Source of the DNA: a virus
Taxonomy: Duplodnaviria > Caudoviricetes
Strand: one strand, 5' to 3'
IMG/VR virus record: IMGVR_UViG_641509473_000001
Span: 1-64,000 of that record
DNA length: 64,000 bases
The notes below the pieces were generated by a model, which saw nothing but the letters and a program-made list of their open reading frames with translations, did no database searches and was not told where the DNA came from. The translations under genes and the position numbers were made by a program. Of this stretch, positions 1 through 64,000 are shown one piece after another. The first letter of the stretch is position 1. The number at the start of each line of letters is the position of its first letter.

Positions 1-38
1 AAAAGACCCCACCCCCAAGCACGGGGGTGGGGTTTTTG
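1..38. terminator. Bidirectional intrinsic terminator
   Basis: AAAAG-ACCCCACCCCC...GGGGGTGGGGT-TTTT stem with A/T tracts on both sides, immediately after the stop of the leftward ORF 42..1142. Confidence 0.8.
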
Positions 39-41
39 CGT

Positions 42-1142
42 TTAGAGCTCTAGCGACATCACTTTGCCAGAAGGGCGCTTCTCCTGCACCTTGACGTACT
101 GGAGGAAGGAAGGAAGCTCGCCGTTTATCAGGTCCTTGGCGTACACCTTTTTGCCCTGGTACTCCGCCACCAGCTCCTCAGGCAAGGCCACGCCCGCGTA
201 AGTACCAAGCTCCACCAAGACGTACCCCTTAGGCAAGGCGCTTCGGTGTACCCGCTCTCCGGTAGCTAGGAGAACCGTATCCGCCGGGTCGGCGTAGATG
301 CCGTCCGAGAGCAGGACGTAGTGGGATGGCTTAGCCCGGCGCACCACTTGGCCATCGGCGTAAATCCAGGCGAGGTTGGCGGCGTGCGTAGTGCAGTAGT
401 AGAGGCCGTCCGAGTCCTGGTCCACCACGGGGCTCGCACCGCAAACGGCGCACGTGCGAGGAACATCAAGGTCATAAGATATGTAGTCCCCTTGCGTGGA
501 GCGCAAGTAGGCGTGCAGGGTCCAGACCTTGCCCTCGTACTCTATGTGCGGCTTCCTACGCCCCGTTAGCACAAGGTAGCCGGGCTCCTCCGGGTTGCTA
601 TAGGCGTAGTAGAGCGTGTCCACATAGGGGTAAAAGCCCACCCGGCGGAGCTTGACCACAACGTCGGGATGGACGGGTTCGTACCCGGCTTCCCTAAGGC
701 GTTGGATGAGCGTGGAGCGGGCGGTGCCGTCGGCGGCGTAGACGTTGTCGTAGTAGCGGTCAAGCCAAAGAACCGCGCGGGCGTAGTACCCTCCGTCGCG
801 CTCCAGATACGCTACCCCCACCACGCTAGGGTTATAGGCGTAGAACTCTACATACTCCCTTCCGGTCATGCAGGAGCGGATGTTGTAGGAGTTGTAGACG
901 TCAAAGACCTGCTCCCTTCGGGCCACGCCGAAGGTAAATCCTAGCGACTCCGTTAGCTTGAAGAAGGAGGCTACCTCGTCCTTGGTGAGGTCAAGGTGGC
1001 GCGTGAGCCGTCCAAGAAACTTGCCTGGACGGTAGGAGTCTTTGCCGACCTGGATGCGGTTGCCAATGCGGGCCTCCAGAAGCTCTTCAGGGACCGTAGA
1101 AAGGTCCTTGCCCAAGGAGGCCAACCAGTCGCGCACGGTCAT
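42..1142 (-). CDS. Conserved phage protein with SCM / ARAxxW / DxxY / PYxDT motifs and a C-terminal CxxC...CxxH Zn ribbon; function unknown
   Basis: 366-aa ORF with an upstream GGAGGA RBS; RSCMTG, ARAVLWLDRYYDNVY, YPYVDTL, CAVC/CTTH. Confidence 0.6.
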   Translation of the reverse strand: MTVRDWLASLGKDLSTVPEELLEARIGNRIQVGKDSYRPGKFLGRLTRHLDLTKDEVASFFKLTESLGFTFGVARREQVFDVYNSYNIRSCMTGREYVEFYAYNPSVVGVAYLERDGGYYARAVLWLDRYYDNVYAADGTARSTLIQRLREAGYEPVHPDVVVKLRRVGFYPYVDTLYYAYSNPEEPGYLVLTGRRKPHIEYEGKVWTLHAYLRSTQGDYISYDLDVPRTCAVCGASPVVDQDSDGLYYCTTHAANLAWIYADGQVVRRAKPSHYVLLSDGIYADPADTVLLATGERVHRSALPKGYVLVELGTYAGVALPEELVAEYQGKKVYAKDLINGELPSFLQYVKVQEKRPSGKVMSLEL

Positions 1143-1153
1143 ACGTTCCTCCG

Positions 1154-1862
1154 CTACTTTGCAGGTGCCGGTTGGGATAACCCCACGCGCTCCGCCGCGG
1201 CCACAAAAAGGCGGGTTAGCGCTTGGTGGGCCGGGGTGTTGCGGAAGGAGAGGTAGCGCAAAAGAAGCCTACGAGTAAAGGGCGACTCTGGATAGCTAGC
1301 CACTTCTCTAGCCACTTCCGCTAAGTACGTATCGCCTTCTAGTTCGGCTAGCCTCTCCACCACAACAAGGATGTCCTGAAGTTCTTGCATGAGGTTCCTC
1401 CCAAGGGCTTAGGTCAAAAACTGAAATAGAGCCTTAAGCACTTCCTGGTCAGGTTGAGGAAGCTTAGCCAAAACGCGGTTTACCTTTCCCCAATCCTCGT
1501 TAGAGCGCGTATAGGACCACGTACCTACGGCCTGGTACAGTTCGGCGTAAAGCTCCCCAATGTCGTAGTCTTCATGCAGAATGCCAACGCCCGCTAAAAG
1601 GTCAAGAACCACTTCCAGGCGGTCTCTAGATTGCGCGGTCATAGCTTTCGTACGAGGCCATGAACGTCCTGAGGGCGTTTACCAGCCTAGCCAGACCGTC
1701 CGGGCTGTCCTCCTCGCGAAGGTAAAAGCCGTCGTACCCGTCGTCAAACTCGGCGAAGATGTAGGTGTTGCCCTCCTCGTCAAGGGCGTAGCCCATAGCC
1801 AAGTAGCAACGCTTGGGAACCAGGGGAAGAATGCCTTGAAAAGCCTCTTTCATGGGTGTCAT
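1154..1862 (-). CDS. Three small hypothetical proteins (1154..1390, 1409..1642, 1626..1862)
   Basis: Tightly packed 77-78 aa ORFs; the two outer ones have clear GGAGG RBSs. Confidence 0.65.
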
Positions 1863-1921
1863 AGTGCCTCCTTACGTGATGGGTAGACCGGGCTTTACGG
1901 TCCAGGTCCATTATCCAGGGC

Positions 1922-1951
1922 TTGTCAAGAGGGGTCGGTTGAGGGTAAAGT
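1922..1951 (+). promoter_or_regulatory. Candidate sigmaA promoter for the attP/integrase unit
   Basis: TTGTCA (1922-1927), 18 nt, TAAAGT (1946-1951) in the divergent intergenic gap. Confidence 0.4.
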
Positions 1952-2010
1952 AAGCATGACTACTGAGTAGCTAGCTTCGGAGCGGGAAAGATGCGTGCTA
2001 GACGGAGAGA

Positions 2011-2060
2011 GCCGACTCTTAATCGGTGGGTTACAGGTTCGAGTCCTGTGCGGCCCACCA
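2011..2060 (+). other. 3' half of tRNA-Lys(CUU); putative attP core
   Basis: Anticodon arm GCCGA-CT-CTT-AA-TCGGT, T-arm ACAGG-TTCGAGT-CCTGT, acceptor 3' strand GCGGCCC-A-CCA. No GGGCCG 5' acceptor strand or D-arm upstream; lies 85 nt before a tyrosine recombinase. Confidence 0.8.
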
Positions 2061-2145
2061 TTGCCTTTTTAAGCCAATCCTTCCATTTTCATCACCCGCT
2101 CTCGGAGTTGGCCTACTCGGTTGGTCATACCGAGAGGGGGAAGCC

Positions 2146-3009
2146 ATGACTATTGAACAAGCTCTAAAAGAGTTCCTCAAGGAGAAGCGTCTGGAGGGGA
2201 AGCGGGAGAAGACCCTTAGGTGGTACGAGAGCACGGTGCGCTACCTGCTCAAGGAGCACCTGAACAAGCCTCTAGACGCCTTGACCCGCAACCTGGTGGT
2301 GGAGGTGTTAGACAAGCCTGTAGCTCCGGCTACGCTAGCCAACTACGACCGGGCCTTGCGGGGCTTCGTCAACTGGCTTATCGGGGTGGAGTACCTAGAG
2401 CACAACCCCTTCAAGGGGCGCAAGCGGCCCAAGGAGGAGTTCTACCTCAAGGACGTGTTAACCCTAGACGAGATAAAGGCCCTGTTCAAGGCGGCCATGC
2501 GCGACCCAAGGTACCGCTACCGCAACGCTAGCATCTTAGCCTTGGCCTTGGGCTCAGGGCTTCGCGCGGCGGAGATTTGCCGCCTGCAGGTGGCGGACAT
2601 CCTTTGGGACGAGATGGCCGTTCGGGTTCACGGCAAGACCGGGCACGGCGTGGTGCCCGTTACTAGGGAAACCCTACGCTACTTGCGCCTCTACCTGGAC
2701 CGAGAGCGCAAGGCCACTAGTCCCTACCTGTTCGTGCACCGCAACCGCCCTCTCACCTCCGAGGTGCTTAGCCATTGGATAAAAAGGCAGGCGAAGGTAG
2801 CCGGAATCAATAAGAAGGTGGGCATGCACCTCCTCCGGCATACCTTCGCCACCAACTACCTGAAAAGCGGCGGAGACCCCTTCACCCTCCAGCGGATACT
2901 CCGCCACAAAAGCCCGGCGATGACGAGCCGGTACTTGCACTTCCTCACCGCGGACTTGCGGGAGCGCTTGGAGCCCATTGACCTGGTGAGCTTGGCTAGG
3001 AAGCGCTAG
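2146..3009 (+). CDS. int: Tyrosine recombinase/integrase (XerC/D-like)
   Basis: Catalytic set: GLRAAE (R), HGKTG (K), HLLRHTFAT (HxxR), LRHKS (H), TSRY (Y). ATG 2146 follows GAGAGGGGG RBS (track start 2026 is too early). Confidence 0.93.
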   Translation: MTIEQALKEFLKEKRLEGKREKTLRWYESTVRYLLKEHLNKPLDALTRNLVVEVLDKPVAPATLANYDRALRGFVNWLIGVEYLEHNPFKGRKRPKEEFYLKDVLTLDEIKALFKAAMRDPRYRYRNASILALALGSGLRAAEICRLQVADILWDEMAVRVHGKTGHGVVPVTRETLRYLRLYLDRERKATSPYLFVHRNRPLTSEVLSHWIKRQAKVAGINKKVGMHLLRHTFATNYLKSGGDPFTLQRILRHKSPAMTSRYLHFLTADLRERLEPIDLVSLARKR

Positions 3010-4069
3010 GGGTAAGGTTCTTCACGAGCTCGCGGGCCTCCTCCGTGTTCAGGTAATCGGCCACCTTTTTAGCGAGCTCAATCGTCTTGTTCCTAGTCTC
3101 CAAGTCCCGGCCAAAAGGCTCCAGGCCCGAATCGTACACATACCACTTGGCCTCTTTCAGGAAGGCCATAAGAAGCTCGCGGTAGAAATCTTCCACCTCG
3201 CCTTGCTCTAGGTGGTGGGCGATGTTGTCCACAAGCTCAGGAAGAAACTCAAAGGTGATGAGCTCAATGACTTCGGCGCACAAAGGACAAACCTGATTAC
3301 CAGGCTCAATGTCTGGAATCCTAGCCCCAACGGCGATGAGCGAAGCCGCGGGAGCGGCGTACTCCCTAGCTACAAGGGTGTAGCCGAGGTAGCGCACCTT
3401 GCGGTTATTGACGTGGAAAAAGTAGGCGTAGTCGTGATGGGCGTAGTAGTCAGGGACCTCAAAGAAGACAATCCGGTCATTCACGATTCACCTCCGTACA
3501 GAGCTCTTCAGGCTTTAGCTCCACCTCCACTTCCGCACCCGACGTTTTGGCCCGGAAGCGTACCTTGCGCTCTTCGGCCAAGTAATGGAGCCGAAGAACG
3601 CCCCTAGAAACTCGTTGCCCTACAAACCGGTACATCAGGCGCACCATGCACTCCCGTACGGCTTCCCTGTCCAAAGCGTCTACCGCCATCAGGTCAAAGC
3701 GGTCGCTAGACAGGTACCACACCGCGGTGAAGGAGGAGACGCCGTTCAGGTTCATAGGGACATAGCTCTCCAAGAGCGGAGATAGTCGCCAAAGGAAGTT
3801 TTCACCTCCACTTCGGTTATGGGTGAGTTGACAAAGGCGAAGTGGATGTTGATGGAGCGGGTAGCGGGGTCTAGACGGAAGGTGGCCAAGACCTGTTCGT
3901 ATTGCCCACCAGACAAGTCGTTCGCTTCGTCTACGAGAAACTGGGCCAAAGCCTCCCTATGGATTTCCGATAGCCAAGTGGGCGGGTCAAAATCAAACGA
4001 AGCAGGGGGATAAGAGAAGCTACCGGAAACCGGAAGCTTGAGGCTACGCAAAAACTCGGCCTTGGTCAT
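2996..4069 (-). CDS. Three hypothetical proteins (2996..3484, 3477..3773, 3752..4069)
   Basis: Overlapping leftward ORFs; 3484 and 4069 have GGAGGTG RBSs. Confidence 0.65.
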
Positions 4070-4908
4070 AGCTCACCTCCAAAGCACCGGCTCTGAAAGG
4101 GACAGTAAGCGCAATGCTCGCCAAACCTAGGCGCGAACTTCACCTCCTCCGGCACGTCGGAGTGGATGAGGTCGTACACCAAGCGGTCGGTCTGGGTCAG
4201 AAAGTCAATAAGCCGGTCGTTGCGGGGGACCTTGTAGATGTTTCCAGAGCGCATGTGGTAGAGCCAGAAGTCTTTGGCTTCCGGCACGGCCACGTAGTAG
4301 CGGGCTATCTGGTCGTTGAGCCTGAGCTCGCTCTCGGAAGGGGCGTTGTAGCCGGTCTTGAGGTCCAGAAGGACCGGCCCTTCGCTACCTTCCAAGACCA
4401 TGTCAATATAGCCCAGCATCTCCACCCCGCCCATGGAGTAGCGGACCTCCTGCTCTATGGCGAGAGGGGCAGGAAGAGGCTCTTGCAGGGAGCGCTCTAG
4501 CATGGAGCGGAAATGGGCCGTCCACCCTTCCCTACCCTGCATGCTCTTGGTGCGTCCCTTGCCGATGTTGAGGTCGGTGAGGGCGGGCGCTAAGGAGAAG
4601 AGGAGCTCTTCGTGGCCGTCCTTGGGGGTGTCCCACTTCTCCCGGCCTGTCAAGCGGTCGTACACCTCTAACGCGAACCGGGGGTCAAAGCCCCCGGTTA
4701 GCGTCCAATGCACACCTTCTGGTCCAGGACTAGGAAAGCCGTAGGCGTGGTAGAAGGAGAGATGGACGATGGTGCCGTACACCGCGCTAGGAGAGGTTGG
4801 CTCCTCAATACGGAGTACGCGCTTGAAATAAAAGCGCTTCGGGCATTGGTGGTAATCCCGAAGCGCGGAAACGCTAAGCCTAGAAGGGTAAGTCGTCGTC
4901 ATAATCAA
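4066..4908 (-). CDS. RecB/Cas4-like PD-(D/E)XK exonuclease with Fe-S staple
   Basis: LSVSAL..CPKR, GTIVH, IEQEV, GYIDMV, LDLKTG, QIARY, C-terminal CAYCPFQSRC. Confidence 0.88.
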   Translation of the reverse strand: MIMTTTYPSRLSVSALRDYHQCPKRFYFKRVLRIEEPTSPSAVYGTIVHLSFYHAYGFPSPGPEGVHWTLTGGFDPRFALEVYDRLTGREKWDTPKDGHEELLFSLAPALTDLNIGKGRTKSMQGREGWTAHFRSMLERSLQEPLPAPLAIEQEVRYSMGGVEMLGYIDMVLEGSEGPVLLDLKTGYNAPSESELRLNDQIARYYVAVPEAKDFWLYHMRSGNIYKVPRNDRLIDFLTQTDRLVYDLIHSDVPEEVKFAPRFGEHCAYCPFQSRCFGGEL

Positions 4909-5221
4909 CGGGCTCGTATGTGGGTTTGGGCCACTCCGGGAAGAGCTCGTCTAGGGAGCTTGGGGTGGTGAGCTCGGCCTCGTCGTAACCCTCAAAGTAC
5001 CAGTCGTCAGGGCCGTAGGAACCGCGCTCTTCCAACTCCGCGAGGATGGGCTTGGCGAACTCCTCCGGCACCACGACCACGTGGGTCTCCCGGTACACTA
5101 TAGGCTCTTCGTACCTAACCTTATCGTAGTAGGGGTCCTCGTCTAGGTACATTCGCGAAACAGGGTCCATGCGCGGAGGCGTTTCCCGCTCTCTAGTAAA
5201 CCGAAACACGTAAACCTTCAT
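4880..5221 (-). CDS. Acidic hypothetical protein ending in an SSB-like tail (DYDDDLPF)
   Basis: 113-aa ORF coupled downstream of the DNA polymerase. Confidence 0.7.
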   Translation of the reverse strand: MKVYVFRFTRERETPPRMDPVSRMYLDEDPYYDKVRYEEPIVYRETHVVVVPEEFAKPILAELEERGSYGPDDWYFEGYDEAELTTPSSLDELFPEWPKPTYEPVDYDDDLPF

Positions 5222-5224
5222 GGC

Positions 5225-7411
5225 TCACCCCACTTTGGACAGCGTACGTTTGAACTCTGGCTCCGCCTTCAAGAGCACGCCGTTCACCTCGCGCTCCATC
5301 TTCTCCACCATGATTTGCGCCACGCGCTCGGCGTGCTCTTCCTTGGCTAGCACGACGATTTCGTCGTGCACCTGGATTATAACTTGGGCGTCAAGCCCTT
5401 CGGCTTCAAACGCTCGTTGCATTTGCACGATGGCGTCTTTGACCACAAAGGCGGAGAAGCCCTGGATGAGGGCGTTCTGGCAAGAGCGGAGGGAGGCGTA
5501 GTACTGCTTACGCGCGTCAGGGTCGTTGTTGAGCACGAGCGGCCACTTGTCCTTGGGAAGCTTGCGCAAGGCTTGCGGTAGGTCCATGCGCTTGATGTAG
5601 CCGTAGATGGGGTACTCCACAAACCCCTTCTCCTCAAGCTCCCGGTACACCTCCTCCATCCAGGTCTTGACCACCGGGTAAGCTTCAAAGTAGCCCTGAA
5701 TGAGTTGCTTGGCCTCCTCCTCGCTAAAGCCAAAGTTCTTGATGAGGGTGAACTCGGTGCCGCCATAGATGAGCGCGAAGTTCACCACCTTGGCCTTTTG
5801 GCGGTAGTCCTTGTACTGCTCTTTGAACGCCTTGTCGTCCAAGTCTAGCCCCACCTTGAAGGCGTACCGGGCGGTGTAGGCGTGAAGGTCTCTACCCTGG
5901 TTGAGCAGGTCGCGCATGGTGGGGTCGCCGCTCACCGCGGCGCACACCACGAGCTCCATGCTAGCGTAATCCGCGCTAACAAATATATAACCAGGGTCGG
6001 CCACAAACGCCTTGCGGATGTCTATGCCCTGCAGGTAGGGCTTCTCCGCCACCTCTTCCGGGAGAAGCCTCGGCAGGTTCTGCAAGTTGGGGTTGGAGCT
6101 AGACATGCGGCCTGAGACCGTGCCCACGGTGTTGAAGTTGGTGTGCAAGCGTCCTTGCGGGTCTACTTCCTCAAGGATGCTATCGGTGTAGGTGGAAAGA
6201 AGCTTCTTCAAGCCCTCGTGGGCTTGCTTGGCCTCAAGAAACGCCTTGGCCAAAGGCGCTTTCCTTTTGTCTTTAGGGCTTAGGGTGAGGAGCTTGGCGA
6301 TGGCGGTCTTGGAGGTGGAAGGGGCGCCGTTAGGCGTGGTCTCCACCACGGGGTAGCCTAGGAGGTCGTACAGGATGGTAGCGAGTTGTTGAGGAGAGTT
6401 GAGTGGGTTGGTAAACTCGCTAGCCTTGGAGCCGATGAGGGCTTTGAGAAGCTCCTGAGCTTCCTGGGCTTTCTCCTCTATCCGCGCCTGGATGGTCTCC
6501 TTGATGCGGCGTAGCTCCTCCTTGTCCACCAACACGCCGCGGTGCGTAGCCCTGGTCATGACGTCGTTCACCGGGAGCTCAATCTCGCGGTAAAGCGCGT
6601 GAAGCTTAGGGTGAAGCTCAAAGAAGACCTCTACATGCTCCCAAAGGGCGAGGGTGTTCATGGCGTCGTCTAGGGCGTAGATAGCGGCGATGTCCACCGG
6701 AAAAAGGCGGAAGTCGTTGGGAAAGGAGCCGGTGTAGCTCACCACGCCGCGGTTCTTGAGTTGTTGAAAGGCGCGGTTTAGGAGCTTGTAAAGAGCGCCG
6801 TAGGACACGCCGCCGTTGTGCACGGCCAAGAACGCGTCCTTCAAGCGTTGAAGCCAGTCGGGCTTGAGCTTGTGGACCTTCTTCTTATACCGCCTCCCGT
6901 TCTTGCTCACCGCCTCCACCTGGTCTTCGTCGGTGAGCTCCGGGGGCTCAATGTCGGCGTTCACCTCTTCCAAGCCCAGTAGGGTCTTGGCCCACTCCTT
7001 GAGCCCCAAGGGATGGTTCTCGTCCACCAGGTGCAGGGCCACCATGGTGTCGTCGCCATAGGTTTGGTCAAGGGGGATGTCCAAGGTAACGGCCAAGACC
7101 CTACGGTCGTAGGCGGCGTTGTGGTAGACCACAGGGCGCTTGAGCGCTTCTAGCACCGCTTGGCGTACGGCCTCACGGGGCAAGTTAGCGGGTTGGTAGC
7201 GCAAAAGAAAGTCCTGGTGGTCCACCGGAAAGTACCAGGCTTCCGTGGGCGAGGTGGCGATGGCCACCCCAACCAATCGGAAGTCGGGTAGGTAGAGGTT
7301 GAAGGGGTCGGAGCCGTATGTTTCCGTGTCTAGGGCTACCCTAGGGGCTTGGGCGATGGCGTCTAGGGCTAGAGGAAAGGTGTCATTCGTTACGACGTGG
7401 TAGCTCCGCAT
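5225..7411 (-). CDS. polA: Family A DNA polymerase with 3'-5' exonuclease, no 5'-3' exonuclease
   Basis: Exo I LDTET, Exo II HNAAYD, Exo III YALDD; TVSGRMSSSNPNLQN; motif A ADYASMEL, motif B RQKAKVVNFALIYG, motif C QVHDE. Confidence 0.97.
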   Translation of the reverse strand: MRSYHVVTNDTFPLALDAIAQAPRVALDTETYGSDPFNLYLPDFRLVGVAIATSPTEAWYFPVDHQDFLLRYQPANLPREAVRQAVLEALKRPVVYHNAAYDRRVLAVTLDIPLDQTYGDDTMVALHLVDENHPLGLKEWAKTLLGLEEVNADIEPPELTDEDQVEAVSKNGRRYKKKVHKLKPDWLQRLKDAFLAVHNGGVSYGALYKLLNRAFQQLKNRGVVSYTGSFPNDFRLFPVDIAAIYALDDAMNTLALWEHVEVFFELHPKLHALYREIELPVNDVMTRATHRGVLVDKEELRRIKETIQARIEEKAQEAQELLKALIGSKASEFTNPLNSPQQLATILYDLLGYPVVETTPNGAPSTSKTAIAKLLTLSPKDKRKAPLAKAFLEAKQAHEGLKKLLSTYTDSILEEVDPQGRLHTNFNTVGTVSGRMSSSNPNLQNLPRLLPEEVAEKPYLQGIDIRKAFVADPGYIFVSADYASMELVVCAAVSGDPTMRDLLNQGRDLHAYTARYAFKVGLDLDDKAFKEQYKDYRQKAKVVNFALIYGGTEFTLIKNFGFSEEEAKQLIQGYFEAYPVVKTWMEEVYRELEEKGFVEYPIYGYIKRMDLPQALRKLPKDKWPLVLNNDPDARKQYYASLRSCQNALIQGFSAFVVKDAIVQMQRAFEAEGLDAQVIIQVHDEIVVLAKEEHAERVAQIMVEKMEREVNGVLLKAEPEFKRTLSKVG

Positions 7412-7985
7412 ACATAGCCTCCAAATCCGATTTCCGCCAGAGCATGGCGCGTTGACTCATGCGCGGCTCTAAGCCGAGCTTCTTGGCTTTGGCGAGAAAG
7501 GCGCTCTTGCTCAGGCCAAGAAGCGAAGCGGCCTCTTTGGTGGAAAGCCACACTTCCTCTTCCTGAGGCGGAGTTTCCTCAGGCAAAGAGGAAACTGGAG
7601 GGGTAGGAGAATACCCCGCCAGTTCCCCTAGAACCTTGCCGAGGAAAAACGTCGTAACGAGCACGAAGGTGGAGAGCACCAGGGCGATGACCTTGTCCGT
7701 TGTCGTCTGGGTGCCGCTAAAGAGGCTCACGGCTACGGTGAACCAGACCAGGGACACGGCCAGGTAGCTTCCCACCCTAGCGCTCTTCACCCCTAGCACC
7801 GACAAGTAGGAGTAGTAAAGGGCGGTGAGGTCTAGCCCAAGCGCTACGCCCAAGGCCACCCAAACGCGGTCTAGGACCGGAAAGTGCGCGCCAAACCTGG
7901 AGTAGACCTCCCACACGTGCATGAAGGAGGTGAAGAGTGCTAGCGCGTAAATGCCTAGACCAAGCCGTATGAGGGGCGTGCGCAT
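7383..7985 (-). CDS. 4-TM membrane protein with C-terminal excisionase-like HTH
   Basis: Four hydrophobic segments, Pro/Glu linker, then WLSTKEAASLLGLSKSAF. Confidence 0.65.
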   Translation of the reverse strand: MRTPLIRLGLGIYALALFTSFMHVWEVYSRFGAHFPVLDRVWVALGVALGLDLTALYYSYLSVLGVKSARVGSYLAVSLVWFTVAVSLFSGTQTTTDKVIALVLSTFVLVTTFFLGKVLGELAGYSPTPPVSSLPEETPPQEEEVWLSTKEAASLLGLSKSAFLAKAKKLGLEPRMSQRAMLWRKSDLEAMYAELPRRNE

Positions 7986-7994
7986 AATGACCTC

Positions 7995-9980
7995 CTAGCG
8001 CACCGGACAGGCGCCTGTAGCACAAGAGGGGTCTATGTCGTCTCCCATAAGCCCTCCTAGCCTGTCGTAGAAGGCCACGTCCTCGTCCAAAGTGGAGAAG
8101 TCGGGAAGCTTACGGACGAGGGCCTGGTAAGTCTCTTCGGAGATGGCCTCGAAGGGCATAAGCGGGTAGGTGGAGTCGTCCTTGGGCAAAAAGGAGACGG
8201 CCACATAGCTATCCCAGTTCTGGAGGAGCCAGTCCACCACCTCTTCCTTCTCCTCCGGGGCCACGTAGACGGTGATGCTAGTGTTGTGCTCGGTGTAGAC
8301 CGAGTTCACTAGCTTGTAGCGCTCAAGTTGCTCCACCGCCGTGTAATCATGCGCCTTACGAGTGGCGTTGGTCTTGACGGGGAACTCGAAGACCCAGACG
8401 TCGGCGGCGTCCAAGGAGTCGTAGCCTACCTCCGGCTTGGGCTCCATGCCCAAGGCGCGGAGCGCCTGGGCCACGGAGTCGTGCTTGTTTATCCGCACAC
8501 GGCGAATGTAGTAAGGAGCGTAGGCGGGATGTACGCCGCTAGAGACCCCGGCGAGGAGGCTCAAGGTGCCCTCAGGCTTCACCGTGGTGGCGAGCTTGGG
8601 TTTTGGAATGCCAAGTTCGGCGCTATAGCGCTTGGCCTCATCGTCTACCACGCTCCGCATCCAGGCCAGGACCTTGGCTAGGGCGTCGTTATCCAGGCCG
8701 GTGAGGTGGATGAAATCGTCTAGCCCGGTAAAGGACACCCCAATAAGCCTGTCTTCGTCCTGCACCCTCTGCCACTCGGAGAGCACGTCGGGGAACTGGG
8801 CCATGGTGATGCGGATGGCGTGGCGGGTGAGAAGGCGGAGGGTGTCTTCCAGGAGGGCGTAGTCCACCTGGCCGTCCTTCACGTGGTTGGGGAGAACGAC
8901 GGTAACCAGGTTACAGACTCCCTTGTTTCTTAGAATAATTTCGGCGCAGGGGTTAAGCCCTCTGAAGTCCTCCCGCCGCTTCAACGCCGCTTGAGCGTTG
9001 ACAAAACCTGGTTCGCCATACTGCAGGATTGCGTCGAAGAAGGAGAGCAGAGTGTCCCGGTCGGGCTTCTCGTAGAAGAGCACCGAGTTGTTGCTTTGAG
9101 CACGCCAAGGTGCAGTTGCCCACCAGTTTCCAGTCTTGGCCGCGATGAAGTTTTTACTATCCCAATCGCCTAGAGAAATCTGAGCGGAGCGGCGGGTGCC
9201 GCCCGCTACCACCATCCGGCCAATAAGGTTGGCAACATCAAGTGCTTTGACGTCGGTCCAGCCTTTAGGTATGGTGCCGCCTAGAATGAAAGCGGCGTTC
9301 AGGAAGAAGTCCTCCAAGGGTCCAGGCCCGCTAGCGAAGCCGCCGAAGCGCTTCAAGGGGCTACCGAGGGGACGCACGGAGTTCAGGTTGACGTGCAGAA
9401 GCTCTACATGCCTATCCCCCAGAAGCTCCAGGAAGAGCTTCACGGCTTCCGCCCAGCCTTCCCTGGAGTCCCCCACTACTAGCGTGGCCTCTTTGCCCAT
9501 GCGCTTAATGAAGCTCCGCTCGGTGTAGAGCGGGTGGCCGTAGCCATAAAACTCGTAGGGCAAGACGTGTAGTTTGGGCACACGGCGAATGGGAAGGTTT
9601 CGGTTCAGGGCTTCTATGTTGTCCCGCGTAACCCGAAACCCCACGCCCGCCCCGGACATGAGCAGGATGACCAGGTCGTAAAAGTCCTTGCCTGTCCTGA
9701 GGTCAGTAAAGGCACAGTTATAGTTCGCTTGCCCATTTTGGGCAATAAATGGGGTGCCGCCCGCCCAGAGCGTCCTACCGGCGGGGAAACCTCGTAGGTG
9801 GAGGAAGGTGTCGTAAAGCTTAAGCTTTTCCTGCTCCTCCACCTTGGCCAAGGAAGCGGAGTAGTCCACCACCCGCTTCACCGTCTCCGGCCAGGTCTCG
9901 CGCCTCTGCTTGTCCTCAAGAAACCGGGAGTAGGTCCTAAGATAGACAACACGCCCAAGCGGATTCATCAAGCTCTCCAT
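7995..9980 (-). CDS. nrdJ: Class II (B12-dependent, monomeric type) ribonucleotide reductase
   Basis: RTYSR, ETWPETVKRV, PAGRTLW, NYNC, GGTRRSA, NPCAEI, TVKPEGT, C-terminal CATGAC. Confidence 0.95.
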   Translation of the reverse strand: MESLMNPLGRVVYLRTYSRFLEDKQRRETWPETVKRVVDYSASLAKVEEQEKLKLYDTFLHLRGFPAGRTLWAGGTPFIAQNGQANYNCAFTDLRTGKDFYDLVILLMSGAGVGFRVTRDNIEALNRNLPIRRVPKLHVLPYEFYGYGHPLYTERSFIKRMGKEATLVVGDSREGWAEAVKLFLELLGDRHVELLHVNLNSVRPLGSPLKRFGGFASGPGPLEDFFLNAAFILGGTIPKGWTDVKALDVANLIGRMVVAGGTRRSAQISLGDWDSKNFIAAKTGNWWATAPWRAQSNNSVLFYEKPDRDTLLSFFDAILQYGEPGFVNAQAALKRREDFRGLNPCAEIILRNKGVCNLVTVVLPNHVKDGQVDYALLEDTLRLLTRHAIRITMAQFPDVLSEWQRVQDEDRLIGVSFTGLDDFIHLTGLDNDALAKVLAWMRSVVDDEAKRYSAELGIPKPKLATTVKPEGTLSLLAGVSSGVHPAYAPYYIRRVRINKHDSVAQALRALGMEPKPEVGYDSLDAADVWVFEFPVKTNATRKAHDYTAVEQLERYKLVNSVYTEHNTSITVYVAPEEKEEVVDWLLQNWDSYVAVSFLPKDDSTYPLMPFEAISEETYQALVRKLPDFSTLDEDVAFYDRLGGLMGDDIDPSCATGACPVR

Positions 9981-11043
9981 AGCCAATAGTGTCGAGGAAG
10001 CTCCTAATCGCCATCGCTACATGCCAAGCAAGGACGGGAGGCACGGCATTGCCGACAAGCCGATAAGCTTCCGACATGGGAGCGTAAAAAACGAAGTCGT
10101 CCGGGAAGCTTTGCAAACGAGCCGCCTCCCTAACCGCAAGCCTACGAAGAGAGCTATAGTCTACCGCACACCCCGTTTGCGAGGTTGGGCTAAACTCTAC
10201 CGGCTCGACAAGCGTGCCGCTTTGACGAGGCCGATAGTGCATTGGAAGTCCGGTATTACCCCTAGCTAGAATCGTGGGCGAAGGCTCATTGGGGTTAAGA
10301 ATACGCTCTTGATTCCAATAGGGGAAAAACTTGGTCTTAGTGTATTCGTGGTTGGGTAAGCTTCGGAGTTTATCTTCATCCTCAAGGTCGCCGATAGCTT
10401 CCTTAGCCGTTACCCACGGCAAAAGTCCATACTTAGCGGCTACTTGAGGGTTCGCATGAGTAGGTAGCGGGAAGGCAAAATCTCCTGGAAGGTCGCTCCG
10501 TACGCCGACAATAAAGACGCGCTCGCGCTTTTGCGGAACCCCGTAATCGGCGGCGTTAAGCACCTTGGCATATAAGCGGTATCCCGGTCCCGCATTAGCA
10601 AAGTCGTCCATCATCACCTTAATCGCCAAACCCTTATTAGCGGAAAGAAGACCTTTAACATTTTCCGCCACAAAGACCGCGGGTTTAGCGACTTCAATAG
10701 CACGCACAAGAGCGAGGTATAACCTACCCCTATTGACTTGAATACCGTGCCTACTACCCGCTAAGCTAAAATCTTGACACGGAAATCCGCCTATCACTAC
10801 GTCAACGCTAGGGATTTCGTGGTCTTGCAGGGTAGTAACGTCTTTAAGTTCGGCAACTGGGTCAAGGTTAGCGTTATAGGTATCTACCGCTCGGCGATTA
10901 TTGTCATAAGCCTTGACAACTTTAAATCCCGTTCGAGGATAGGTTTTACCTAAGAAGGTAAACCCCCCGGTAAAGCCAAGGTCCATTCCTCCAGCGCCGG
11001 AAAACAAAGAAAGAACGGTCCACGTCTTAGACTCCAAAGACAC
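9937..11043 (-). CDS. C5-cytosine DNA methyltransferase (orphan)
   Basis: FSGAGG, GGFPCQ, ENV, PQKRERV, REAARLQSFPD, GNAVPP; GTG start with GGAGGTGA RBS. Confidence 0.95.
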   Translation of the reverse strand: MSLESKTWTVLSLFSGAGGMDLGFTGGFTFLGKTYPRTGFKVVKAYDNNRRAVDTYNANLDPVAELKDVTTLQDHEIPSVDVVIGGFPCQDFSLAGSRHGIQVNRGRLYLALVRAIEVAKPAVFVAENVKGLLSANKGLAIKVMMDDFANAGPGYRLYAKVLNAADYGVPQKRERVFIVGVRSDLPGDFAFPLPTHANPQVAAKYGLLPWVTAKEAIGDLEDEDKLRSLPNHEYTKTKFFPYWNQERILNPNEPSPTILARGNTGLPMHYRPRQSGTLVEPVEFSPTSQTGCAVDYSSLRRLAVREAARLQSFPDDFVFYAPMSEAYRLVGNAVPPVLAWHVAMAIRSFLDTIGYGELDESAWACCLS

Positions 11044-11156
11044 TCACCTCCGTTAGGTCCCGTTTAGAGTGGGCGGGTTTAGAAGCTTAGGGTGAGCTAC
11101 CAAACGATAGCTAGCGGGTTTAGTAGCGCGATTAGTAGCTATGCGCTAAATAAGAG

Positions 11157-11186
11157 CGGGAGGCGGGGTGTTAACGCCGCCTCCCG
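11157..11186. other. GC-rich hairpin upstream of the methylase
   Basis: CGGGAGGCGG...CCGCCTCCCG inverted repeat. Confidence 0.5.
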
Positions 11187-11201
11187 AACCGAAAGCCTGT
11201 G

Positions 11202-11696
11202 TTAGGCGTTATCCGCCTTAACGTCAAGAAGGTCGGGATGGAGCACCTTGCGGAGAATCTCGTCGTAGTCTAGCTCAGGGAAGAGGTACTTATCCCTAGC
11301 CCATTCAGGAACAATGTCTATTTCCAAGGTAGGGTCCCTCTTCCAAAGCATAGCGGTGAAATGGGGCAAACGGAAATACCTCAAGACCTTGCGCGGCACC
11401 GCATTCATGGAATAACCGACGGAACAGCAATCTCCAAAGGGAGGGTCGCCATAATGCCATGAAGCGGTTTTGAAAGCTTCGGCCAAGTTGGGGTAAACCA
11501 ATGGGTCGTTCCAAGCGTCAACAACATACACCTTCCCGCACCATTGACAATGAATAACGATTAGAGCATGTTCAGTAGCGGCAAGCTCGTCTAAGCCGTT
11601 TCCAGGATGCCAAGGTTCCCATCTTGGCACACCGCGCCAATCCCACCAGAGGGGCTCAGGTCTACCCTTAAGCAAGTCGTAGAAGTAAGGCTTCAT
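11202..11696 (-). CDS. Hypothetical protein with CxxC and HYGDPP motifs
   Basis: HCQWCG, WHYGDPPFGDCC. Confidence 0.6.
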   Translation of the reverse strand: MKPYFYDLLKGRPEPLWWDWRGVPRWEPWHPGNGLDELAATEHALIVIHCQWCGKVYVVDAWNDPLVYPNLAEAFKTASWHYGDPPFGDCCSVGYSMNAVPRKVLRYFRLPHFTAMLWKRDPTLEIDIVPEWARDKYLFPELDYDEILRKVLHPDLLDVKADNA

Positions 11697-11708
11697 GATT
11701 CACCTCTG

Positions 11709-12149
11709 TCATTTAAACCATCCTTCGCCTAAGCTAACGGCGAAGTTGTAGATTTCCTTTTGTATTTGTTGCTCCTCTCTAGCTAGCTCTTCGGAGTAGC
11801 CATTGAATAAGAACGTTCCCTCGTCTTTGAGAACGTCAACTAAGAGCCCGCTCACAGAGAAGTAGACTAACGTCGTCCCGTCTTTTTGAAACTCATGACG
11901 TGTAGGCAAAACATGGTAATCAGGGACTATCCCTAGCTCGTCAAGCTTGCTCTCCAAGTTCTTTATAGCTTTAACTTGCTCCTTGTAAAGGCCAACCCTA
12001 CCGCGCTTAATGGGGAAAAAGGGACGAATAGCAGAAAGAAGGGTTTTGGCCGCGGAAAGTAGTTCTTCCTTATCGTTAGTAATCTTGAAGCGGTACTCCT
12101 TACCATCGTAAGAAAAGGAGCTAAGGATATAGTACCTTTTGTTCGCCAT
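11709..12149 (-). CDS. Hypothetical protein, paralog of 12513..12926
   Basis: KEELLSAAKTLLSAIRPFFP ... NFAVSLGEGWF. Confidence 0.7.
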   Translation of the reverse strand: MANKRYYILSSFSYDGKEYRFKITNDKEELLSAAKTLLSAIRPFFPIKRGRVGLYKEQVKAIKNLESKLDELGIVPDYHVLPTRHEFQKDGTTLVYFSVSGLLVDVLKDEGTFLFNGYSEELAREEQQIQKEIYNFAVSLGEGWFK

Positions 12150-12167
12150 TAACAACCCTCCTTAGCT

Positions 12168-12509
12168 TTACTCCTCAGGAGCCGTGCGGTCTGTGGTAAG
12201 CCAAACGCAAGATTGGAGGTCTTTAAGACGAAGATGCTCGTTAAGCTTGTCGTAAACCAGGTCAAAGTATGGACCGTACCAAGGATTCTGCACAAAGATA
12301 AACACGCACTCTTGACCGCACCAAGGGCTAAGGTAAATAGTTACCATGGCTTCAGGAAGAAGCTCACCAATAGCCTTTACAAGCTCAAGAACCACCTCAC
12401 GCGCGTCGGGATTGGCAAGTAAGTACCCGCCGATTTCCTCTAGCGAGCCCTTGTAAGACACGAAGTGAGGTAGGTCGTGCAATGGAGCTAACAAGTCTAG
12501 GGTTTCCAT
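12168..12509 (-). CDS. Hypothetical protein
   Basis: 113-aa ORF within the operon. Confidence 0.6.
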   Translation of the reverse strand: METLDLLAPLHDLPHFVSYKGSLEEIGGYLLANPDAREVVLELVKAIGELLPEAMVTIYLSPWCGQECVFIFVQNPWYGPYFDLVYDKLNEHLRLKDLQSCVWLTTDRTAPEE

Positions 12510-12512
12510 GAT

Positions 12513-12926
12513 TCACACAAACCAATCGTCGCCAAGTGAAGTAGCGAAGTTGACTAGCTCGTCGTGCAAGCTCTCGCTCTCTTCTCTAGACCAACGCACA
12601 AAGCCGCCTTTTTGAGCGAGCACCCGGATATGGAGTTTGTAGAGGGCAAAGACCCTAACGACGTTCTCACCCTCGTAAAAGAACGCAACGGGTAAGGATA
12701 CGAAGTCCCCGTCAAAGCCAAGCTCTTCGAGGGCGGCATCAAGTTGACTGACGCTTTCCATCTCGTCTAGCGAATCGTCCGGGCCTTCGACCACGGGGAA
12801 GAAGGGCCTAACCGCGGCCAGTAGCGCCTTAGCCGCGGTCAGGACCTCTTCCTTGTTGTCGCTTATTTTCAAAATGGACTCTATTCCCTCCGGGTTAGTG
12901 ATGACGAGCAGGTACCATTTACGCAT
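12513..12926 (-). CDS. Hypothetical protein, paralog of 11709..12149
   Basis: KEEVLTAAKALLAAVRPFFP ... NFATSLGDDWF. Confidence 0.7.
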   Translation of the reverse strand: MRKWYLLVITNPEGIESILKISDNKEEVLTAAKALLAAVRPFFPVVEGPDDSLDEMESVSQLDAALEELGFDGDFVSLPVAFFYEGENVVRVFALYKLHIRVLAQKGGFVRWSREESESLHDELVNFATSLGDDWFV

Positions 12927-13571
12927 GTACGCTCCACCTCAACGTCCAAGAGCATGGTTACGCCGTGCTTGCGAGAGAGCCGCACAAGCTCAATAGCGAG
13001 GTCGGCGTAGCGCCGCTCGGCTTCTTCGTGAGAAGCCACATAAGCGGTGAAGATTGCTACGCCGTCCTCGTCATGCGGCCCTTCGTAGTGAAGGATGAGG
13101 TTTTGGGACCGGTAGCGCTCTAGTACGGAGCGGGCTTCCTGAAGTGCGAGGTCCTTAGCTCCACCATCCGTCATCGGTAAGCTCATCGTCCATGGCGCGG
13201 CTGTAGAGGGACTTGGCATCGCCGGGCAGTACGCCCTGGTCCAGGGTGGTGTAGGCTTCCGGCGTGAAGTGCCAACCAGAGAAGTGCCACACCACTTTCC
13301 TATGCCCGGAGGGTAAGACTTCCCAAACTAAAATACGGCCATGCTCCGGGCAAGGAGTAGTGTCGGTATAGCGGTTTTTGAGATACGCTAACGCCTCTTC
13401 TAAAGAGCCAAAGCTACGCGCTTCAGGTTTGGTAGAAGCGTAGTCGTAGCCGTCTACGTAATCACAGTAATCAACGGAGCAGTTGTCCTCAACCACGACA
13501 ACGTATTCAGTTCGGTTAGACGTATCTCCCGCTAACCGACGAAACAAGCGTTCACGCTCCTGCTTGGTCAT
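12881..13571 (-). CDS. Two hypothetical proteins (12881..13174, 13155..13571)
   Basis: Overlapping ORFs; ATG 13571 follows a GGAGG RBS. Confidence 0.6.
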
Positions 13572-13581
13572 ACTTAACCTC

Positions 13582-13878
13582 CTAGTTTCCAGGAAAGGAA
13601 ACGAAAACATTACCGTCGCGCAAAGCGCTAGCAAAGGTCTGAGGTCTATGGTTAAGCAGAACTACCAAGAAGAACTCGTCGTCGCCCAAAATCTCCTTAC
13701 CCACCTTCAAGGTTAGGCCATAAGGCGGCGTGATGAGGATAAAGGAGATTAGAGCGTGAAGCTCGTCTTTACCTGGTATGTAAAGGGGTTTAAGCCGCTC
13801 AAGGCTACCTTCGTCAATAAGCTGGTACTGTCCGCCATAAAGCCCGTACACTTCAATGACGTTCTGCACGTTAGTCAT
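13582..13878 (-). CDS. Hypothetical protein, tandem paralog A
   Basis: TPP...DDEFFLVVLL...DGNVFVSFPGN; GGAGG RBS. Confidence 0.7.
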   Translation of the reverse strand: MTNVQNVIEVYGLYGGQYQLIDEGSLERLKPLYIPGKDELHALISFILITPPYGLTLKVGKEILGDDEFFLVVLLNHRPQTFASALRDGNVFVSFPGN

Positions 13879-13888
13879 ATCTACCTCC

Positions 13889-14182
13889 CTAGTTTCCCGC
13901 GAAGGAGACGAACACGTTGCCATCCTGCAAAGCGGTTCCAAGAGTTTGAGAATAGTGTTGGAGGAGAACTACCAAGAAGAAGTTTTCATCGTCTACAGGA
14001 GTATCGCGTACAAAGAGCGTTGCTCCTGAAGGGGGAGTGAGAAAAACAAAGGTAGCCGACGGATGAACCTTTTGCCTAGGCGGTATAGGAAAGTTCTCAA
14101 GTTGGTTAAACTCCTTCTCTGCTTCCTCAGAAAGGACTAAGAGGTATTTCCCTTCGTAAAGTCCCTCAAGTTCTAGCACCAT
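13889..14182 (-). CDS. Hypothetical protein, tandem paralog B
   Basis: TPP...DENFFLVVLL...DGNVFVSFAGN; GGAGG RBS. Confidence 0.7.
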   Translation of the reverse strand: MVLELEGLYEGKYLLVLSEEAEKEFNQLENFPIPPRQKVHPSATFVFLTPPSGATLFVRDTPVDDENFFLVVLLQHYSQTLGTALQDGNVFVSFAGN

Positions 14183-14203
14183 TATGTCCACCTCCTTCAA
14201 GCG

Positions 14204-14605
14204 CTAGTGAACATAGACCCGCCCTTCTAGCCAGCAAAAAGGATTGGTGCTTTGAGAGCACCTGTCCACCAAGTTGAGCGCCAAGGCCAAAACGGCCAAA
14301 GCCATGCTATCGGTATCAGACCGAAGTAAAGCCTGGATGGCGTAGGCTAGGAGACGTCGTAGATAGGCATAGGCTCTATTTGCCACCTCAACATCTTCAG
14401 ACCCTCTCTTGTTGACTATTAATGATGCGTTAAACTCGGCGCCGTTGTAGAAGTTGAGGTTTAAGGTAAAAGCTTCGCCCTTAACCACTACGTACTCGTC
14501 CCCTTCCCCATCCTCCACGGGCCAAAGCACTTCGGCGGCTATGTCAAGCTCTGTAGACACGGCCTCGGCGTAGAAGCGCAAGAGGTCCGCGACTTCCTTT
14601 TCCAT
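14204..14605 (-). CDS. Hypothetical protein
   Basis: 133-aa ORF directly after thyX. Confidence 0.6.
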   Translation of the reverse strand: MEKEVADLLRFYAEAVSTELDIAAEVLWPVEDGEGDEYVVVKGEAFTLNLNFYNGAEFNASLIVNKRGSEDVEVANRAYAYLRRLLAYAIQALLRSDTDSMALAVLALALNLVDRCSQSTNPFCWLEGRVYVH

Positions 14606-14607
14606 TC

Positions 14608-15366
14608 CTACGCCTCCTTACCTTCCAGAACAATCTCCTTCCACGTTTGGACCGTGATGGGCACGAGCGGTTCTATTAGCCGAAGAATAGCCTCGGCGTA
14701 CTGACGAATCTCCAACTGGGCGTGGGAGTCCAAGCGAAGCTTGAGGAAGTGCAGGAGGTTCCTCAAGTCCTGCTTCCAGTAGAACTGGGTGTAGGCGCTC
14801 ACCGGGAGGACCATGCGGGCCATCTCCCTGGCCACGCCCGCCTGGAGCAGGGCCTCGTACGCCTGAAACGCCATCGCTACCGCCTCGGTGTAGGCGTCGG
14901 TAGCGTGAGCGTTGGTTAGCTCATCTAGCTCGCCAACACTACCCTGCTTGTTCTTTGTGTCCTGCAGGCGCCACTTGTGCGGGGTATAAAACTCGTCCTC
15001 CACCACGGAGTAGCGGGCCGAAATCTCGTTCACGCTCGCCGTGCGGTGGCGGAACCATTGGCGGGCCACAAAGATGGGAGCCTTGACGTGGAACTTGAAC
15101 TCCACCATCTCAAAGGGCGACCAATGCTCGTGCTTGAGCAGGTAGCGGATGAGTTTTTCGTCATCCCTAACGGTCTTGGTGCCCTTGCCATAGGAGACCC
15201 TAGCCGCCCGAACAATCTGAGCGTCCAGGGTGTGGCCGTGGTCTACGATGAAGCCGGTGTAGGCGAAGTGGTCGTCAAAGCCTAGGGGCCTGGTGTCTAC
15301 GAGGTCCACCAGGTACCCCACCAATCGCACGAAACCCTTATCGAGCACGCTTATTTCGTTGGTCAT
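14608..15366 (-). CDS. thyX: Flavin-dependent thymidylate synthase
   Basis: AARVSY, HWSPFE, RQWFRHRTASVNEISARY, AREMARMVLP, LRLDSHAQLEIR. Confidence 0.97.
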   Translation of the reverse strand: MTNEISVLDKGFVRLVGYLVDLVDTRPLGFDDHFAYTGFIVDHGHTLDAQIVRAARVSYGKGTKTVRDDEKLIRYLLKHEHWSPFEMVEFKFHVKAPIFVARQWFRHRTASVNEISARYSVVEDEFYTPHKWRLQDTKNKQGSVGELDELTNAHATDAYTEAVAMAFQAYEALLQAGVAREMARMVLPVSAYTQFYWKQDLRNLLHFLKLRLDSHAQLEIRQYAEAILRLIEPLVPITVQTWKEIVLEGKEA

Positions 15367-15550
15367 TAGAGCTCCCCTTTTCCAGCCTTGCTAGCTTTAA
15401 GACCAAAGGCGAGTCCCACCACAACGCGGTGTTGCAACTCTCGGTTTCGCAAACGTATAGGGGTTCGTCCTTGGCGTACTTTATCCGCATGGGGGCGCCA
15501 CAGTTTGGGCAAGAAATGGTCAACAAGTAGTGCTCGGCGAAATAGGGCAT
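15338..15550 (-). CDS. Small Zn-ribbon protein
   Basis: CPNCGAPM...CETESC. Confidence 0.6.
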   Translation of the reverse strand: MPYFAEHYLLTISCPNCGAPMRIKYAKDEPLYVCETESCNTALWWDSPLVLKLARLEKGSSNDQRNKRAR

Positions 15551-15551
15551 A

Positions 15552-15725
15552 TTAGCTCCCTAGCGCCATTTGTGCGAAGACCCATATAGGGATTAGTTGC
15601 GCTACCGCCATTACGCTAGCTAATAGCTTGCAAAAGGGGTTTTCCTCTTCGGTGGCGATATAAGACCACCAAGCAAAGAGCAAGATGTGCACCATCATTC
15701 CGATTATTCCGAGAATAGCGTCCAT
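15552..15725 (-). CDS. 57-aa two-TM membrane protein (not in ORF track)
   Basis: Hand translation MDAILGIIGMMVHILLFAWWSYIATEEENPFCKLLASVMAVAQLIPIWVFAQMALGS; AGGAGG RBS. Confidence 0.7.
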   Translation of the reverse strand: MDAILGIIGMMVHILLFAWWSYIATEEENPFCKLLASVMAVAQLIPIWVFAQMALGS

Positions 15726-15742
15726 AACGCCTCCTTGAGGTT

Positions 15743-15943
15743 TTACGGAGCCGAAGTCAAGCTAAAGGCTAGCTTGTGTAACACGGAGATGATAAAGACG
15801 AAGATGGTAGCGAGAAAGACCGAACCTAGCTTTCCGGTAAAGTCGGTTTCCTCACGGATTGCCTGAACCGTAACGACGGCAATAAGCACAGTAGCCATCA
15901 CGGCAAAAACCAAGACCATGAAGCTAAACAAGTTTGAGCACAT
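15743..15943 (-). CDS. Two-TM membrane protein
   Basis: Two hydrophobic helices around REETDFTGKL. Confidence 0.65.
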   Translation of the reverse strand: MCSNLFSFMVLVFAVMATVLIAVVTVQAIREETDFTGKLGSVFLATIFVFIISVLHKLAFSLTSAP

Positions 15944-16457
15944 GGGCACCTTCCTTAAGCTTGGACCAAAGGTCGGACACCTTAGCTTTTAGGTCCGTAA
16001 GAGTGCCGTCGTTGACCAAAGTGGCGTGGATTAGACCATGCGCTTTGAGCCTGGCTAAGTTCTCCGCCTCGCGAGGCTCCGCCGCTTCTACTCCAGGGCG
16101 CGTGATTTCAACAATCACGCCTCCCGACTCCACCCACCACTTGGCCTCTCTAAGGTCAAAGACGCGGGTGTTGACCAGAAAAGGGTGGGGTTCGCATTCC
16201 CGCTTGAAGGCGTCCAAGAACTCGTCGTAGCGGTAGTAGCCGTGCCAGACCAGGAAGTCGCGGATGATTTCCTTCTCGCGCGGGTCCTCGGTGAAGGCGC
16301 TAATACCGAGGTACTCGCGCAAGACCGGGTCGGCGGAGCGCTTGATGATGTTGCCCAAGCTAGCTCGCTTAAACCTAGGCTCTAGCTCCTCCAACATTAA
16401 GGCCACGGTGTCTTTACCAACGCGGGCGTAGCCTGTAAGCCCTACCCAAACACGCAT
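15924..16457 (-). CDS. Deoxynucleoside monophosphate kinase-like P-loop protein
   Basis: GLTGYARVGKDT, GGVIVEITRPG, LVNDGTL. Confidence 0.8.
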   Translation of the reverse strand: MRVWVGLTGYARVGKDTVALMLEELEPRFKRASLGNIIKRSADPVLREYLGISAFTEDPREKEIIRDFLVWHGYYRYDEFLDAFKRECEPHPFLVNTRVFDLREAKWWVESGGVIVEITRPGVEAAEPREAENLARLKAHGLIHATLVNDGTLTDLKAKVSDLWSKLKEGAHVLKLV

Positions 16458-16475
16458 AGCGGATTCTCCAGGGAT

Positions 16476-16507
16476 AAAAAACAGGGGCTCCCGTTAGAGA
16501 GCCCCTG
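16476..16507 (-). terminator. Intra-operon intrinsic terminator
   Basis: Minus strand CAGGGGCTC-loop-GAGCCCCTG-TTTTTT. Confidence 0.75.
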
Positions 16508-16511
16508 AGGG

Positions 16512-16988
16512 TTAGCGCGCTAAAGCTTTAGCGCTCTCTATGCGTTTAAGGTTGACCTCGTACTTGCGCAAGTAGGCGCTTTCCAAGGTGTCGTAGTCCC
16601 AGAGATGCGTTAAGGCAAAGAGGAAATCTGGAGCTACGGGATAGCCACCGGCAATAGCTTCACCTAAGGCGATTAAGAGAAGGTGAAAAGCCTTAGGTGG
16701 ATTGGGTAGGATTGTAGAAGAAAAGTTGGTGTTGTAGTAAACCAAGTCCCGAACAAGGTCTAGCGTCAGGGCGAAGAAGAGCACGTCCGCCGCCTCTTCC
16801 AACGCCTTGGCCTGGTCAATCTCGCCGTCGGGCTTCCACCAGGCCCATAGGGGCTTGAGCTCGTTGGCGAGCTCACCCACTTCGGCCACAAGGGCCGTGA
16901 GCACCTCCCGCTCGCCCTTGGGCTTGTCAGGGAAGAGGGCGAAGAAGTCCCGGTTGAGCCGGTTCTGCAGTTCGTAAAGATGCCTCAT
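16512..16988 (-). CDS. All-alpha (dimeric dUTPase/MazG-like) NTP pyrophosphatase
   Basis: ALVAEVGELANE..WAWWK, LEEAADVLFF, AYLRKYEVN; ATG overlaps the upstream TGA. Confidence 0.85.
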   Translation of the reverse strand: MRHLYELQNRLNRDFFALFPDKPKGEREVLTALVAEVGELANELKPLWAWWKPDGEIDQAKALEEAADVLFFALTLDLVRDLVYYNTNFSSTILPNPPKAFHLLLIALGEAIAGGYPVAPDFLFALTHLWDYDTLESAYLRKYEVNLKRIESAKALAR

Positions 16989-17511
16989 CGCCTGAAGCGC
17001 TCCACGTGCTTGCACTTCACAATGCTCAGGAAGTTGAAGGCGTCGGTTCCGGTGAGCACCACGCTGTAGCCGGGCCAGAGCACCCTGACCTGAGGTCCAG
17101 CAGGACCGTCCTCCACTTCCCAAGCGCTCCAGTCGTGCCTAAATCCGCCGTGCTTGTGATAAAAGACTCGGTCCGCGTCAATAACCACGGGTTCCTTAGC
17201 CATCTTAGCCACAGCAATCTGCATGGTCGTCATAGGTTGCCTCCTTTGAGAAAGGATTCCGCCACCTCCTTGGCCTTTTCCAAGGCGGCGGGTAAGGGAA
17301 CAAAGCCTTCGTCGTCTTTGGGCAAAAGCACCCACGCCTGGTACAGGCAAAAGACGGCGAAGACTTCCGGGTTGGCGTAAGCGAGGTTGACCAGGTGGCC
17401 TACGGAAAGCTTGCCCACCATGCGCTTGATGTCGGCGTCCTTCACTCTAGCAAAGGAGATGTACGTAACGCCGTCCACCAGGCGCTCGTCGTACATGGTT
17501 TGCGGCCTCAT
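16985..17511 (-). CDS. Two hypothetical proteins (16985..17233, 17230..17511)
   Basis: ATGA-coupled ORFs. Confidence 0.6.
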
Positions 17512-18034
17512 TCTGGTAGAAAGGCAATGTCGGGGTTGCGGCTTGGCTCAGGCCGATGTTGACCGACGTAGCGCCCTTGGTAGGGCCTAAGAGGAAAGCA
17601 AAGTTGGGCTTCCACCTGAATGATGGGCTTAAAGGGCACAAGACGTCCAGGCACTCCGAACTCTAGCTCCAAGGTCAAGGTGCCGTGAAAGCCTGGGTCC
17701 ACGTAAAGCGCCGTGCGGTGGTTGAGCCCGGCGCGGGCCACGGAGCTCTTGAGCATGCCCTGAAGGCGAATAAACCTAGGCACCCTCAGGTACTCACAGG
17801 TGTGGGCGAGGACCGAATCTCCAGGCAGGAAGCGGTTCTCAAGCACGGTGCCGTCCTCTAAAAGGATGCGGTCCCCGTCTAGAACTCCGCGCGCGCCTAG
17901 GGCTTTGCCCTGGTACACTTGCAGTATAACATGCCTGTCAAGTGCTAGGTCGTAGCTCGTAGGGCCGATTCGCTCAGGGTTGAAGGGGGAAACGAGGCGT
18001 TTGCCAAACGTGTGCCAAAACCAATCAGGCAGAA

Positions 18035-18038
<4 letters not shown>
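17508..18038 (-). CDS. dcd: dCTP deaminase (trimeric dUTPase fold)
   Basis: PTSYDL, KSSVARAGL, VDPGFHGTLTLE, YQGRYVGQ. Confidence 0.88.
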
Positions 18039-21146
<3,108 letters not shown>

Positions 21147-21172
21147 AAGAAAAACGGGACGCGAACGTCCCG
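21147..21172 (-). terminator. UUCG-tetraloop intrinsic terminator directly downstream of gp39
   Basis: Minus strand CGGGACG-TTCG-CGTCCCG-TTTTTCTT. Confidence 0.8.
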
Positions 21173-21191
21173 CTTCCAGACCTAGGTAGAC

Positions 21192-21617
21192 TTACAGGTC
21201 AATAAACGCGTCCACGTGGCCCATAGCGCGCATGAGCCGCACATAGCTCTCGTTGTAGGTTACCTCGTCAAGCTCTAGGACCTCAGGCACGTCTTCCAAC
21301 ACCACCGGGGCGTGGTAGAGGTGGAGGATGCCGTTGTCCCCTTGCCAGGCGTAGGCGTAAGCGTAAGGGCGAGCGGCGAGGCCAAGGCCCACGTGCTCAA
21401 ACCGGTAAATGGAGACCTTGACAAGCCGCACCCGGCGTTTCCTCTTTATCTCCTCTAAGCGCACGGGTCCAGGAGGGGTATAGAGGTCGCCCGAAGGCAG
21501 GAACATGCGCGGCGGAAGGGTGTCCAAGTCGGCGTCGTAAAACGTAGCAAGCTCCGTCTCGGCATCGGGTATAGCTTCGAAAAGGCGGATATACGGCTCC
21601 ACAAATCCCTCCACCAC
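21192..21617 (-). CDS. gp39: gp39-type host RNAP-binding antiterminator / promoter-specificity switch
   Basis: 141-aa sequence MVEGFVEPYIRLFEAIPD...GHVDAFIDL recognised from memory as P23-45 gp39 (binds the beta flap). Confidence 0.85.
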   Translation of the reverse strand: MVEGFVEPYIRLFEAIPDAETELATFYDADLDTLPPRMFLPSGDLYTPPGPVRLEEIKRKRRVRLVKVSIYRFEHVGLGLAARPYAYAYAWQGDNGILHLYHAPVVLEDVPEVLELDEVTYNESYVRLMRAMGHVDAFIDL

Positions 21618-21620
21618 GTA

Positions 21621-22637
21621 CTATACCAGCTTTTTCTTGAGGGGGCAAGAGTCGTGGCAAAGCCCAAACCCCTCCATAACGCGGCAACTGAAACGAGGGC
21701 GCTTGGCCTCGGCCCAGTCGTAGGCCCTAGCCGCGTCGCTGGTGCGCTCCCGGTAAGAGGCGCGGGAGGCTCCGGGGTTGGACGCGGCCCAAGCGACGAG
21801 CTCTTCCTTAGTACGCCCAGAGCGCACGAAGAAGGCGGCGAGCTGGAGGGTAAGCGCGTGCCTGGTGCCGGGCTCTGGCGGCCCTTCTTCCAACAAACGT
21901 TGAAAGCAGGGCGGGGTGAAGCGGAAGACGTAATCGTCCGTTTCCGGCTCAGGCTCCGGCTCGGCAAGCTTTTCCTGGTACAAAGCCGCGAGTAAGGTAG
22001 ACCTACCCTTGAGCCTAGGCACAGGACGCGGCGTGCGGGCAAGCTCCAGCGCGTAAGGAATCTCTTCCGGGCTAAGGGCGACCTTGTAAAGCCCGGTGGT
22101 GCCGTGGCGGGTGTTGGCCGCGCGGAAGAGGCGCCTACGGGAGTAGGCCGAGGTGTCCAGCGGGTACTTAGGGTGGGCCAAAGCGCGGGCCATAGCCCTA
22201 AGGACCTTTTCCGGTTCGCGTTGTGGGCGCATACCCAACGCCTCGGCGGGCACTACCAGGTGAAAGCCCTTGGACCCGGAGAAGTAGAGGCGGAAGGGCT
22301 CCCCCTTCAAAAGGTCGGCGTAATGTTGAGCGGCCTCCACCGCCTGGTCCAGGCTAGGGTAGTCCAGGTCTAAGGCGAAGTCCATGAGGTGAAGGTGGTT
22401 TAACCCTTCCGGCGAAGCGGCCTTTTGCAGAGAAGCAAAGAGCGGTCCTTGGCCCACCTGCAGGCCGAAGATGGACTCCGGTCGCGTGGGGCTTAAGAAG
22501 CCTCGGTACCATCCGGCGGTGTGCAACGTGCCGCACTTGGGGCAGACCAGCACCCTGTTGGACTGAACGAGTCTACCCTCCCAACAGTCGGGACAGAGCT
22601 GGTCGGCCTCCCTATGCGTGGCCCACTCACGGTACAT
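21621..22637 (-). CDS. Archaeo-eukaryotic primase (AEP) with N-terminal Zn finger and C-terminal Cys cluster
   Basis: CPDC/CPKC; DFALDLD (motif I), FSGSKGFHL (II), LDTSAY..RRLFR (III); PPC...FSC...CHDSCP. Confidence 0.85.
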   Translation of the reverse strand: MYREWATHREADQLCPDCWEGRLVQSNRVLVCPKCGTLHTAGWYRGFLSPTRPESIFGLQVGQGPLFASLQKAASPEGLNHLHLMDFALDLDYPSLDQAVEAAQHYADLLKGEPFRLYFSGSKGFHLVVPAEALGMRPQREPEKVLRAMARALAHPKYPLDTSAYSRRRLFRAANTRHGTTGLYKVALSPEEIPYALELARTPRPVPRLKGRSTLLAALYQEKLAEPEPEPETDDYVFRFTPPCFQRLLEEGPPEPGTRHALTLQLAAFFVRSGRTKEELVAWAASNPGASRASYRERTSDAARAYDWAEAKRPRFSCRVMEGFGLCHDSCPLKKKLV

Positions 22638-23734
22638 GGGCAGGCGTACCGCGCAAGTTCTGGATGCGCTGACGCCTAGACTGACGCTCCTTGGCCTTCT
22701 CCTCCAGCCTCTGCTTGGCCTCTAGCAAGTTGATGCCCTGCTCCTGCATGGCCACGCCGAGGCTTTCCAGGAGCTGGCCGGTATAGATAAGCGTCTCGCC
22801 TCCAAACTTCAAAATGCCCGGTCCTATGGCGAACCAGAGGTCTTTAAGCATCGGAATCCTCCTTAGATAGCGTAGCTTCCGCCACCAGGGTCGTGAGGTA
22901 GGCCGTAAGCCCTTGTTCCACATATGGCGCGAGGTCATGATTGTCCTCCAAGCCGAGGACCAGGGCGACCGCGGCGGCGTGGTTGGCGATGAGCTCAGTA
23001 ACGGCCTCGGCGGGAAGCTCTCCAACCTTACCCGACACCACGCTATCCGCAAGCAGGATGCCGAAGTAGCGGGTGGAGGTCTCTACGAACTCCGAGTCCG
23101 GCTTCACGCCTGCACCTCCGCCACGTTCTCCGCCTGGACCAAGGCTTGATGCACCTCTTTAAGTTGAGCAATGAGGTCTTTCACCTCGTCCGCGGCGTCT
23201 AGCGCCACTTTCACGTGCTCCAAGAACGCTTTTGAAAGCTCCAGGTCCACTTCGCCTGGAGCGACGTCCTTGGCCGCCGTGTACATGGCAATAAGCCCAC
23301 CTACGGGAACGCGCGCGTCGCCTAAGGCCGCGCCGAGCATCAACAAGGCGAAGTCCCTATACGAGGACTCCATCCTCAACGTCCCCACTAAAGTCCGAAA
23401 AATCCCAGCCAGTACCTGGTTCTCCATACGCCTCCAAACGAATGCGGTCTTTATGGCTTTCCACACAGGAAAGCGAAGGTATGGGCGACAAGTCGTCGGT
23501 ATTGACGCAAAGATAGCACAAGGAGCAGTAGGCAAGACCCTTGCCCTCGCGCACGAAGCGGTAGAAGGTTAGGTCCACAATGGAGTCTACCGGCTCTTCC
23601 CCGTTCGTCGCGACGAAGAACGTGTCTTCGCCCGGCCTGAGGTTGTGGTCGTAGCCGGCAAGGGCGGGGAGGAGTTTTTGGATATCGCGCTCCGTAAGGC
23701 GTCCAACAAAGAATCGCTTATAACGATGAGCCAC
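22627..23734 (-). CDS. Four hypothetical proteins (22627..22851, 22844..23107, 23104..23427, 23357..23734)
   Basis: Overlapping leftward ORFs; the last has CSLCYLC. Confidence 0.55.
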
Positions 23735-24120
23735 CCAGTACCCCCAAGGAATCGCTTTGGAAGCCTAATGGCTAAGACGTCATTGTGTCCTAGCCATTGG
23801 ACGACCGTCCTTGTAGGCTTCACCTCTATCGTACCACGTGTGTCAAGAGGGAGGTCCTCTAGCCTCAGTACGTGAAACTGCTTGTTTTGCAAGGAGAAGG
23901 TACACGGCACGCTCTTCAAAAGGGTGGCAACCCCCTTGGCCGGGTTAGAGCGCATCTTGACCTCAACGCGCACTTCCCTATTCGCCAACGGTATCCGCAC
24001 GTCGGAGGAAAACCGCCCGCCTAGGGCGCCGGAAAGCGGCACACGCCAGGCGGGCAGGCCCAAGCTCTGCAACAGGGCTACGAGCTCGTTCTCGTAGGTT
24101 CTTCCCTTGGCACGGCTCAT
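23587..24120 (-). CDS. Hjc-type Holliday junction resolvase
   Basis: SRAKGRTYENEL, RVPLSGALGG..SDV, VEVK. Confidence 0.82.
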   Translation of the reverse strand: MSRAKGRTYENELVALLQSLGLPAWRVPLSGALGGRFSSDVRIPLANREVRVEVKMRSNPAKGVATLLKSVPCTFSLQNKQFHVLRLEDLPLDTRGTIEVKPTRTVVQWLGHNDVLAIRLPKRFLGGTGWLIVISDSLLDALRSAISKNSSPPLPATTTTSGRAKTRSSSRRTGKSR

Positions 24121-24695
24121 TAGAAGGGAACGGCCTCTTCCTCAGGAAGCTCCGCCGCGGCGGCGATGGGTTGGGAGAAGACTTCCTGAAGCGAGAGGTA
24201 GACCTTGTCGTTGTAGCTCCTAGCGCGAACGGTGAAGCTAATGGTGTACAGGCCGGGAGCGGTGATGTTGTCAACGTTCATCTCCACCGTGGGCGCCAAG
24301 TCTTGCCTAGAGTTGAGGTAGGGCTGGAGCACGGCCACCTTGAAGGCCCGGCCCCTCTTGGACTGCATCTCCTTCACTTCCAGGACCTGAGCCATCATCA
24401 AGCCGCGCACGGAGAAGTCTCCAGGCCCATGTACAATGCCGAAGTTGATACCCTCCAGGTTGATGAAGGTGCGGTTGTTAAAGGTGCGAAGACCAAGAGT
24501 GGCGTTGGCGAAGACAGGCTGGTTGACTGGAATCTGGTCCATAAGGTCCAGGTAAGGAACGGCGGGACCACCCATGAAGCGAATAGGAACGGGGGTCTCC
24601 TCGTTCTTGGACCCGATAAAGATGTCCAGAATCGGCGTGCCGTTGTCGGTGTACTTGAGCTCGTAGCCTTTGAACACTCCGTCAATGTGAATCAT
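24120..24695 (-). CDS. ssb: Single-stranded DNA-binding protein (likely two OB folds)
   Basis: ELKYTDNGTPI OB-like start, repeated RTFNNR/RSYNDK strands, acidic tail EEEAVPF, next to the helicase. Confidence 0.65.
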   Translation of the reverse strand: MIHIDGVFKGYELKYTDNGTPILDIFIGSKNEETPVPIRFMGGPAVPYLDLMDQIPVNQPVFANATLGLRTFNNRTFINLEGINFGIVHGPGDFSVRGLMMAQVLEVKEMQSKRGRAFKVAVLQPYLNSRQDLAPTVEMNVDNITAPGLYTISFTVRARSYNDKVYLSLQEVFSQPIAAAAELPEEEAVPF

Positions 24696-24705
24696 CTAGT
24701 CCTCC

Positions 24706-25917
24706 TTAGATTTGGGTGAACTCGAAGTTAAGTGTATCGCCGTCAAACGTTCCTACTACAAATGGCGGAACGTTGCCCAAGCGGGCCTTTGGGGTGTAAG
24801 CGTGCACCTCTATGCCCGATGGAGTTCTCGCGGCGTCTTTGGGCTTAAAGAGTAAAGTGAGGGTGTGGGCGTACTGCTCAATGCGCCCGGAGCCCTCAAT
24901 GTCGGAACGGTTGGGCGGAGCCTGACGGGAGTAGTCCCTTTTCTTTAACTGGCTCGTCCATATCATGCTTAGGCCGAGGTGCTTTCCAAGGGCGTAAAGG
25001 CGCTCGGCAAGCAGGCTCATGCGTTCGTATATGCCCTCGCCGTGCTCCACGCTCACGGCCTGCAGAAAGTCCACAAGCACGACAGGGGGTCCCATACGGG
25101 CGCCTTTAGCCTTCATGGCCTCGTACTGTTGATGAAACGCCTGCACCGCCGCGAGCACGGTGTCTAGGGTTACGGCGCTAGGGTCAATGATAAGACGCCT
25201 AGGCGTGCCGTCCGGGAGCTTGGCCAAGAGCTTTTGGGCTTTGGTTAGAGCGTCGGGGTCGTAATCCTTACGCAAGAGCCTACTGTAGGAAACCCCTGAG
25301 CCTACCAGGTGTTGCATGTAGCGGCTAACCCGCACCTCGGCGCTAAGCTCTACGCTAATGTCCAGGACCATAGCGCCCTGGTCGGTCAGGTCCAGGAGAA
25401 TCTGCTCGGCCAAGGCGCTCTTACCGGTTCCTGGTGTAGCGCCAATCACGAGAATGGAGCCGGGGTAGAAGACGTAGTTCAAGGCCGCGAGCTTGGGGCT
25501 TTTAAGCTCCCAGACTAGGGTGTCGGAAAGAAGCCCGGCGTTTATCTCCTGGAGCACCTCCTCCACCGATAAGCCGTGCCGGTCGGAAAGGAGCGGGCTT
25601 CGGGCTAAGAGGTCGTGCAAGGACTCTTCGTCGCGGCGCTCCGCCAACACTTGCAGGCGGTTAGCCCAAGCGTGGACCTTCCTCAACCAGGCGTTCTTGC
25701 GTATACGCTCCACCGCGCTAGGCGCCTCGTCTTCGGATAGAGGCTTGTCGGCGATGGTGAAGTCCAAGATGGGCTCGTTGTTGAGGAGGGCCTGCCAGAA
25801 GCGGCGGGCCTCGAAGTCGGCGAAGTCGTCCGGGCTAAGGTCGGGGTACCGCCGAACTAGCCTCCGGTTGTGGTAAGCGGCGGATACAAAGGCCCGCTCT
25901 AGCTTGTTATCCAGCAT
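24706..25917 (-). CDS. dnaB: DnaB-like SF4 replicative helicase
   Basis: GATPGTGKS, ISVEL, VDFLQ, SQL, SDIEGSGRIEQYA, KARLG. Confidence 0.92.
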   Translation of the reverse strand: MLDNKLERAFVSAAYHNRRLVRRYPDLSPDDFADFEARRFWQALLNNEPILDFTIADKPLSEDEAPSAVERIRKNAWLRKVHAWANRLQVLAERRDEESLHDLLARSPLLSDRHGLSVEEVLQEINAGLLSDTLVWELKSPKLAALNYVFYPGSILVIGATPGTGKSALAEQILLDLTDQGAMVLDISVELSAEVRVSRYMQHLVGSGVSYSRLLRKDYDPDALTKAQKLLAKLPDGTPRRLIIDPSAVTLDTVLAAVQAFHQQYEAMKAKGARMGPPVVLVDFLQAVSVEHGEGIYERMSLLAERLYALGKHLGLSMIWTSQLKKRDYSRQAPPNRSDIEGSGRIEQYAHTLTLLFKPKDAARTPSGIEVHAYTPKARLGNVPPFVVGTFDGDTLNFEFTQI

Positions 25918-26067
25918 TTCTCCTCCTCCCAAAGCGCCCGCGCAAGATTAGGTCCGCCACCCAGTTGGGCGGATAGGCGGCGTAGCGCTCAAAGCCCAAG
26001 CGTATTTGCGTGGGCGTGTGATTCGCGAGCAGGAGGTCTACGCGGTCTGGCGTAACCCCTAGCGAGG

Positions 26068-26721
26068 TTAGCCAGTCGCGGTAGTCGCGGAGCCAAGCCG
26101 GTTCTTTACGTCCTTGAGCACTTCCAAGGGAAGGTCGCTCACCTTGGCGGCGTTGTGTTGCTTCAGGGCTTCGCGAAGGATGGGCAAAGCTTGGGTCATG
26201 TTCGCTTTGAGCCACTCTAAAACCTCCTCCTTTTCTTTGTCGGCAGTCGAGCTAGCGTTGTTAGCAGGCTTAGGGGTGCTCGCGGGCTTGGGAGCGGCCT
26301 TGACGGGCTTGACGGGGCTATCCGCGAGATTAGGGCCTTTGGTGCCGTCCACCGGGCTAGTGTCCTCGCCCTCGTCAAAGTCGGCCACGGCGAACTGAGT
26401 GCCGAATCCGGCCAAGGCCAAGGCCCTTCCGATGGCCTTGGTCTCCGCCTTCTCGCGGAAGTCGCCAAAGTCGGTGCTGGTCTCGGAGCCCCAACCCACA
26501 ACCCGCTTCTTGACCTGACCCTGCTCGTCAAAGAGGGTAACGGTGGCCTTGAAGACCGCCTCGCGCACCTTGCGCCCGCGGTCCTCCCACTCCGTCTCCT
26601 TCACAAGCTCGGTATGCAGGTCAAACCGCGGCTCGGTCTCGTTAAGCCAGAGGATGCGGTAGGCCACCTGCAGATACTTCTTGCCTTTGAGGTCCATCAA
26701 GTAAGGCTTAGGGTCAAACAT
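26068..26721 (-). CDS. Rad52/Sak-like single-strand annealing protein
   Basis: KGKKYLQVAYRI, EKAETKAIGRALALAGFG, low-complexity linker and C-terminal helical domain. Confidence 0.75.
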   Translation of the reverse strand: MFDPKPYLMDLKGKKYLQVAYRILWLNETEPRFDLHTELVKETEWEDRGRKVREAVFKATVTLFDEQGQVKKRVVGWGSETSTDFGDFREKAETKAIGRALALAGFGTQFAVADFDEGEDTSPVDGTKGPNLADSPVKPVKAAPKPASTPKPANNASSTADKEKEEVLEWLKANMTQALPILREALKQHNAAKVSDLPLEVLKDVKNRLGSATTATG

Positions 26722-27124
26722 ACTCTCCTCCTCTATCCACAATCACCCTTCCGTCGTATAACCTACCTTCTAGCCAGACGAGTCCTTTGGCCTCCAGCAA
26801 GCTAGCAATAAGAGGCTTGCTCCAGACGTACGCGGTCAAACCGCCAAAGTACGCCTCTAGACTCAACTCGTAACCGTCGTCGTAGAGCTTCAGGCGGGGG
26901 CGGCCTATAAGCTTGGCCCGGCGCAAGGGGTTGGCACCCGGAGGAAAGTCCTCCAGGTGCACCACCTTGAGGCCGTGAGGCGTAAGTTCGCCCCTAACGC
27001 GGTACCAGCCGTATAGGGGCTTGTCCACCACGGTCAGGCTATCTATGTGCACTCCGCGGTGGAACGCCCCGGCAAGCTCCGCCTCCGCCCGCACCAGCAA
27101 CGAAGCGGGCGCTACATGTACCAT
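26714..27124 (-). CDS. Hypothetical protein
   Basis: 136-aa coupled ORF. Confidence 0.55.
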   Translation of the reverse strand: MVHVAPASLLVRAEAELAGAFHRGVHIDSLTVVDKPLYGWYRVRGELTPHGLKVVHLEDFPPGANPLRRAKLIGRPRLKLYDDGYELSLEAYFGGLTAYVWSKPLIASLLEAKGLVWLEGRLYDGRVIVDRGGEYV

Positions 27125-28803
27125 TCCGCCACCTCTTCAAAGATGGCCTGGATGGCCTTGAGCACGTCGTCAAACGTGTTGACGACAAACCTACGGGCCG
27201 CGGCCAAGGCCGAAGAGCTATAAGGCCGCTTTCTACCGGAGAGGTCCAACCAGTAGACCTTGATGCCGGAAGAGGTAACCTTCCTGAAGGCTTCTACTAG
27301 CCTGGACGAGCTTATCTCGCCGTCGGCAAGGTAGATGACCACGCGGTGCTTGGCCGGAGAAGCGCGAAGTACGCCGAAGGCGTGGCTAAGGGCGGAAAGG
27401 TCGCCGTTGTTGGACTTGTGGGTGATGGTGGCTAGCGCGTAGGGCAACACTAGCTCGCGCACGTATTCGTGATTGCCTAGCTCGTCCAACGGCGGCGGCA
27501 AAGCCGTGTCCCCATAGCCAAAGAACTGCATGCGCACGTCGGCGTTCTTGAGCCCTTCGTACAAGATGATAGAGGTGAGCTTAGCCAAGAACGCGCGATT
27601 GGAAGCCACGCCCGAAGCCGCGCCGAGAAAAGGCTCGCCGCTCCGCCCCTGAGAGATGTCGGTCAGTCCATAGATGGACGTGCCCATACTACCAGACTCG
27701 TCCACCAGGACCACCAGGTGTAGGCTACGCTCTTCCTCCGGTTCAATGCGCATGAAGGGGGAAATGTTGGCGGCAAGCGCTTTGGGCAAGAGGTGGGTGT
27801 TGAGCCTACCGGAGGAAGAAAGCTCACGGGTCAGGTCAGAGCGTATGGCGTTTTCGGCAATCTTGCGCAAAGCGTTGATGGGCTCTTTGACCACGTTAAC
27901 GAGCTCGGCGTAGTGGCGTATAGCGCTTTGGCGAGGATGGGTAACAAAGAACACGTAAGAGCTATCGTTCGCCAAAGTGGGAAGCACGCGGGGCTTGAGC
28001 TCGTACACCTGCTCCACCCTATGGGCGTACTGCTCTACCCGCGTGTTCGGAGTTTCTATCGTAACGCCGGAGTTGATTTCCTCCTGAAGCTGGACAAAGC
28101 GGCGAAGATTGTCCAGCACGGCGTCTAGAAGGTTGGTGTTGGCGAGCAAGCTTTCGGCGTTTTGAATAGGCTCAGGAGGAACAGGCGGCCCTGGCTCCCG
28201 CTCGTAAGTCGGAGGCTCGAGGTCCGCGTGCGGAACATGATGAGGTTGCGCCAAAGTTTCCAGGGGAGGAAGCGGGCGGAAGTAGCGCTCCACCAGGGCG
28301 CTCAAAGCCTCCTTAAACTTAGGCGTTTCCTGGAAGAAGACGGGTTGCTGTACCAGGGCGACAAGGTCCCTAGCGTAGTCCATGAGCACCCCGGAGCCCT
28401 GGTTTACGGTTTGCCGTAAGAGTGGAAGCAGAATGGTAGAAGTAAACGCCTTCCAGGACTCCGTAAGGCCGGGAAAGCGCTCCAAGCTCACGCGGTAAGC
28501 GCGGTGGACGTTCCAGACGAACTCCGTCAAGCGCTTGATGTTGTCGGGAAGCCTACCGGCTATCTCCGAGGGCAAGGGCTCTTCAAAGTGCGCAAACAAG
28601 GAGTGGATGAAGCTAAAATCGGCGGCAAGGTGGTCAGGAAGGTCCTGTTGCGAAAGATAAGCCACGTAGGGAACGACCTTGCCGCCGTTGGTAAGCACTT
28701 TGGAGGCCACTTCGGTGGCTTCCATGATGTACGCCGCCGCCACGGTAGGAGACAGCGCACGAAGCTTGCTTACCTGCTTTAAGCCTTCCTGGGTCAAAAG
28801 CAT
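27112..28803 (-). CDS. vWA (MIDAS) domain protein, CobT-like partner
   Basis: SGRLN, VLVDESGSM, NNGD, YLADGE. Confidence 0.85.
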   Translation of the reverse strand: MLLTQEGLKQVSKLRALSPTVAAAYIMEATEVASKVLTNGGKVVPYVAYLSQQDLPDHLAADFSFIHSLFAHFEEPLPSEIAGRLPDNIKRLTEFVWNVHRAYRVSLERFPGLTESWKAFTSTILLPLLRQTVNQGSGVLMDYARDLVALVQQPVFFQETPKFKEALSALVERYFRPLPPLETLAQPHHVPHADLEPPTYEREPGPPVPPEPIQNAESLLANTNLLDAVLDNLRRFVQLQEEINSGVTIETPNTRVEQYAHRVEQVYELKPRVLPTLANDSSYVFFVTHPRQSAIRHYAELVNVVKEPINALRKIAENAIRSDLTRELSSSGRLNTHLLPKALAANISPFMRIEPEEERSLHLVVLVDESGSMGTSIYGLTDISQGRSGEPFLGAASGVASNRAFLAKLTSIILYEGLKNADVRMQFFGYGDTALPPPLDELGNHEYVRELVLPYALATITHKSNNGDLSALSHAFGVLRASPAKHRVVIYLADGEISSSRLVEAFRKVTSSGIKVYWLDLSGRKRPYSSSALAAARRFVVNTFDDVLKAIQAIFEEVAEWYM

Positions 28804-28811
28804 AGTTTACC

Positions 28812-29624
28812 TCACGCCTTGTACTGAGCCTTAGCCGCGGCCACCAGACCGTCCACCACCTCAAGGGACATGTTCGCCACGTAAGCCCCGCCCTTGGTAA
28901 CGAGCTCCACCGCGTCCACCGGGTTGACCCCGTTGGCGAGGAGGTGGGCGAAGTCCAGGGCCTCACGCACGGAGACGAGACCAGAGTCGGAGTTGTACAG
29001 GCTAACGATGAAGCCAACCTGAGCGTCGGTCAGGCTAGGCACCCGGTCCTTGAGGATGGTACCGAGCACCACAGGCTCAGGACGGGGGATGTACACCCAA
29101 AGGTGCCTTTCCTTCATGGCCCGGTCTAGCTTGGACACGGTGTACTCCACCCCGGCGTTCGCGGTAGAGATGAAGACGACGTTGTCCGTGCGAAGCAGGC
29201 CGTACCAGTCGGAGTAGAACTCACCCTGGGCCAAAGCGCGGAAGAGGCGGTTAAGAGCGGTGGGGTGCCCGCGGTTGATTTCGTCCAAGACGATGCCCAC
29301 TTTGCGGCCTTCCTGTGCCCGGAGCAAGCCCTGCAAGAAGGGGGAGGGCTTTAAGAAGGTCTGGCCGTTCTGCAGGATGACGGTACCCTCAATGGCCACC
29401 GGGTCCAAGAGGCCGCCGATGTCCATCTGGTAGACCTCGTAGCCCCGCCATTCAAGAAGCGCGTGAGCGAGCGAGGTCTTAGCCACGCCGGAAGGCCCGG
29501 CCAAGCCCAAAGCCCGCTTGGACTTGGGAGCCGCGTCCAAAGCGGCATTCAGGATGGCATACACATTGCTAGGGACGTAAAGCTTCACGCCGTTGTGTTC
29601 AATGGTCTGGATGTTCACGTTCAA
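28812..29624 (-). CDS. MoxR/CobS-like AAA+ ATPase
   Basis: GPSGVAKT Walker A, VLDEINR Walker B, STAN, LDRAMKER. Confidence 0.88.
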   Translation of the reverse strand: MNVNIQTIEHNGVKLYVPSNVYAILNAALDAAPKSKRALGLAGPSGVAKTSLAHALLEWRGYEVYQMDIGGLLDPVAIEGTVILQNGQTFLKPSPFLQGLLRAQEGRKVGIVLDEINRGHPTALNRLFRALAQGEFYSDWYGLLRTDNVVFISTANAGVEYTVSKLDRAMKERHLWVYIPRPEPVVLGTILKDRVPSLTDAQVGFIVSLYNSDSGLVSVREALDFAHLLANGVNPVDAVELVTKGGAYVANMSLEVVDGLVAAAKAQYKA

Positions 29625-29629
29625 CCTCC

Positions 29630-29923
29630 TTAAAAGACGTACGTGTCAGGAAGAACTTTTATTAGGTCTGGAGCGTCCAGGTCGGCTTTGCGGTAAAGCG
29701 TATTGGCCAAAAGAATCGCCAACGAAAGGCTAGCCTCGTTGACCGGATTGAGCGTCAAGTGCTTGGTGCCTACTTCAATGTTGACGGTCAGGTTCTTGTA
29801 GCGAACATACAGAGGGGACAAGCTCACCACTAGAGGTGAATCCCGTTGGTTCTGCAGGTGCAGGAGCAGGTCAAAGACCCGCTTCCTAGCACCCTTATCT
29901 TTGAAGCCGAGCTTCAGGTCCAT
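29630..29923 (-). CDS. Hypothetical protein
   Basis: 97-aa ORF with RBS. Confidence 0.55.
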   Translation of the reverse strand: MDLKLGFKDKGARKRVFDLLLHLQNQRDSPLVVSLSPLYVRYKNLTVNIEVGTKHLTLNPVNEASLSLAILLANTLYRKADLDAPDLIKVLPDTYVF

Positions 29924-30482
29924 ATCTCTCCCTTTTGAACTTGATGACGCGTACGGGCTTTAGGACTTCCAGGTAACCTCGGCACACGCCAAAGGTTTTG
30001 GCTTGATGCAGGCTTGGAAACCAGATGTCCGCCCGCGAGCGCCAGCGCCTGTGCATGAGGTCTTCTACCAGGCCGTAGATGACCCGGTCGCCGCACACCA
30101 GGCGCACTTCCGTACCGAAGGGAATGCGCTTGGCCAAGTCGCGGCTCACGGCAATCACGTGGTACGGCGTGCCGTAGCGGCGCTCCACCCTGGTACGGGT
30201 CAAGGAAGCCGTAAGCCAAGGGGTGCTATCGGTAAGGTGCGGCAAAGAGGTGTAAGCGGAGATGGTTACGTAATAACGCGCGGCTACGTCGTACTGAAAG
30301 ACGGTATAAGCTTTTAGCCCTGAACCTGATGTTGGGGCGTAAGCGGGGGCAAGAGCGAGGCTCCATCCAACAAGAAGCGCAAGTCCCGCTCGGTAAAGAC
30401 GTAGGAGCGGTAAGTGCCCTGCCCCTCCACTTGAAACTCTAACGAGAAAAATGCGCCTAACGACTTGACGGAAACGAGGCAA
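29895..30482 (-). CDS. 3D-domain (MltA-related) putative peptidoglycan hydrolase with N-terminal hydrophobic anchor
   Basis: ISAYTS..TDSTPWLTAS, IAVSRDL, IPFGT, VEDLM, RADIW; TTG start after AGGAGG. Confidence 0.75.
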   Translation of the reverse strand: MPRFRQVVRRIFLVRVSSGGAGHLPLLRLYRAGLALLVGWSLALAPAYAPTSGSGLKAYTVFQYDVAARYYVTISAYTSLPHLTDSTPWLTASLTRTRVERRYGTPYHVIAVSRDLAKRIPFGTEVRLVCGDRVIYGLVEDLMHRRWRSRADIWFPSLHQAKTFGVCRGYLEVLKPVRVIKFKRERYGPEARLQR

Positions 30483-30559
30483 TACTCTCCTCCTGTAGGA
30501 ACGAGAAAGCGCAAGCGCTCCCCGTTCCTTAACCGGGCAAGGACGTCTTCCATGCTCAT
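30314..30559 (-). CDS. Hypothetical protein (MSMEDVLARL...)
   Basis: ATGA-coupled to the upstream small membrane ORF. Confidence 0.5.
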   Translation of the reverse strand: MSMEDVLARLRNGERLRFLVPTGGEYCLVSVKSLGAFFSLEFQVEGQGTYRSYVFTERDLRFLLDGASLLPPLTPQHQVQG

Positions 30560-30675
30560 TCCTTCCTCCTTAGCGCCGCCCAAATCATGAACGCGGCGAT
30601 GATGAAGAACATGGGCGGTTGAAACGGGTTCACCAAAAACGCTACGACGGCCATGAGAAACATGCCCGCGGCCAT
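30556..30675 (-). CDS. 39-aa hydrophobic hairpin peptide (not in ORF track)
   Basis: MAAGMFLMAVVAFLVNPFQPPMFFIIAAFMIWAALRRKE; GGAGGTGA RBS. Confidence 0.65.
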   Translation of the reverse strand: MAAGMFLMAVVAFLVNPFQPPMFFIIAAFMIWAALRRKE

Positions 30676-30703
30676 GCTTCACCTCCTAAAACCAAAAAAG
30701 CCT

Positions 30704-31588
30704 CTAGACCCATGTAGAGTTCACCAGCTCTTCTATAGGGTCTATGCCGTAAGTTTCCGCAATAGCGTACAAAAACTGACGAAGTAGCTCTTCGTTGTGC
30801 GCGAGTTTGCTTATGGCCATGTCAATCAAGATGCGGATATAGTCCGACGTCCAATCCTCTTCGTAGTTCCACACGGCGTACTCTCTAGCCTTACCCAAAA
30901 CTGCATGCCAATCCAAGAAGAGAAGTTTGCTAGCTAGGTTGTCCAAGAACGTTAAGTCTTGACGCTCTTCGTTAGTGTGAGGGTTCTCGTACCCAACAGA
31001 CAGGTTCAAGCAATGCGGAATAAGGTCCTTGAATGCGGCGCTATCGGTGAAGACGCCTTCCGCCGGGGTCAAGCCTAGCAATCCGCCTAGCCAAAGGGCG
31101 AAGTCGTAGGAAGCCGTGGGAACGCCCAACTGGTGGTATACCAAGTCAGACTTTCCCTTCCGGTCTAGCGACACCATGATAAGGGGGTCGTCAAGTACCC
31201 AAGCGCCGCGCCGCATGAAGTGCGCGGCTTGCTTGGCTCCTACCAGGCCCACTTCTTCACCTACGAACAGAGCGTAAGAGGCTTCGGGAAAGTGTTCCTG
31301 CAGGTAGAGAATGAGGCTAATCCCGGCCTTGTCGTCCGCGCCGATAGGGTTCCAGCCTTTTCCAGAGACGATATTTTCGTCCAAAGCGTAGTACACCGGG
31401 CCAGCTTGCCCAACGGTGTCCAGATGGGCGGTGAACACCAAGGGAAGCTTGCCCGGCTTAATGTAGTTTCCGGCTCCGTCTTCAACAAAGCCTAGCTCGG
31501 AAAGCATGGAGCCGTAGACCACTTTCTCGTGTCCGTGAGGTACAAGGCCGAGGTCTACCAGTTCAAGAAAATATTCTGAAGGCTTCAC
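30704..31588 (-). CDS. M20/M28 family zinc peptidase
   Basis: TAHLDTV, GADDKAG, GEEVG, LDRKG, FTDS, YENPHT; GTG start 31588 after GGAGGAG. Confidence 0.87.
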   Translation of the reverse strand: MKPSEYFLELVDLGLVPHGHEKVVYGSMLSELGFVEDGAGNYIKPGKLPLVFTAHLDTVGQAGPVYYALDENIVSGKGWNPIGADDKAGISLILYLQEHFPEASYALFVGEEVGLVGAKQAAHFMRRGAWVLDDPLIMVSLDRKGKSDLVYHQLGVPTASYDFALWLGGLLGLTPAEGVFTDSAAFKDLIPHCLNLSVGYENPHTNEERQDLTFLDNLASKLLFLDWHAVLGKAREYAVWNYEEDWTSDYIRILIDMAISKLAHNEELLRQFLYAIAETYGIDPIEELVNSTWV

Positions 31589-32296
31589 GTCTCCTCCACC
31601 AACACCACCTTGGGCGGGGTAAGCTTGCGCCTTTCGGCGTAGCTCACCAGGTTGTAAAGCATGGTGGCAAACTCTCCTCGCCAGCCGTAGCTCTCTATCG
31701 TCTTGCGGTCCTCGGCCAGTATGGCCTCCCAAAGCTTCTTAGGCACGAGGAAGCCCTGACGGAAAGCCCGCCAACGGAAGTTGTTGACGGACTTCTCCGT
31801 CTTGTTGAGCTTCCGGGCGAGCTCTTTGGCGGGAACTGCCCGGTTGTAAAGCACTTCCACCGCCTCTTCCAAGGTGTAGGTGCTCCAGGCGGGCCGAGAA
31901 GCGGAGAGCTTGGGCGTAGATGTGGCCTCCAGGTAGACCTGAGAGCGGGGAATCCCCGCGCGCTCAATGGCCTCAAGCACGGGTTCCAGGCGTACGCCGA
32001 GGCTTTTAGCCGCGCGGCTTAGCTTGCTAGCTTCCAGAATGCCGTCCACGTACAACTTAGCAAGAACGCTTTCCATCATACGCACCTCACTTCAAGGAGC
32101 GGTAGAGCTCCCTAAGCTTCCGTTCAAGCTCCTCCGCCTTAGTACGAACTTCAAAAGACGCGTAAGGCGAAAGGTACACCTTAAAGCGCCTAGAGCGGTG
32201 CACATAGCCCCAAGTCATGATTTCGTTCCATATGCTAGGGCGAGCGTTGACAAGGTAGTCGTAAAGCTTGGCCGGGATGGCAATGTTCATGTTCAC
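31585..32296 (-). CDS. HTH-type DNA-binding protein (31585..32085) and small hypothetical (32087..32296)
   Basis: PAKELARKLNKTEKSV HTH-like segment. Confidence 0.55.
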
Positions 32297-32301
32297 CTCC
32301 T

Positions 32302-32335
32302 AAAAGCAAAAACTCCTTGCGCGGGTGCAAGGAGT
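32302..32335 (-). terminator. Intrinsic terminator at the early/middle boundary
   Basis: Minus strand ACTCCTTGC-loop-GCAAGGAGT-TTTTGCTTTT. Confidence 0.7.
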
Positions 32336-32433
32336 ACGGTTTTCCCGGTACTCACTTCTAGGGTACGGTGCCTGTCAAGAGGGGGCGGTAAAAAAGAGGG
32401 GCTAACCCTAACGCGGGCTAGCCCAAAGAATGG

Positions 32434-33072
32434 TTACCTATAGATGTGGCGCTCGGCAAGGCGCATGAACTCTAGAACAACGGGATGCTTGGGCGGGTTG
32501 ACGTAGGCCACCCCATTCCAATGGGAGAACTTGGGGTAAATGACCGCGTGAACTGTCTCAACGAGGCCATTCCCATCCCAAAGCTGAAGGTAAACGCCAA
32601 ACTCCGCAAGGTTAGGCGTTCCGGCGTGAGCTACCAAGCGATGTCCATCATCAAGCTGGGCCTCAAGGGTAACACCATCAGGCCCATGTCGCTTGATTGT
32701 AGCCCCAAGGCCCATAAGCCACCGAACGAGGGCCGCTTCCATGCACCTACCTTTAGCAAAATCGCTAAGCAGGTATATCAACTCCCAAGGAAGCGGAGCG
32801 CAACCACGACGAGCGGGAATGTACTCAATCTCGCCATCCGGTTGGACGATGCATGCCTCCTCGTCTTCTAGCTCCGGTATTTCCACAAACACGCCGAACC
32901 CGCCATTAGGGTACGCGTAAACGAAAGTGTTATCGAACCGCACCCAGTAGTGGGGAGCCTCCGGGTCATCCTCATACCGGGCTTCTAGAGCATGAGAAGC
33001 AAGATTGGCCTGGAGCAGAAGGTAGTGGATGACCTTTGCAACGGCTTCTATGGCTTGCGCGCTCTTTACCAT
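32434..33072 (-). CDS. Early hypothetical protein (leaderless)
   Basis: TTATTCTTTC directly before the ATG. Confidence 0.7.
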   Translation of the reverse strand: MVKSAQAIEAVAKVIHYLLLQANLASHALEARYEDDPEAPHYWVRFDNTFVYAYPNGGFGVFVEIPELEDEEACIVQPDGEIEYIPARRGCAPLPWELIYLLSDFAKGRCMEAALVRWLMGLGATIKRHGPDGVTLEAQLDDGHRLVAHAGTPNLAEFGVYLQLWDGNGLVETVHAVIYPKFSHWNGVAYVNPPKHPVVLEFMRLAERHIYR

Positions 33073-33103
33073 GAAAGAATAAAAAGGCTAAACCTAGTTT
33101 AGG

Positions 33104-33442
33104 CTAGCCCTTGTACTCAATGATAACTTCGTACCCGCGTTGGAGCGCCGCGCTCGCCAATAGCTCGGCAATCTCCTCCGCGTGGCAACGGAGGGGAGCG
33201 CACCAGCAGGTAAGCTCCAACTCTCCTCGCTCAATAAGAAGCCTATAGAGCCGATTGAGCTCGGCCCTAATAGCCTTGTTTGTCTTGAGCTCCTCATTGA
33301 GCCAATCGCGGTAGAGCTCGCACACACGGTCTCGGTCTGCCTCCGACTTGAGGCGGAAAGGGTTCCCTAGCACCGAAGGGCGGCCTACATATATTCCCTT
33401 GCCACCCCTACGCTTGTTGGTGATGTATATCTTGAGAGGCAT
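33104..33442 (-). CDS. DUF4326-family protein
   Basis: YVGRPSVLGNPF ... LTCWCAPLRCHAE. Confidence 0.85.
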   Translation of the reverse strand: MPLKIYITNKRRGGKGIYVGRPSVLGNPFRLKSEADRDRVCELYRDWLNEELKTNKAIRAELNRLYRLLIERGELELTCWCAPLRCHAEEIAELLASAALQRGYEVIIEYKG

Positions 33443-33485
33443 ACCAAAATAATAAAGGCTACCCCTCTTGGGGTAGCCTTAAGGA

Positions 33486-34282
33486 CTAGCAATCAAAGCC
33501 CTGGAAGGGGGGCTTAAAGTAGAAGTTCTCGCCTTCCCAAAGGGCCTTGATTGCTAGTAACAACTCCCACCCACAGTCATCAAAGCCGAAGGTGTCCTCC
33601 TCCCCGGTGGCGGCATCCTTAACCAGGATGGTACCGGGGTAGGTCTCATAGAGGACGACAAAATCGAGGCGGGAGTTGGTGTAGAGCTTGAGCTCCGCCC
33701 GCTTATAACCCATCATGGGATAAGCGGTACTACGCTCAACAAGCACCGCCTCCCGTTCCCCCGACTTAGGGAGTGGGAGCTTCTTGCCTTCCTTAGCCAT
33801 ATACACAAGAGCCTGGAGGGTTAGCTCGTTAGTTTCTCCCATAACAAAAGAATAATATGGCTAGAAGCCTCTCCCTTAGAAAGGGATAGCTCCTAGCCAG
33901 CGGCATACTCTAGCGGTAGTTACAAGGTAGCAATCTCTTCAACCCAATCCTTGGCTTGAGAATCCCACTTTACGAACCAGACACTGAGGGTGCTAGGATT
34001 TGCGACTACGCGCGTAAGCTTACTATCAACGACGACGACGTCATCTTGGCGGAACACAAACGGCTTAATGTAAAGACCCTGAGAGGTGATAAACCTAATA
34101 GCCCACTCAATGCCTTGAGCAAGGATGTCTGCAAGCTTATTAGGCTTGAAGGTCTCAGAAGCGTCCGCAAGGATATTAACAAGCGCATCGCGATAGGAAG
34201 AAGAGAGTACGATAGGCGTGTCAAGACGCTCCATTGCGGTAGCCACCCTATTCACAAAGATTTCCACTTGCTTGATTCCCAT
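33486..34282 (-). CDS. Two hypothetical proteins (33486..33842, 33920..34282)
   Basis: The first has the early motif; the second has a GAGGAGG RBS. Confidence 0.6.
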
Positions 34283-34353
34283 GCATCCCTCCTCGCCCCT
34301 TTTATAAACCCCGCGTGGAGCTAGGGGCAAGGCCCCACGCGGGGTCAATGGGC

Positions 34354-35208
34354 TTAGGCCGAGGTCTGGATTTGGGAGAAGGTCTTCACCTTCTCCCAGA
34401 GATTGTTAGGGATGAGGCCCGCCTCGGAACGGAGACCAGGAGGCTCAATGCCGAAGCTCTTCGCAACGGTAGGAATGGCGGCCCGCACGGTCGCGGTAAC
34501 CGCCCCAGGCGTGTACGCCTGAGCAGTAGAAACGAGCTCGGCACCCTCAAGAAGTGCCTTAGTCTCCTCCCTCCAGCTAGGCGTAAGGCCGGGGTCGAGA
34601 ACGACAACATGCTTACCCGCGGCCCTAGCGGCCTGGATGAAGGGAAGGTTGGAGACCCGCGCGAGGGTTACGAGAACGCTTTGCGGCATGGAGCGCACGA
34701 AGGCTTCCGCAACCTCCATCTTGACGCGAAGGCGAGGATTGACCGTGATAAACACGGAATCCTCACGAGGCCAAGTGGGTTGCAGTTCAAGCCGGTTGCG
34801 GAACGCTTCTACGGCGTTATACCGCGCGATGATGTTCTCGCCGTCCTGGAGAGCCTCGGCGAACCTACGGCTCTCTTCGTCCCACCAGTAAACGACAACA
34901 GGACGAAGACCGTTGAAGACAGCGTCGGCCACCGCCCTATCCACCGCGCTAAAGTCCACCGCCTGAGTGTCCAGGTCAACCGCGGGCACGAAGATAGCAC
35001 GAAGGCCGTCCTGGTCAAGAACGGCGGGGCCGGTGGTCTGCCCAAGCAGGCGCTCAAGGTCAATACCTTTAGCAAGGGCCTTCTGGCGGTAGACCGCCGC
35101 GAGGCCCTTGCTAAGGATGGCATTGCCGTTAAGGCGCTTCTGCTTGGGGTAGACCACAACCTCAAACGCATCCGTAGCCTGATTCCTCTTGACTTCAAGC
35201 TTCTCCAT
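34354..35208 (-). CDS. Early protein adjacent to the nvRNAP; probable RNAP-associated subunit (gp62-like)
   Basis: 284-aa ORF with AGGAGG RBS and its own early motif; assignment rests on synteny and memory. Confidence 0.5.
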   Translation of the reverse strand: MEKLEVKRNQATDAFEVVVYPKQKRLNGNAILSKGLAAVYRQKALAKGIDLERLLGQTTGPAVLDQDGLRAIFVPAVDLDTQAVDFSAVDRAVADAVFNGLRPVVVYWWDEESRRFAEALQDGENIIARYNAVEAFRNRLELQPTWPREDSVFITVNPRLRVKMEVAEAFVRSMPQSVLVTLARVSNLPFIQAARAAGKHVVVLDPGLTPSWREETKALLEGAELVSTAQAYTPGAVTATVRAAIPTVAKSFGIEPPGLRSEAGLIPNNLWEKVKTFSQIQTSA

Positions 35209-35289
35209 AGTTTCCTCCTTTTCTTATCCCAAAGGTGGAGCAGGCTTACCGCCCACTCCACCTAAGGGAATAAGAATCGCTAAAAGCCC

Positions 35290-37140
35290 CTAGATACTAA
35301 AGAGGTCTGCAAACAAGGTATCTAGGGGGGCGCTATTTGCCGAAGTATTCACGCCGTCTACGGCATTGAGAGCCTCTTCAAGCTCTTCCATAGCGGGACG
35401 ATAGCCCAACTGCTTGAAGACAGCCTCAAGCTCTTCCTTGCTAGCCAAGCGTAGCCACAACTCAGGGTGGTCTGTAGCTTGACTAGCAGGGAGCCCCATC
35501 TGGACGAGGGCGTCATAGACGGCGTGGCGTTTGCCTGATTGAAGCCCTGCCGTGAGGAGGTCCTCCACCTCCTTGGGCCTAGGCTCTGGAGCAGGTAAGG
35601 CGAAGGCCAGCGCGGCGAGGACTGGACCGGGGCGCCTATGCTCACCGCGGGCTAGTACACGAGATACCTTGGACGCCAAAGGCTTCAGACCATCTTTCAT
35701 GTCAGGATGGCCTACATATCCGTCCAAGGTTTCCCATGCTCTCCACCGGTTGGTAATCTTGGCCGCTGGAGTGTTGCCCTCTGGCGTGAGCTTGCCGCCC
35801 GGTACCGCTAACCTCCAGAAGTCGGTCATGACCGGGTCTTTGATGGTCTTGAAGTCAAAGTCCGGCCATTGGATGTCCCGCTTCTGGCGGTCCACCGCCA
35901 CCTGAATCATCTCGGTAGCGGCGTGTAGATAGTCTTGAGACACCTCTTCACCATTAGCCCAAGCGGCATCAAGAAGGCGACGGGTATTCACCTCTACCCG
36001 GCCCAAGATATGAGCCGCGTGGACTTGACCTGCCCACCTGTGAAGACCAGATTCGTAGTCCTTGGTGGGTAGGTCTTTACGATGTAACGCCTCGCCGTGG
36101 AAGGGCATATAAAGTCCGCCCATCTCCGGCGTGGGGAACACGTACCCAATATCGCCATCGTAATCCGCCCCGGTTGGAGCGATGTCGTGCTCGTGGGCGA
36201 TTACGGAGTCGGCGATGGGCGATAGCCCCACATAGGTGAGCTCAACCGCCGACTGGCCCGTAGGCAAATCGGGACGGCGGTTGAAGATGACACGCTCACC
36301 CGGCTTCCAACGGCGGGTGTAGGCCAACACGCCTCCGTCCTCAAGGCCGTGCAAGCCTAGGAACGGGAGAATCTTTGGAGAGAGCAAGATACCGCCAAAG
36401 CCGGTGTTTGGTCCCTTGAGCTTCAGGTACTGAGCAATAGGGTACAGAAGCTCAAGAGGCGCACCGGCCTCTACTAGTCGCGACTTCTCAGGAGGAAAGG
36501 CAAAGTCTAAGTCTAGATGCTTCCACCATCCAGGTATGCCTTGGTAGTAAAGGCCCTGGACGGTGTATTCCGCCGTGAACTGGGTTTGAAGCAAGATGGC
36601 GTGGATTTCTAAGACGTCGCCAAGCTCTTCCACGCCATACCCATCGTCAAAGGCCAATAGCGGCTCCTTGACGTTGGGATGGGTAACGATGACACCCTTC
36701 CAGGCACGGAAGATTTCGTTTCCGCGCCTGGAGAACATGCGAACTTGCGCCCATCCGTTTGGCGACGGTACGATTTCAGGCATGGGTGGGAATATGCCGA
36801 CAATACCATCGCCAAACACCTTCTTACCCTTAACGAGAGTTAGGCTAGAGGTTGGAAGTTCGGTTCTCGCCCTAGAAGGAGCGCGAACAAAATCCGACAC
36901 CCTCCAGCCGGGAAGGTGGAAGTTGGCCCCCGTGCTCCCTGGCCACATAACGACATTGTCCTTGCCAATCAAACCGTGGGGAATGTGGCCAAGAGCTTCT
37001 TCCACCAAATGTGCTAAAGCATCAAAGATGTTTCTATAAGAGCCCTCGGTGGGCTCCGCCGAAGACTGCAACTCTCTAACGCGTTCTTTAGGAAACTCTA
37101 GCAGGTTCCACCCCAACAAGGTTCCGATTCGCGTTCCCAT
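35290..37140 (-). CDS. Non-virion single-chain two-barrel RNA polymerase (gp64-like)
   Basis: GDGIVGI, QVR, WKGVI, FNRRP and Mg-binding GADYDGD (DYDGD at 36151-36165). Confidence 0.9.
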   Translation of the reverse strand: MGTRIGTLLGWNLLEFPKERVRELQSSAEPTEGSYRNIFDALAHLVEEALGHIPHGLIGKDNVVMWPGSTGANFHLPGWRVSDFVRAPSRARTELPTSSLTLVKGKKVFGDGIVGIFPPMPEIVPSPNGWAQVRMFSRRGNEIFRAWKGVIVTHPNVKEPLLAFDDGYGVEELGDVLEIHAILLQTQFTAEYTVQGLYYQGIPGWWKHLDLDFAFPPEKSRLVEAGAPLELLYPIAQYLKLKGPNTGFGGILLSPKILPFLGLHGLEDGGVLAYTRRWKPGERVIFNRRPDLPTGQSAVELTYVGLSPIADSVIAHEHDIAPTGADYDGDIGYVFPTPEMGGLYMPFHGEALHRKDLPTKDYESGLHRWAGQVHAAHILGRVEVNTRRLLDAAWANGEEVSQDYLHAATEMIQVAVDRQKRDIQWPDFDFKTIKDPVMTDFWRLAVPGGKLTPEGNTPAAKITNRWRAWETLDGYVGHPDMKDGLKPLASKVSRVLARGEHRRPGPVLAALAFALPAPEPRPKEVEDLLTAGLQSGKRHAVYDALVQMGLPASQATDHPELWLRLASKEELEAVFKQLGYRPAMEELEEALNAVDGVNTSANSAPLDTLFADLFSI

Positions 37141-37217
37141 GCTCACCTCCCAAAGGGAATAAAGGGAGGAAAAAGAAAAGGCTTGAGCCCGAAGCTCGAG
37201 CCCAAGCCCTTAGACAC

Positions 37218-37499
37218 TTACCAAATCTCCCAGTAGATGGAGCGCTTGATGTCAGGCGAGATTCTCTCCCACCTATCGTCGCCGTTAAGAATCAGGTGCT
37301 CCATCTGGCGCTCGAGGCTCCTTCTTTTCTTGGCCTGAATCTTTTTGAACCAGGACAACCCTCGCTTAGAAAGGGTCTTCTGGTTCCTGTAGTAACACCT
37401 GACCAACGTAGCCAGGTCTACCTTGATTGGGTAAACCTTGGCCACTTGGCGCTTCTTGGCTTTACGGTAGACAACCTCTTTATTCTTCCTCCTCCTCAT
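37218..37499 (-). CDS. Highly basic early protein
   Basis: MRRRKNKEVVYRKAKKR...; AGGAGG RBS before ATG 37499. Confidence 0.65.
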   Translation of the reverse strand: MRRRKNKEVVYRKAKKRQVAKVYPIKVDLATLVRCYYRNQKTLSKRGLSWFKKIQAKKRRSLERQMEHLILNGDDRWERISPDIKRSIYWEIW

Positions 37500-37590
37500 C
37501 CTGCCTCCTTGAAAAGAAAGCTCCAAGAGCAATGATGACGACGGTATAGACCATAAGCCAAGCAGGCACAGGCGGTATCTGGTGCTCCAT
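37480..37590 (-). CDS. 36-aa single-TM early peptide (not in ORF track)
   Basis: CTATACCTTT-ATG; MEHQIPPVPAWLMVYTVVIIALGAFFSRRQDEEEEE. Confidence 0.6.
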   Translation of the reverse strand: MEHQIPPVPAWLMVYTVVIIALGAFFSRRQDEEEEE

Positions 37591-37642
37591 AAAGGTATAG
37601 GCAAAAAGAGAGGGCTAAGCGCCCTCTGTTCTGCCTAAAGAA

Positions 37643-37852
37643 TCACAAGCACGAGGACACTACTTCCCAGACGTCCTCATGCATGTCTTCAATGTCTTCG
37701 CTAGGGATGTCTCCATATGCGTTGATAGCGAACTGCTCCTCCTCACCATCGGGTAGGATGACGGTAACAAAGGTGTCCCCGAAGACCTCAACAAAGTGGA
37801 CCTTGACATTCTCCTCGCCGAAGACCTCTTTGAGCCTCCTGACTATGTCCAT
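37643..37852 (-). CDS. Acidic early protein
   Basis: 18 D/E versus 4 K/R in 69 aa; early motif. Confidence 0.7.
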   Translation of the reverse strand: MDIVRRLKEVFGEENVKVHFVEVFGDTFVTVILPDGEEEQFAINAYGDIPSEDIEDMHEDVWEVVSSCL

Positions 37853-37912
37853 AAAAGAATAAAAGGCTAACTAGGACAGAGCCCTAGCTAGCCTACCCGC
37901 TCAAGTACCCGC

Positions 37913-38116
37913 TCAAGCCTCTACGTCGGCCTCAAGTTTGCGGGCGTTGAGCTTGCTCTTAAGCCGATAGTAAGTGGAGCGGAGCCTACGGCCGAGCATA
38001 TAGCCCTTGAAGAAAGCACGAGAACCCTTGATGAAAGGTCGCCTAGTAAAGAGCCCACGCTTAAAGCCTTTGGCCGCATCCTGGATAGCCTTCAAAAAGC
38101 TAGCAAGCTTTCCCAT
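37913..38116 (-). CDS. Basic early protein
   Basis: K/R-rich 67 aa; early motif. Confidence 0.65.
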   Translation of the reverse strand: MGKLASFLKAIQDAAKGFKRGLFTRRPFIKGSRAFFKGYMLGRRLRSTYYRLKSKLNARKLEADVEA

Positions 38117-38341
38117 AAAAGAATAATAAAAGGCTTGTCAAGAGCTAGCAAATCTAGCAAGCCACAAAAGTTCCAAGGTATGCTCGAGGCTAATAACGGC
38201 CAGAATCATGCTATTTGCTTTGCACTAGCGCTAGGTGTTGCTCTGCTCTAGCGCTTGTGGCTCAAACACTAGCTAGTGCGTTAGTGTTCAACGCTCGCTT
38301 CGCTCTAGCTTCCCTACCCAGCCCCGCTTCTCCGCCATTAT

Positions 38342-38350
38342 TATTATAGC
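38342..38350 (-). promoter_or_regulatory. Extended -10 host promoter TGCTATAAT, leftward
   Basis: Minus strand GTGTGCTATAATAAT. Confidence 0.5.
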
Positions 38351-38554
38351 ACACTTGTCAAGTCTCTAGAGTGTAGTTAGCTAAACGAGTTCCAGGTTAT
38401 GCTCGAGGCTCTCAAGCAAATAGCGCTACTGGAGCTAGGATAGAGCTAGGAGCTAGGAGTGGGGAGCTAAGAGCTAGGGCTAGGGTAGAGGCTAGAAGCT
38501 AGGAAATGGGGGTGGTTTCCCCGCACCGCGCCCGTGGCCGGTGCGCTAGGGCAC

Positions 38555-38676
38555 GAGGAGAGAGAAGGAGAGGAAGGGACTATAGGGAAGGAGAGGAAGA
38601 GAGAGGAGAGAGGAGAGAAGGGAGAAGGAGGATAGGGGTATAAGGGGAAAGGAGGAAGAGGGAAGAGAGGAGAGAG
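38555..38676. repeat. Two tandem homopurine mirror repeats (H-DNA/triplex-forming)
   Basis: 25-nt arms 38555-38579/38584-38608 and 27-nt arms 38606-38632/38650-38676 are perfect mirrors. Confidence 0.92.
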
Positions 38677-38963
38677 CAAAACGGCAATCAGTCAAAGCCC
38701 CTAGACGCATAGCGCTAGTCGCTTAGCCATGCGCCGCTAGCGCCTCCTGCTCCGCCATGCGCTAGTCGCTTCTAGCTCATGCTACCTCATCCCTCTGTTT
38801 AAATGCCCCTATAACGGCCTGTAATGCCCTTATTTGGCCCTGCATGAGGTGCCCTAGTGGTAGACACTACCCCTAGTCCTGCAAGGCCGTATAAGCCGTT
38901 ATAGAGGCTTACAGAGGCTAATGCAAAAAGAGAGGGCTAGGAAGCCCTCTTAGCCAATAGAGC

Positions 38964-40322
38964 CTAAGGATTAAGAAGCCATTCGGGTACTTTGAAGCCC
39001 TTGAACTCTTCTACAATCTTGAGCTCTTTGCCATCGTAAACTACGGTTGCCCTCTCTACTGGTAGATAGTCCGGGTGCTGCTCCAACACATATATCACGC
39101 TTGAAGATGTGATGATTAGCCTCTCATCAAAGGCTTCATCACCTCGCTCTAGCGTGATGGTACTATCATCGTCGTTTATTTCCAGATAAACGGCGTAAAT
39201 GGGGAAGTCCAAGAGGAACCTTGCCATTAGCCTCTGCTGCCATTCGTACCTTATGTACCTTCCCACAGTTCCCATAAAGGAATAAAATGTGCGCGTAGTA
39301 TGAGGCTCAAAAAGGAGAGGCTAGGAAGCCCTCTCCTCTATGCTAGCCCCAGAGGGCACAGTAAAGCCAAGCCGGAACCTTCAAGTTCGGCAATGGCTTA
39401 CCGATGAGCTTGAGGTCTTCACCATCAAAGTACCACGCGCATTGAAAATCAGGGTGGGTAACCATGATGGTACCGTCGTCATAGAGGAAGAGCGTAGTGC
39501 GGTCTTTAGACCGCATTTCCACCACGCCATCTTGCGCCCATACGTCTTTCACGTCGGGGAAGTAGGTAGCCACCCGCTTTTGGACTCTTGTCAGTTCCAT
39601 AAAGGTATAATAAGCGCTAGCAGTTCTGTGCATGGCGTACGGCTCACTAAAAAAAGGGGCTAACGCCCCCTCCAACGCTACTCGCTCTCTTCGGATGGAC
39701 CGGTAAATATTTCGGTTAGCCAAGGCGGATTTGGAAAGACCATATCGCGTCCGTTCCACACACGCTCACCATCGTAGTACGCCATGTGAATGGTGTAGCG
39801 CGTGCGCGAGTAGAAGTAGAAGCGGTCCTCCGAGTAGCACACCAACTCTCGGTATATCCCTTCGTCTTCCGATATAAAGACGAGAGCATCCTGCTCCACC
39901 TTGAGCCTAACATTCCCGTATAGGGCCAAGAACCTAGAAGCCGCTTTCTGTTGAAACTCTCCTAGCTTGTTCATGAAGGAATAAGTTCTAGAAGTGCGCG
40001 TAGTATGGAACCCCAAAAAGAGAGGGCTAGCGCCCTCTCCTGCTACCTACAAGACCTCAAGCATCCAGTTGGGGATGGCCACGTCAAAGTTGCCGCGCGT
40101 GATGAAGGTCTCGCCGTCAAAGAAGATGGAGTTCCTACCCACTCCGTCCACAGTGAGGGTATAGAGGAAAGAGCCGCCACGATAGATGACGAGCTCTTCC
40201 CTACCGGCGGCGTGATGGCGAGTAGCCACAATACGCTCGCCATCGGCAAAGAGGTCTACCGCCTTGTCGGAGGCCATCATGAAACCAGCTAGAAGCCGTT
40301 TCTGCCACGCTTGCAGTACCAT
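38964..40322 (-). CDS. Four paralogous early proteins (38964..39275, 39343..39600, 39678..39974, 40047..40322)
   Basis: Shared N-terminal Q(Q/K)(R/K) helix and C-terminal (Y/F)DG...PxW; starts reassigned to the motif-fused ATGs. Confidence 0.75.
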
Positions 40323-40398
40323 AAAGGAATAAGCAGTTCCTACCGTGCGCGCTGTACGTAGGTCCAAAAAGAGAGGGCTAGCGCCCTCTCCCCCACGC

Positions 40399-40725
40399 CT
40401 AAGCCCGCCTCCAGTATGGGGCAGGCTCGGCGTGGACTTTGGGCCACCCCGTTCCCACCTCCATCAGGACCCGCTTCAACTTCTTACGGGACAGGCCCTC
40501 CACCTGGAGGACCACCGCCGGGCCGAGCGGGTACTCGACCCAGCCATCCCTAAACTCCCCGTCGCGGAGGTCATAAACGACCTCGCGTTGGACGTGGAGC
40601 CGCGAACGTAGGCGGCCCCACACCTTCACGCATGTAGCCCCCGCGGCAACGAGGGCCTCCGCCAGCTCCCTAGCCGGGGTGGTGTCCCGGCGCGCTCCAA
40701 GCCGCACCACAACGAGCTTGGCCAT
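40399..40725 (-). CDS. Early hypothetical protein
   Basis: CTATTCTTTT-ATG. Confidence 0.65.
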   Translation of the reverse strand: MAKLVVVRLGARRDTTPARELAEALVAAGATCVKVWGRLRSRLHVQREVVYDLRDGEFRDGWVEYPLGPAVVLQVEGLSRKKLKRVLMEVGTGWPKVHAEPAPYWRRA

Positions 40726-40802
40726 AAAAGAATAGTTCTTTTGTGCTCGCCGTACGGCTCACTAAAAAAGGAGGGGCTAGAACGCCCCCTCCCTCTACCG
40801 CC

Positions 40803-40943
40803 CTACTCGTCGTCGCAATGCTCGCATAGACCTTGTGCGGCTTGCTTCAGATACCAGTATTCCAGGTTGTATTCCAGGTCGTCCTCCTCGTCCTCTTGCC
40901 AATCCGCCCATAGGTCGAGGTAGAGCAAGTCAAGCTCGCTCAT
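40803..40943 (-). CDS. 46-aa very acidic early peptide (not in ORF track)
   Basis: TTATTCCTTC-ATG; MSELDLLYLDLWADWQEDEEDDLEYNLEYWYLKQAAQGLCEHCDDE. Confidence 0.7.
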   Translation of the reverse strand: MSELDLLYLDLWADWQEDEEDDLEYNLEYWYLKQAAQGLCEHCDDE

Positions 40944-41015
40944 GAAGGAATAAGCTCCGTACTTGTGCAAGCCGTACGGAGCCCTAAAAAAGGGAGGGCT
41001 AACGCCCCCACCGCC

Positions 41016-41249
41016 CTACCAGTCTCCTCCCGCGAAGGAGACCGGGCGGTCCATTTGACGGTTCAACTCCCGCTTCAACTCCCGTAATAGCCTCCACATG
41101 GGGCTATCTTCAGGGATTTGAAGCTCGGTACCATCCAGCATTACGTAGACGGTTTCTAGGCCGTCCATCTTGACGGTTCCCCCACTTACGAGCTTGACGA
41201 CAAGCTCCCGGCCAAGTGGGGAGATTTGCACCCCCTGGACGATGTCCAT
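41016..41249 (-). CDS. Early hypothetical protein
   Basis: TTATTCCTTT-ATG. Confidence 0.7.
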   Translation of the reverse strand: MDIVQGVQISPLGRELVVKLVSGGTVKMDGLETVYVMLDGTELQIPEDSPMWRLLRELKRELNRQMDRPVSFAGGDW

Positions 41250-41323
41250 AAAGGAATAAGCTCCGTACCCGTACCCGGCGTACGGAGGTCAAAAAAGAGG
41301 GGCTAGACGCCCCCCGGCCAGAA

Positions 41324-41479
41324 CTACCACCAGTAGTCGCCTTCGTCCTGCTCCTCGAAGATGTCGGTCCCGATGTCGAGCGTTGTTATACGCTCGACGA
41401 AATCCGCAATCTCCTCAGGACGAAGCGCCCCTTCCGCCACAAGAGCCTCCACTATAGCCTCCACAGAGACTGTGCGCAT
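41324..41479 (-). CDS. gp76: gp76-type host RNAP inhibitor (51 aa, not in ORF track)
   Basis: MRTVSVEAIVEALVAEGALRPEEIADFVERITTLDIGTDIFEEQDEGDYWW; size, position and sequence fit my recollection of P23-45 gp76. Confidence 0.7.
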   Translation of the reverse strand: MRTVSVEAIVEALVAEGALRPEEIADFVERITTLDIGTDIFEEQDEGDYWW

Positions 41480-41549
41480 AGTAAAGGAATAAAGGGGGGG
41501 CTAGGGGTTTCCCCCATCGCCCCTCCTCTCTTCCGTTGCTCCCTACTAG

Positions 41550-41762
41550 CTACAAAACGGTAGGGAAGTCATCTTGCGCCCAGCAATACAAATCATAGAC
41601 CGTATGCTGGGCTAGCGGGTTTCCGTCATCGCGGTATCCAACAAGACGGTTCCCCTCACGGCAGATATACACTCGTTCCCCGGAGTGGAGAACGAGCTCC
41701 AGTTGGCCCTCATGCCGCTTAACCTCCCTGGTCGCTCGCTTAATGAGCATAGCGGTATTCAT
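41550..41762 (-). CDS. First early hypothetical protein
   Basis: TTATTCCTTT-ATG. Confidence 0.7.
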   Translation of the reverse strand: MNTAMLIKRATREVKRHEGQLELVLHSGERVYICREGNRLVGYRDDGNPLAQHTVYDLYCWAQDDFPTVL

Positions 41763-42037
41763 AAAGGAATAAAAGCCTGCTAGATGGTAGGGGGAAATCC
41801 TACAACCTAGCGGCGCGGGGTGTTGGGGGGCAACCCTCCAGACCAGGGGAGGGGGGGTGTTTTTCCACCACTCACACCCTTCACGCCACCCGCATTTCGC
41901 TTGGAAGGGAGGGGGTAGCTTCGGAAAATGCGCTTTTAAGTTCGGGCTTACGTACGTTGTATGACAAAAATCGCGTATTTCCTAGCAGATTTGACATCGT
42001 TTTGCGGGAAAATCCACGTTTTTAAAATCTTAGCCTT

Positions 42038-42046
42038 TGCTATGAT
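42038..42046 (+). promoter_or_regulatory. Extended -10 late promoter TGCTATGAT
   Basis: 12 nt upstream of the first rightward ATG (42059), AT-rich context. Confidence 0.55.
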
Positions 42047-42058
42047 GGATTTGTACCT

Positions 42059-42700
42059 ATGAACGCGAGGGAGGCTATCGCGGCGGGACTCCGCTTTTAT
42101 CAACGCGTGGGTCGCGCTCCTAGACGCGAAGACTTTAGACCCAAGCATAAAGCTCGTTGGGAGGCTATTCTAGGCTTTGAGCTTCCAGGTGAGTACACCA
42201 TAAAAAAGGAGTTTGGAGGGTTCAACAACTACATTCGCGCTATGGGCTTAAGCCTGAACGTGGCTAACGATGTGGAGGAAGTGGAAAACGCTAGCTTGCG
42301 GCATGTGCTTGAGGTCTACCCCAACGCTCAACTGGTGAAGTCTGAGCAGTCGGTGTACGACCTAGAGATAGGCCAGGAGCGGGTGGAGGTTAAAGGCACG
42401 CAACTTTCTATTCGCAATGACAACGGCGCCATGCACTTCTCCTGGCGGCTTCACAACCGCATCTTTAGCAAGCTAGTGGACAGGGTGATTCTGGTTGGGT
42501 TGGACAAGGACTTAAACCCTCTAGTGCGCCTGGAGTTCAAAGGGAGCGGTCTAAGGCTTTTGGACAACAAAGACACCCTTACCGTGTACGCCGATGCGCT
42601 ATTAGGCGGTCATAGCAAATACAAGCCATACATCACCTGGATTGCGCCTATCGCGGGAGACTTGAGCCAATATGCCAGAGTATCCAAAGCACGCCTCTGA
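42059..42700 (+). CDS. Putative endonuclease: homing-endonuclease-associated repeat plus PD-(D/E)XK domain
   Basis: VGRAPRREDF...KEFGGFNNYIRAMGL; YDLEIGQERVEVKG. Confidence 0.6.
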   Translation: MNAREAIAAGLRFYQRVGRAPRREDFRPKHKARWEAILGFELPGEYTIKKEFGGFNNYIRAMGLSLNVANDVEEVENASLRHVLEVYPNAQLVKSEQSVYDLEIGQERVEVKGTQLSIRNDNGAMHFSWRLHNRIFSKLVDRVILVGLDKDLNPLVRLEFKGSGLRLLDNKDTLTVYADALLGGHSKYKPYITWIAPIAGDLSQYARVSKARL

Positions 42701-42884
42701 TGAGCCTTTCGGGTTGATAAGCGAAGAAGGAGAGGTTTTTCTAGGCTTCTACCCCGAAGAGGACGACGTAGTAATAGAAGCTACGTTAGGCACTTTCAAG
42801 GTAAGCAAAGAGCTTTTGCTTCAGTTGGCCGACGCTATTTACTACCGGTTTGGACACATTCGCGAGCCCAAGGTGAGAGCATGA
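42672..42884 (+). CDS. Hypothetical protein
   Basis: 70-aa coupled ORF. Confidence 0.55.
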   Translation: MPEYPKHASDEPFGLISEEGEVFLGFYPEEDDVVIEATLGTFKVSKELLLQLADAIYYRFGHIREPKVRA

Positions 42885-43567
42885 CGGTAGAGCTCAAACA
42901 AGTTCCGCTAACGGACATACAACCTAACCCTTGGAACCCTCACCGCATGACGGAGGAGGAGTTTGAGGCGCTAATCGCTTCCGTGCGTGAAGATGGTCAA
43001 TGGCGTCCAATCATCGTGGTGGAGATGGACGTCCCTGACGAGTACACGCCGAAGGTGGAGTTCCCATACCGCATTGTGGACGGCGAACATCTTTACCGCG
43101 CCCTGGTTCAACTTCACATGGAAGGCGTGTGGCCCAACTTGGCCAACGTGGTGGTCTACGGCAAGAACTCCGAGGTTCCGGCCTGGAAACAGATGGAGAT
43201 TGGCCAGACCATCAACCACGGCCTCCGAGGGTCCAAGGAAGACCCGGTCAAGACTAAGCAGGTGCTTGAGCAGATTCTCAAGCATAGACCTGTAGAAGCG
43301 GTGGCGAGGAAGCTCGGTATGGGCGTGGCCGGAGTAAAGCGTGTGGCGGAAGCGCCCAAGCCGGTTCGGCTAAGCGGGCCGTCTTACATGCCAACGTACA
43401 AGGAGCGGCAAAACCACGTCATCGCCCTACTCTTTTCCACCGCGGATGAGCTTAAAGAGTTTGACGACCTGGTTCAGAGCCTGGCGACTCCAGAAGAGCG
43501 GAAGCTCCCTAGGGGTCAACGTAGGCTTAGCGTTCTTAAAAGAGCTTTGCAAGCGCTCAAAACCTAG
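42881..43567 (+). CDS. ParB/Srx-like N-terminal domain protein
   Basis: IQPNPWNP, PIIV, YRIVDGEH, NHGLRG. Confidence 0.8.
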   Translation: MTVELKQVPLTDIQPNPWNPHRMTEEEFEALIASVREDGQWRPIIVVEMDVPDEYTPKVEFPYRIVDGEHLYRALVQLHMEGVWPNLANVVVYGKNSEVPAWKQMEIGQTINHGLRGSKEDPVKTKQVLEQILKHRPVEAVARKLGMGVAGVKRVAEAPKPVRLSGPSYMPTYKERQNHVIALLFSTADELKEFDDLVQSLATPEERKLPRGQRRLSVLKRALQALKT

Positions 43568-43577
43568 GAGACGTCTT

Positions 43578-43739
43578 ATGGAGTACGAGACCCTTTGCGA
43601 CGTGTGCATTCGTAAATACGAGGGATGCTACCTTTACGAGTTTTTCATCGCTCCCCTATCCGCCGACGGTGTGCGCCTTGAGGTCAAAGACTGTGTGCAG
43701 TACCTGTCTGAGGTAGAAAGCGATGAGCGTGAGTTTTAG
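43578..43739 (+). CDS. Small Cys-rich protein
   Basis: LCDVC..GC...VKDC; AGGAG RBS. Confidence 0.55.
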   Translation: MEYETLCDVCIRKYEGCYLYEFFIAPLSADGVRLEVKDCVQYLSEVESDEREF

Positions 43740-44218
43740 GGATAGAGTGCTCAAGCTCTACCTGCTTGGCTTTGACCCTAGCGAGATTGCGCAAACCCTT
43801 AGCCTGGACGCCAAGCGCAAGGTTACAGAGGAGGAAGTTCTACACGTCCTAGCCGAGGCTAGAGAGCTTCTTTCTGCCTTGCCTTCCCTTGAGGACATCC
43901 GGGCCGAGGTGGGTCAGGCCCTAGAGCGCGCCCGGATTTTCCAGAAAGACCTGCTAGCGATTTACCAGAACATGCTCCGCAACTACAACGCCATGATGGA
44001 AGGCTTGACCGAGCATCCAGACGGTACCCCGGTGATTGGCGTAAGACCGGCGGATATAGCCGCTATGGCCGACCGGATTATGAAGATTGACCAGGAGCGC
44101 ATCACCGCTCTGCTCAATAGCCTCAAGGTGCTAGGCCATGTTGGGTCCACAACCGCCGGAGCTCTCCCCTCCGCTACAGAGCTAGTGCGCGTGGAGGAGC
44201 TGGTGGCGGAGGTGGTGG

Positions 44219-44238
<20 letters not shown>
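43723..44238 (+). CDS. terS: Terminase small subunit
   Basis: N-terminal HTH (FDPSEIAQTL), helical core, overlaps terL. Confidence 0.88.
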
Positions 44239-47034
<2,796 letters not shown>

Positions 47035-48054
47035 ATGTCTCAGATAGACGGCGTGCTGTTTTCCGAGAGCGGCGCCGAGGTTACGATTCAGGACCTCATC
47101 TTTACCGACGAGATTCCGCCCCTGTTCTCCGGTAACAAGGTCATCGGTCCCAAACCCCTGGTGGCGGAAGGAACGTACTACGTGTACGACCTCTACAGCG
47201 ACAAATACATCAAGCGGGTCATCACCAAGCAGGACTTGGAGAAATACTTCCGCAACGCTACCAGGGACGTGGCGGTAAACTACGAGCACGACCGCACCTC
47301 CGGGGTCAAGGGTTGGGTTCGGCTTAGGGACACCAAGTACCTGGGCGAGATACAGACCCCGGATGGACCCAAGACGGCCATCTTCGCGGCCATTGAGCTC
47401 ATGCCGGAGGCGGCGGAGCTCGTGGCCAAAGGCTACTACCGGGACGTGTCCATAGAGCTCAAGCCCATTAGCTACGAGATTACCGGCTTGGCGCTCACCG
47501 CTTATCCCGTAATCCGGCACTTGCAGTTCTATTCCGATACGCAAACCGCTAGCGAAGAGGAGGGTTTAAAAGAACCCACCCAGTATAATGAGGGAGCCAC
47601 GATGGATAAAGAGACGCTTTTGAGTGAGGCGCTTCAGGCGTACGGCCTCACGCCTGAAGACTTGGCGCGCCTGCCTGAGCTTCTGGCCAAGGCCAAGGAG
47701 GCCGAGCGGCAGGCTGAGGAGGCCCGGCGTCAGGCCCGGTTTGCCCAGCTTCGCGTGGAGCTGGAGCAGAAGGTGGTCAAGGACGGGCTCAAGGTGGCCC
47801 CAGGCGCCCTGGACGCGCTGGCCGCGCTTTACCTCTACGCCGAGGAGCACGAGGTGAAGTTCTCCATGGACGACCGGCAGACCGACCTCAAGGGCCTGCT
47901 TGACGAGGTTCTTGCCGGGATTGAGGCGGTGAGCGTGTTCGGGGAGACCGGGGCGGCCCAGCTCAAGCCCAACCCTGAACCTTCTGGCGTTAACAAGGAG
48001 CGGGTGGAGGAGATTGTCAACATCGCCATCCGGCGTTTGAGCGACAACCTGTAA
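47035..48054 (+). CDS. Prohead protease-scaffold protein
   Basis: VNYEH, GWV, YRDVSIEL, GLALTAYP (Mu gpI-like protease) followed by a coiled coil. Confidence 0.8.
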   Translation: MSQIDGVLFSESGAEVTIQDLIFTDEIPPLFSGNKVIGPKPLVAEGTYYVYDLYSDKYIKRVITKQDLEKYFRNATRDVAVNYEHDRTSGVKGWVRLRDTKYLGEIQTPDGPKTAIFAAIELMPEAAELVAKGYYRDVSIELKPISYEITGLALTAYPVIRHLQFYSDTQTASEEEGLKEPTQYNEGATMDKETLLSEALQAYGLTPEDLARLPELLAKAKEAERQAEEARRQARFAQLRVELEQKVVKDGLKVAPGALDALAALYLYAEEHEVKFSMDDRQTDLKGLLDEVLAGIEAVSVFGETGAAQLKPNPEPSGVNKERVEEIVNIAIRRLSDNL

Positions 48055-48063
48055 AGGAGCGCT

Positions 48064-49736
<1,673 letters not shown>

Positions 49737-49741
49737 TCCCT

Positions 49742-52746
<3,005 letters not shown>

Positions 52747-52747
<1 letters not shown>

Positions 52748-53241
52748 TGACCCGGCTTTCCGACCTCTTCGCCCCGGAGTGGACCCTGCAGGTGGGTGAG
52801 GAGGTCTGGAGGATGCGGCCCCTCAGTCTAGCCACGCTAGCTGAGGCTGAGGGGCAAGGCATCCTGTTGGAGAACCTGCAGGCCGGGGACCTGCAGAGCT
52901 GGACCCGGTTTTTAGAGTTCCTATCGGGCGTAGAGGCCGCCAAGCTGGTAGCCGCGCTGGAGAAGTACCCCCTAGTGCTGGAGGCGTTCCAGCGCAAGGT
53001 AATGTGGGCCTTCGGCGCGGACGACGCTAGCGAGGTCAAGGTCAACAGGAGAAGAGTTAAAAACCCGCTCAAGGATACTAAGGAAGAGGTCAAGCCCGAA
53101 CCCACGGACTTCGGCTTTCTCGTTACGCTAAGCCGCGTAACGGGAATCGCCCTTAGCGACCTCTCCCGGATGACCTTGCGCGGGTTGATGGCGGTGCAGG
53201 CGAGCCTGAAGGACTTGCCGCCCGCACCAAAGCTGTTCTGA
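52747..53241 (+). CDS. Tail assembly chaperone
   Basis: Between tail tube and tape measure genes. Confidence 0.65.
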
Positions 53242-53246
53242 CGACC

Positions 53247-53278
53247 GCCGGGGGAGGGGGACCTCCCCTGGCTTTTTT
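53247..53278 (+). terminator. GNRA-loop intrinsic terminator immediately before the tape measure gene
   Basis: GCCGGGGGAGG-GGGA-CCTCCCCTGGC-TTTTTT. Confidence 0.8.
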
Positions 53279-53286
53279 CTTCGCTT

Positions 53287-56200
53287 ATGGACCTGGAGAG
53301 ATACGCCATCGTTGTTTCCGCGGCGGTTGAGGCCGACGAGCTGGTGCTGGACCTGGACAAGTCCACCTTGGAGGAGCTGGAAGCCAAGCTCAACCAGGAG
53401 TTGGCGGGTACGGACCAGGTGGGCGAGCAAGCGGGCAAGGAGCTAGCCGAGGGCTTGGAGCGCGGCGCGGTGGAGGGCCTGGACGTTCGTCAGGTCCTGG
53501 CCAAGCTCAAGGCGGCCCTAAAAGGCGAAGTGCGCGAGCTGGCCACGGAAGAGGTCAAGGCTCTCCGCGCCGCCATCCAGCACGCCTTAGGCGTAGAGCT
53601 GGACGACAACGCCAAGCGCCAGTTGGCGGAAAGCGCCAAGCTTCTTGACCGCATCATTGAATCCGCCACCCGCAACCAGAGCCTCACGGTCAAGCTTCGG
53701 TTTGACGCCGACCGGAGCGCCCTGCTTACCGCGGAGCGCTTAGCGGACGCTTATCTAAACCGGATTAGAGAAGCTCTAAAGCAAGACAAAAGCTCTCCTC
53801 TTTACCAGGCGTTTAGCGCCTTGGCTAAGGGTACGGGGGAGAAGCTATCCCCGGACGAGGCCAAGTTCAGGGCCGGTCTATTCGCCGACGTTCGCGACCG
53901 CTTCTTGGCCCTCCTCAAGCAGGACCTGCAGAGCTACATTGCCGACCAGCTCAAACGCGGACACGCCGTTGGCGATATTAAACTGCCAGACACTCAAGCG
54001 ATACTTAGCGAAGCTGGTCTGCCCACCTTGAAGCAGGCCCTGCTCTTGAGCCGGGCGGTGGACCTGGACGCGAACAACCGGGCTAAGCTGGCCAAAGACC
54101 TCGGCCAGTTTATGCCCGAAGTGGCTCAGGTGTTAAAGGCCCCTGAAAAAGGCGCAAGTTGGGAAGAAATCAACGCCGTGGTGCGTGAGGCCAAGAAGGC
54201 CATCCACGACGCGGAGGAAGCGCGTAGAGTCGCCCTCTCGCTTAGGAGCGTAACCAAGGAGGGCAACAAACCTTTCGCCCAGCAAACGGGACGGTTCCAC
54301 ACGATAGAACTTCAGGAGGAAGGCTCTCCCGACGAGTTTCAGGAGCTTTTGCGCCTTCAGGCCAGCACTCAAGGCCATGTAGACGAAACCACCTTGGCTA
54401 GGCTTGTGGTCCAGAAGCGGGCCACCAAGGCCATCCTTAAGAAGCTTTTGGAGACTGCCGACCGCCCGGAGGAGCAGGCCGTTTGGCGGGCGGCCATTGA
54501 GCGGTTGGTTATCGGCAACACGGCGTACGATTTGAAGGACGACGAGAGCTTCGCCAAGCTCATAGAGCTAGCGAAGAAACACCCGTTAGAGAAAGTGGTT
54601 AAGAACGTCCGGGAAGTGCAGTTCTCCGAGAAGGTAACCCTAAGCGACAAGTACGCGTTTGTACCCGCCTCTAACCAGGGGCGAATCTTCCTAAGCCACC
54701 TCCGGCGGGAGAACATCTACCGCACGCCCACGCAACGGCCTTTGAGCCTTAAGGTGGCGGAAGAGGGCGAAGGGGTTCGCCTAAAAGAGATGGAGGAGAA
54801 GGCGCTAGGCGACGGCGCCTTGGGCATCTTGCGTCCCCAGTCCTTGGGGTTGCCGGAGGACTACACCGGGGTAGTGCAGGTTCGCGGCGAGCTCGCGGAC
54901 CCGGAGGGGAACGTCTACGCCGGGCTCAAGGGCACGGTCATCGTAGACCCTAGGGCCAAGGAGGATTTCCTCAACCTGAACGACCTTTACCGCGGGGACA
55001 CCGTGGTAGACGGCAAGAAGTACACCAAGGAAGAGGTGGACGCCCTCATACGGGAGAAGCTCAAGACGGGAGCGCTCCAGCTCAACCTCGGCATTCACCG
55101 CGTGTCCACGGTAGAGGAAGCCAAGGTGGGCAAGCAGGTCTTCCTGCGGCACATGGGCGGGGTGCCCTTCAACCGCGGGCGCATCTCCCCGTCCGAGGCC
55201 GCCAAGTGGGCGGCTCAGGCCAAGGAGCTCAAGTTCCTCCCCATGATTGCCGGTAGGGAGATGGGCCTCTCCCACTACCAGCAAATCGCCACCTTGGCCA
55301 AGACCTTTGGCGTGGAGGTGGACGAGGGCCAGTACTCTATGGCCGCGTCCCACACCGCCTACAAGGAGCTTGACCCGGAAATCTACCGCCTGCTGGAAGA
55401 GGGAGTGGAGCTTGACGCGGAAGGACGCCCCATCGTCCCCATCGTCATCGGCAAGGAAATGGCCGCCAAGCTCGGTTTGAAGGAAGGGGACATCGCCTTC
55501 ACCTTCCGCAACCCGGTGATGGGCCACGGCGGGGCGCTACTGCAGGCCCGCGTCGCCGCCATCCGCGACCGCCTGAACGCGGTGGTGGTTAACCAGGAGT
55601 ACGCCAAGAGCACGGGCGTGGACTTTGACGGGGATACCCTGGTAGTCCTGCCCAAGGGTCTACCCGTGGACCCGCACCGCCTGGAGGTCTTCCAGACCCT
55701 GATGGCCCACGCCGGTCTGGCCGGAGGACGTAAGGGCGGAGGTTCGGTAGAGCCCTCTCCTGGAGAGCTACGCTTCAAGGAACAACTTGAAGTGTACGAC
55801 AAGGTTCTCGCTCGGCTAAGCAAGTCCCGCTTGGCCGCGGAGCTACGCAACGCCGGGGTGGAGGACCTGAGCAACCCCTTTGAGGTGGTGCGCCAGCTAG
55901 AATCCTTGGGCGAAGAGGAGCTTCTCAAAGCGTTCAAGGGGTACTTGCGGAAAGGCTTCGCCAAGGAGCTTGGCTTGGACCTGAAGAGCGAAGAGGACCG
56001 CGCCCGGCTCAACCAGTACCTTTTTGAGGGTTTCCTGGACTACCGCAAGCAGTTCCAGGACCCAAGGCGGGTCTACAAGAAGCTTCCCCTCATGCCCTCC
56101 GCCGCTTTAGCCGCTTCTTTACTCCAGGTGGAGGCCCACAAGAAGGAGTACGACCCCTCGGACCCCGTGGCCTTGGCCGCGGGCCAGCTCACCACGTCCT

Positions 56201-59200
56201 TCCTCGGCCTATCGGAAAAGCTAGCCCAGGATTTGGAAACCTCTATAGACTTTCCCAAGTTGGCCGAAGCCATTCGCGCGTACAACCAAGCGTATTCGTC
56301 TGGAAATGAAGAGCAGGTAGCGAAGGCCAGGGCCGAGCTAGTGAAGGTGCTTAACGACCCGACCGTTCAAAAGTTCTCCCTGAGCAACCTGCTTTACCAA
56401 ATCATCACCGACCGGAAGAAGCGGGACTACAGCTTGCGGGTGCGTACCGAAAGCGGAAAGACGTACGAGTACCGAAACCTGTACGCGGTGCTTAACCGCT
56501 TGATGCAGAACCTTCCCGTAGAAGAAGTGGCCGATACGGTTTATGACGCTTCTGGACAGGCCGTAGAGGAAAGGGTTCCGCTAAAGCAAAGCGCTACAAG
56601 GTCGTTGGTGAAGGGGCTCTTGGACCTTGCTTCCGGTAAGGTGAAGGAGGACCCGGATGGCACCGTGGCCGAAGACTTGGCGGACCTTCCCGTATTCGGC
56701 GAGCTAGAACAGCTATACGGTTTAGTAGCCGACGCGAAATACGACCCTAGTAGCTTGAAGTCGGCTCTTGTCAAGCCGAACAAGCCGCAAGGTTCTTACG
56801 CTGAGATTACGACCCTCCTGTACCGGGGCATAGCTAACCAAGAGGGCTTGGCGGAAACCAACTTGCCTAGGGACGAGGTGGCTAGGCGCACCGCGGACCT
56901 TTTGGCGAAGATTGCCGACCTAAAGAGGGCGGTAGCTCTTGGTGAGCTTAGAGGGTACGAACACCTCAGCCGTCAAGAGCGCGAAGAAGTCCAAAAGTAC
57001 TACCTACGGATGCTTGAAGAGCAGGAAACGCTAGTCAAGCAGTCCTATAAAGAGCTTGTAGGCGGTACTTTGCGCTCCAAGCTTCTAGAAAGCGGGTTTA
57101 GGGAAAATCTTACCCAAGCCTTGGCCGGGACTAAGGTTTCCGAGAAGAATCTGCCGGAATACGTAGAGCGCCTTATCGGACGCATAACGGCGCCTGAAAC
57201 GGACGCGGAGCTTAGCGGCAGGCTACAGCGCGCCCGCAAGAACCAGCGCTTGGGGGTGCTCAACAAAGCGCTAGCGGAAATCTTTAGCGATAAAGACCTT
57301 GGCGTTGGGGAAGCCCAAGCCAAGAAGGTTTTAGAAGTTCTTCGCAAAGCGGATTTGCTTGACCCTAGCTTGGCCCTCAAATCCGGGGGCATGCTGTCGG
57401 CGGCCATCCTCCCTGTGAGCCGCCTCTCTACCTACCTAGACCTTGTTCAGCCGCCGGTAGCGGAGATACCTGAAGGTATTCGCAATCCAGAGCTCCGCTC
57501 CTTGCTTGAAAGGCTCAGGGGCGTGTCCAGCCACAAGTTCTGGAGCGAGCACCAGACCTACGGCGCCTTGGTGGACCGCTTGGCCGAGCTTCTTGGCGAA
57601 GACACGGAGGAAACTAAGCTCGCCAGCCGCTACGTAGCCGAAGCGTTCCTAGGCGCCGACGTGGCCTACCGCGTCCTCCCCCCCACGCACTTGGGCGAAC
57701 TGCTCCAGCGTGAAGTGGCCATCAAGGGTCAGCGCGGTAAGGCCGTCAAAGCGCTTCTTGGCGACAAAGCGCCTACGCTAGGCAACTTCTTCCAGACGGT
57801 GTACAAACCGCTCTGGGAGACGTTGGGGAACCTGTTGCCCGTAATGGGCCTTGTGAAGCGCGATGGCCGGGTTACCAACGTGGGCTACGAAGCCTTAGGC
57901 CCGGCGTTGCTCATGCCGGAAAGCCTAGTAAAAGGGGATACGCTAGCTTACGCTGACATACTGGCCAAATACGTTCCTGACCTAGAAAAGGCGCAAGCCA
58001 AGTTTGGAAAGCGCGGCGGAGTATTGCTTGAGCGTGTAGCTACGGGATACCTGGACGAGCGCGGGAAGTTTGTGGAAAGCGAGGAGCGGCGCGAGCTAGC
58101 CAAGTACCGCTTAGTAGTTCAGGGGGTGAACCTCGGCAAGCGGGCGGAGAGCATCACCGCCCTTCTCACCGCCGCGGTCAACCGGGTGCTTCCCGCTTCC
58201 GCTACCGTGGACAACCTAACCCCGGTGGCCCGCTTCAACCGCGAGTTGGAGCGCACCCTGCTTCAGGCCATACAGGAGGCGGTGGAGGAGCCTACCAACC
58301 TAGGCGAAGCCAAGGCGTTGGAGGCTCTAGAGGAAGCCGTGAACCAGGTGCACCAGGCCGTGGCCGAGGAGGTGAAGGACCCCGCGGTCAAAGCCGCCCT
58401 AGAAGAGGCCAAGGAGCGAGTTTTGGAGGCGCTCAAGGCCGAAGCCGAGGCCAAAGAGCCCTCCGAGCTGGAAGAGGTCAAGGAGAAGGCCAGGGAGCTT
58501 CAGGAAGCTAAGGAGAAGAACCGCGAGCGCATCCGTAGCGCCGTGGCCCGGCTGAAAGCGGGCGAGGCCAAGCTCCAGCGCATCCAGGCGCTTAAAGAGA
58601 GGCAGGACCACATCACCGGGCGCGAGCCCGTAGACGAGAAGACCCTGGAAGCTCAAGCCGCCTTCGCCGCTAGGTACGCCACCGAGGCGGTGGAGCGCGG
58701 GCAGTACGACGCCGCCGAACAGATTTTGGAGTCCATGAAGGCCAACCCCACGGTCAACGCCAAGGCCGTAGAGGAAGCGCAACGCGTGGTGCGCAATCTG
58801 GCTTCCGCCTCTGGCGGGGGCGGCGGGGACCGTCCACCTTCCAAGCCTCCGGCTCCTCCTCCGCCTCCAGAACCTGAGGACGAGGAGCGCAAGCGTAAAG
58901 AGCGCAAGGTGGTCTACTGGCCTTCCGTCTTCTTCACCGAAAAAGAACGGCAAGCGCTTTTTGGTACGCCAGAAAAACCAAAAGACTTCTCTTGGAGCGT
59001 GTACCGCGGCCTTGTGCGCAACCAGGCCGAGGAAGAGCTCTTCCGAGCGATTTACCTCAACTCTCAACGCGGCCAGTCCTCTAAGCTCGGTTTTTACGAC
59101 TTTGTCGTGGAATACCCGGAGGTGGCCAACGCGTTCTTCGGTCCTCTACGCTCCTTCGCTGGTCGTGAAACCGTATTGCCGGAAAAGTACTTAGCGAGCT

Positions 59201-62200
59201 TAGCCGAACAGTTCGACAACATCCTCTCGGCCTACGAAGCCGGGGATATGGACACCCTAACCAACCTGGTGGAAGACCTGAACATTAGCGTCAAACGAAT
59301 GGAGAACGCGAGCAAGATTTTGGCCGACCTCCGCGAGTTCAAGCGCACAGGGGCTCTTCCCCACGGCAGGAACCTACACACGGCTTCCAGAGACGCCCTC
59401 TACTACCGCCGTCTGATGAGCCTTGGTGGTAAGGAGCTTGAGCGGGCGGTGGAGGAGGGCGACCTGGACACCGTGCTCAAGGTGGCCGACCGGGCAAGGC
59501 ACGTGGAAGAGCGCATCAAGCTAGTGCAGAACGCCATCTCCAACTCCTTGGCCTTCATGCTTTCCAGCACGGTCATGGGCCTATTCGGCACCATTCAGCA
59601 GGAGTTCGTCAAGATTGACCGTCAGGCCAAGGCCGTGGCCGCGCTGGCCAACATGACTGGAAAAGAGGGAATCGGTAAGGGACTCTCTCAAGTGGCCAAT
59701 GCTTTGAACGTGGCTCAGGAGGAGCTCACCCAGGCCCTGGTAGCCCTGAGCAAGGAAGGACATGACCCGGAGAAGGCCCGCGAGACCTTTGCCCGGCTCA
59801 AGGGGGTGCTGGACGCCACCGGCGAGGGAATGAACGAGCTGGTTCAGCTCTACAAGGAGCTGGACCGGGTAGGGGTGGAGTCCAAAGACGCGCTCATAAA
59901 GAGCGTGGTCAAGGAGCGGGTCTATCTTGGCGAGGCCGCCGAGGTGGTGAGCAAGCTCAACCTGAAGCCTGGAGAAGTAAAGGCTTCCGACCTGGACGAA
60001 CTGATTGTGGCCGCGAGCCGCTACTACCGCTCTGGGGTGCCCCTAGTCCTACCGGAGAGGGGCGAGGAGCGTAGAAAGCGCTTAGAAGAACTGGTTAAGG
60101 AAGGCCGGGCCATCGCGGCAAGCACCCCCGACGCCAAGACCGCCCTAGAGCCCACGGCCATGGAAAGGCTCTTGAAGCAGGCGGAGCGCACCATGCGGGC
60201 GGTGATTGAGGCCGCCAAACCCGCTCTAGCCGTTATTGGAAGCTTCCTCATGGCCTTGCTCAAGGTGTTGGAGGGCGTGGCGTACGTGCTTAGCACCCCC
60301 TTGGGCAAGGTGGCGGTGGTGGCGGGAACCATCTACGCCACCCTCCTCGCCATCATGCAAATCCAGAAGACCTTCCAGGTGGCGGAGTGGGTGAAGAGCC
60401 TGATGGTGGGCCTGCAGGAGCTAAACGCGGAGCTGGTGAGCTTCCTGAAGAACCTGGTGCGGGCCTTCACCGACGGGACCTTCGCCGAAGGGCTCAAGAA
60501 CGGGCCTTTCGGCTCCCTGGTGCAGACCCTGCTGGGGAGCCTCGAGGCCGTGTTCAACCACCCCAAGCTCCGCGAGTTTGGCGCGGCGTTAGAGAGGGTG
60601 GTGAAGGGCGCCTTTGAGCGCATCAAGGTTGGCGCGGGAAGCGTGGCCGACCTCTTGCGCCGCGTTATCTTGGGCGACCGCGAAATCCCCATCGGGTTTG
60701 TGGACCCAAGCTCGGCCCGTATGGCGGAGCTTGTTCGCAAGCATGGTTGGAAAGGCGTGGTTACCGGCGCTTTGCCCATCCTCGGCGTGTTGGGAGCCGG
60801 GGCGTACCAGATGGCCCACGCCGGGGACATGAACCCCTTCCAGCACCTCTTGGCCACGGCGGGCAACGCCCTCATGTTCGCCTCCATGTTCCTACCCGGT
60901 GGGGTCTTGGTGCGCGGCCTTACCTTGCCCTTGCGGGCCTTGGCCGGAGCGGCGGGCGCGGGGCTTGCCTTTGGCGTGCCCTTCTTGGCCGAAAGGACCA
61001 AGCGCGCTAGGGAAAGCGCCGAAGCCGATAAGGAGTTCAACCGGGCGTTGTCCATCGCGGGAGGACCGGAAGCCTTGGCCAAGGCCGTGGCGGGCGAGCT
61101 CACCCCGGCTTTGGAAAAGGCCGGATACAACGCGGAAAACCTAGGTCAAATCCTGGACGCCGCCATGACCAAGGGAAGCGCCAAGGTGAAGAACGCGGCC
61201 CGCGAGGTCAAGGCTATGGCCGATAGCCTGGTGGGCGTGCGTCGGGTGATGGACGGCCTAGAGGAGCGCTCGCGTAAGTATGTTCAGGAATACGCTTCCT
61301 ACTTCCGCTTCGCCGGGTCCAACGCGTTCACCACGCTAACCGACGAGCAGTTGGAAGTCTTCAACCGCCTATTCACCACCGAGCTAACCCAAGAGCCCGC
61401 ATACCGGGTCTTGACCAAAGGGCTCAACCTCCGCCTGCAGGCCAAGATAGTTGAGCTATTCCAACAGAACTTCATAGAAGGACCTTTGGGGTTTATGGCA
61501 AGAGGTTTAGGCATAGACCAAGGCAAGCTACTGTACGAAGTGGCCAAAGTGCGCGAAGAAGCCCGCCAGTTTAGCATGGTGGACCAGGGCTACTTCCCGG
61601 AGCTCTTCAAGTCCGCTAGCTTGGACTACTACACCGGGAAGGGTCTGGACTACAACCTGAAGAACGCCCTGATGGTGGAGCTCCTGAGCGGGCTTCGCGG
61701 GGCCACGCTTGGCGAAACGCTTAAGCGCACCCAAAGCGCCCTTGGCTTGGTGGGGGCTAGCACCGGATTCGCTATCGGCACGGCCATTCTTCCCGGTGCC
61801 GGTAGCTTCCTGGGAGCCTTGCTTGGCTACCTGCTTAGCCAGTTCGCTAGCCCTTACGTAGCGGGCTTGGCTCAGAGGTACGGCAACCTGAACGTGGTGC
61901 GGCCCACGGGCTATCCATCCGCCTCCCTTAGGGCCGCGCTCTCCGTGGCCGGGGCTAGCGCTCAGGTAGAGGCCGACCTGGTGGACGCTTTGAAGACCGA
62001 CGGGGTAAAGAGGGCGGAAGCGGTATTCACCAGGGGCCTTTCCGCCTTCCGGGGCAAGGAGAGGGTGAAAGCCCGCCAAGCGGTGGAAGAGGCGGTCAAA
62101 GAGCTTAACGAATACGTGAGCACCGTGCAGAGCGGCCTGGTCAAGCAGTACACCCTCCAGGCCCTAGGCTTTGACTTCAAGGCCCGGCTTGAAGGCGGAC

Positions 62201-64000
62201 AGGCGTACATGAGCCTTGGGGGTCTTGGTACCCGCCGGATACGCTCCCAGCTTCCTGAGCTGGAGGCCCAGTACCGCGCCGAGCTAGAGAAGCTTAACAT
62301 TCTAGAAGCCGGGTTTAGTAAGTACCTCACCTTCACCCGCACAGACTCTGGGGTGGAGGTGCGCATACGGGAAGGGCAGGAACTTAACCCCATCGCGCAA
62401 GCGGCTTTCGCCCGCGCGGTGGAAGAGGTCAAGGACTTTGGTCTCAACCTCGCCAAGCTAAACGACCAGCTCAAGCAGGTGCGCTTTGCCGAGCTCTTAG
62501 AGCAAATCGCCATCAAGGCCGAAGAGGCGTTCGTGCGCCGGATTGGCCAGATTGGCCAAGGCGCGGAGCTGGTGGCCGGTAAGCTCGCGATGCCGGAAAG
62601 CCCCTTCAACGCCTTCCTCAACCGCCTGGTGCAGAATAACCTTAGGGACACCGGGCTCTTCGGGGACACCCGCGGCGGCCTTGCTTCGCCGCAAGGCTTC
62701 AACCCGACCTCCGTGTTCGGCGGTAAGGTTACCCAGAAGCCTGGAGAAAAGCTTACCAACCCCAACGGCCACCGGGGGTACGACATCGCCCTGCCCGCGG
62801 GCTCGCCCGTGCGCTGGGGCAATGTTGAAGGCAAGGTGCTCCAGGTGGGCTACGAGGAGAAGGGCTACGGGAACTACGTGGCCGTCCAGGCCCCGGATGG
62901 GAGCGTTCACATCTTCGCTCACCTGCAGGAGCTTCCCAAGCTAAAGCCGGGGAGCGTGGTGAAGCCTGGTCAAGTGCTAGGCAAGTCTGGAAGCACGGGT
63001 AAGTCCACCGGGCCGCACCTGCACTACGAAATCCTCTCCCCCAACCGGGTGCCCGTGCGGGACGAGGCGGCTTTCCAGACATACGCTAGCCGCGTGTACG
63101 GCCAGAACGCCCTAAGCGTTCCCGCCTCGGAGTTCCTGCTAGACGAGAAGACCCTGAAGGAAGCCGAGCTCGCGTGGCGGAAGGTGATGGCGCCCTACTT
63201 CGCCGCCCCGTACGGCACCAGCGTGGAAAAGCGGCAGGAGCTTCTCAACCGGGCGGTTCAGGCGGCCCAGCAAGACGCCGCCATCCGCAAGGCGGCCCTC
63301 ACCGCCTTCCAGCAGGTGTACGAGCGGGCGCCTAAGAAGGGCGAGCTGGAAGCCTTCGTGCGCAAGGTGATTTACCTGAGCGCCGAAGGGCGGGACCTGG
63401 ACAACGCCCTAATCCTCGCCTTGGGCGAAGCCCAGGCTAGGGAGCGGGAAACGGCTATGGAGAAGGGCACGGTGCGGCTTGAGCGGGAGCTTTACGCCCC
63501 CGACAAGACCATCACCACCTTCCGCTTCCAGCGGGAGCAGGCGGAGAAGGAGTTTGAAGAGGCCAGGCTACGCGCCAAGACGGAGATGGAGACCGCCTTG
63601 GCCCAGCTGGACGCCCGCTACAAGACGGACCAGCGCCCGGTGGACCTAGCCTACCGCTCCGAACGCCAGCGCATTCTGGACCGCTACAAGACCGAGGTAG
63701 CTAGGCTTCAGCAAAACCTAGACGTCAAGCTAGCGGAGATTGCGTACAACGAACTGGTCTACCGGCTTGAAAGGGAAACGGCCCTCATCCGCAACGAACG
63801 GGAGCGCATCACCCGCCAGCTCAACGCGCTCAAAGCTTACCGGGAGCAGAACTGGAACAAGCTCAAGGCCAACACCAACGCCGAGCTAAACAAGCGGATT
63901 GAAGAGCTAGAGCTCCAACTGGCCATGATGGGGCCGGACTTCAGCGCTTTGCGTGAAGCCGAGGTCCGGGCCAACCTAGCCCAGATGCTCACCGGGCTAA
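53287..64000 (+). CDS. Giant tail tape measure protein with N-terminal virion RNA polymerase and internal M23 peptidase (3' truncated by window)
   Basis: ATG 53287; the track lists no closed ORF in this frame and the frame is open at 64000 (>3570 codons). GDG (54808), QVR (54877), GLKG (54922), FRNP (55504), DFDGD (55621); TMP-like helical core and hydrophobic segments 59.5-61.9 kb; HRGYD (62770) and HLH (63016). Confidence 0.92.
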   Translation, partial: MDLERYAIVVSAAVEADELVLDLDKSTLEELEAKLNQELAGTDQVGEQAGKELAEGLERGAVEGLDVRQVLAKLKAALKGEVRELATEEVKALRAAIQHALGVELDDNAKRQLAESAKLLDRIIESATRNQSLTVKLRFDADRSALLTAERLADAYLNRIREALKQDKSSPLYQAFSALAKGTGEKLSPDEAKFRAGLFADVRDRFLALLKQDLQSYIADQLKRGHAVGDIKLPDTQAILSEAGLPTLKQALLLSRAVDLDANNRAKLAKDLGQFMPEVAQVLKAPEKGASWEEINAVVREAKKAIHDAEEARRVALSLRSVTKEGNKPFAQQTGRFHTIELQEEGSPDEFQELLRLQASTQGHVDETTLARLVVQKRATKAILKKLLETADRPEEQAVWRAAIERLVIGNTAYDLKDDESFAKLIELAKKHPLEKVVKNVREVQFSEKVTLSDKYAFVPASNQGRIFLSHLRRENIYRTPTQRPLSLKVAEEGEGVRLKEMEEKALGDGALGILRPQSLGLPEDYTGVVQVRGELADPEGNVYAGLKGTVIVDPRAKEDFLNLNDLYRGDTVVDGKKYTKEEVDALIREKLKTGALQLNLGIHRVSTVEEAKVGKQVFLRHMGGVPFNRGRISPSEAAKWAAQAKELKFLPMIAGREMGLSHYQQIATLAKTFGVEVDEGQYSMAASHTAYKELDPEIYRLLEEGVELDAEGRPIVPIVIGKEMAAKLGLKEGDIAFTFRNPVMGHGGALLQARVAAIRDRLNAVVVNQEYAKSTGVDFDGDTLVVLPKGLPVDPHRLEVFQTLMAHAGLAGGRKGGGSVEPSPGELRFKEQLEVYDKVLARLSKSRLAAELRNAGVEDLSNPFEVVRQLESLGEEELLKAFKGYLRKGFAKELGLDLKSEEDRARLNQYLFEGFLDYRKQFQDPRRVYKKLPLMPSAALAASLLQVEAHKKEYDPSDPVALAAGQLTTSFLGLSEKLAQDLETSIDFPKLAEAIRAYNQAYSSGNEEQVAKARAELVKVLNDPTVQKFSLSNLLYQIITDRKKRDYSLRVRTESGKTYEYRNLYAVLNRLMQNLPVEEVADTVYDASGQAVEERVPLKQSATRSLVKGLLDLASGKVKEDPDGTVAEDLADLPVFGELEQLYGLVADAKYDPSSLKSALVKPNKPQGSYAEITTLLYRGIANQEGLAETNLPRDEVARRTADLLAKIADLKRAVALGELRGYEHLSRQEREEVQKYYLRMLEEQETLVKQSYKELVGGTLRSKLLESGFRENLTQALAGTKVSEKNLPEYVERLIGRITAPETDAELSGRLQRARKNQRLGVLNKALAEIFSDKDLGVGEAQAKKVLEVLRKADLLDPSLALKSGGMLSAAILPVSRLSTYLDLVQPPVAEIPEGIRNPELRSLLERLRGVSSHKFWSEHQTYGALVDRLAELLGEDTEETKLASRYVAEAFLGADVAYRVLPPTHLGELLQREVAIKGQRGKAVKALLGDKAPTLGNFFQTVYKPLWETLGNLLPVMGLVKRDGRVTNVGYEALGPALLMPESLVKGDTLAYADILAKYVPDLEKAQAKFGKRGGVLLERVATGYLDERGKFVESEERRELAKYRLVVQGVNLGKRAESITALLTAAVNRVLPASATVDNLTPVARFNRELERTLLQAIQEAVEEPTNLGEAKALEALEEAVNQVHQAVAEEVKDPAVKAALEEAKERVLEALKAEAEAKEPSELEEVKEKARELQEAKEKNRERIRSAVARLKAGEAKLQRIQALKERQDHITGREPVDEKTLEAQAAFAARYATEAVERGQYDAAEQILESMKANPTVNAKAVEEAQRVVRNLASASGGGGGDRPPSKPPAPPPPPEPEDEERKRKERKVVYWPSVFFTEKERQALFGTPEKPKDFSWSVYRGLVRNQAEEELFRAIYLNSQRGQSSKLGFYDFVVEYPEVANAFFGPLRSFAGRETVLPEKYLASLAEQFDNILSAYEAGDMDTLTNLVEDLNISVKRMENASKILADLREFKRTGALPHGRNLHTASRDALYYRRLMSLGGKELERAVEEGDLDTVLKVADRARHVEERIKLVQNAISNSLAFMLSSTVMGLFGTIQQEFVKIDRQAKAVAALANMTGKEGIGKGLSQVANALNVAQEELTQALVALSKEGHDPEKARETFARLKGVLDATGEGMNELVQLYKELDRVGVESKDALIKSVVKERVYLGEAAEVVSKLNLKPGEVKASDLDELIVAASRYYRSGVPLVLPERGEERRKRLEELVKEGRAIAASTPDAKTALEPTAMERLLKQAERTMRAVIEAAKPALAVIGSFLMALLKVLEGVAYVLSTPLGKVAVVAGTIYATLLAIMQIQKTFQVAEWVKSLMVGLQELNAELVSFLKNLVRAFTDGTFAEGLKNGPFGSLVQTLLGSLEAVFNHPKLREFGAALERVVKGAFERIKVGAGSVADLLRRVILGDREIPIGFVDPSSARMAELVRKHGWKGVVTGALPILGVLGAGAYQMAHAGDMNPFQHLLATAGNALMFASMFLPGGVLVRGLTLPLRALAGAAGAGLAFGVPFLAERTKRARESAEADKEFNRALSIAGGPEALAKAVAGELTPALEKAGYNAENLGQILDAAMTKGSAKVKNAAREVKAMADSLVGVRRVMDGLEERSRKYVQEYASYFRFAGSNAFTTLTDEQLEVFNRLFTTELTQEPAYRVLTKGLNLRLQAKIVELFQQNFIEGPLGFMARGLGIDQGKLLYEVAKVREEARQFSMVDQGYFPELFKSASLDYYTGKGLDYNLKNALMVELLSGLRGATLGETLKRTQSALGLVGASTGFAIGTAILPGAGSFLGALLGYLLSQFASPYVAGLAQRYGNLNVVRPTGYPSASLRAALSVAGASAQVEADLVDALKTDGVKRAEAVFTRGLSAFRGKERVKARQAVEEAVKELNEYVSTVQSGLVKQYTLQALGFDFKARLEGGQAYMSLGGLGTRRIRSQLPELEAQYRAELEKLNILEAGFSKYLTFTRTDSGVEVRIREGQELNPIAQAAFARAVEEVKDFGLNLAKLNDQLKQVRFAELLEQIAIKAEEAFVRRIGQIGQGAELVAGKLAMPESPFNAFLNRLVQNNLRDTGLFGDTRGGLASPQGFNPTSVFGGKVTQKPGEKLTNPNGHRGYDIALPAGSPVRWGNVEGKVLQVGYEEKGYGNYVAVQAPDGSVHIFAHLQELPKLKPGSVVKPGQVLGKSGSTGKSTGPHLHYEILSPNRVPVRDEAAFQTYASRVYGQNALSVPASEFLLDEKTLKEAELAWRKVMAPYFAAPYGTSVEKRQELLNRAVQAAQQDAAIRKAALTAFQQVYERAPKKGELEAFVRKVIYLSAEGRDLDNALILALGEAQARERETAMEKGTVRLERELYAPDKTITTFRFQREQAEKEFEEARLRAKTEMETALAQLDARYKTDQRPVDLAYRSERQRILDRYKTEVARLQQNLDVKLAEIAYNELVYRLERETALIRNERERITRQLNALKAYREQNWNKLKANTNAELNKRIEELELQLAMMGPDFSALREAEVRANLAQMLTGL

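What the first reader, a model, noticed from the sequence alone, without database searches (positions are those of the whole stretch)
53287..58900. RNA polymerase fused to the N-terminus of the tail tape measure protein
The ORF track misses this gene because it has no stop in the window. Translating from ATG 53287 gives, in order: ALGDGALGI (about residue 508), VQVR, YAGLKGTVI (K548), TFRNP (about 739) and STGVDFDGDT (D779-D783). This is the complete two double-psi-barrel catalytic signature: a DxDGD metal loop preceded by RxP, plus the second barrel's DG/QxR/KG. It lies in a protein whose position (after tail tube and chaperone) and downstream part (helical core, hydrophobic segments, M23 domain) are those of a tape measure protein. 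Tape measure proteins are ejected into the cell, so this would deliver a polymerase with the DNA for host-independent first-wave transcription. I recall this has been reported for P23-45 gp96, so it is exceptional but probably not new if this is that phage.
Basis: partly seen in the sequence, partly recalled or inferred. Interest (0 to 1): 0.95.

Follow-up and report, generated by a model that had tools for sequence, protein, structure and literature searches.

The report
Known phage tape-measure protein with RNA polymerase

Summary
An ORF starts at ATG 53287 and runs off the window without a stop. In the parent record it closes after 5002 codons, giving 549.6 kDa.

Residues 1-1200 match PDB chain 8h2m_A and residues 327-1124 match 8h2n_A without a mismatch in the printed columns. 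These are the crystal structures of Thermus phage P23-45 gp96 from Chaban et al. 2024 (PMC10770324). That paper shows:
- RNA-primer extension by N-terminal fragments of 1200 residues or more
- the RNAP domain present in virions as part of full-length gp96
- gp96 bound to the pre-early genes 5 min after infection
- a flat, clamp-less two-barrel fold

New here:
- The same blocks are invariant in the 39%-identical TSP4 orthologue.

Relatives were found in 7 of 50,697 phage records, all Thermus phages. Pattern scans of three other collections found none.

Verdict: already known, low interest.

The parts
53287..63999 (+). gp96 tape measure protein / virion RNAP gene, first 3571 of 5002 codons. It continues to position 68295 of the parent record.
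   Evidence: PHROG 23188 'tail length tape measure protein' has a 5002-position profile matched end to end.
53287..56886 (+). Residues 1-1200: the crystallised, catalytically active fragment (PDB 8H2M).
   Evidence: query 1-1200 aligns to chain 15-1214 at 2581 bits, identical in all printed columns. The printout was cut at about residue 957. Paper sections read.
54265..56658 (+). Residues 327-1124: the shortest fragment that the paper reports as retaining RNAP activity (PDB 8H2N).
   Evidence: identical from residue 327 to 1124. Paper passage.
54802..54942 (+). DPBB-B block: GDG (506-514), VQVR (530-533) and KG (544-552, K548).
   Evidence: Positions. Invariant G-D-G, V-V-Q-V-R and K-G-T-V in the alignment with stolb3 and TSP4. 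Aligned to FGDGIVGI, AQVR and WKGVIV of gp64 (E 9e-7).
55123..55323 (+). Residues 613-679: the short connector between the barrels. It is disordered in the crystals and stands in place of a clamp element.
   Evidence: Paper section 11. Coordinates computed from the residue numbers.
55501..55635 (+). DPBB-A block: TFRNP (739-743) to the metal-binding DFDGD (779-783).
   Evidence: Positions. R-N-P and T-G-x-D-F-D-G-D are invariant. Aligned to NRRP and PTGADYDGD of gp64 (E 0.003). The paper names 779-DFDGD-783 as the metal-binding sequence.
58813..58875 (+). Gly/Pro-rich hinge, residues 1843-1863, followed by an acidic and basic run.
   Evidence: a P/G-rich run is present at the equivalent place in stolb3 (1834-1869) and TSP4 (1865-1909). 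The 'hinge' function is my inference.
60202..60366 (+). Hydrophobic segments, residues 2306-2360.
   Evidence: Kyte-Doolittle, 19-residue window, at least 1.6. The paper mentions transmembrane domains.
61768..61824 (+). Hydrophobic segment, residues 2828-2846.
62767..63039 (+). Peptidase M23 domain, residues 3161-3251.
   Evidence: Pfam PF01551, E 9.6e-22, 77.4 bits against a cut-off of 28.7. Several PHROG peptidase and endolysin families also match.
51701..52747 (+). Tail tube protein gene.
   Evidence: Pfam PF18906, E 1.6e-30. phrog_290 minor tail protein.
52747..53241 (+). 164-aa ORF in the position of a tail assembly chaperone. Function not shown.
   Evidence: No Pfam family. phrog_25449, unknown function.
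53247..53272 (+). Terminator-like hairpin (11 pairs, 9 G-C) plus a T run, 14 nt before the gp96 ATG.
   Evidence: 4 overlapping hits in the 1.1-kb region against 0.9 expected.
35290..37146 (-). gp64, the non-virion RNAP and paralogue of the gp96 RNAP domain. The paper reports it as a pre-early gene transcribed by gp96.
   Evidence: PDB 8f72_A at 1432 bits. The paper assigns 8F72 to P23-45 gp64. hhalign against gp96.
33069..41772 (-). Region holding 12 copies of an AT-rich motif abutting start codons and 7 terminator-like motifs. It is the presumed template of the virion RNAP.
   Evidence: The paper reports gp96 ChIP signal on a 9-kb region with genes 59-77 and AT-rich promoters. That my motif equals the published logo is inferred, because the logo is a figure.

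Best explanation
The ORF is gene 96 of Thermus phage P23-45 (or a record indistinguishable from it over the parts tested). It encodes a single 5002-residue polypeptide.

Domain layout:
- The N-terminal part is a single-subunit two-barrel RNA polymerase. The minimal active core is residues 327-1124. DPBB-B lies around 500-612 and DPBB-A around 680-800, with the Mg-binding DFDGD at 779-783.
- After a conserved Gly/Pro hinge near residue 1850 comes a tape measure protein with hydrophobic segments and an M23 peptidase domain.

Shown in the literature:
- The RNAP domain sits in the virion as part of full-length gp96.
- N-terminal fragments of 1200 residues or more extend RNA on a DNA template.
- Five minutes after infection gp96 is bound to a 9-kb region at the genome end that holds genes 59-77. 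These pre-early genes include gene 64 for a second, non-virion RNAP.

Inferred by the authors and by me:
- The tape measure protein is ejected through the tail and forms the envelope channel.
- The tethered polymerase starts at AT-rich promoters on the first DNA to enter, independently of the host RNAP.
For: Identity to solved structures:
- phmmer against the PDB gives 8h2m_A (query 1-1200, 2581 bits) and 8h2n_A (query 320-1124, 1744 bits). No mismatch appears in the printed native columns.
- The paper assigns 8H2M and 8H2N to P23-45 gp96 residues 1-1200 and 327-1124.

Agreement with the paper's numbers:
- 5002 residues, 549.6 kDa and DFDGD at 779-783.
- The record length of 84201 equals the non-redundant P23-45 genome length stated in PMC11437467 (passage).

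Experiments read in PMC10770324:
- primer extension and virion western blot
- ChIP-seq
- promoters and terminators
- structure comparison
- discussion of the mechanism

Tests run here:
- BLASTP of gp96 320-1124 against gp64 aligns the GDG/QVR/KG block (E 9e-7) and the RNP...DFDGD block (E 0.003).
- hhalign of a 3-sequence vRNAP alignment against a 2-sequence nvRNAP alignment gives one collinear 253-column match spanning both barrels, probability 89.7%, E 1.9e-6.
- All five motif cores are invariant in TSP4 at 39% identity.
- 3 of the 6 megablast records annotate the gene as 'tape measure protein and virion RNAP'.
- Tail tube gene upstream and M23 domain downstream.
- 12 of 12 AT-rich motif hits lie on the minus strand at 33069-41772, against 0.30 expected by chance. 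Each ends in an ATG that opens an ORF of 36-212 aa.
Against: Nothing found here contradicts the reading. The limits are these.
- No sequence family library detects the polymerase. Pfam at E up to 1 gives no RNAP family for residues 1-1200 or for gp64. A profile search of the PDB finds only 8h2n, 8h2m and, weakly, 8f72 (E 0.061) and 8f5m (E 0.26), with no cellular RNAP or QDE-1. The link to cellular RNAPs therefore rests on the published structures, not on anything I computed.
- The paper's primer-extension assay uses a scaffold. I saw no statement in the sections I read of promoter-specific initiation in vitro by purified gp96 fragments.
- Ejection of gp96 into the cell and its tethering at a pore are hypotheses of the authors.
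- I ran no structure prediction or fold search.
Confidence: 0.97

Rival explanations
1. An ordinary giant tape measure protein in which DFDGD and the other short motifs are chance matches, with no polymerase function.
For: A bare DxDxD is common by chance: 655 of 2000 shuffles contain one, and a second one (DLDPD) sits at residue 4972. No Pfam RNAP family matches.
Against: The sequence is identical to crystallised fragments that the paper reports as two-barrel RNAPs with primer-extension activity. The motifs are invariant at 39% identity. They are collinear with those of gp64. D[FY]DGD appears in only 2 of 2000 shuffles.
Confidence: 0.01
2. The polymerase works as a separate protein. It would be released from the tape measure part by proteolysis, for example at the Gly/Pro hinge near residue 1850 or by the protein's own M23 domain, during assembly or after ejection, so the fusion would be only a delivery precursor.
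For: A conserved Gly/Pro-rich, charged linker at residues 1843-1863 is present in all three lineages examined. Isolated fragments of 1200-1540 residues are active and monomeric. An M23 peptidase lies in the same chain.
Against: [quoted passage not shown] The authors favour a tethered enzyme. M23 domains in tape measure proteins are generally taken to cut peptidoglycan (general knowledge, not tested). No data that I saw address the state after ejection.
Confidence: 0.1
3. The window comes from a close relative (a P74-26- or G20c-like phage) rather than P23-45 itself, so the published experiments would apply only by homology.
For: The phage collection omits the window's own record, so the best listed hits are P74-26 (97.8% nt) and G20c (96.5%).
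Against: There is no mismatch to the P23-45 gp96 PDB chains over the printed columns, whereas P74-26 is 99.1% identical in protein over residues 327-1124. The length of 5002 aa, the mass of 549.6 kDa and the record length of 84201 all equal the published P23-45 values. gp64 scores higher against 8f72 (P23-45, 1432 bits) than against 8f5m (P74-26 gp62, 1349 bits).
Confidence: 0.02

Closest known systems
Thermus phage P23-45 gp96 (TMP-fused virion RNAP; PDB 8H2M, 8H2N; Chaban et al. 2024, PMC10770324)
   Same: It is the same protein. Residues 1-1200 are identical to the crystallised chain in the printed columns. The length (5002 aa), mass (549.6 kDa) and DFDGD position (779-783) are the same.
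   Different: No difference was found. Residues 1201-5002 could not be compared letter by letter with the deposited gene, because the window's own record is left out of the collections. The PHROG 23188 profile of 5002 positions is matched end to end.
Orthologous TMP-RNAP fusions in Thermus phages P74-26, G20c, P23-45_stolb1-3 and TSP4
   Same: The RNAP domain lies inside the annotated tape measure gene in all 7 of 7 matching records. Protein identities over residues 327-1124 are 99.1% (P74-26, two records), 98.4%, 82.2-82.7% and 34.0%. All five motif cores and the Gly/Pro hinge are conserved in stolb3 and TSP4.
   Different: The TSP4 gene is slightly longer (CDS of 15090 nt) and strongly diverged. 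The stolb3 protein is 4989 aa.
P23-45 gp64 non-virion RNAP (PDB 8F72), window 35290-37146, minus strand
   Same: It is a paralogous two-barrel single-subunit RNAP in the same genome. One collinear alignment spans both barrels (hhalign E 1.9e-6; BLASTP). The paper finds that the two share DPBB-B loops absent from other RNAPs.
   Different: It has 618 aa and stands alone. It is absent from virions, has a crab-claw shape with a clamp, uses GC-rich promoters and transcribes early and some middle genes.
crAss-like phage phi14:2 gp66 (PDB 6VR4) and Neurospora QDE-1 (PDB 2J7N)
   Same: Both are single-subunit two-barrel RNAPs. According to the paper, gp66 is a virion RNAP embedded in a very large protein.
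   Different: They share an extended helix and N-terminal elements that are absent from the P23-45 enzymes, and they have a clamp. No sequence similarity was detectable here: neither appears in the profile search of the PDB at E up to 10. gp66 is not part of a tape measure protein.
Phage N4 virion RNAP (gp50)
   Same: Functional analogy: a polymerase packed in the virion within a giant protein and injected to transcribe the first genes. The paper's discussion cites N4-related phages.
   Different: From my own knowledge and not tested here, N4 vRNAP belongs to the T7-like single-subunit family, not the two-barrel family. N4 is a podovirus without a tape measure protein.

Membership tests
Two-barrel (double-psi beta-barrel) RNA polymerases | DPBB-A carrying the metal-binding DxDxD motif | tested here: met
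   DFDGD at 779-783 is invariant in stolb3 and TSP4 and aligns with DYDGD of gp64. The fold assignment comes from the crystal structure of the identical sequence (paper section), not from a fold computed here.
Two-barrel (double-psi beta-barrel) RNA polymerases | A second barrel (DPBB-B) with conserved basic residues facing the active site | tested here: inconclusive
   GDG, VQVR and KG blocks at 506-552 are invariant among orthologues and shared with gp64 (E 9e-7). They lie N-terminal of the 613-679 connector, where the paper places DPBB-B. I could not check which residues correspond to the catalytic lysines and arginine of cellular beta.
Two-barrel (double-psi beta-barrel) RNA polymerases | Bridge helix and trigger loop | not tested
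   The paper reports them as conserved in all the RNAPs it compared. I did not locate them in the sequence.
Two-barrel (double-psi beta-barrel) RNA polymerases | Template-dependent RNA synthesis | not testable with these tools
   Published: the 1200-, 1360- and 1540-residue fragments extend an RNA primer on an RNA-DNA scaffold, and the 1050-residue fragment is inactive.
Two-barrel (double-psi beta-barrel) RNA polymerases | Detectable sequence similarity to cellular beta/beta' or to QDE-1 or YonO families | tested here: not met
   No RNAP family in Pfam at E up to 1. A profile search of the PDB at E up to 10 returns only the P23-45 and P74-26 proteins. The paper likewise says that similarity is confined to the DxDxD region. 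This is not a defining feature once structures exist, but it explains why annotation pipelines miss the domain.
Tail tape measure proteins of long-tailed phages | Gene located after the tail tube and chaperone genes in the late morphogenesis module | tested here: met
   The tail tube gene (PF18906) lies at 51701-52747, then a 164-aa ORF, then gp96. The order is the same in stolb3, where terminase, portal, protease, capsid and tube genes precede it. The chaperone identity of the 164-aa ORF is not shown.
Tail tape measure proteins of long-tailed phages | Long, largely helical protein with hydrophobic segments and often a peptidoglycan hydrolase domain | tested here: met
   M23 domain at 3161-3251. 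Hydrophobic segments at 2306-2360, 2828-2846 and 4892-4927. A+E+K+L+R make up 46-55% of residues in every 500-aa bin. Helicity itself was not predicted.
Tail tape measure proteins of long-tailed phages | Present in the virion, with its length setting the tail length | not testable with these tools
   Virion presence is published (western blot). The abstract states that the TMP defines the length of the very long tail.

The most novel reading that the evidence does not exclude
The whole N-terminal module, residues 1 to about 1840, is set off from the tape measure proper by a conserved Gly/Pro hinge. Under this reading it stays tethered at the envelope channel and acts as a transcription-driven motor that helps draw the first 9 kb or so of DNA into the cell. 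The twelve closely spaced single-gene cassettes would serve as successive re-engagement points. In these cassettes an AT-rich motif abuts the ATG with no room for a Shine-Dalgarno leader, and in 8 of 12 a terminator-like motif follows 15-47 nt after the stop. Tethering is the authors' hypothesis. The hinge, the cassette architecture and the motor role are my inference and were not tested.
Probability: 0.12. Interest if true: 0.6.

Novelty: already known. Interest (0 to 1): 0.1.

Why it matters
The biology is exceptional. A cellular-type (two-barrel) RNA polymerase is fused to the protein that measures a phage tail, packed in the virion, and used for host-independent transcription of the first genes to enter the cell. 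It was published with activity assays, ChIP-seq, transcription start-site mapping and two crystal structures (PMC10770324), so this window adds no discovery.

For the scan there are two practical points:
- A reader working from sequence alone recovered a domain that Pfam, PHROGs and deposited annotations miss. The paralogue gp64 is still labelled 'head protein', 'capsid protein' or 'envelope glycoprotein' in several records.
- Genes that run off a window need the open-ended ORF listing.

Questions the paper itself names as open: how the enzyme is packed in or along the tail tube, and how it interacts with the TMP and transcribes the pre-early genes. Whether it is cleaved after ejection and how it ends transcripts at the conserved terminator motif also looked unresolved in the sections I read.

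Tried and rejected
Searches for further relatives found nothing.
- The search for related loci with the single protein in viral contigs: 25 pattern matches, 0 confirmed.
- With alignment A1 in viral contigs: 515 pattern matches, 0 confirmed.
- With A1 in genome contigs: 266 matches, 0 confirmed.
- With A1 in metagenome contigs: 101 matches, 0 confirmed.
- These scans depend on two short peptide patterns each and leave out the window's own record. They show no relative at that sensitivity, not absence.

Family libraries:
- Pfam gives no RNAP family for gp96 1-1200 or for gp64 even at E up to 1. The only rows are sub-threshold ATP-synt_ab_C and HTH_29 hits, which I disregard.
- PHROGs only recognises the protein as its own 5002-position TMP family.

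Crystal structures of the identical sequence exist. A single-sequence or very shallow-alignment model of an orphan family would test the predictor and not the finding. The close relatives came from annotated-region loci, which the fold tools refuse, and I did not try to bring them in another way.

Chance reading of DxDxD: considered and rejected as an explanation. The motif alone is not significant.

Literature:
- I read the abstract, outline and sections 6, 7, 8, 11 and 13 of PMC10770324, plus passages from other sections.
- I read passages only of PMC11437467 and PMC5312081.
- Three paper searches were run. The second found no later paper holding 'vRNAP', 'tape measure protein' and 'Thermus' together other than PMC10770324.
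- The 2011 paper on P23-45 temporal gene classes (PMC3018760) is not held. I therefore could not check whether the AT-rich motif I counted is the published early-promoter motif or whether these transcripts are leaderless.
- Supplements are closed and were not requested. Supplementary Figs 4 and 7-11 and Supplementary Data 1, 2 and 4 of PMC10770324 bear on the motif logos, the residue-level barrel alignment and the survey of viral two-barrel RNAPs.

Full report
**1. The observation**

The six-frame listing with open ends shows one + strand frame from ATG 53287 to the last full codon of the window. It is 3571 aa and flagged '3open'. Its translation has no stop, and the nearest upstream in-frame stop is TGA at 53239.

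The window is bases 1-64000 of an 84201-base virus record. I fetched record positions 53287-70000. There the frame closes after 5002 codons (locus 1..15009), giving 549.6 kDa.

- ALGDGALGI at 506-514
- VQVR at 530-533
- YAGLKGTVI at 544-552 (K548)
- TFRNP at 739-743
- STGVDFDGDT at 775-784 (D779, D781, D783)

A bare DxDxD is not beyond chance. 655 of 2000 shuffles of the protein contain one, and a second one (DLDPD) lies at 4972. D[FY]DGD arises in 2 of 2000 shuffles.

**2. What it is**

A phmmer search of residues 1-1400 against all PDB chains returned two distinct sequences, both named 'Tape tail measure protein'.
- 8h2m_A: query 1-1200 to chain 15-1214, 2581 bits. No mismatch is visible, but the printout was cut near residue 957.
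- 8h2n_A: query 320-1124 to chain 17-821, 1744 bits. Identical from residue 327 to 1124. The first seven aligned columns are the construct's tag.

A full-text search found Chaban et al., Nat Commun 2024 (PMC10770324). Its data-availability passage assigns 8H2N and 8H2M to P23-45 gp96 residues 327-1124 and 1-1200. The paper gives gp96 as 5,002 residues and 549.6 kDa, with the metal-binding sequence 779-DFDGD-783. These are the numbers I obtained. PMC11437467 states that the non-redundant P23-45 genome is 84,201 bp (passage), which is the length of the parent record. The window is therefore P23-45, or a record indistinguishable from it where tested.

**3. What has been shown for this protein (from the sections I read)**

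- N-terminal fragments of 1200, 1360 and 1540 residues extend the RNA of an RNA-DNA scaffold. The 1050-residue fragment does not. All are monomers.
- The shortest active piece in a cell-free assay is residues 327-1124.
- ChIP-seq at 5 min places gp96 on a 9-kb region with genes 59-77 at the genome end, which includes gene 64. gp64 spreads over 49 kb.
- Start-site mapping links 14 start sites to an AT-rich motif assigned to gp96 and 7 to a GC-rich motif assigned to gp64. Seven terminators near that end share a 26-nt motif.
- The structure is a two-barrel RNAP with DPBB-A, DPBB-B, a bridge helix and a trigger loop. It is flat and has no clamp. The 613-679 connector is disordered.
- The authors hypothesise that the flat shape allows passage through the tail channel. 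They also propose that the enzyme works while associated with the pore that the TMP forms in the envelope. Those two steps are hypotheses, not results.

**4. Tests I ran**

*Fusion.* There is one uninterrupted frame in P23-45. The same is true of P23-45_stolb3 (4989 aa, no stop) and of the first 2094 residues of TSP4. The TSP4 CDS is annotated as 15090 nt.

*Paralogy with gp64.* ORF 35290-37146 on the minus strand matches PDB 8f72_A (1432 bits) and 8f5m_A (1349 bits), which the paper assigns to P23-45 gp64 and P74-26 gp62.
- BLASTP of gp96 320-1124 against it gives two collinear segments.
- gp96 454-568 against gp64 63-170 has E 9e-7. It pairs LGDGALGI with FGDGIVGI, VQVR with AQVR, and LKGTVIVDP with WKGVIVTHP.
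- gp96 731-789 against gp64 280-338 has E 0.003. It pairs FRNP with NRRP, and STGVDFDGD with PTGADYDGD.
- A profile-profile comparison (3 vRNAP sequences against 2 nvRNAP sequences) gives one 253-column alignment from gp96 468-790 to gp64 77-339, probability 89.7%, E 1.9e-6.

*Conservation.* In an alignment with stolb3 (90% identity) and TSP4 (39%), the columns G-D-G, V-V-Q-V-R, K-G-T-V, R-N-P and T-G-x-D-F-D-G-D are invariant.

*Distribution.*
- tblastn of residues 327-1124 against 50,697 phage records finds 7 records, all Thermus phages: P74-26 twice, G20c, stolb1-3 and TSP4. Each hit lies inside the tape measure gene.
- gp64 finds the same 7 records.
- Pattern-based scans of IMG/VR, GTDB species genomes and JGI metagenomes confirmed no relative.

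*Tape measure features.*
- Tail tube gene upstream (PF18906, E 1.6e-30) and M23 peptidase at 3161-3251 (E 9.6e-22).
- Hydrophobic segments at 2306-2360, 2828-2846 and 4892-4927.
- PHROG 23188 'tail length tape measure protein' matched over all 5002 positions.
- The 164-aa ORF before gp96 has no annotated family, so 'chaperone' is only positional.

*What sequence methods do not see.*
- Pfam gives no RNAP family for residues 1-1200 or for gp64 at E up to 1.
- A profile of the barrel region finds only the four P23-45 and P74-26 chains in the PDB at E up to 10.
- The relation to cellular RNAPs is therefore structural and taken from the paper.

**5. The template region**

Repeat analysis of 32000-44300 led to two motifs.
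- TTATTCYTTTATGG, allowing up to 2 mismatches, has 12 matches in the 64-kb window. All are on the minus strand between 33069 and 41772, against 0.30 expected and 0 of 100 shuffles reaching 12.
- Each copy ends in an ATG that opens a minus-strand ORF of 36-212 aa (12 of 12). The ten bases before the ATG are the motif itself.
- TAGCCCYCTCYTTTTT, the 3' half of a G+C hairpin plus a T run, has 8 matches against 0.38 expected. Seven are on the minus strand between 37602 and 41503.
- For 8 of the 12 ORFs such a site follows 15-47 nt after the stop.
- Place, strand and numbers fit the paper's AT-rich promoters and 26-nt terminator motif for gp96. The published logos are figures or supplements that I could not see, so the equation is an inference.

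**6. Mechanism**

Shown:
- a single polypeptide
- a two-barrel RNAP core with Mg-binding DFDGD
- activity of the isolated N-terminal fragments
- presence in virions as the full-length protein
- early occupancy of the pre-early region, which encodes gp64

Inferred:
- ejection with the TMP through the tail
- tethering at the envelope channel
- initiation at the AT-rich motifs on the first DNA to enter
- hand-over to gp64, and later to the modified host RNAP

**7. Comparison and novelty**

The feature is P23-45 gp96 itself, so it is already known. It resembles crAss-like gp66 and N4 gp50 in being a virion polymerase inside a giant protein. It differs from both in being part of the tape measure protein and in lacking a clamp. 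The N4 family assignment is from my own knowledge.

- the explicit gp96/gp64 motif correspondence
- the cassette layout of the pre-early region

**8. Verdict**

- Observation: confirmed.
- Interpretation: supported.
- Novelty: already known.
- Interest: 0.1.
- Confidence in the explanation: 0.97.

Noticed in passing
window 33069-41772, minus strand: Twelve copies of TTATTCYTTTATGG (0.30 expected by chance), each ending in the ATG of a small ORF of 36-212 aa. The motif leaves no room for a Shine-Dalgarno leader, which suggests leaderless or near-leaderless pre-early mRNAs. This is probably the published AT-rich vRNAP promoter, but I could not see the logo.
   Followed up: partly
window 37602-41503, minus strand: Seven copies of a conserved G+C hairpin with a T run (core TAGCCCYCTCYTTTTT). 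For 8 of the 12 small ORFs above, one lies 15-47 nt after the stop, which gives one-gene promoter-terminator cassettes. This is probably the 26-nt terminator motif of the paper.
   Followed up: partly
window 53247-53272, + strand: A strong terminator-like hairpin (11 pairs, 9 G-C, then TTTTTTCTTC) sits between the 164-aa ORF and the gp96 start codon, inside the late tail operon. It might lower the level of the giant TMP transcript relative to the tube protein.
   Followed up: no
window 58813-58875, + strand (gp96 residues 1843-1863): A Gly5-Pro-rich linker followed by an acidic and basic run, conserved in position in stolb3 (1834-1869) and TSP4 (1865-1909). It is a possible hinge or processing site between the RNAP-bearing N-terminal module and the tape measure proper.
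   Followed up: partly
window 35290-37146, minus strand: The non-virion RNAP gp64 is still mislabelled in public resources: 'head protein' (PHROG 25317 and NC_009804), 'capsid protein' (G20c), and 'TPR_REGION domain-containing protein' and 'Envelope glycoprotein gp62' (PDB molecule names).
   Followed up: no
window 5225-7411, minus strand: A 728-aa family A DNA polymerase matching PDB 7r0k_A over its full length (1626 bits). Its N-terminal roughly 314 residues also match the separate chain 7r0t_A, 'Exonuclease ExnV1'.
   Followed up: no
record position 68200 region (gp96 residue 4972, outside the window): A second DxDxD string (DLDPD) lies near the C-terminus of gp96. It is most likely chance, since 655 of 2000 shuffles give at least one DxDxD.
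   Followed up: yes
gp96 as a whole: 5002 residues at the 1.5 Å rise per residue of an alpha-helix would span about 750 nm. The abstract of PMC10034513 (listing) gives 'nearly 1 um' for the tail of the sister phage P74-26. Even the full chain, RNAP part included, seems short for a purely helical ruler. How the folded polymerase is accommodated is unexplained. The 1.5 Å figure is textbook knowledge and the arithmetic is mine.
   Followed up: no
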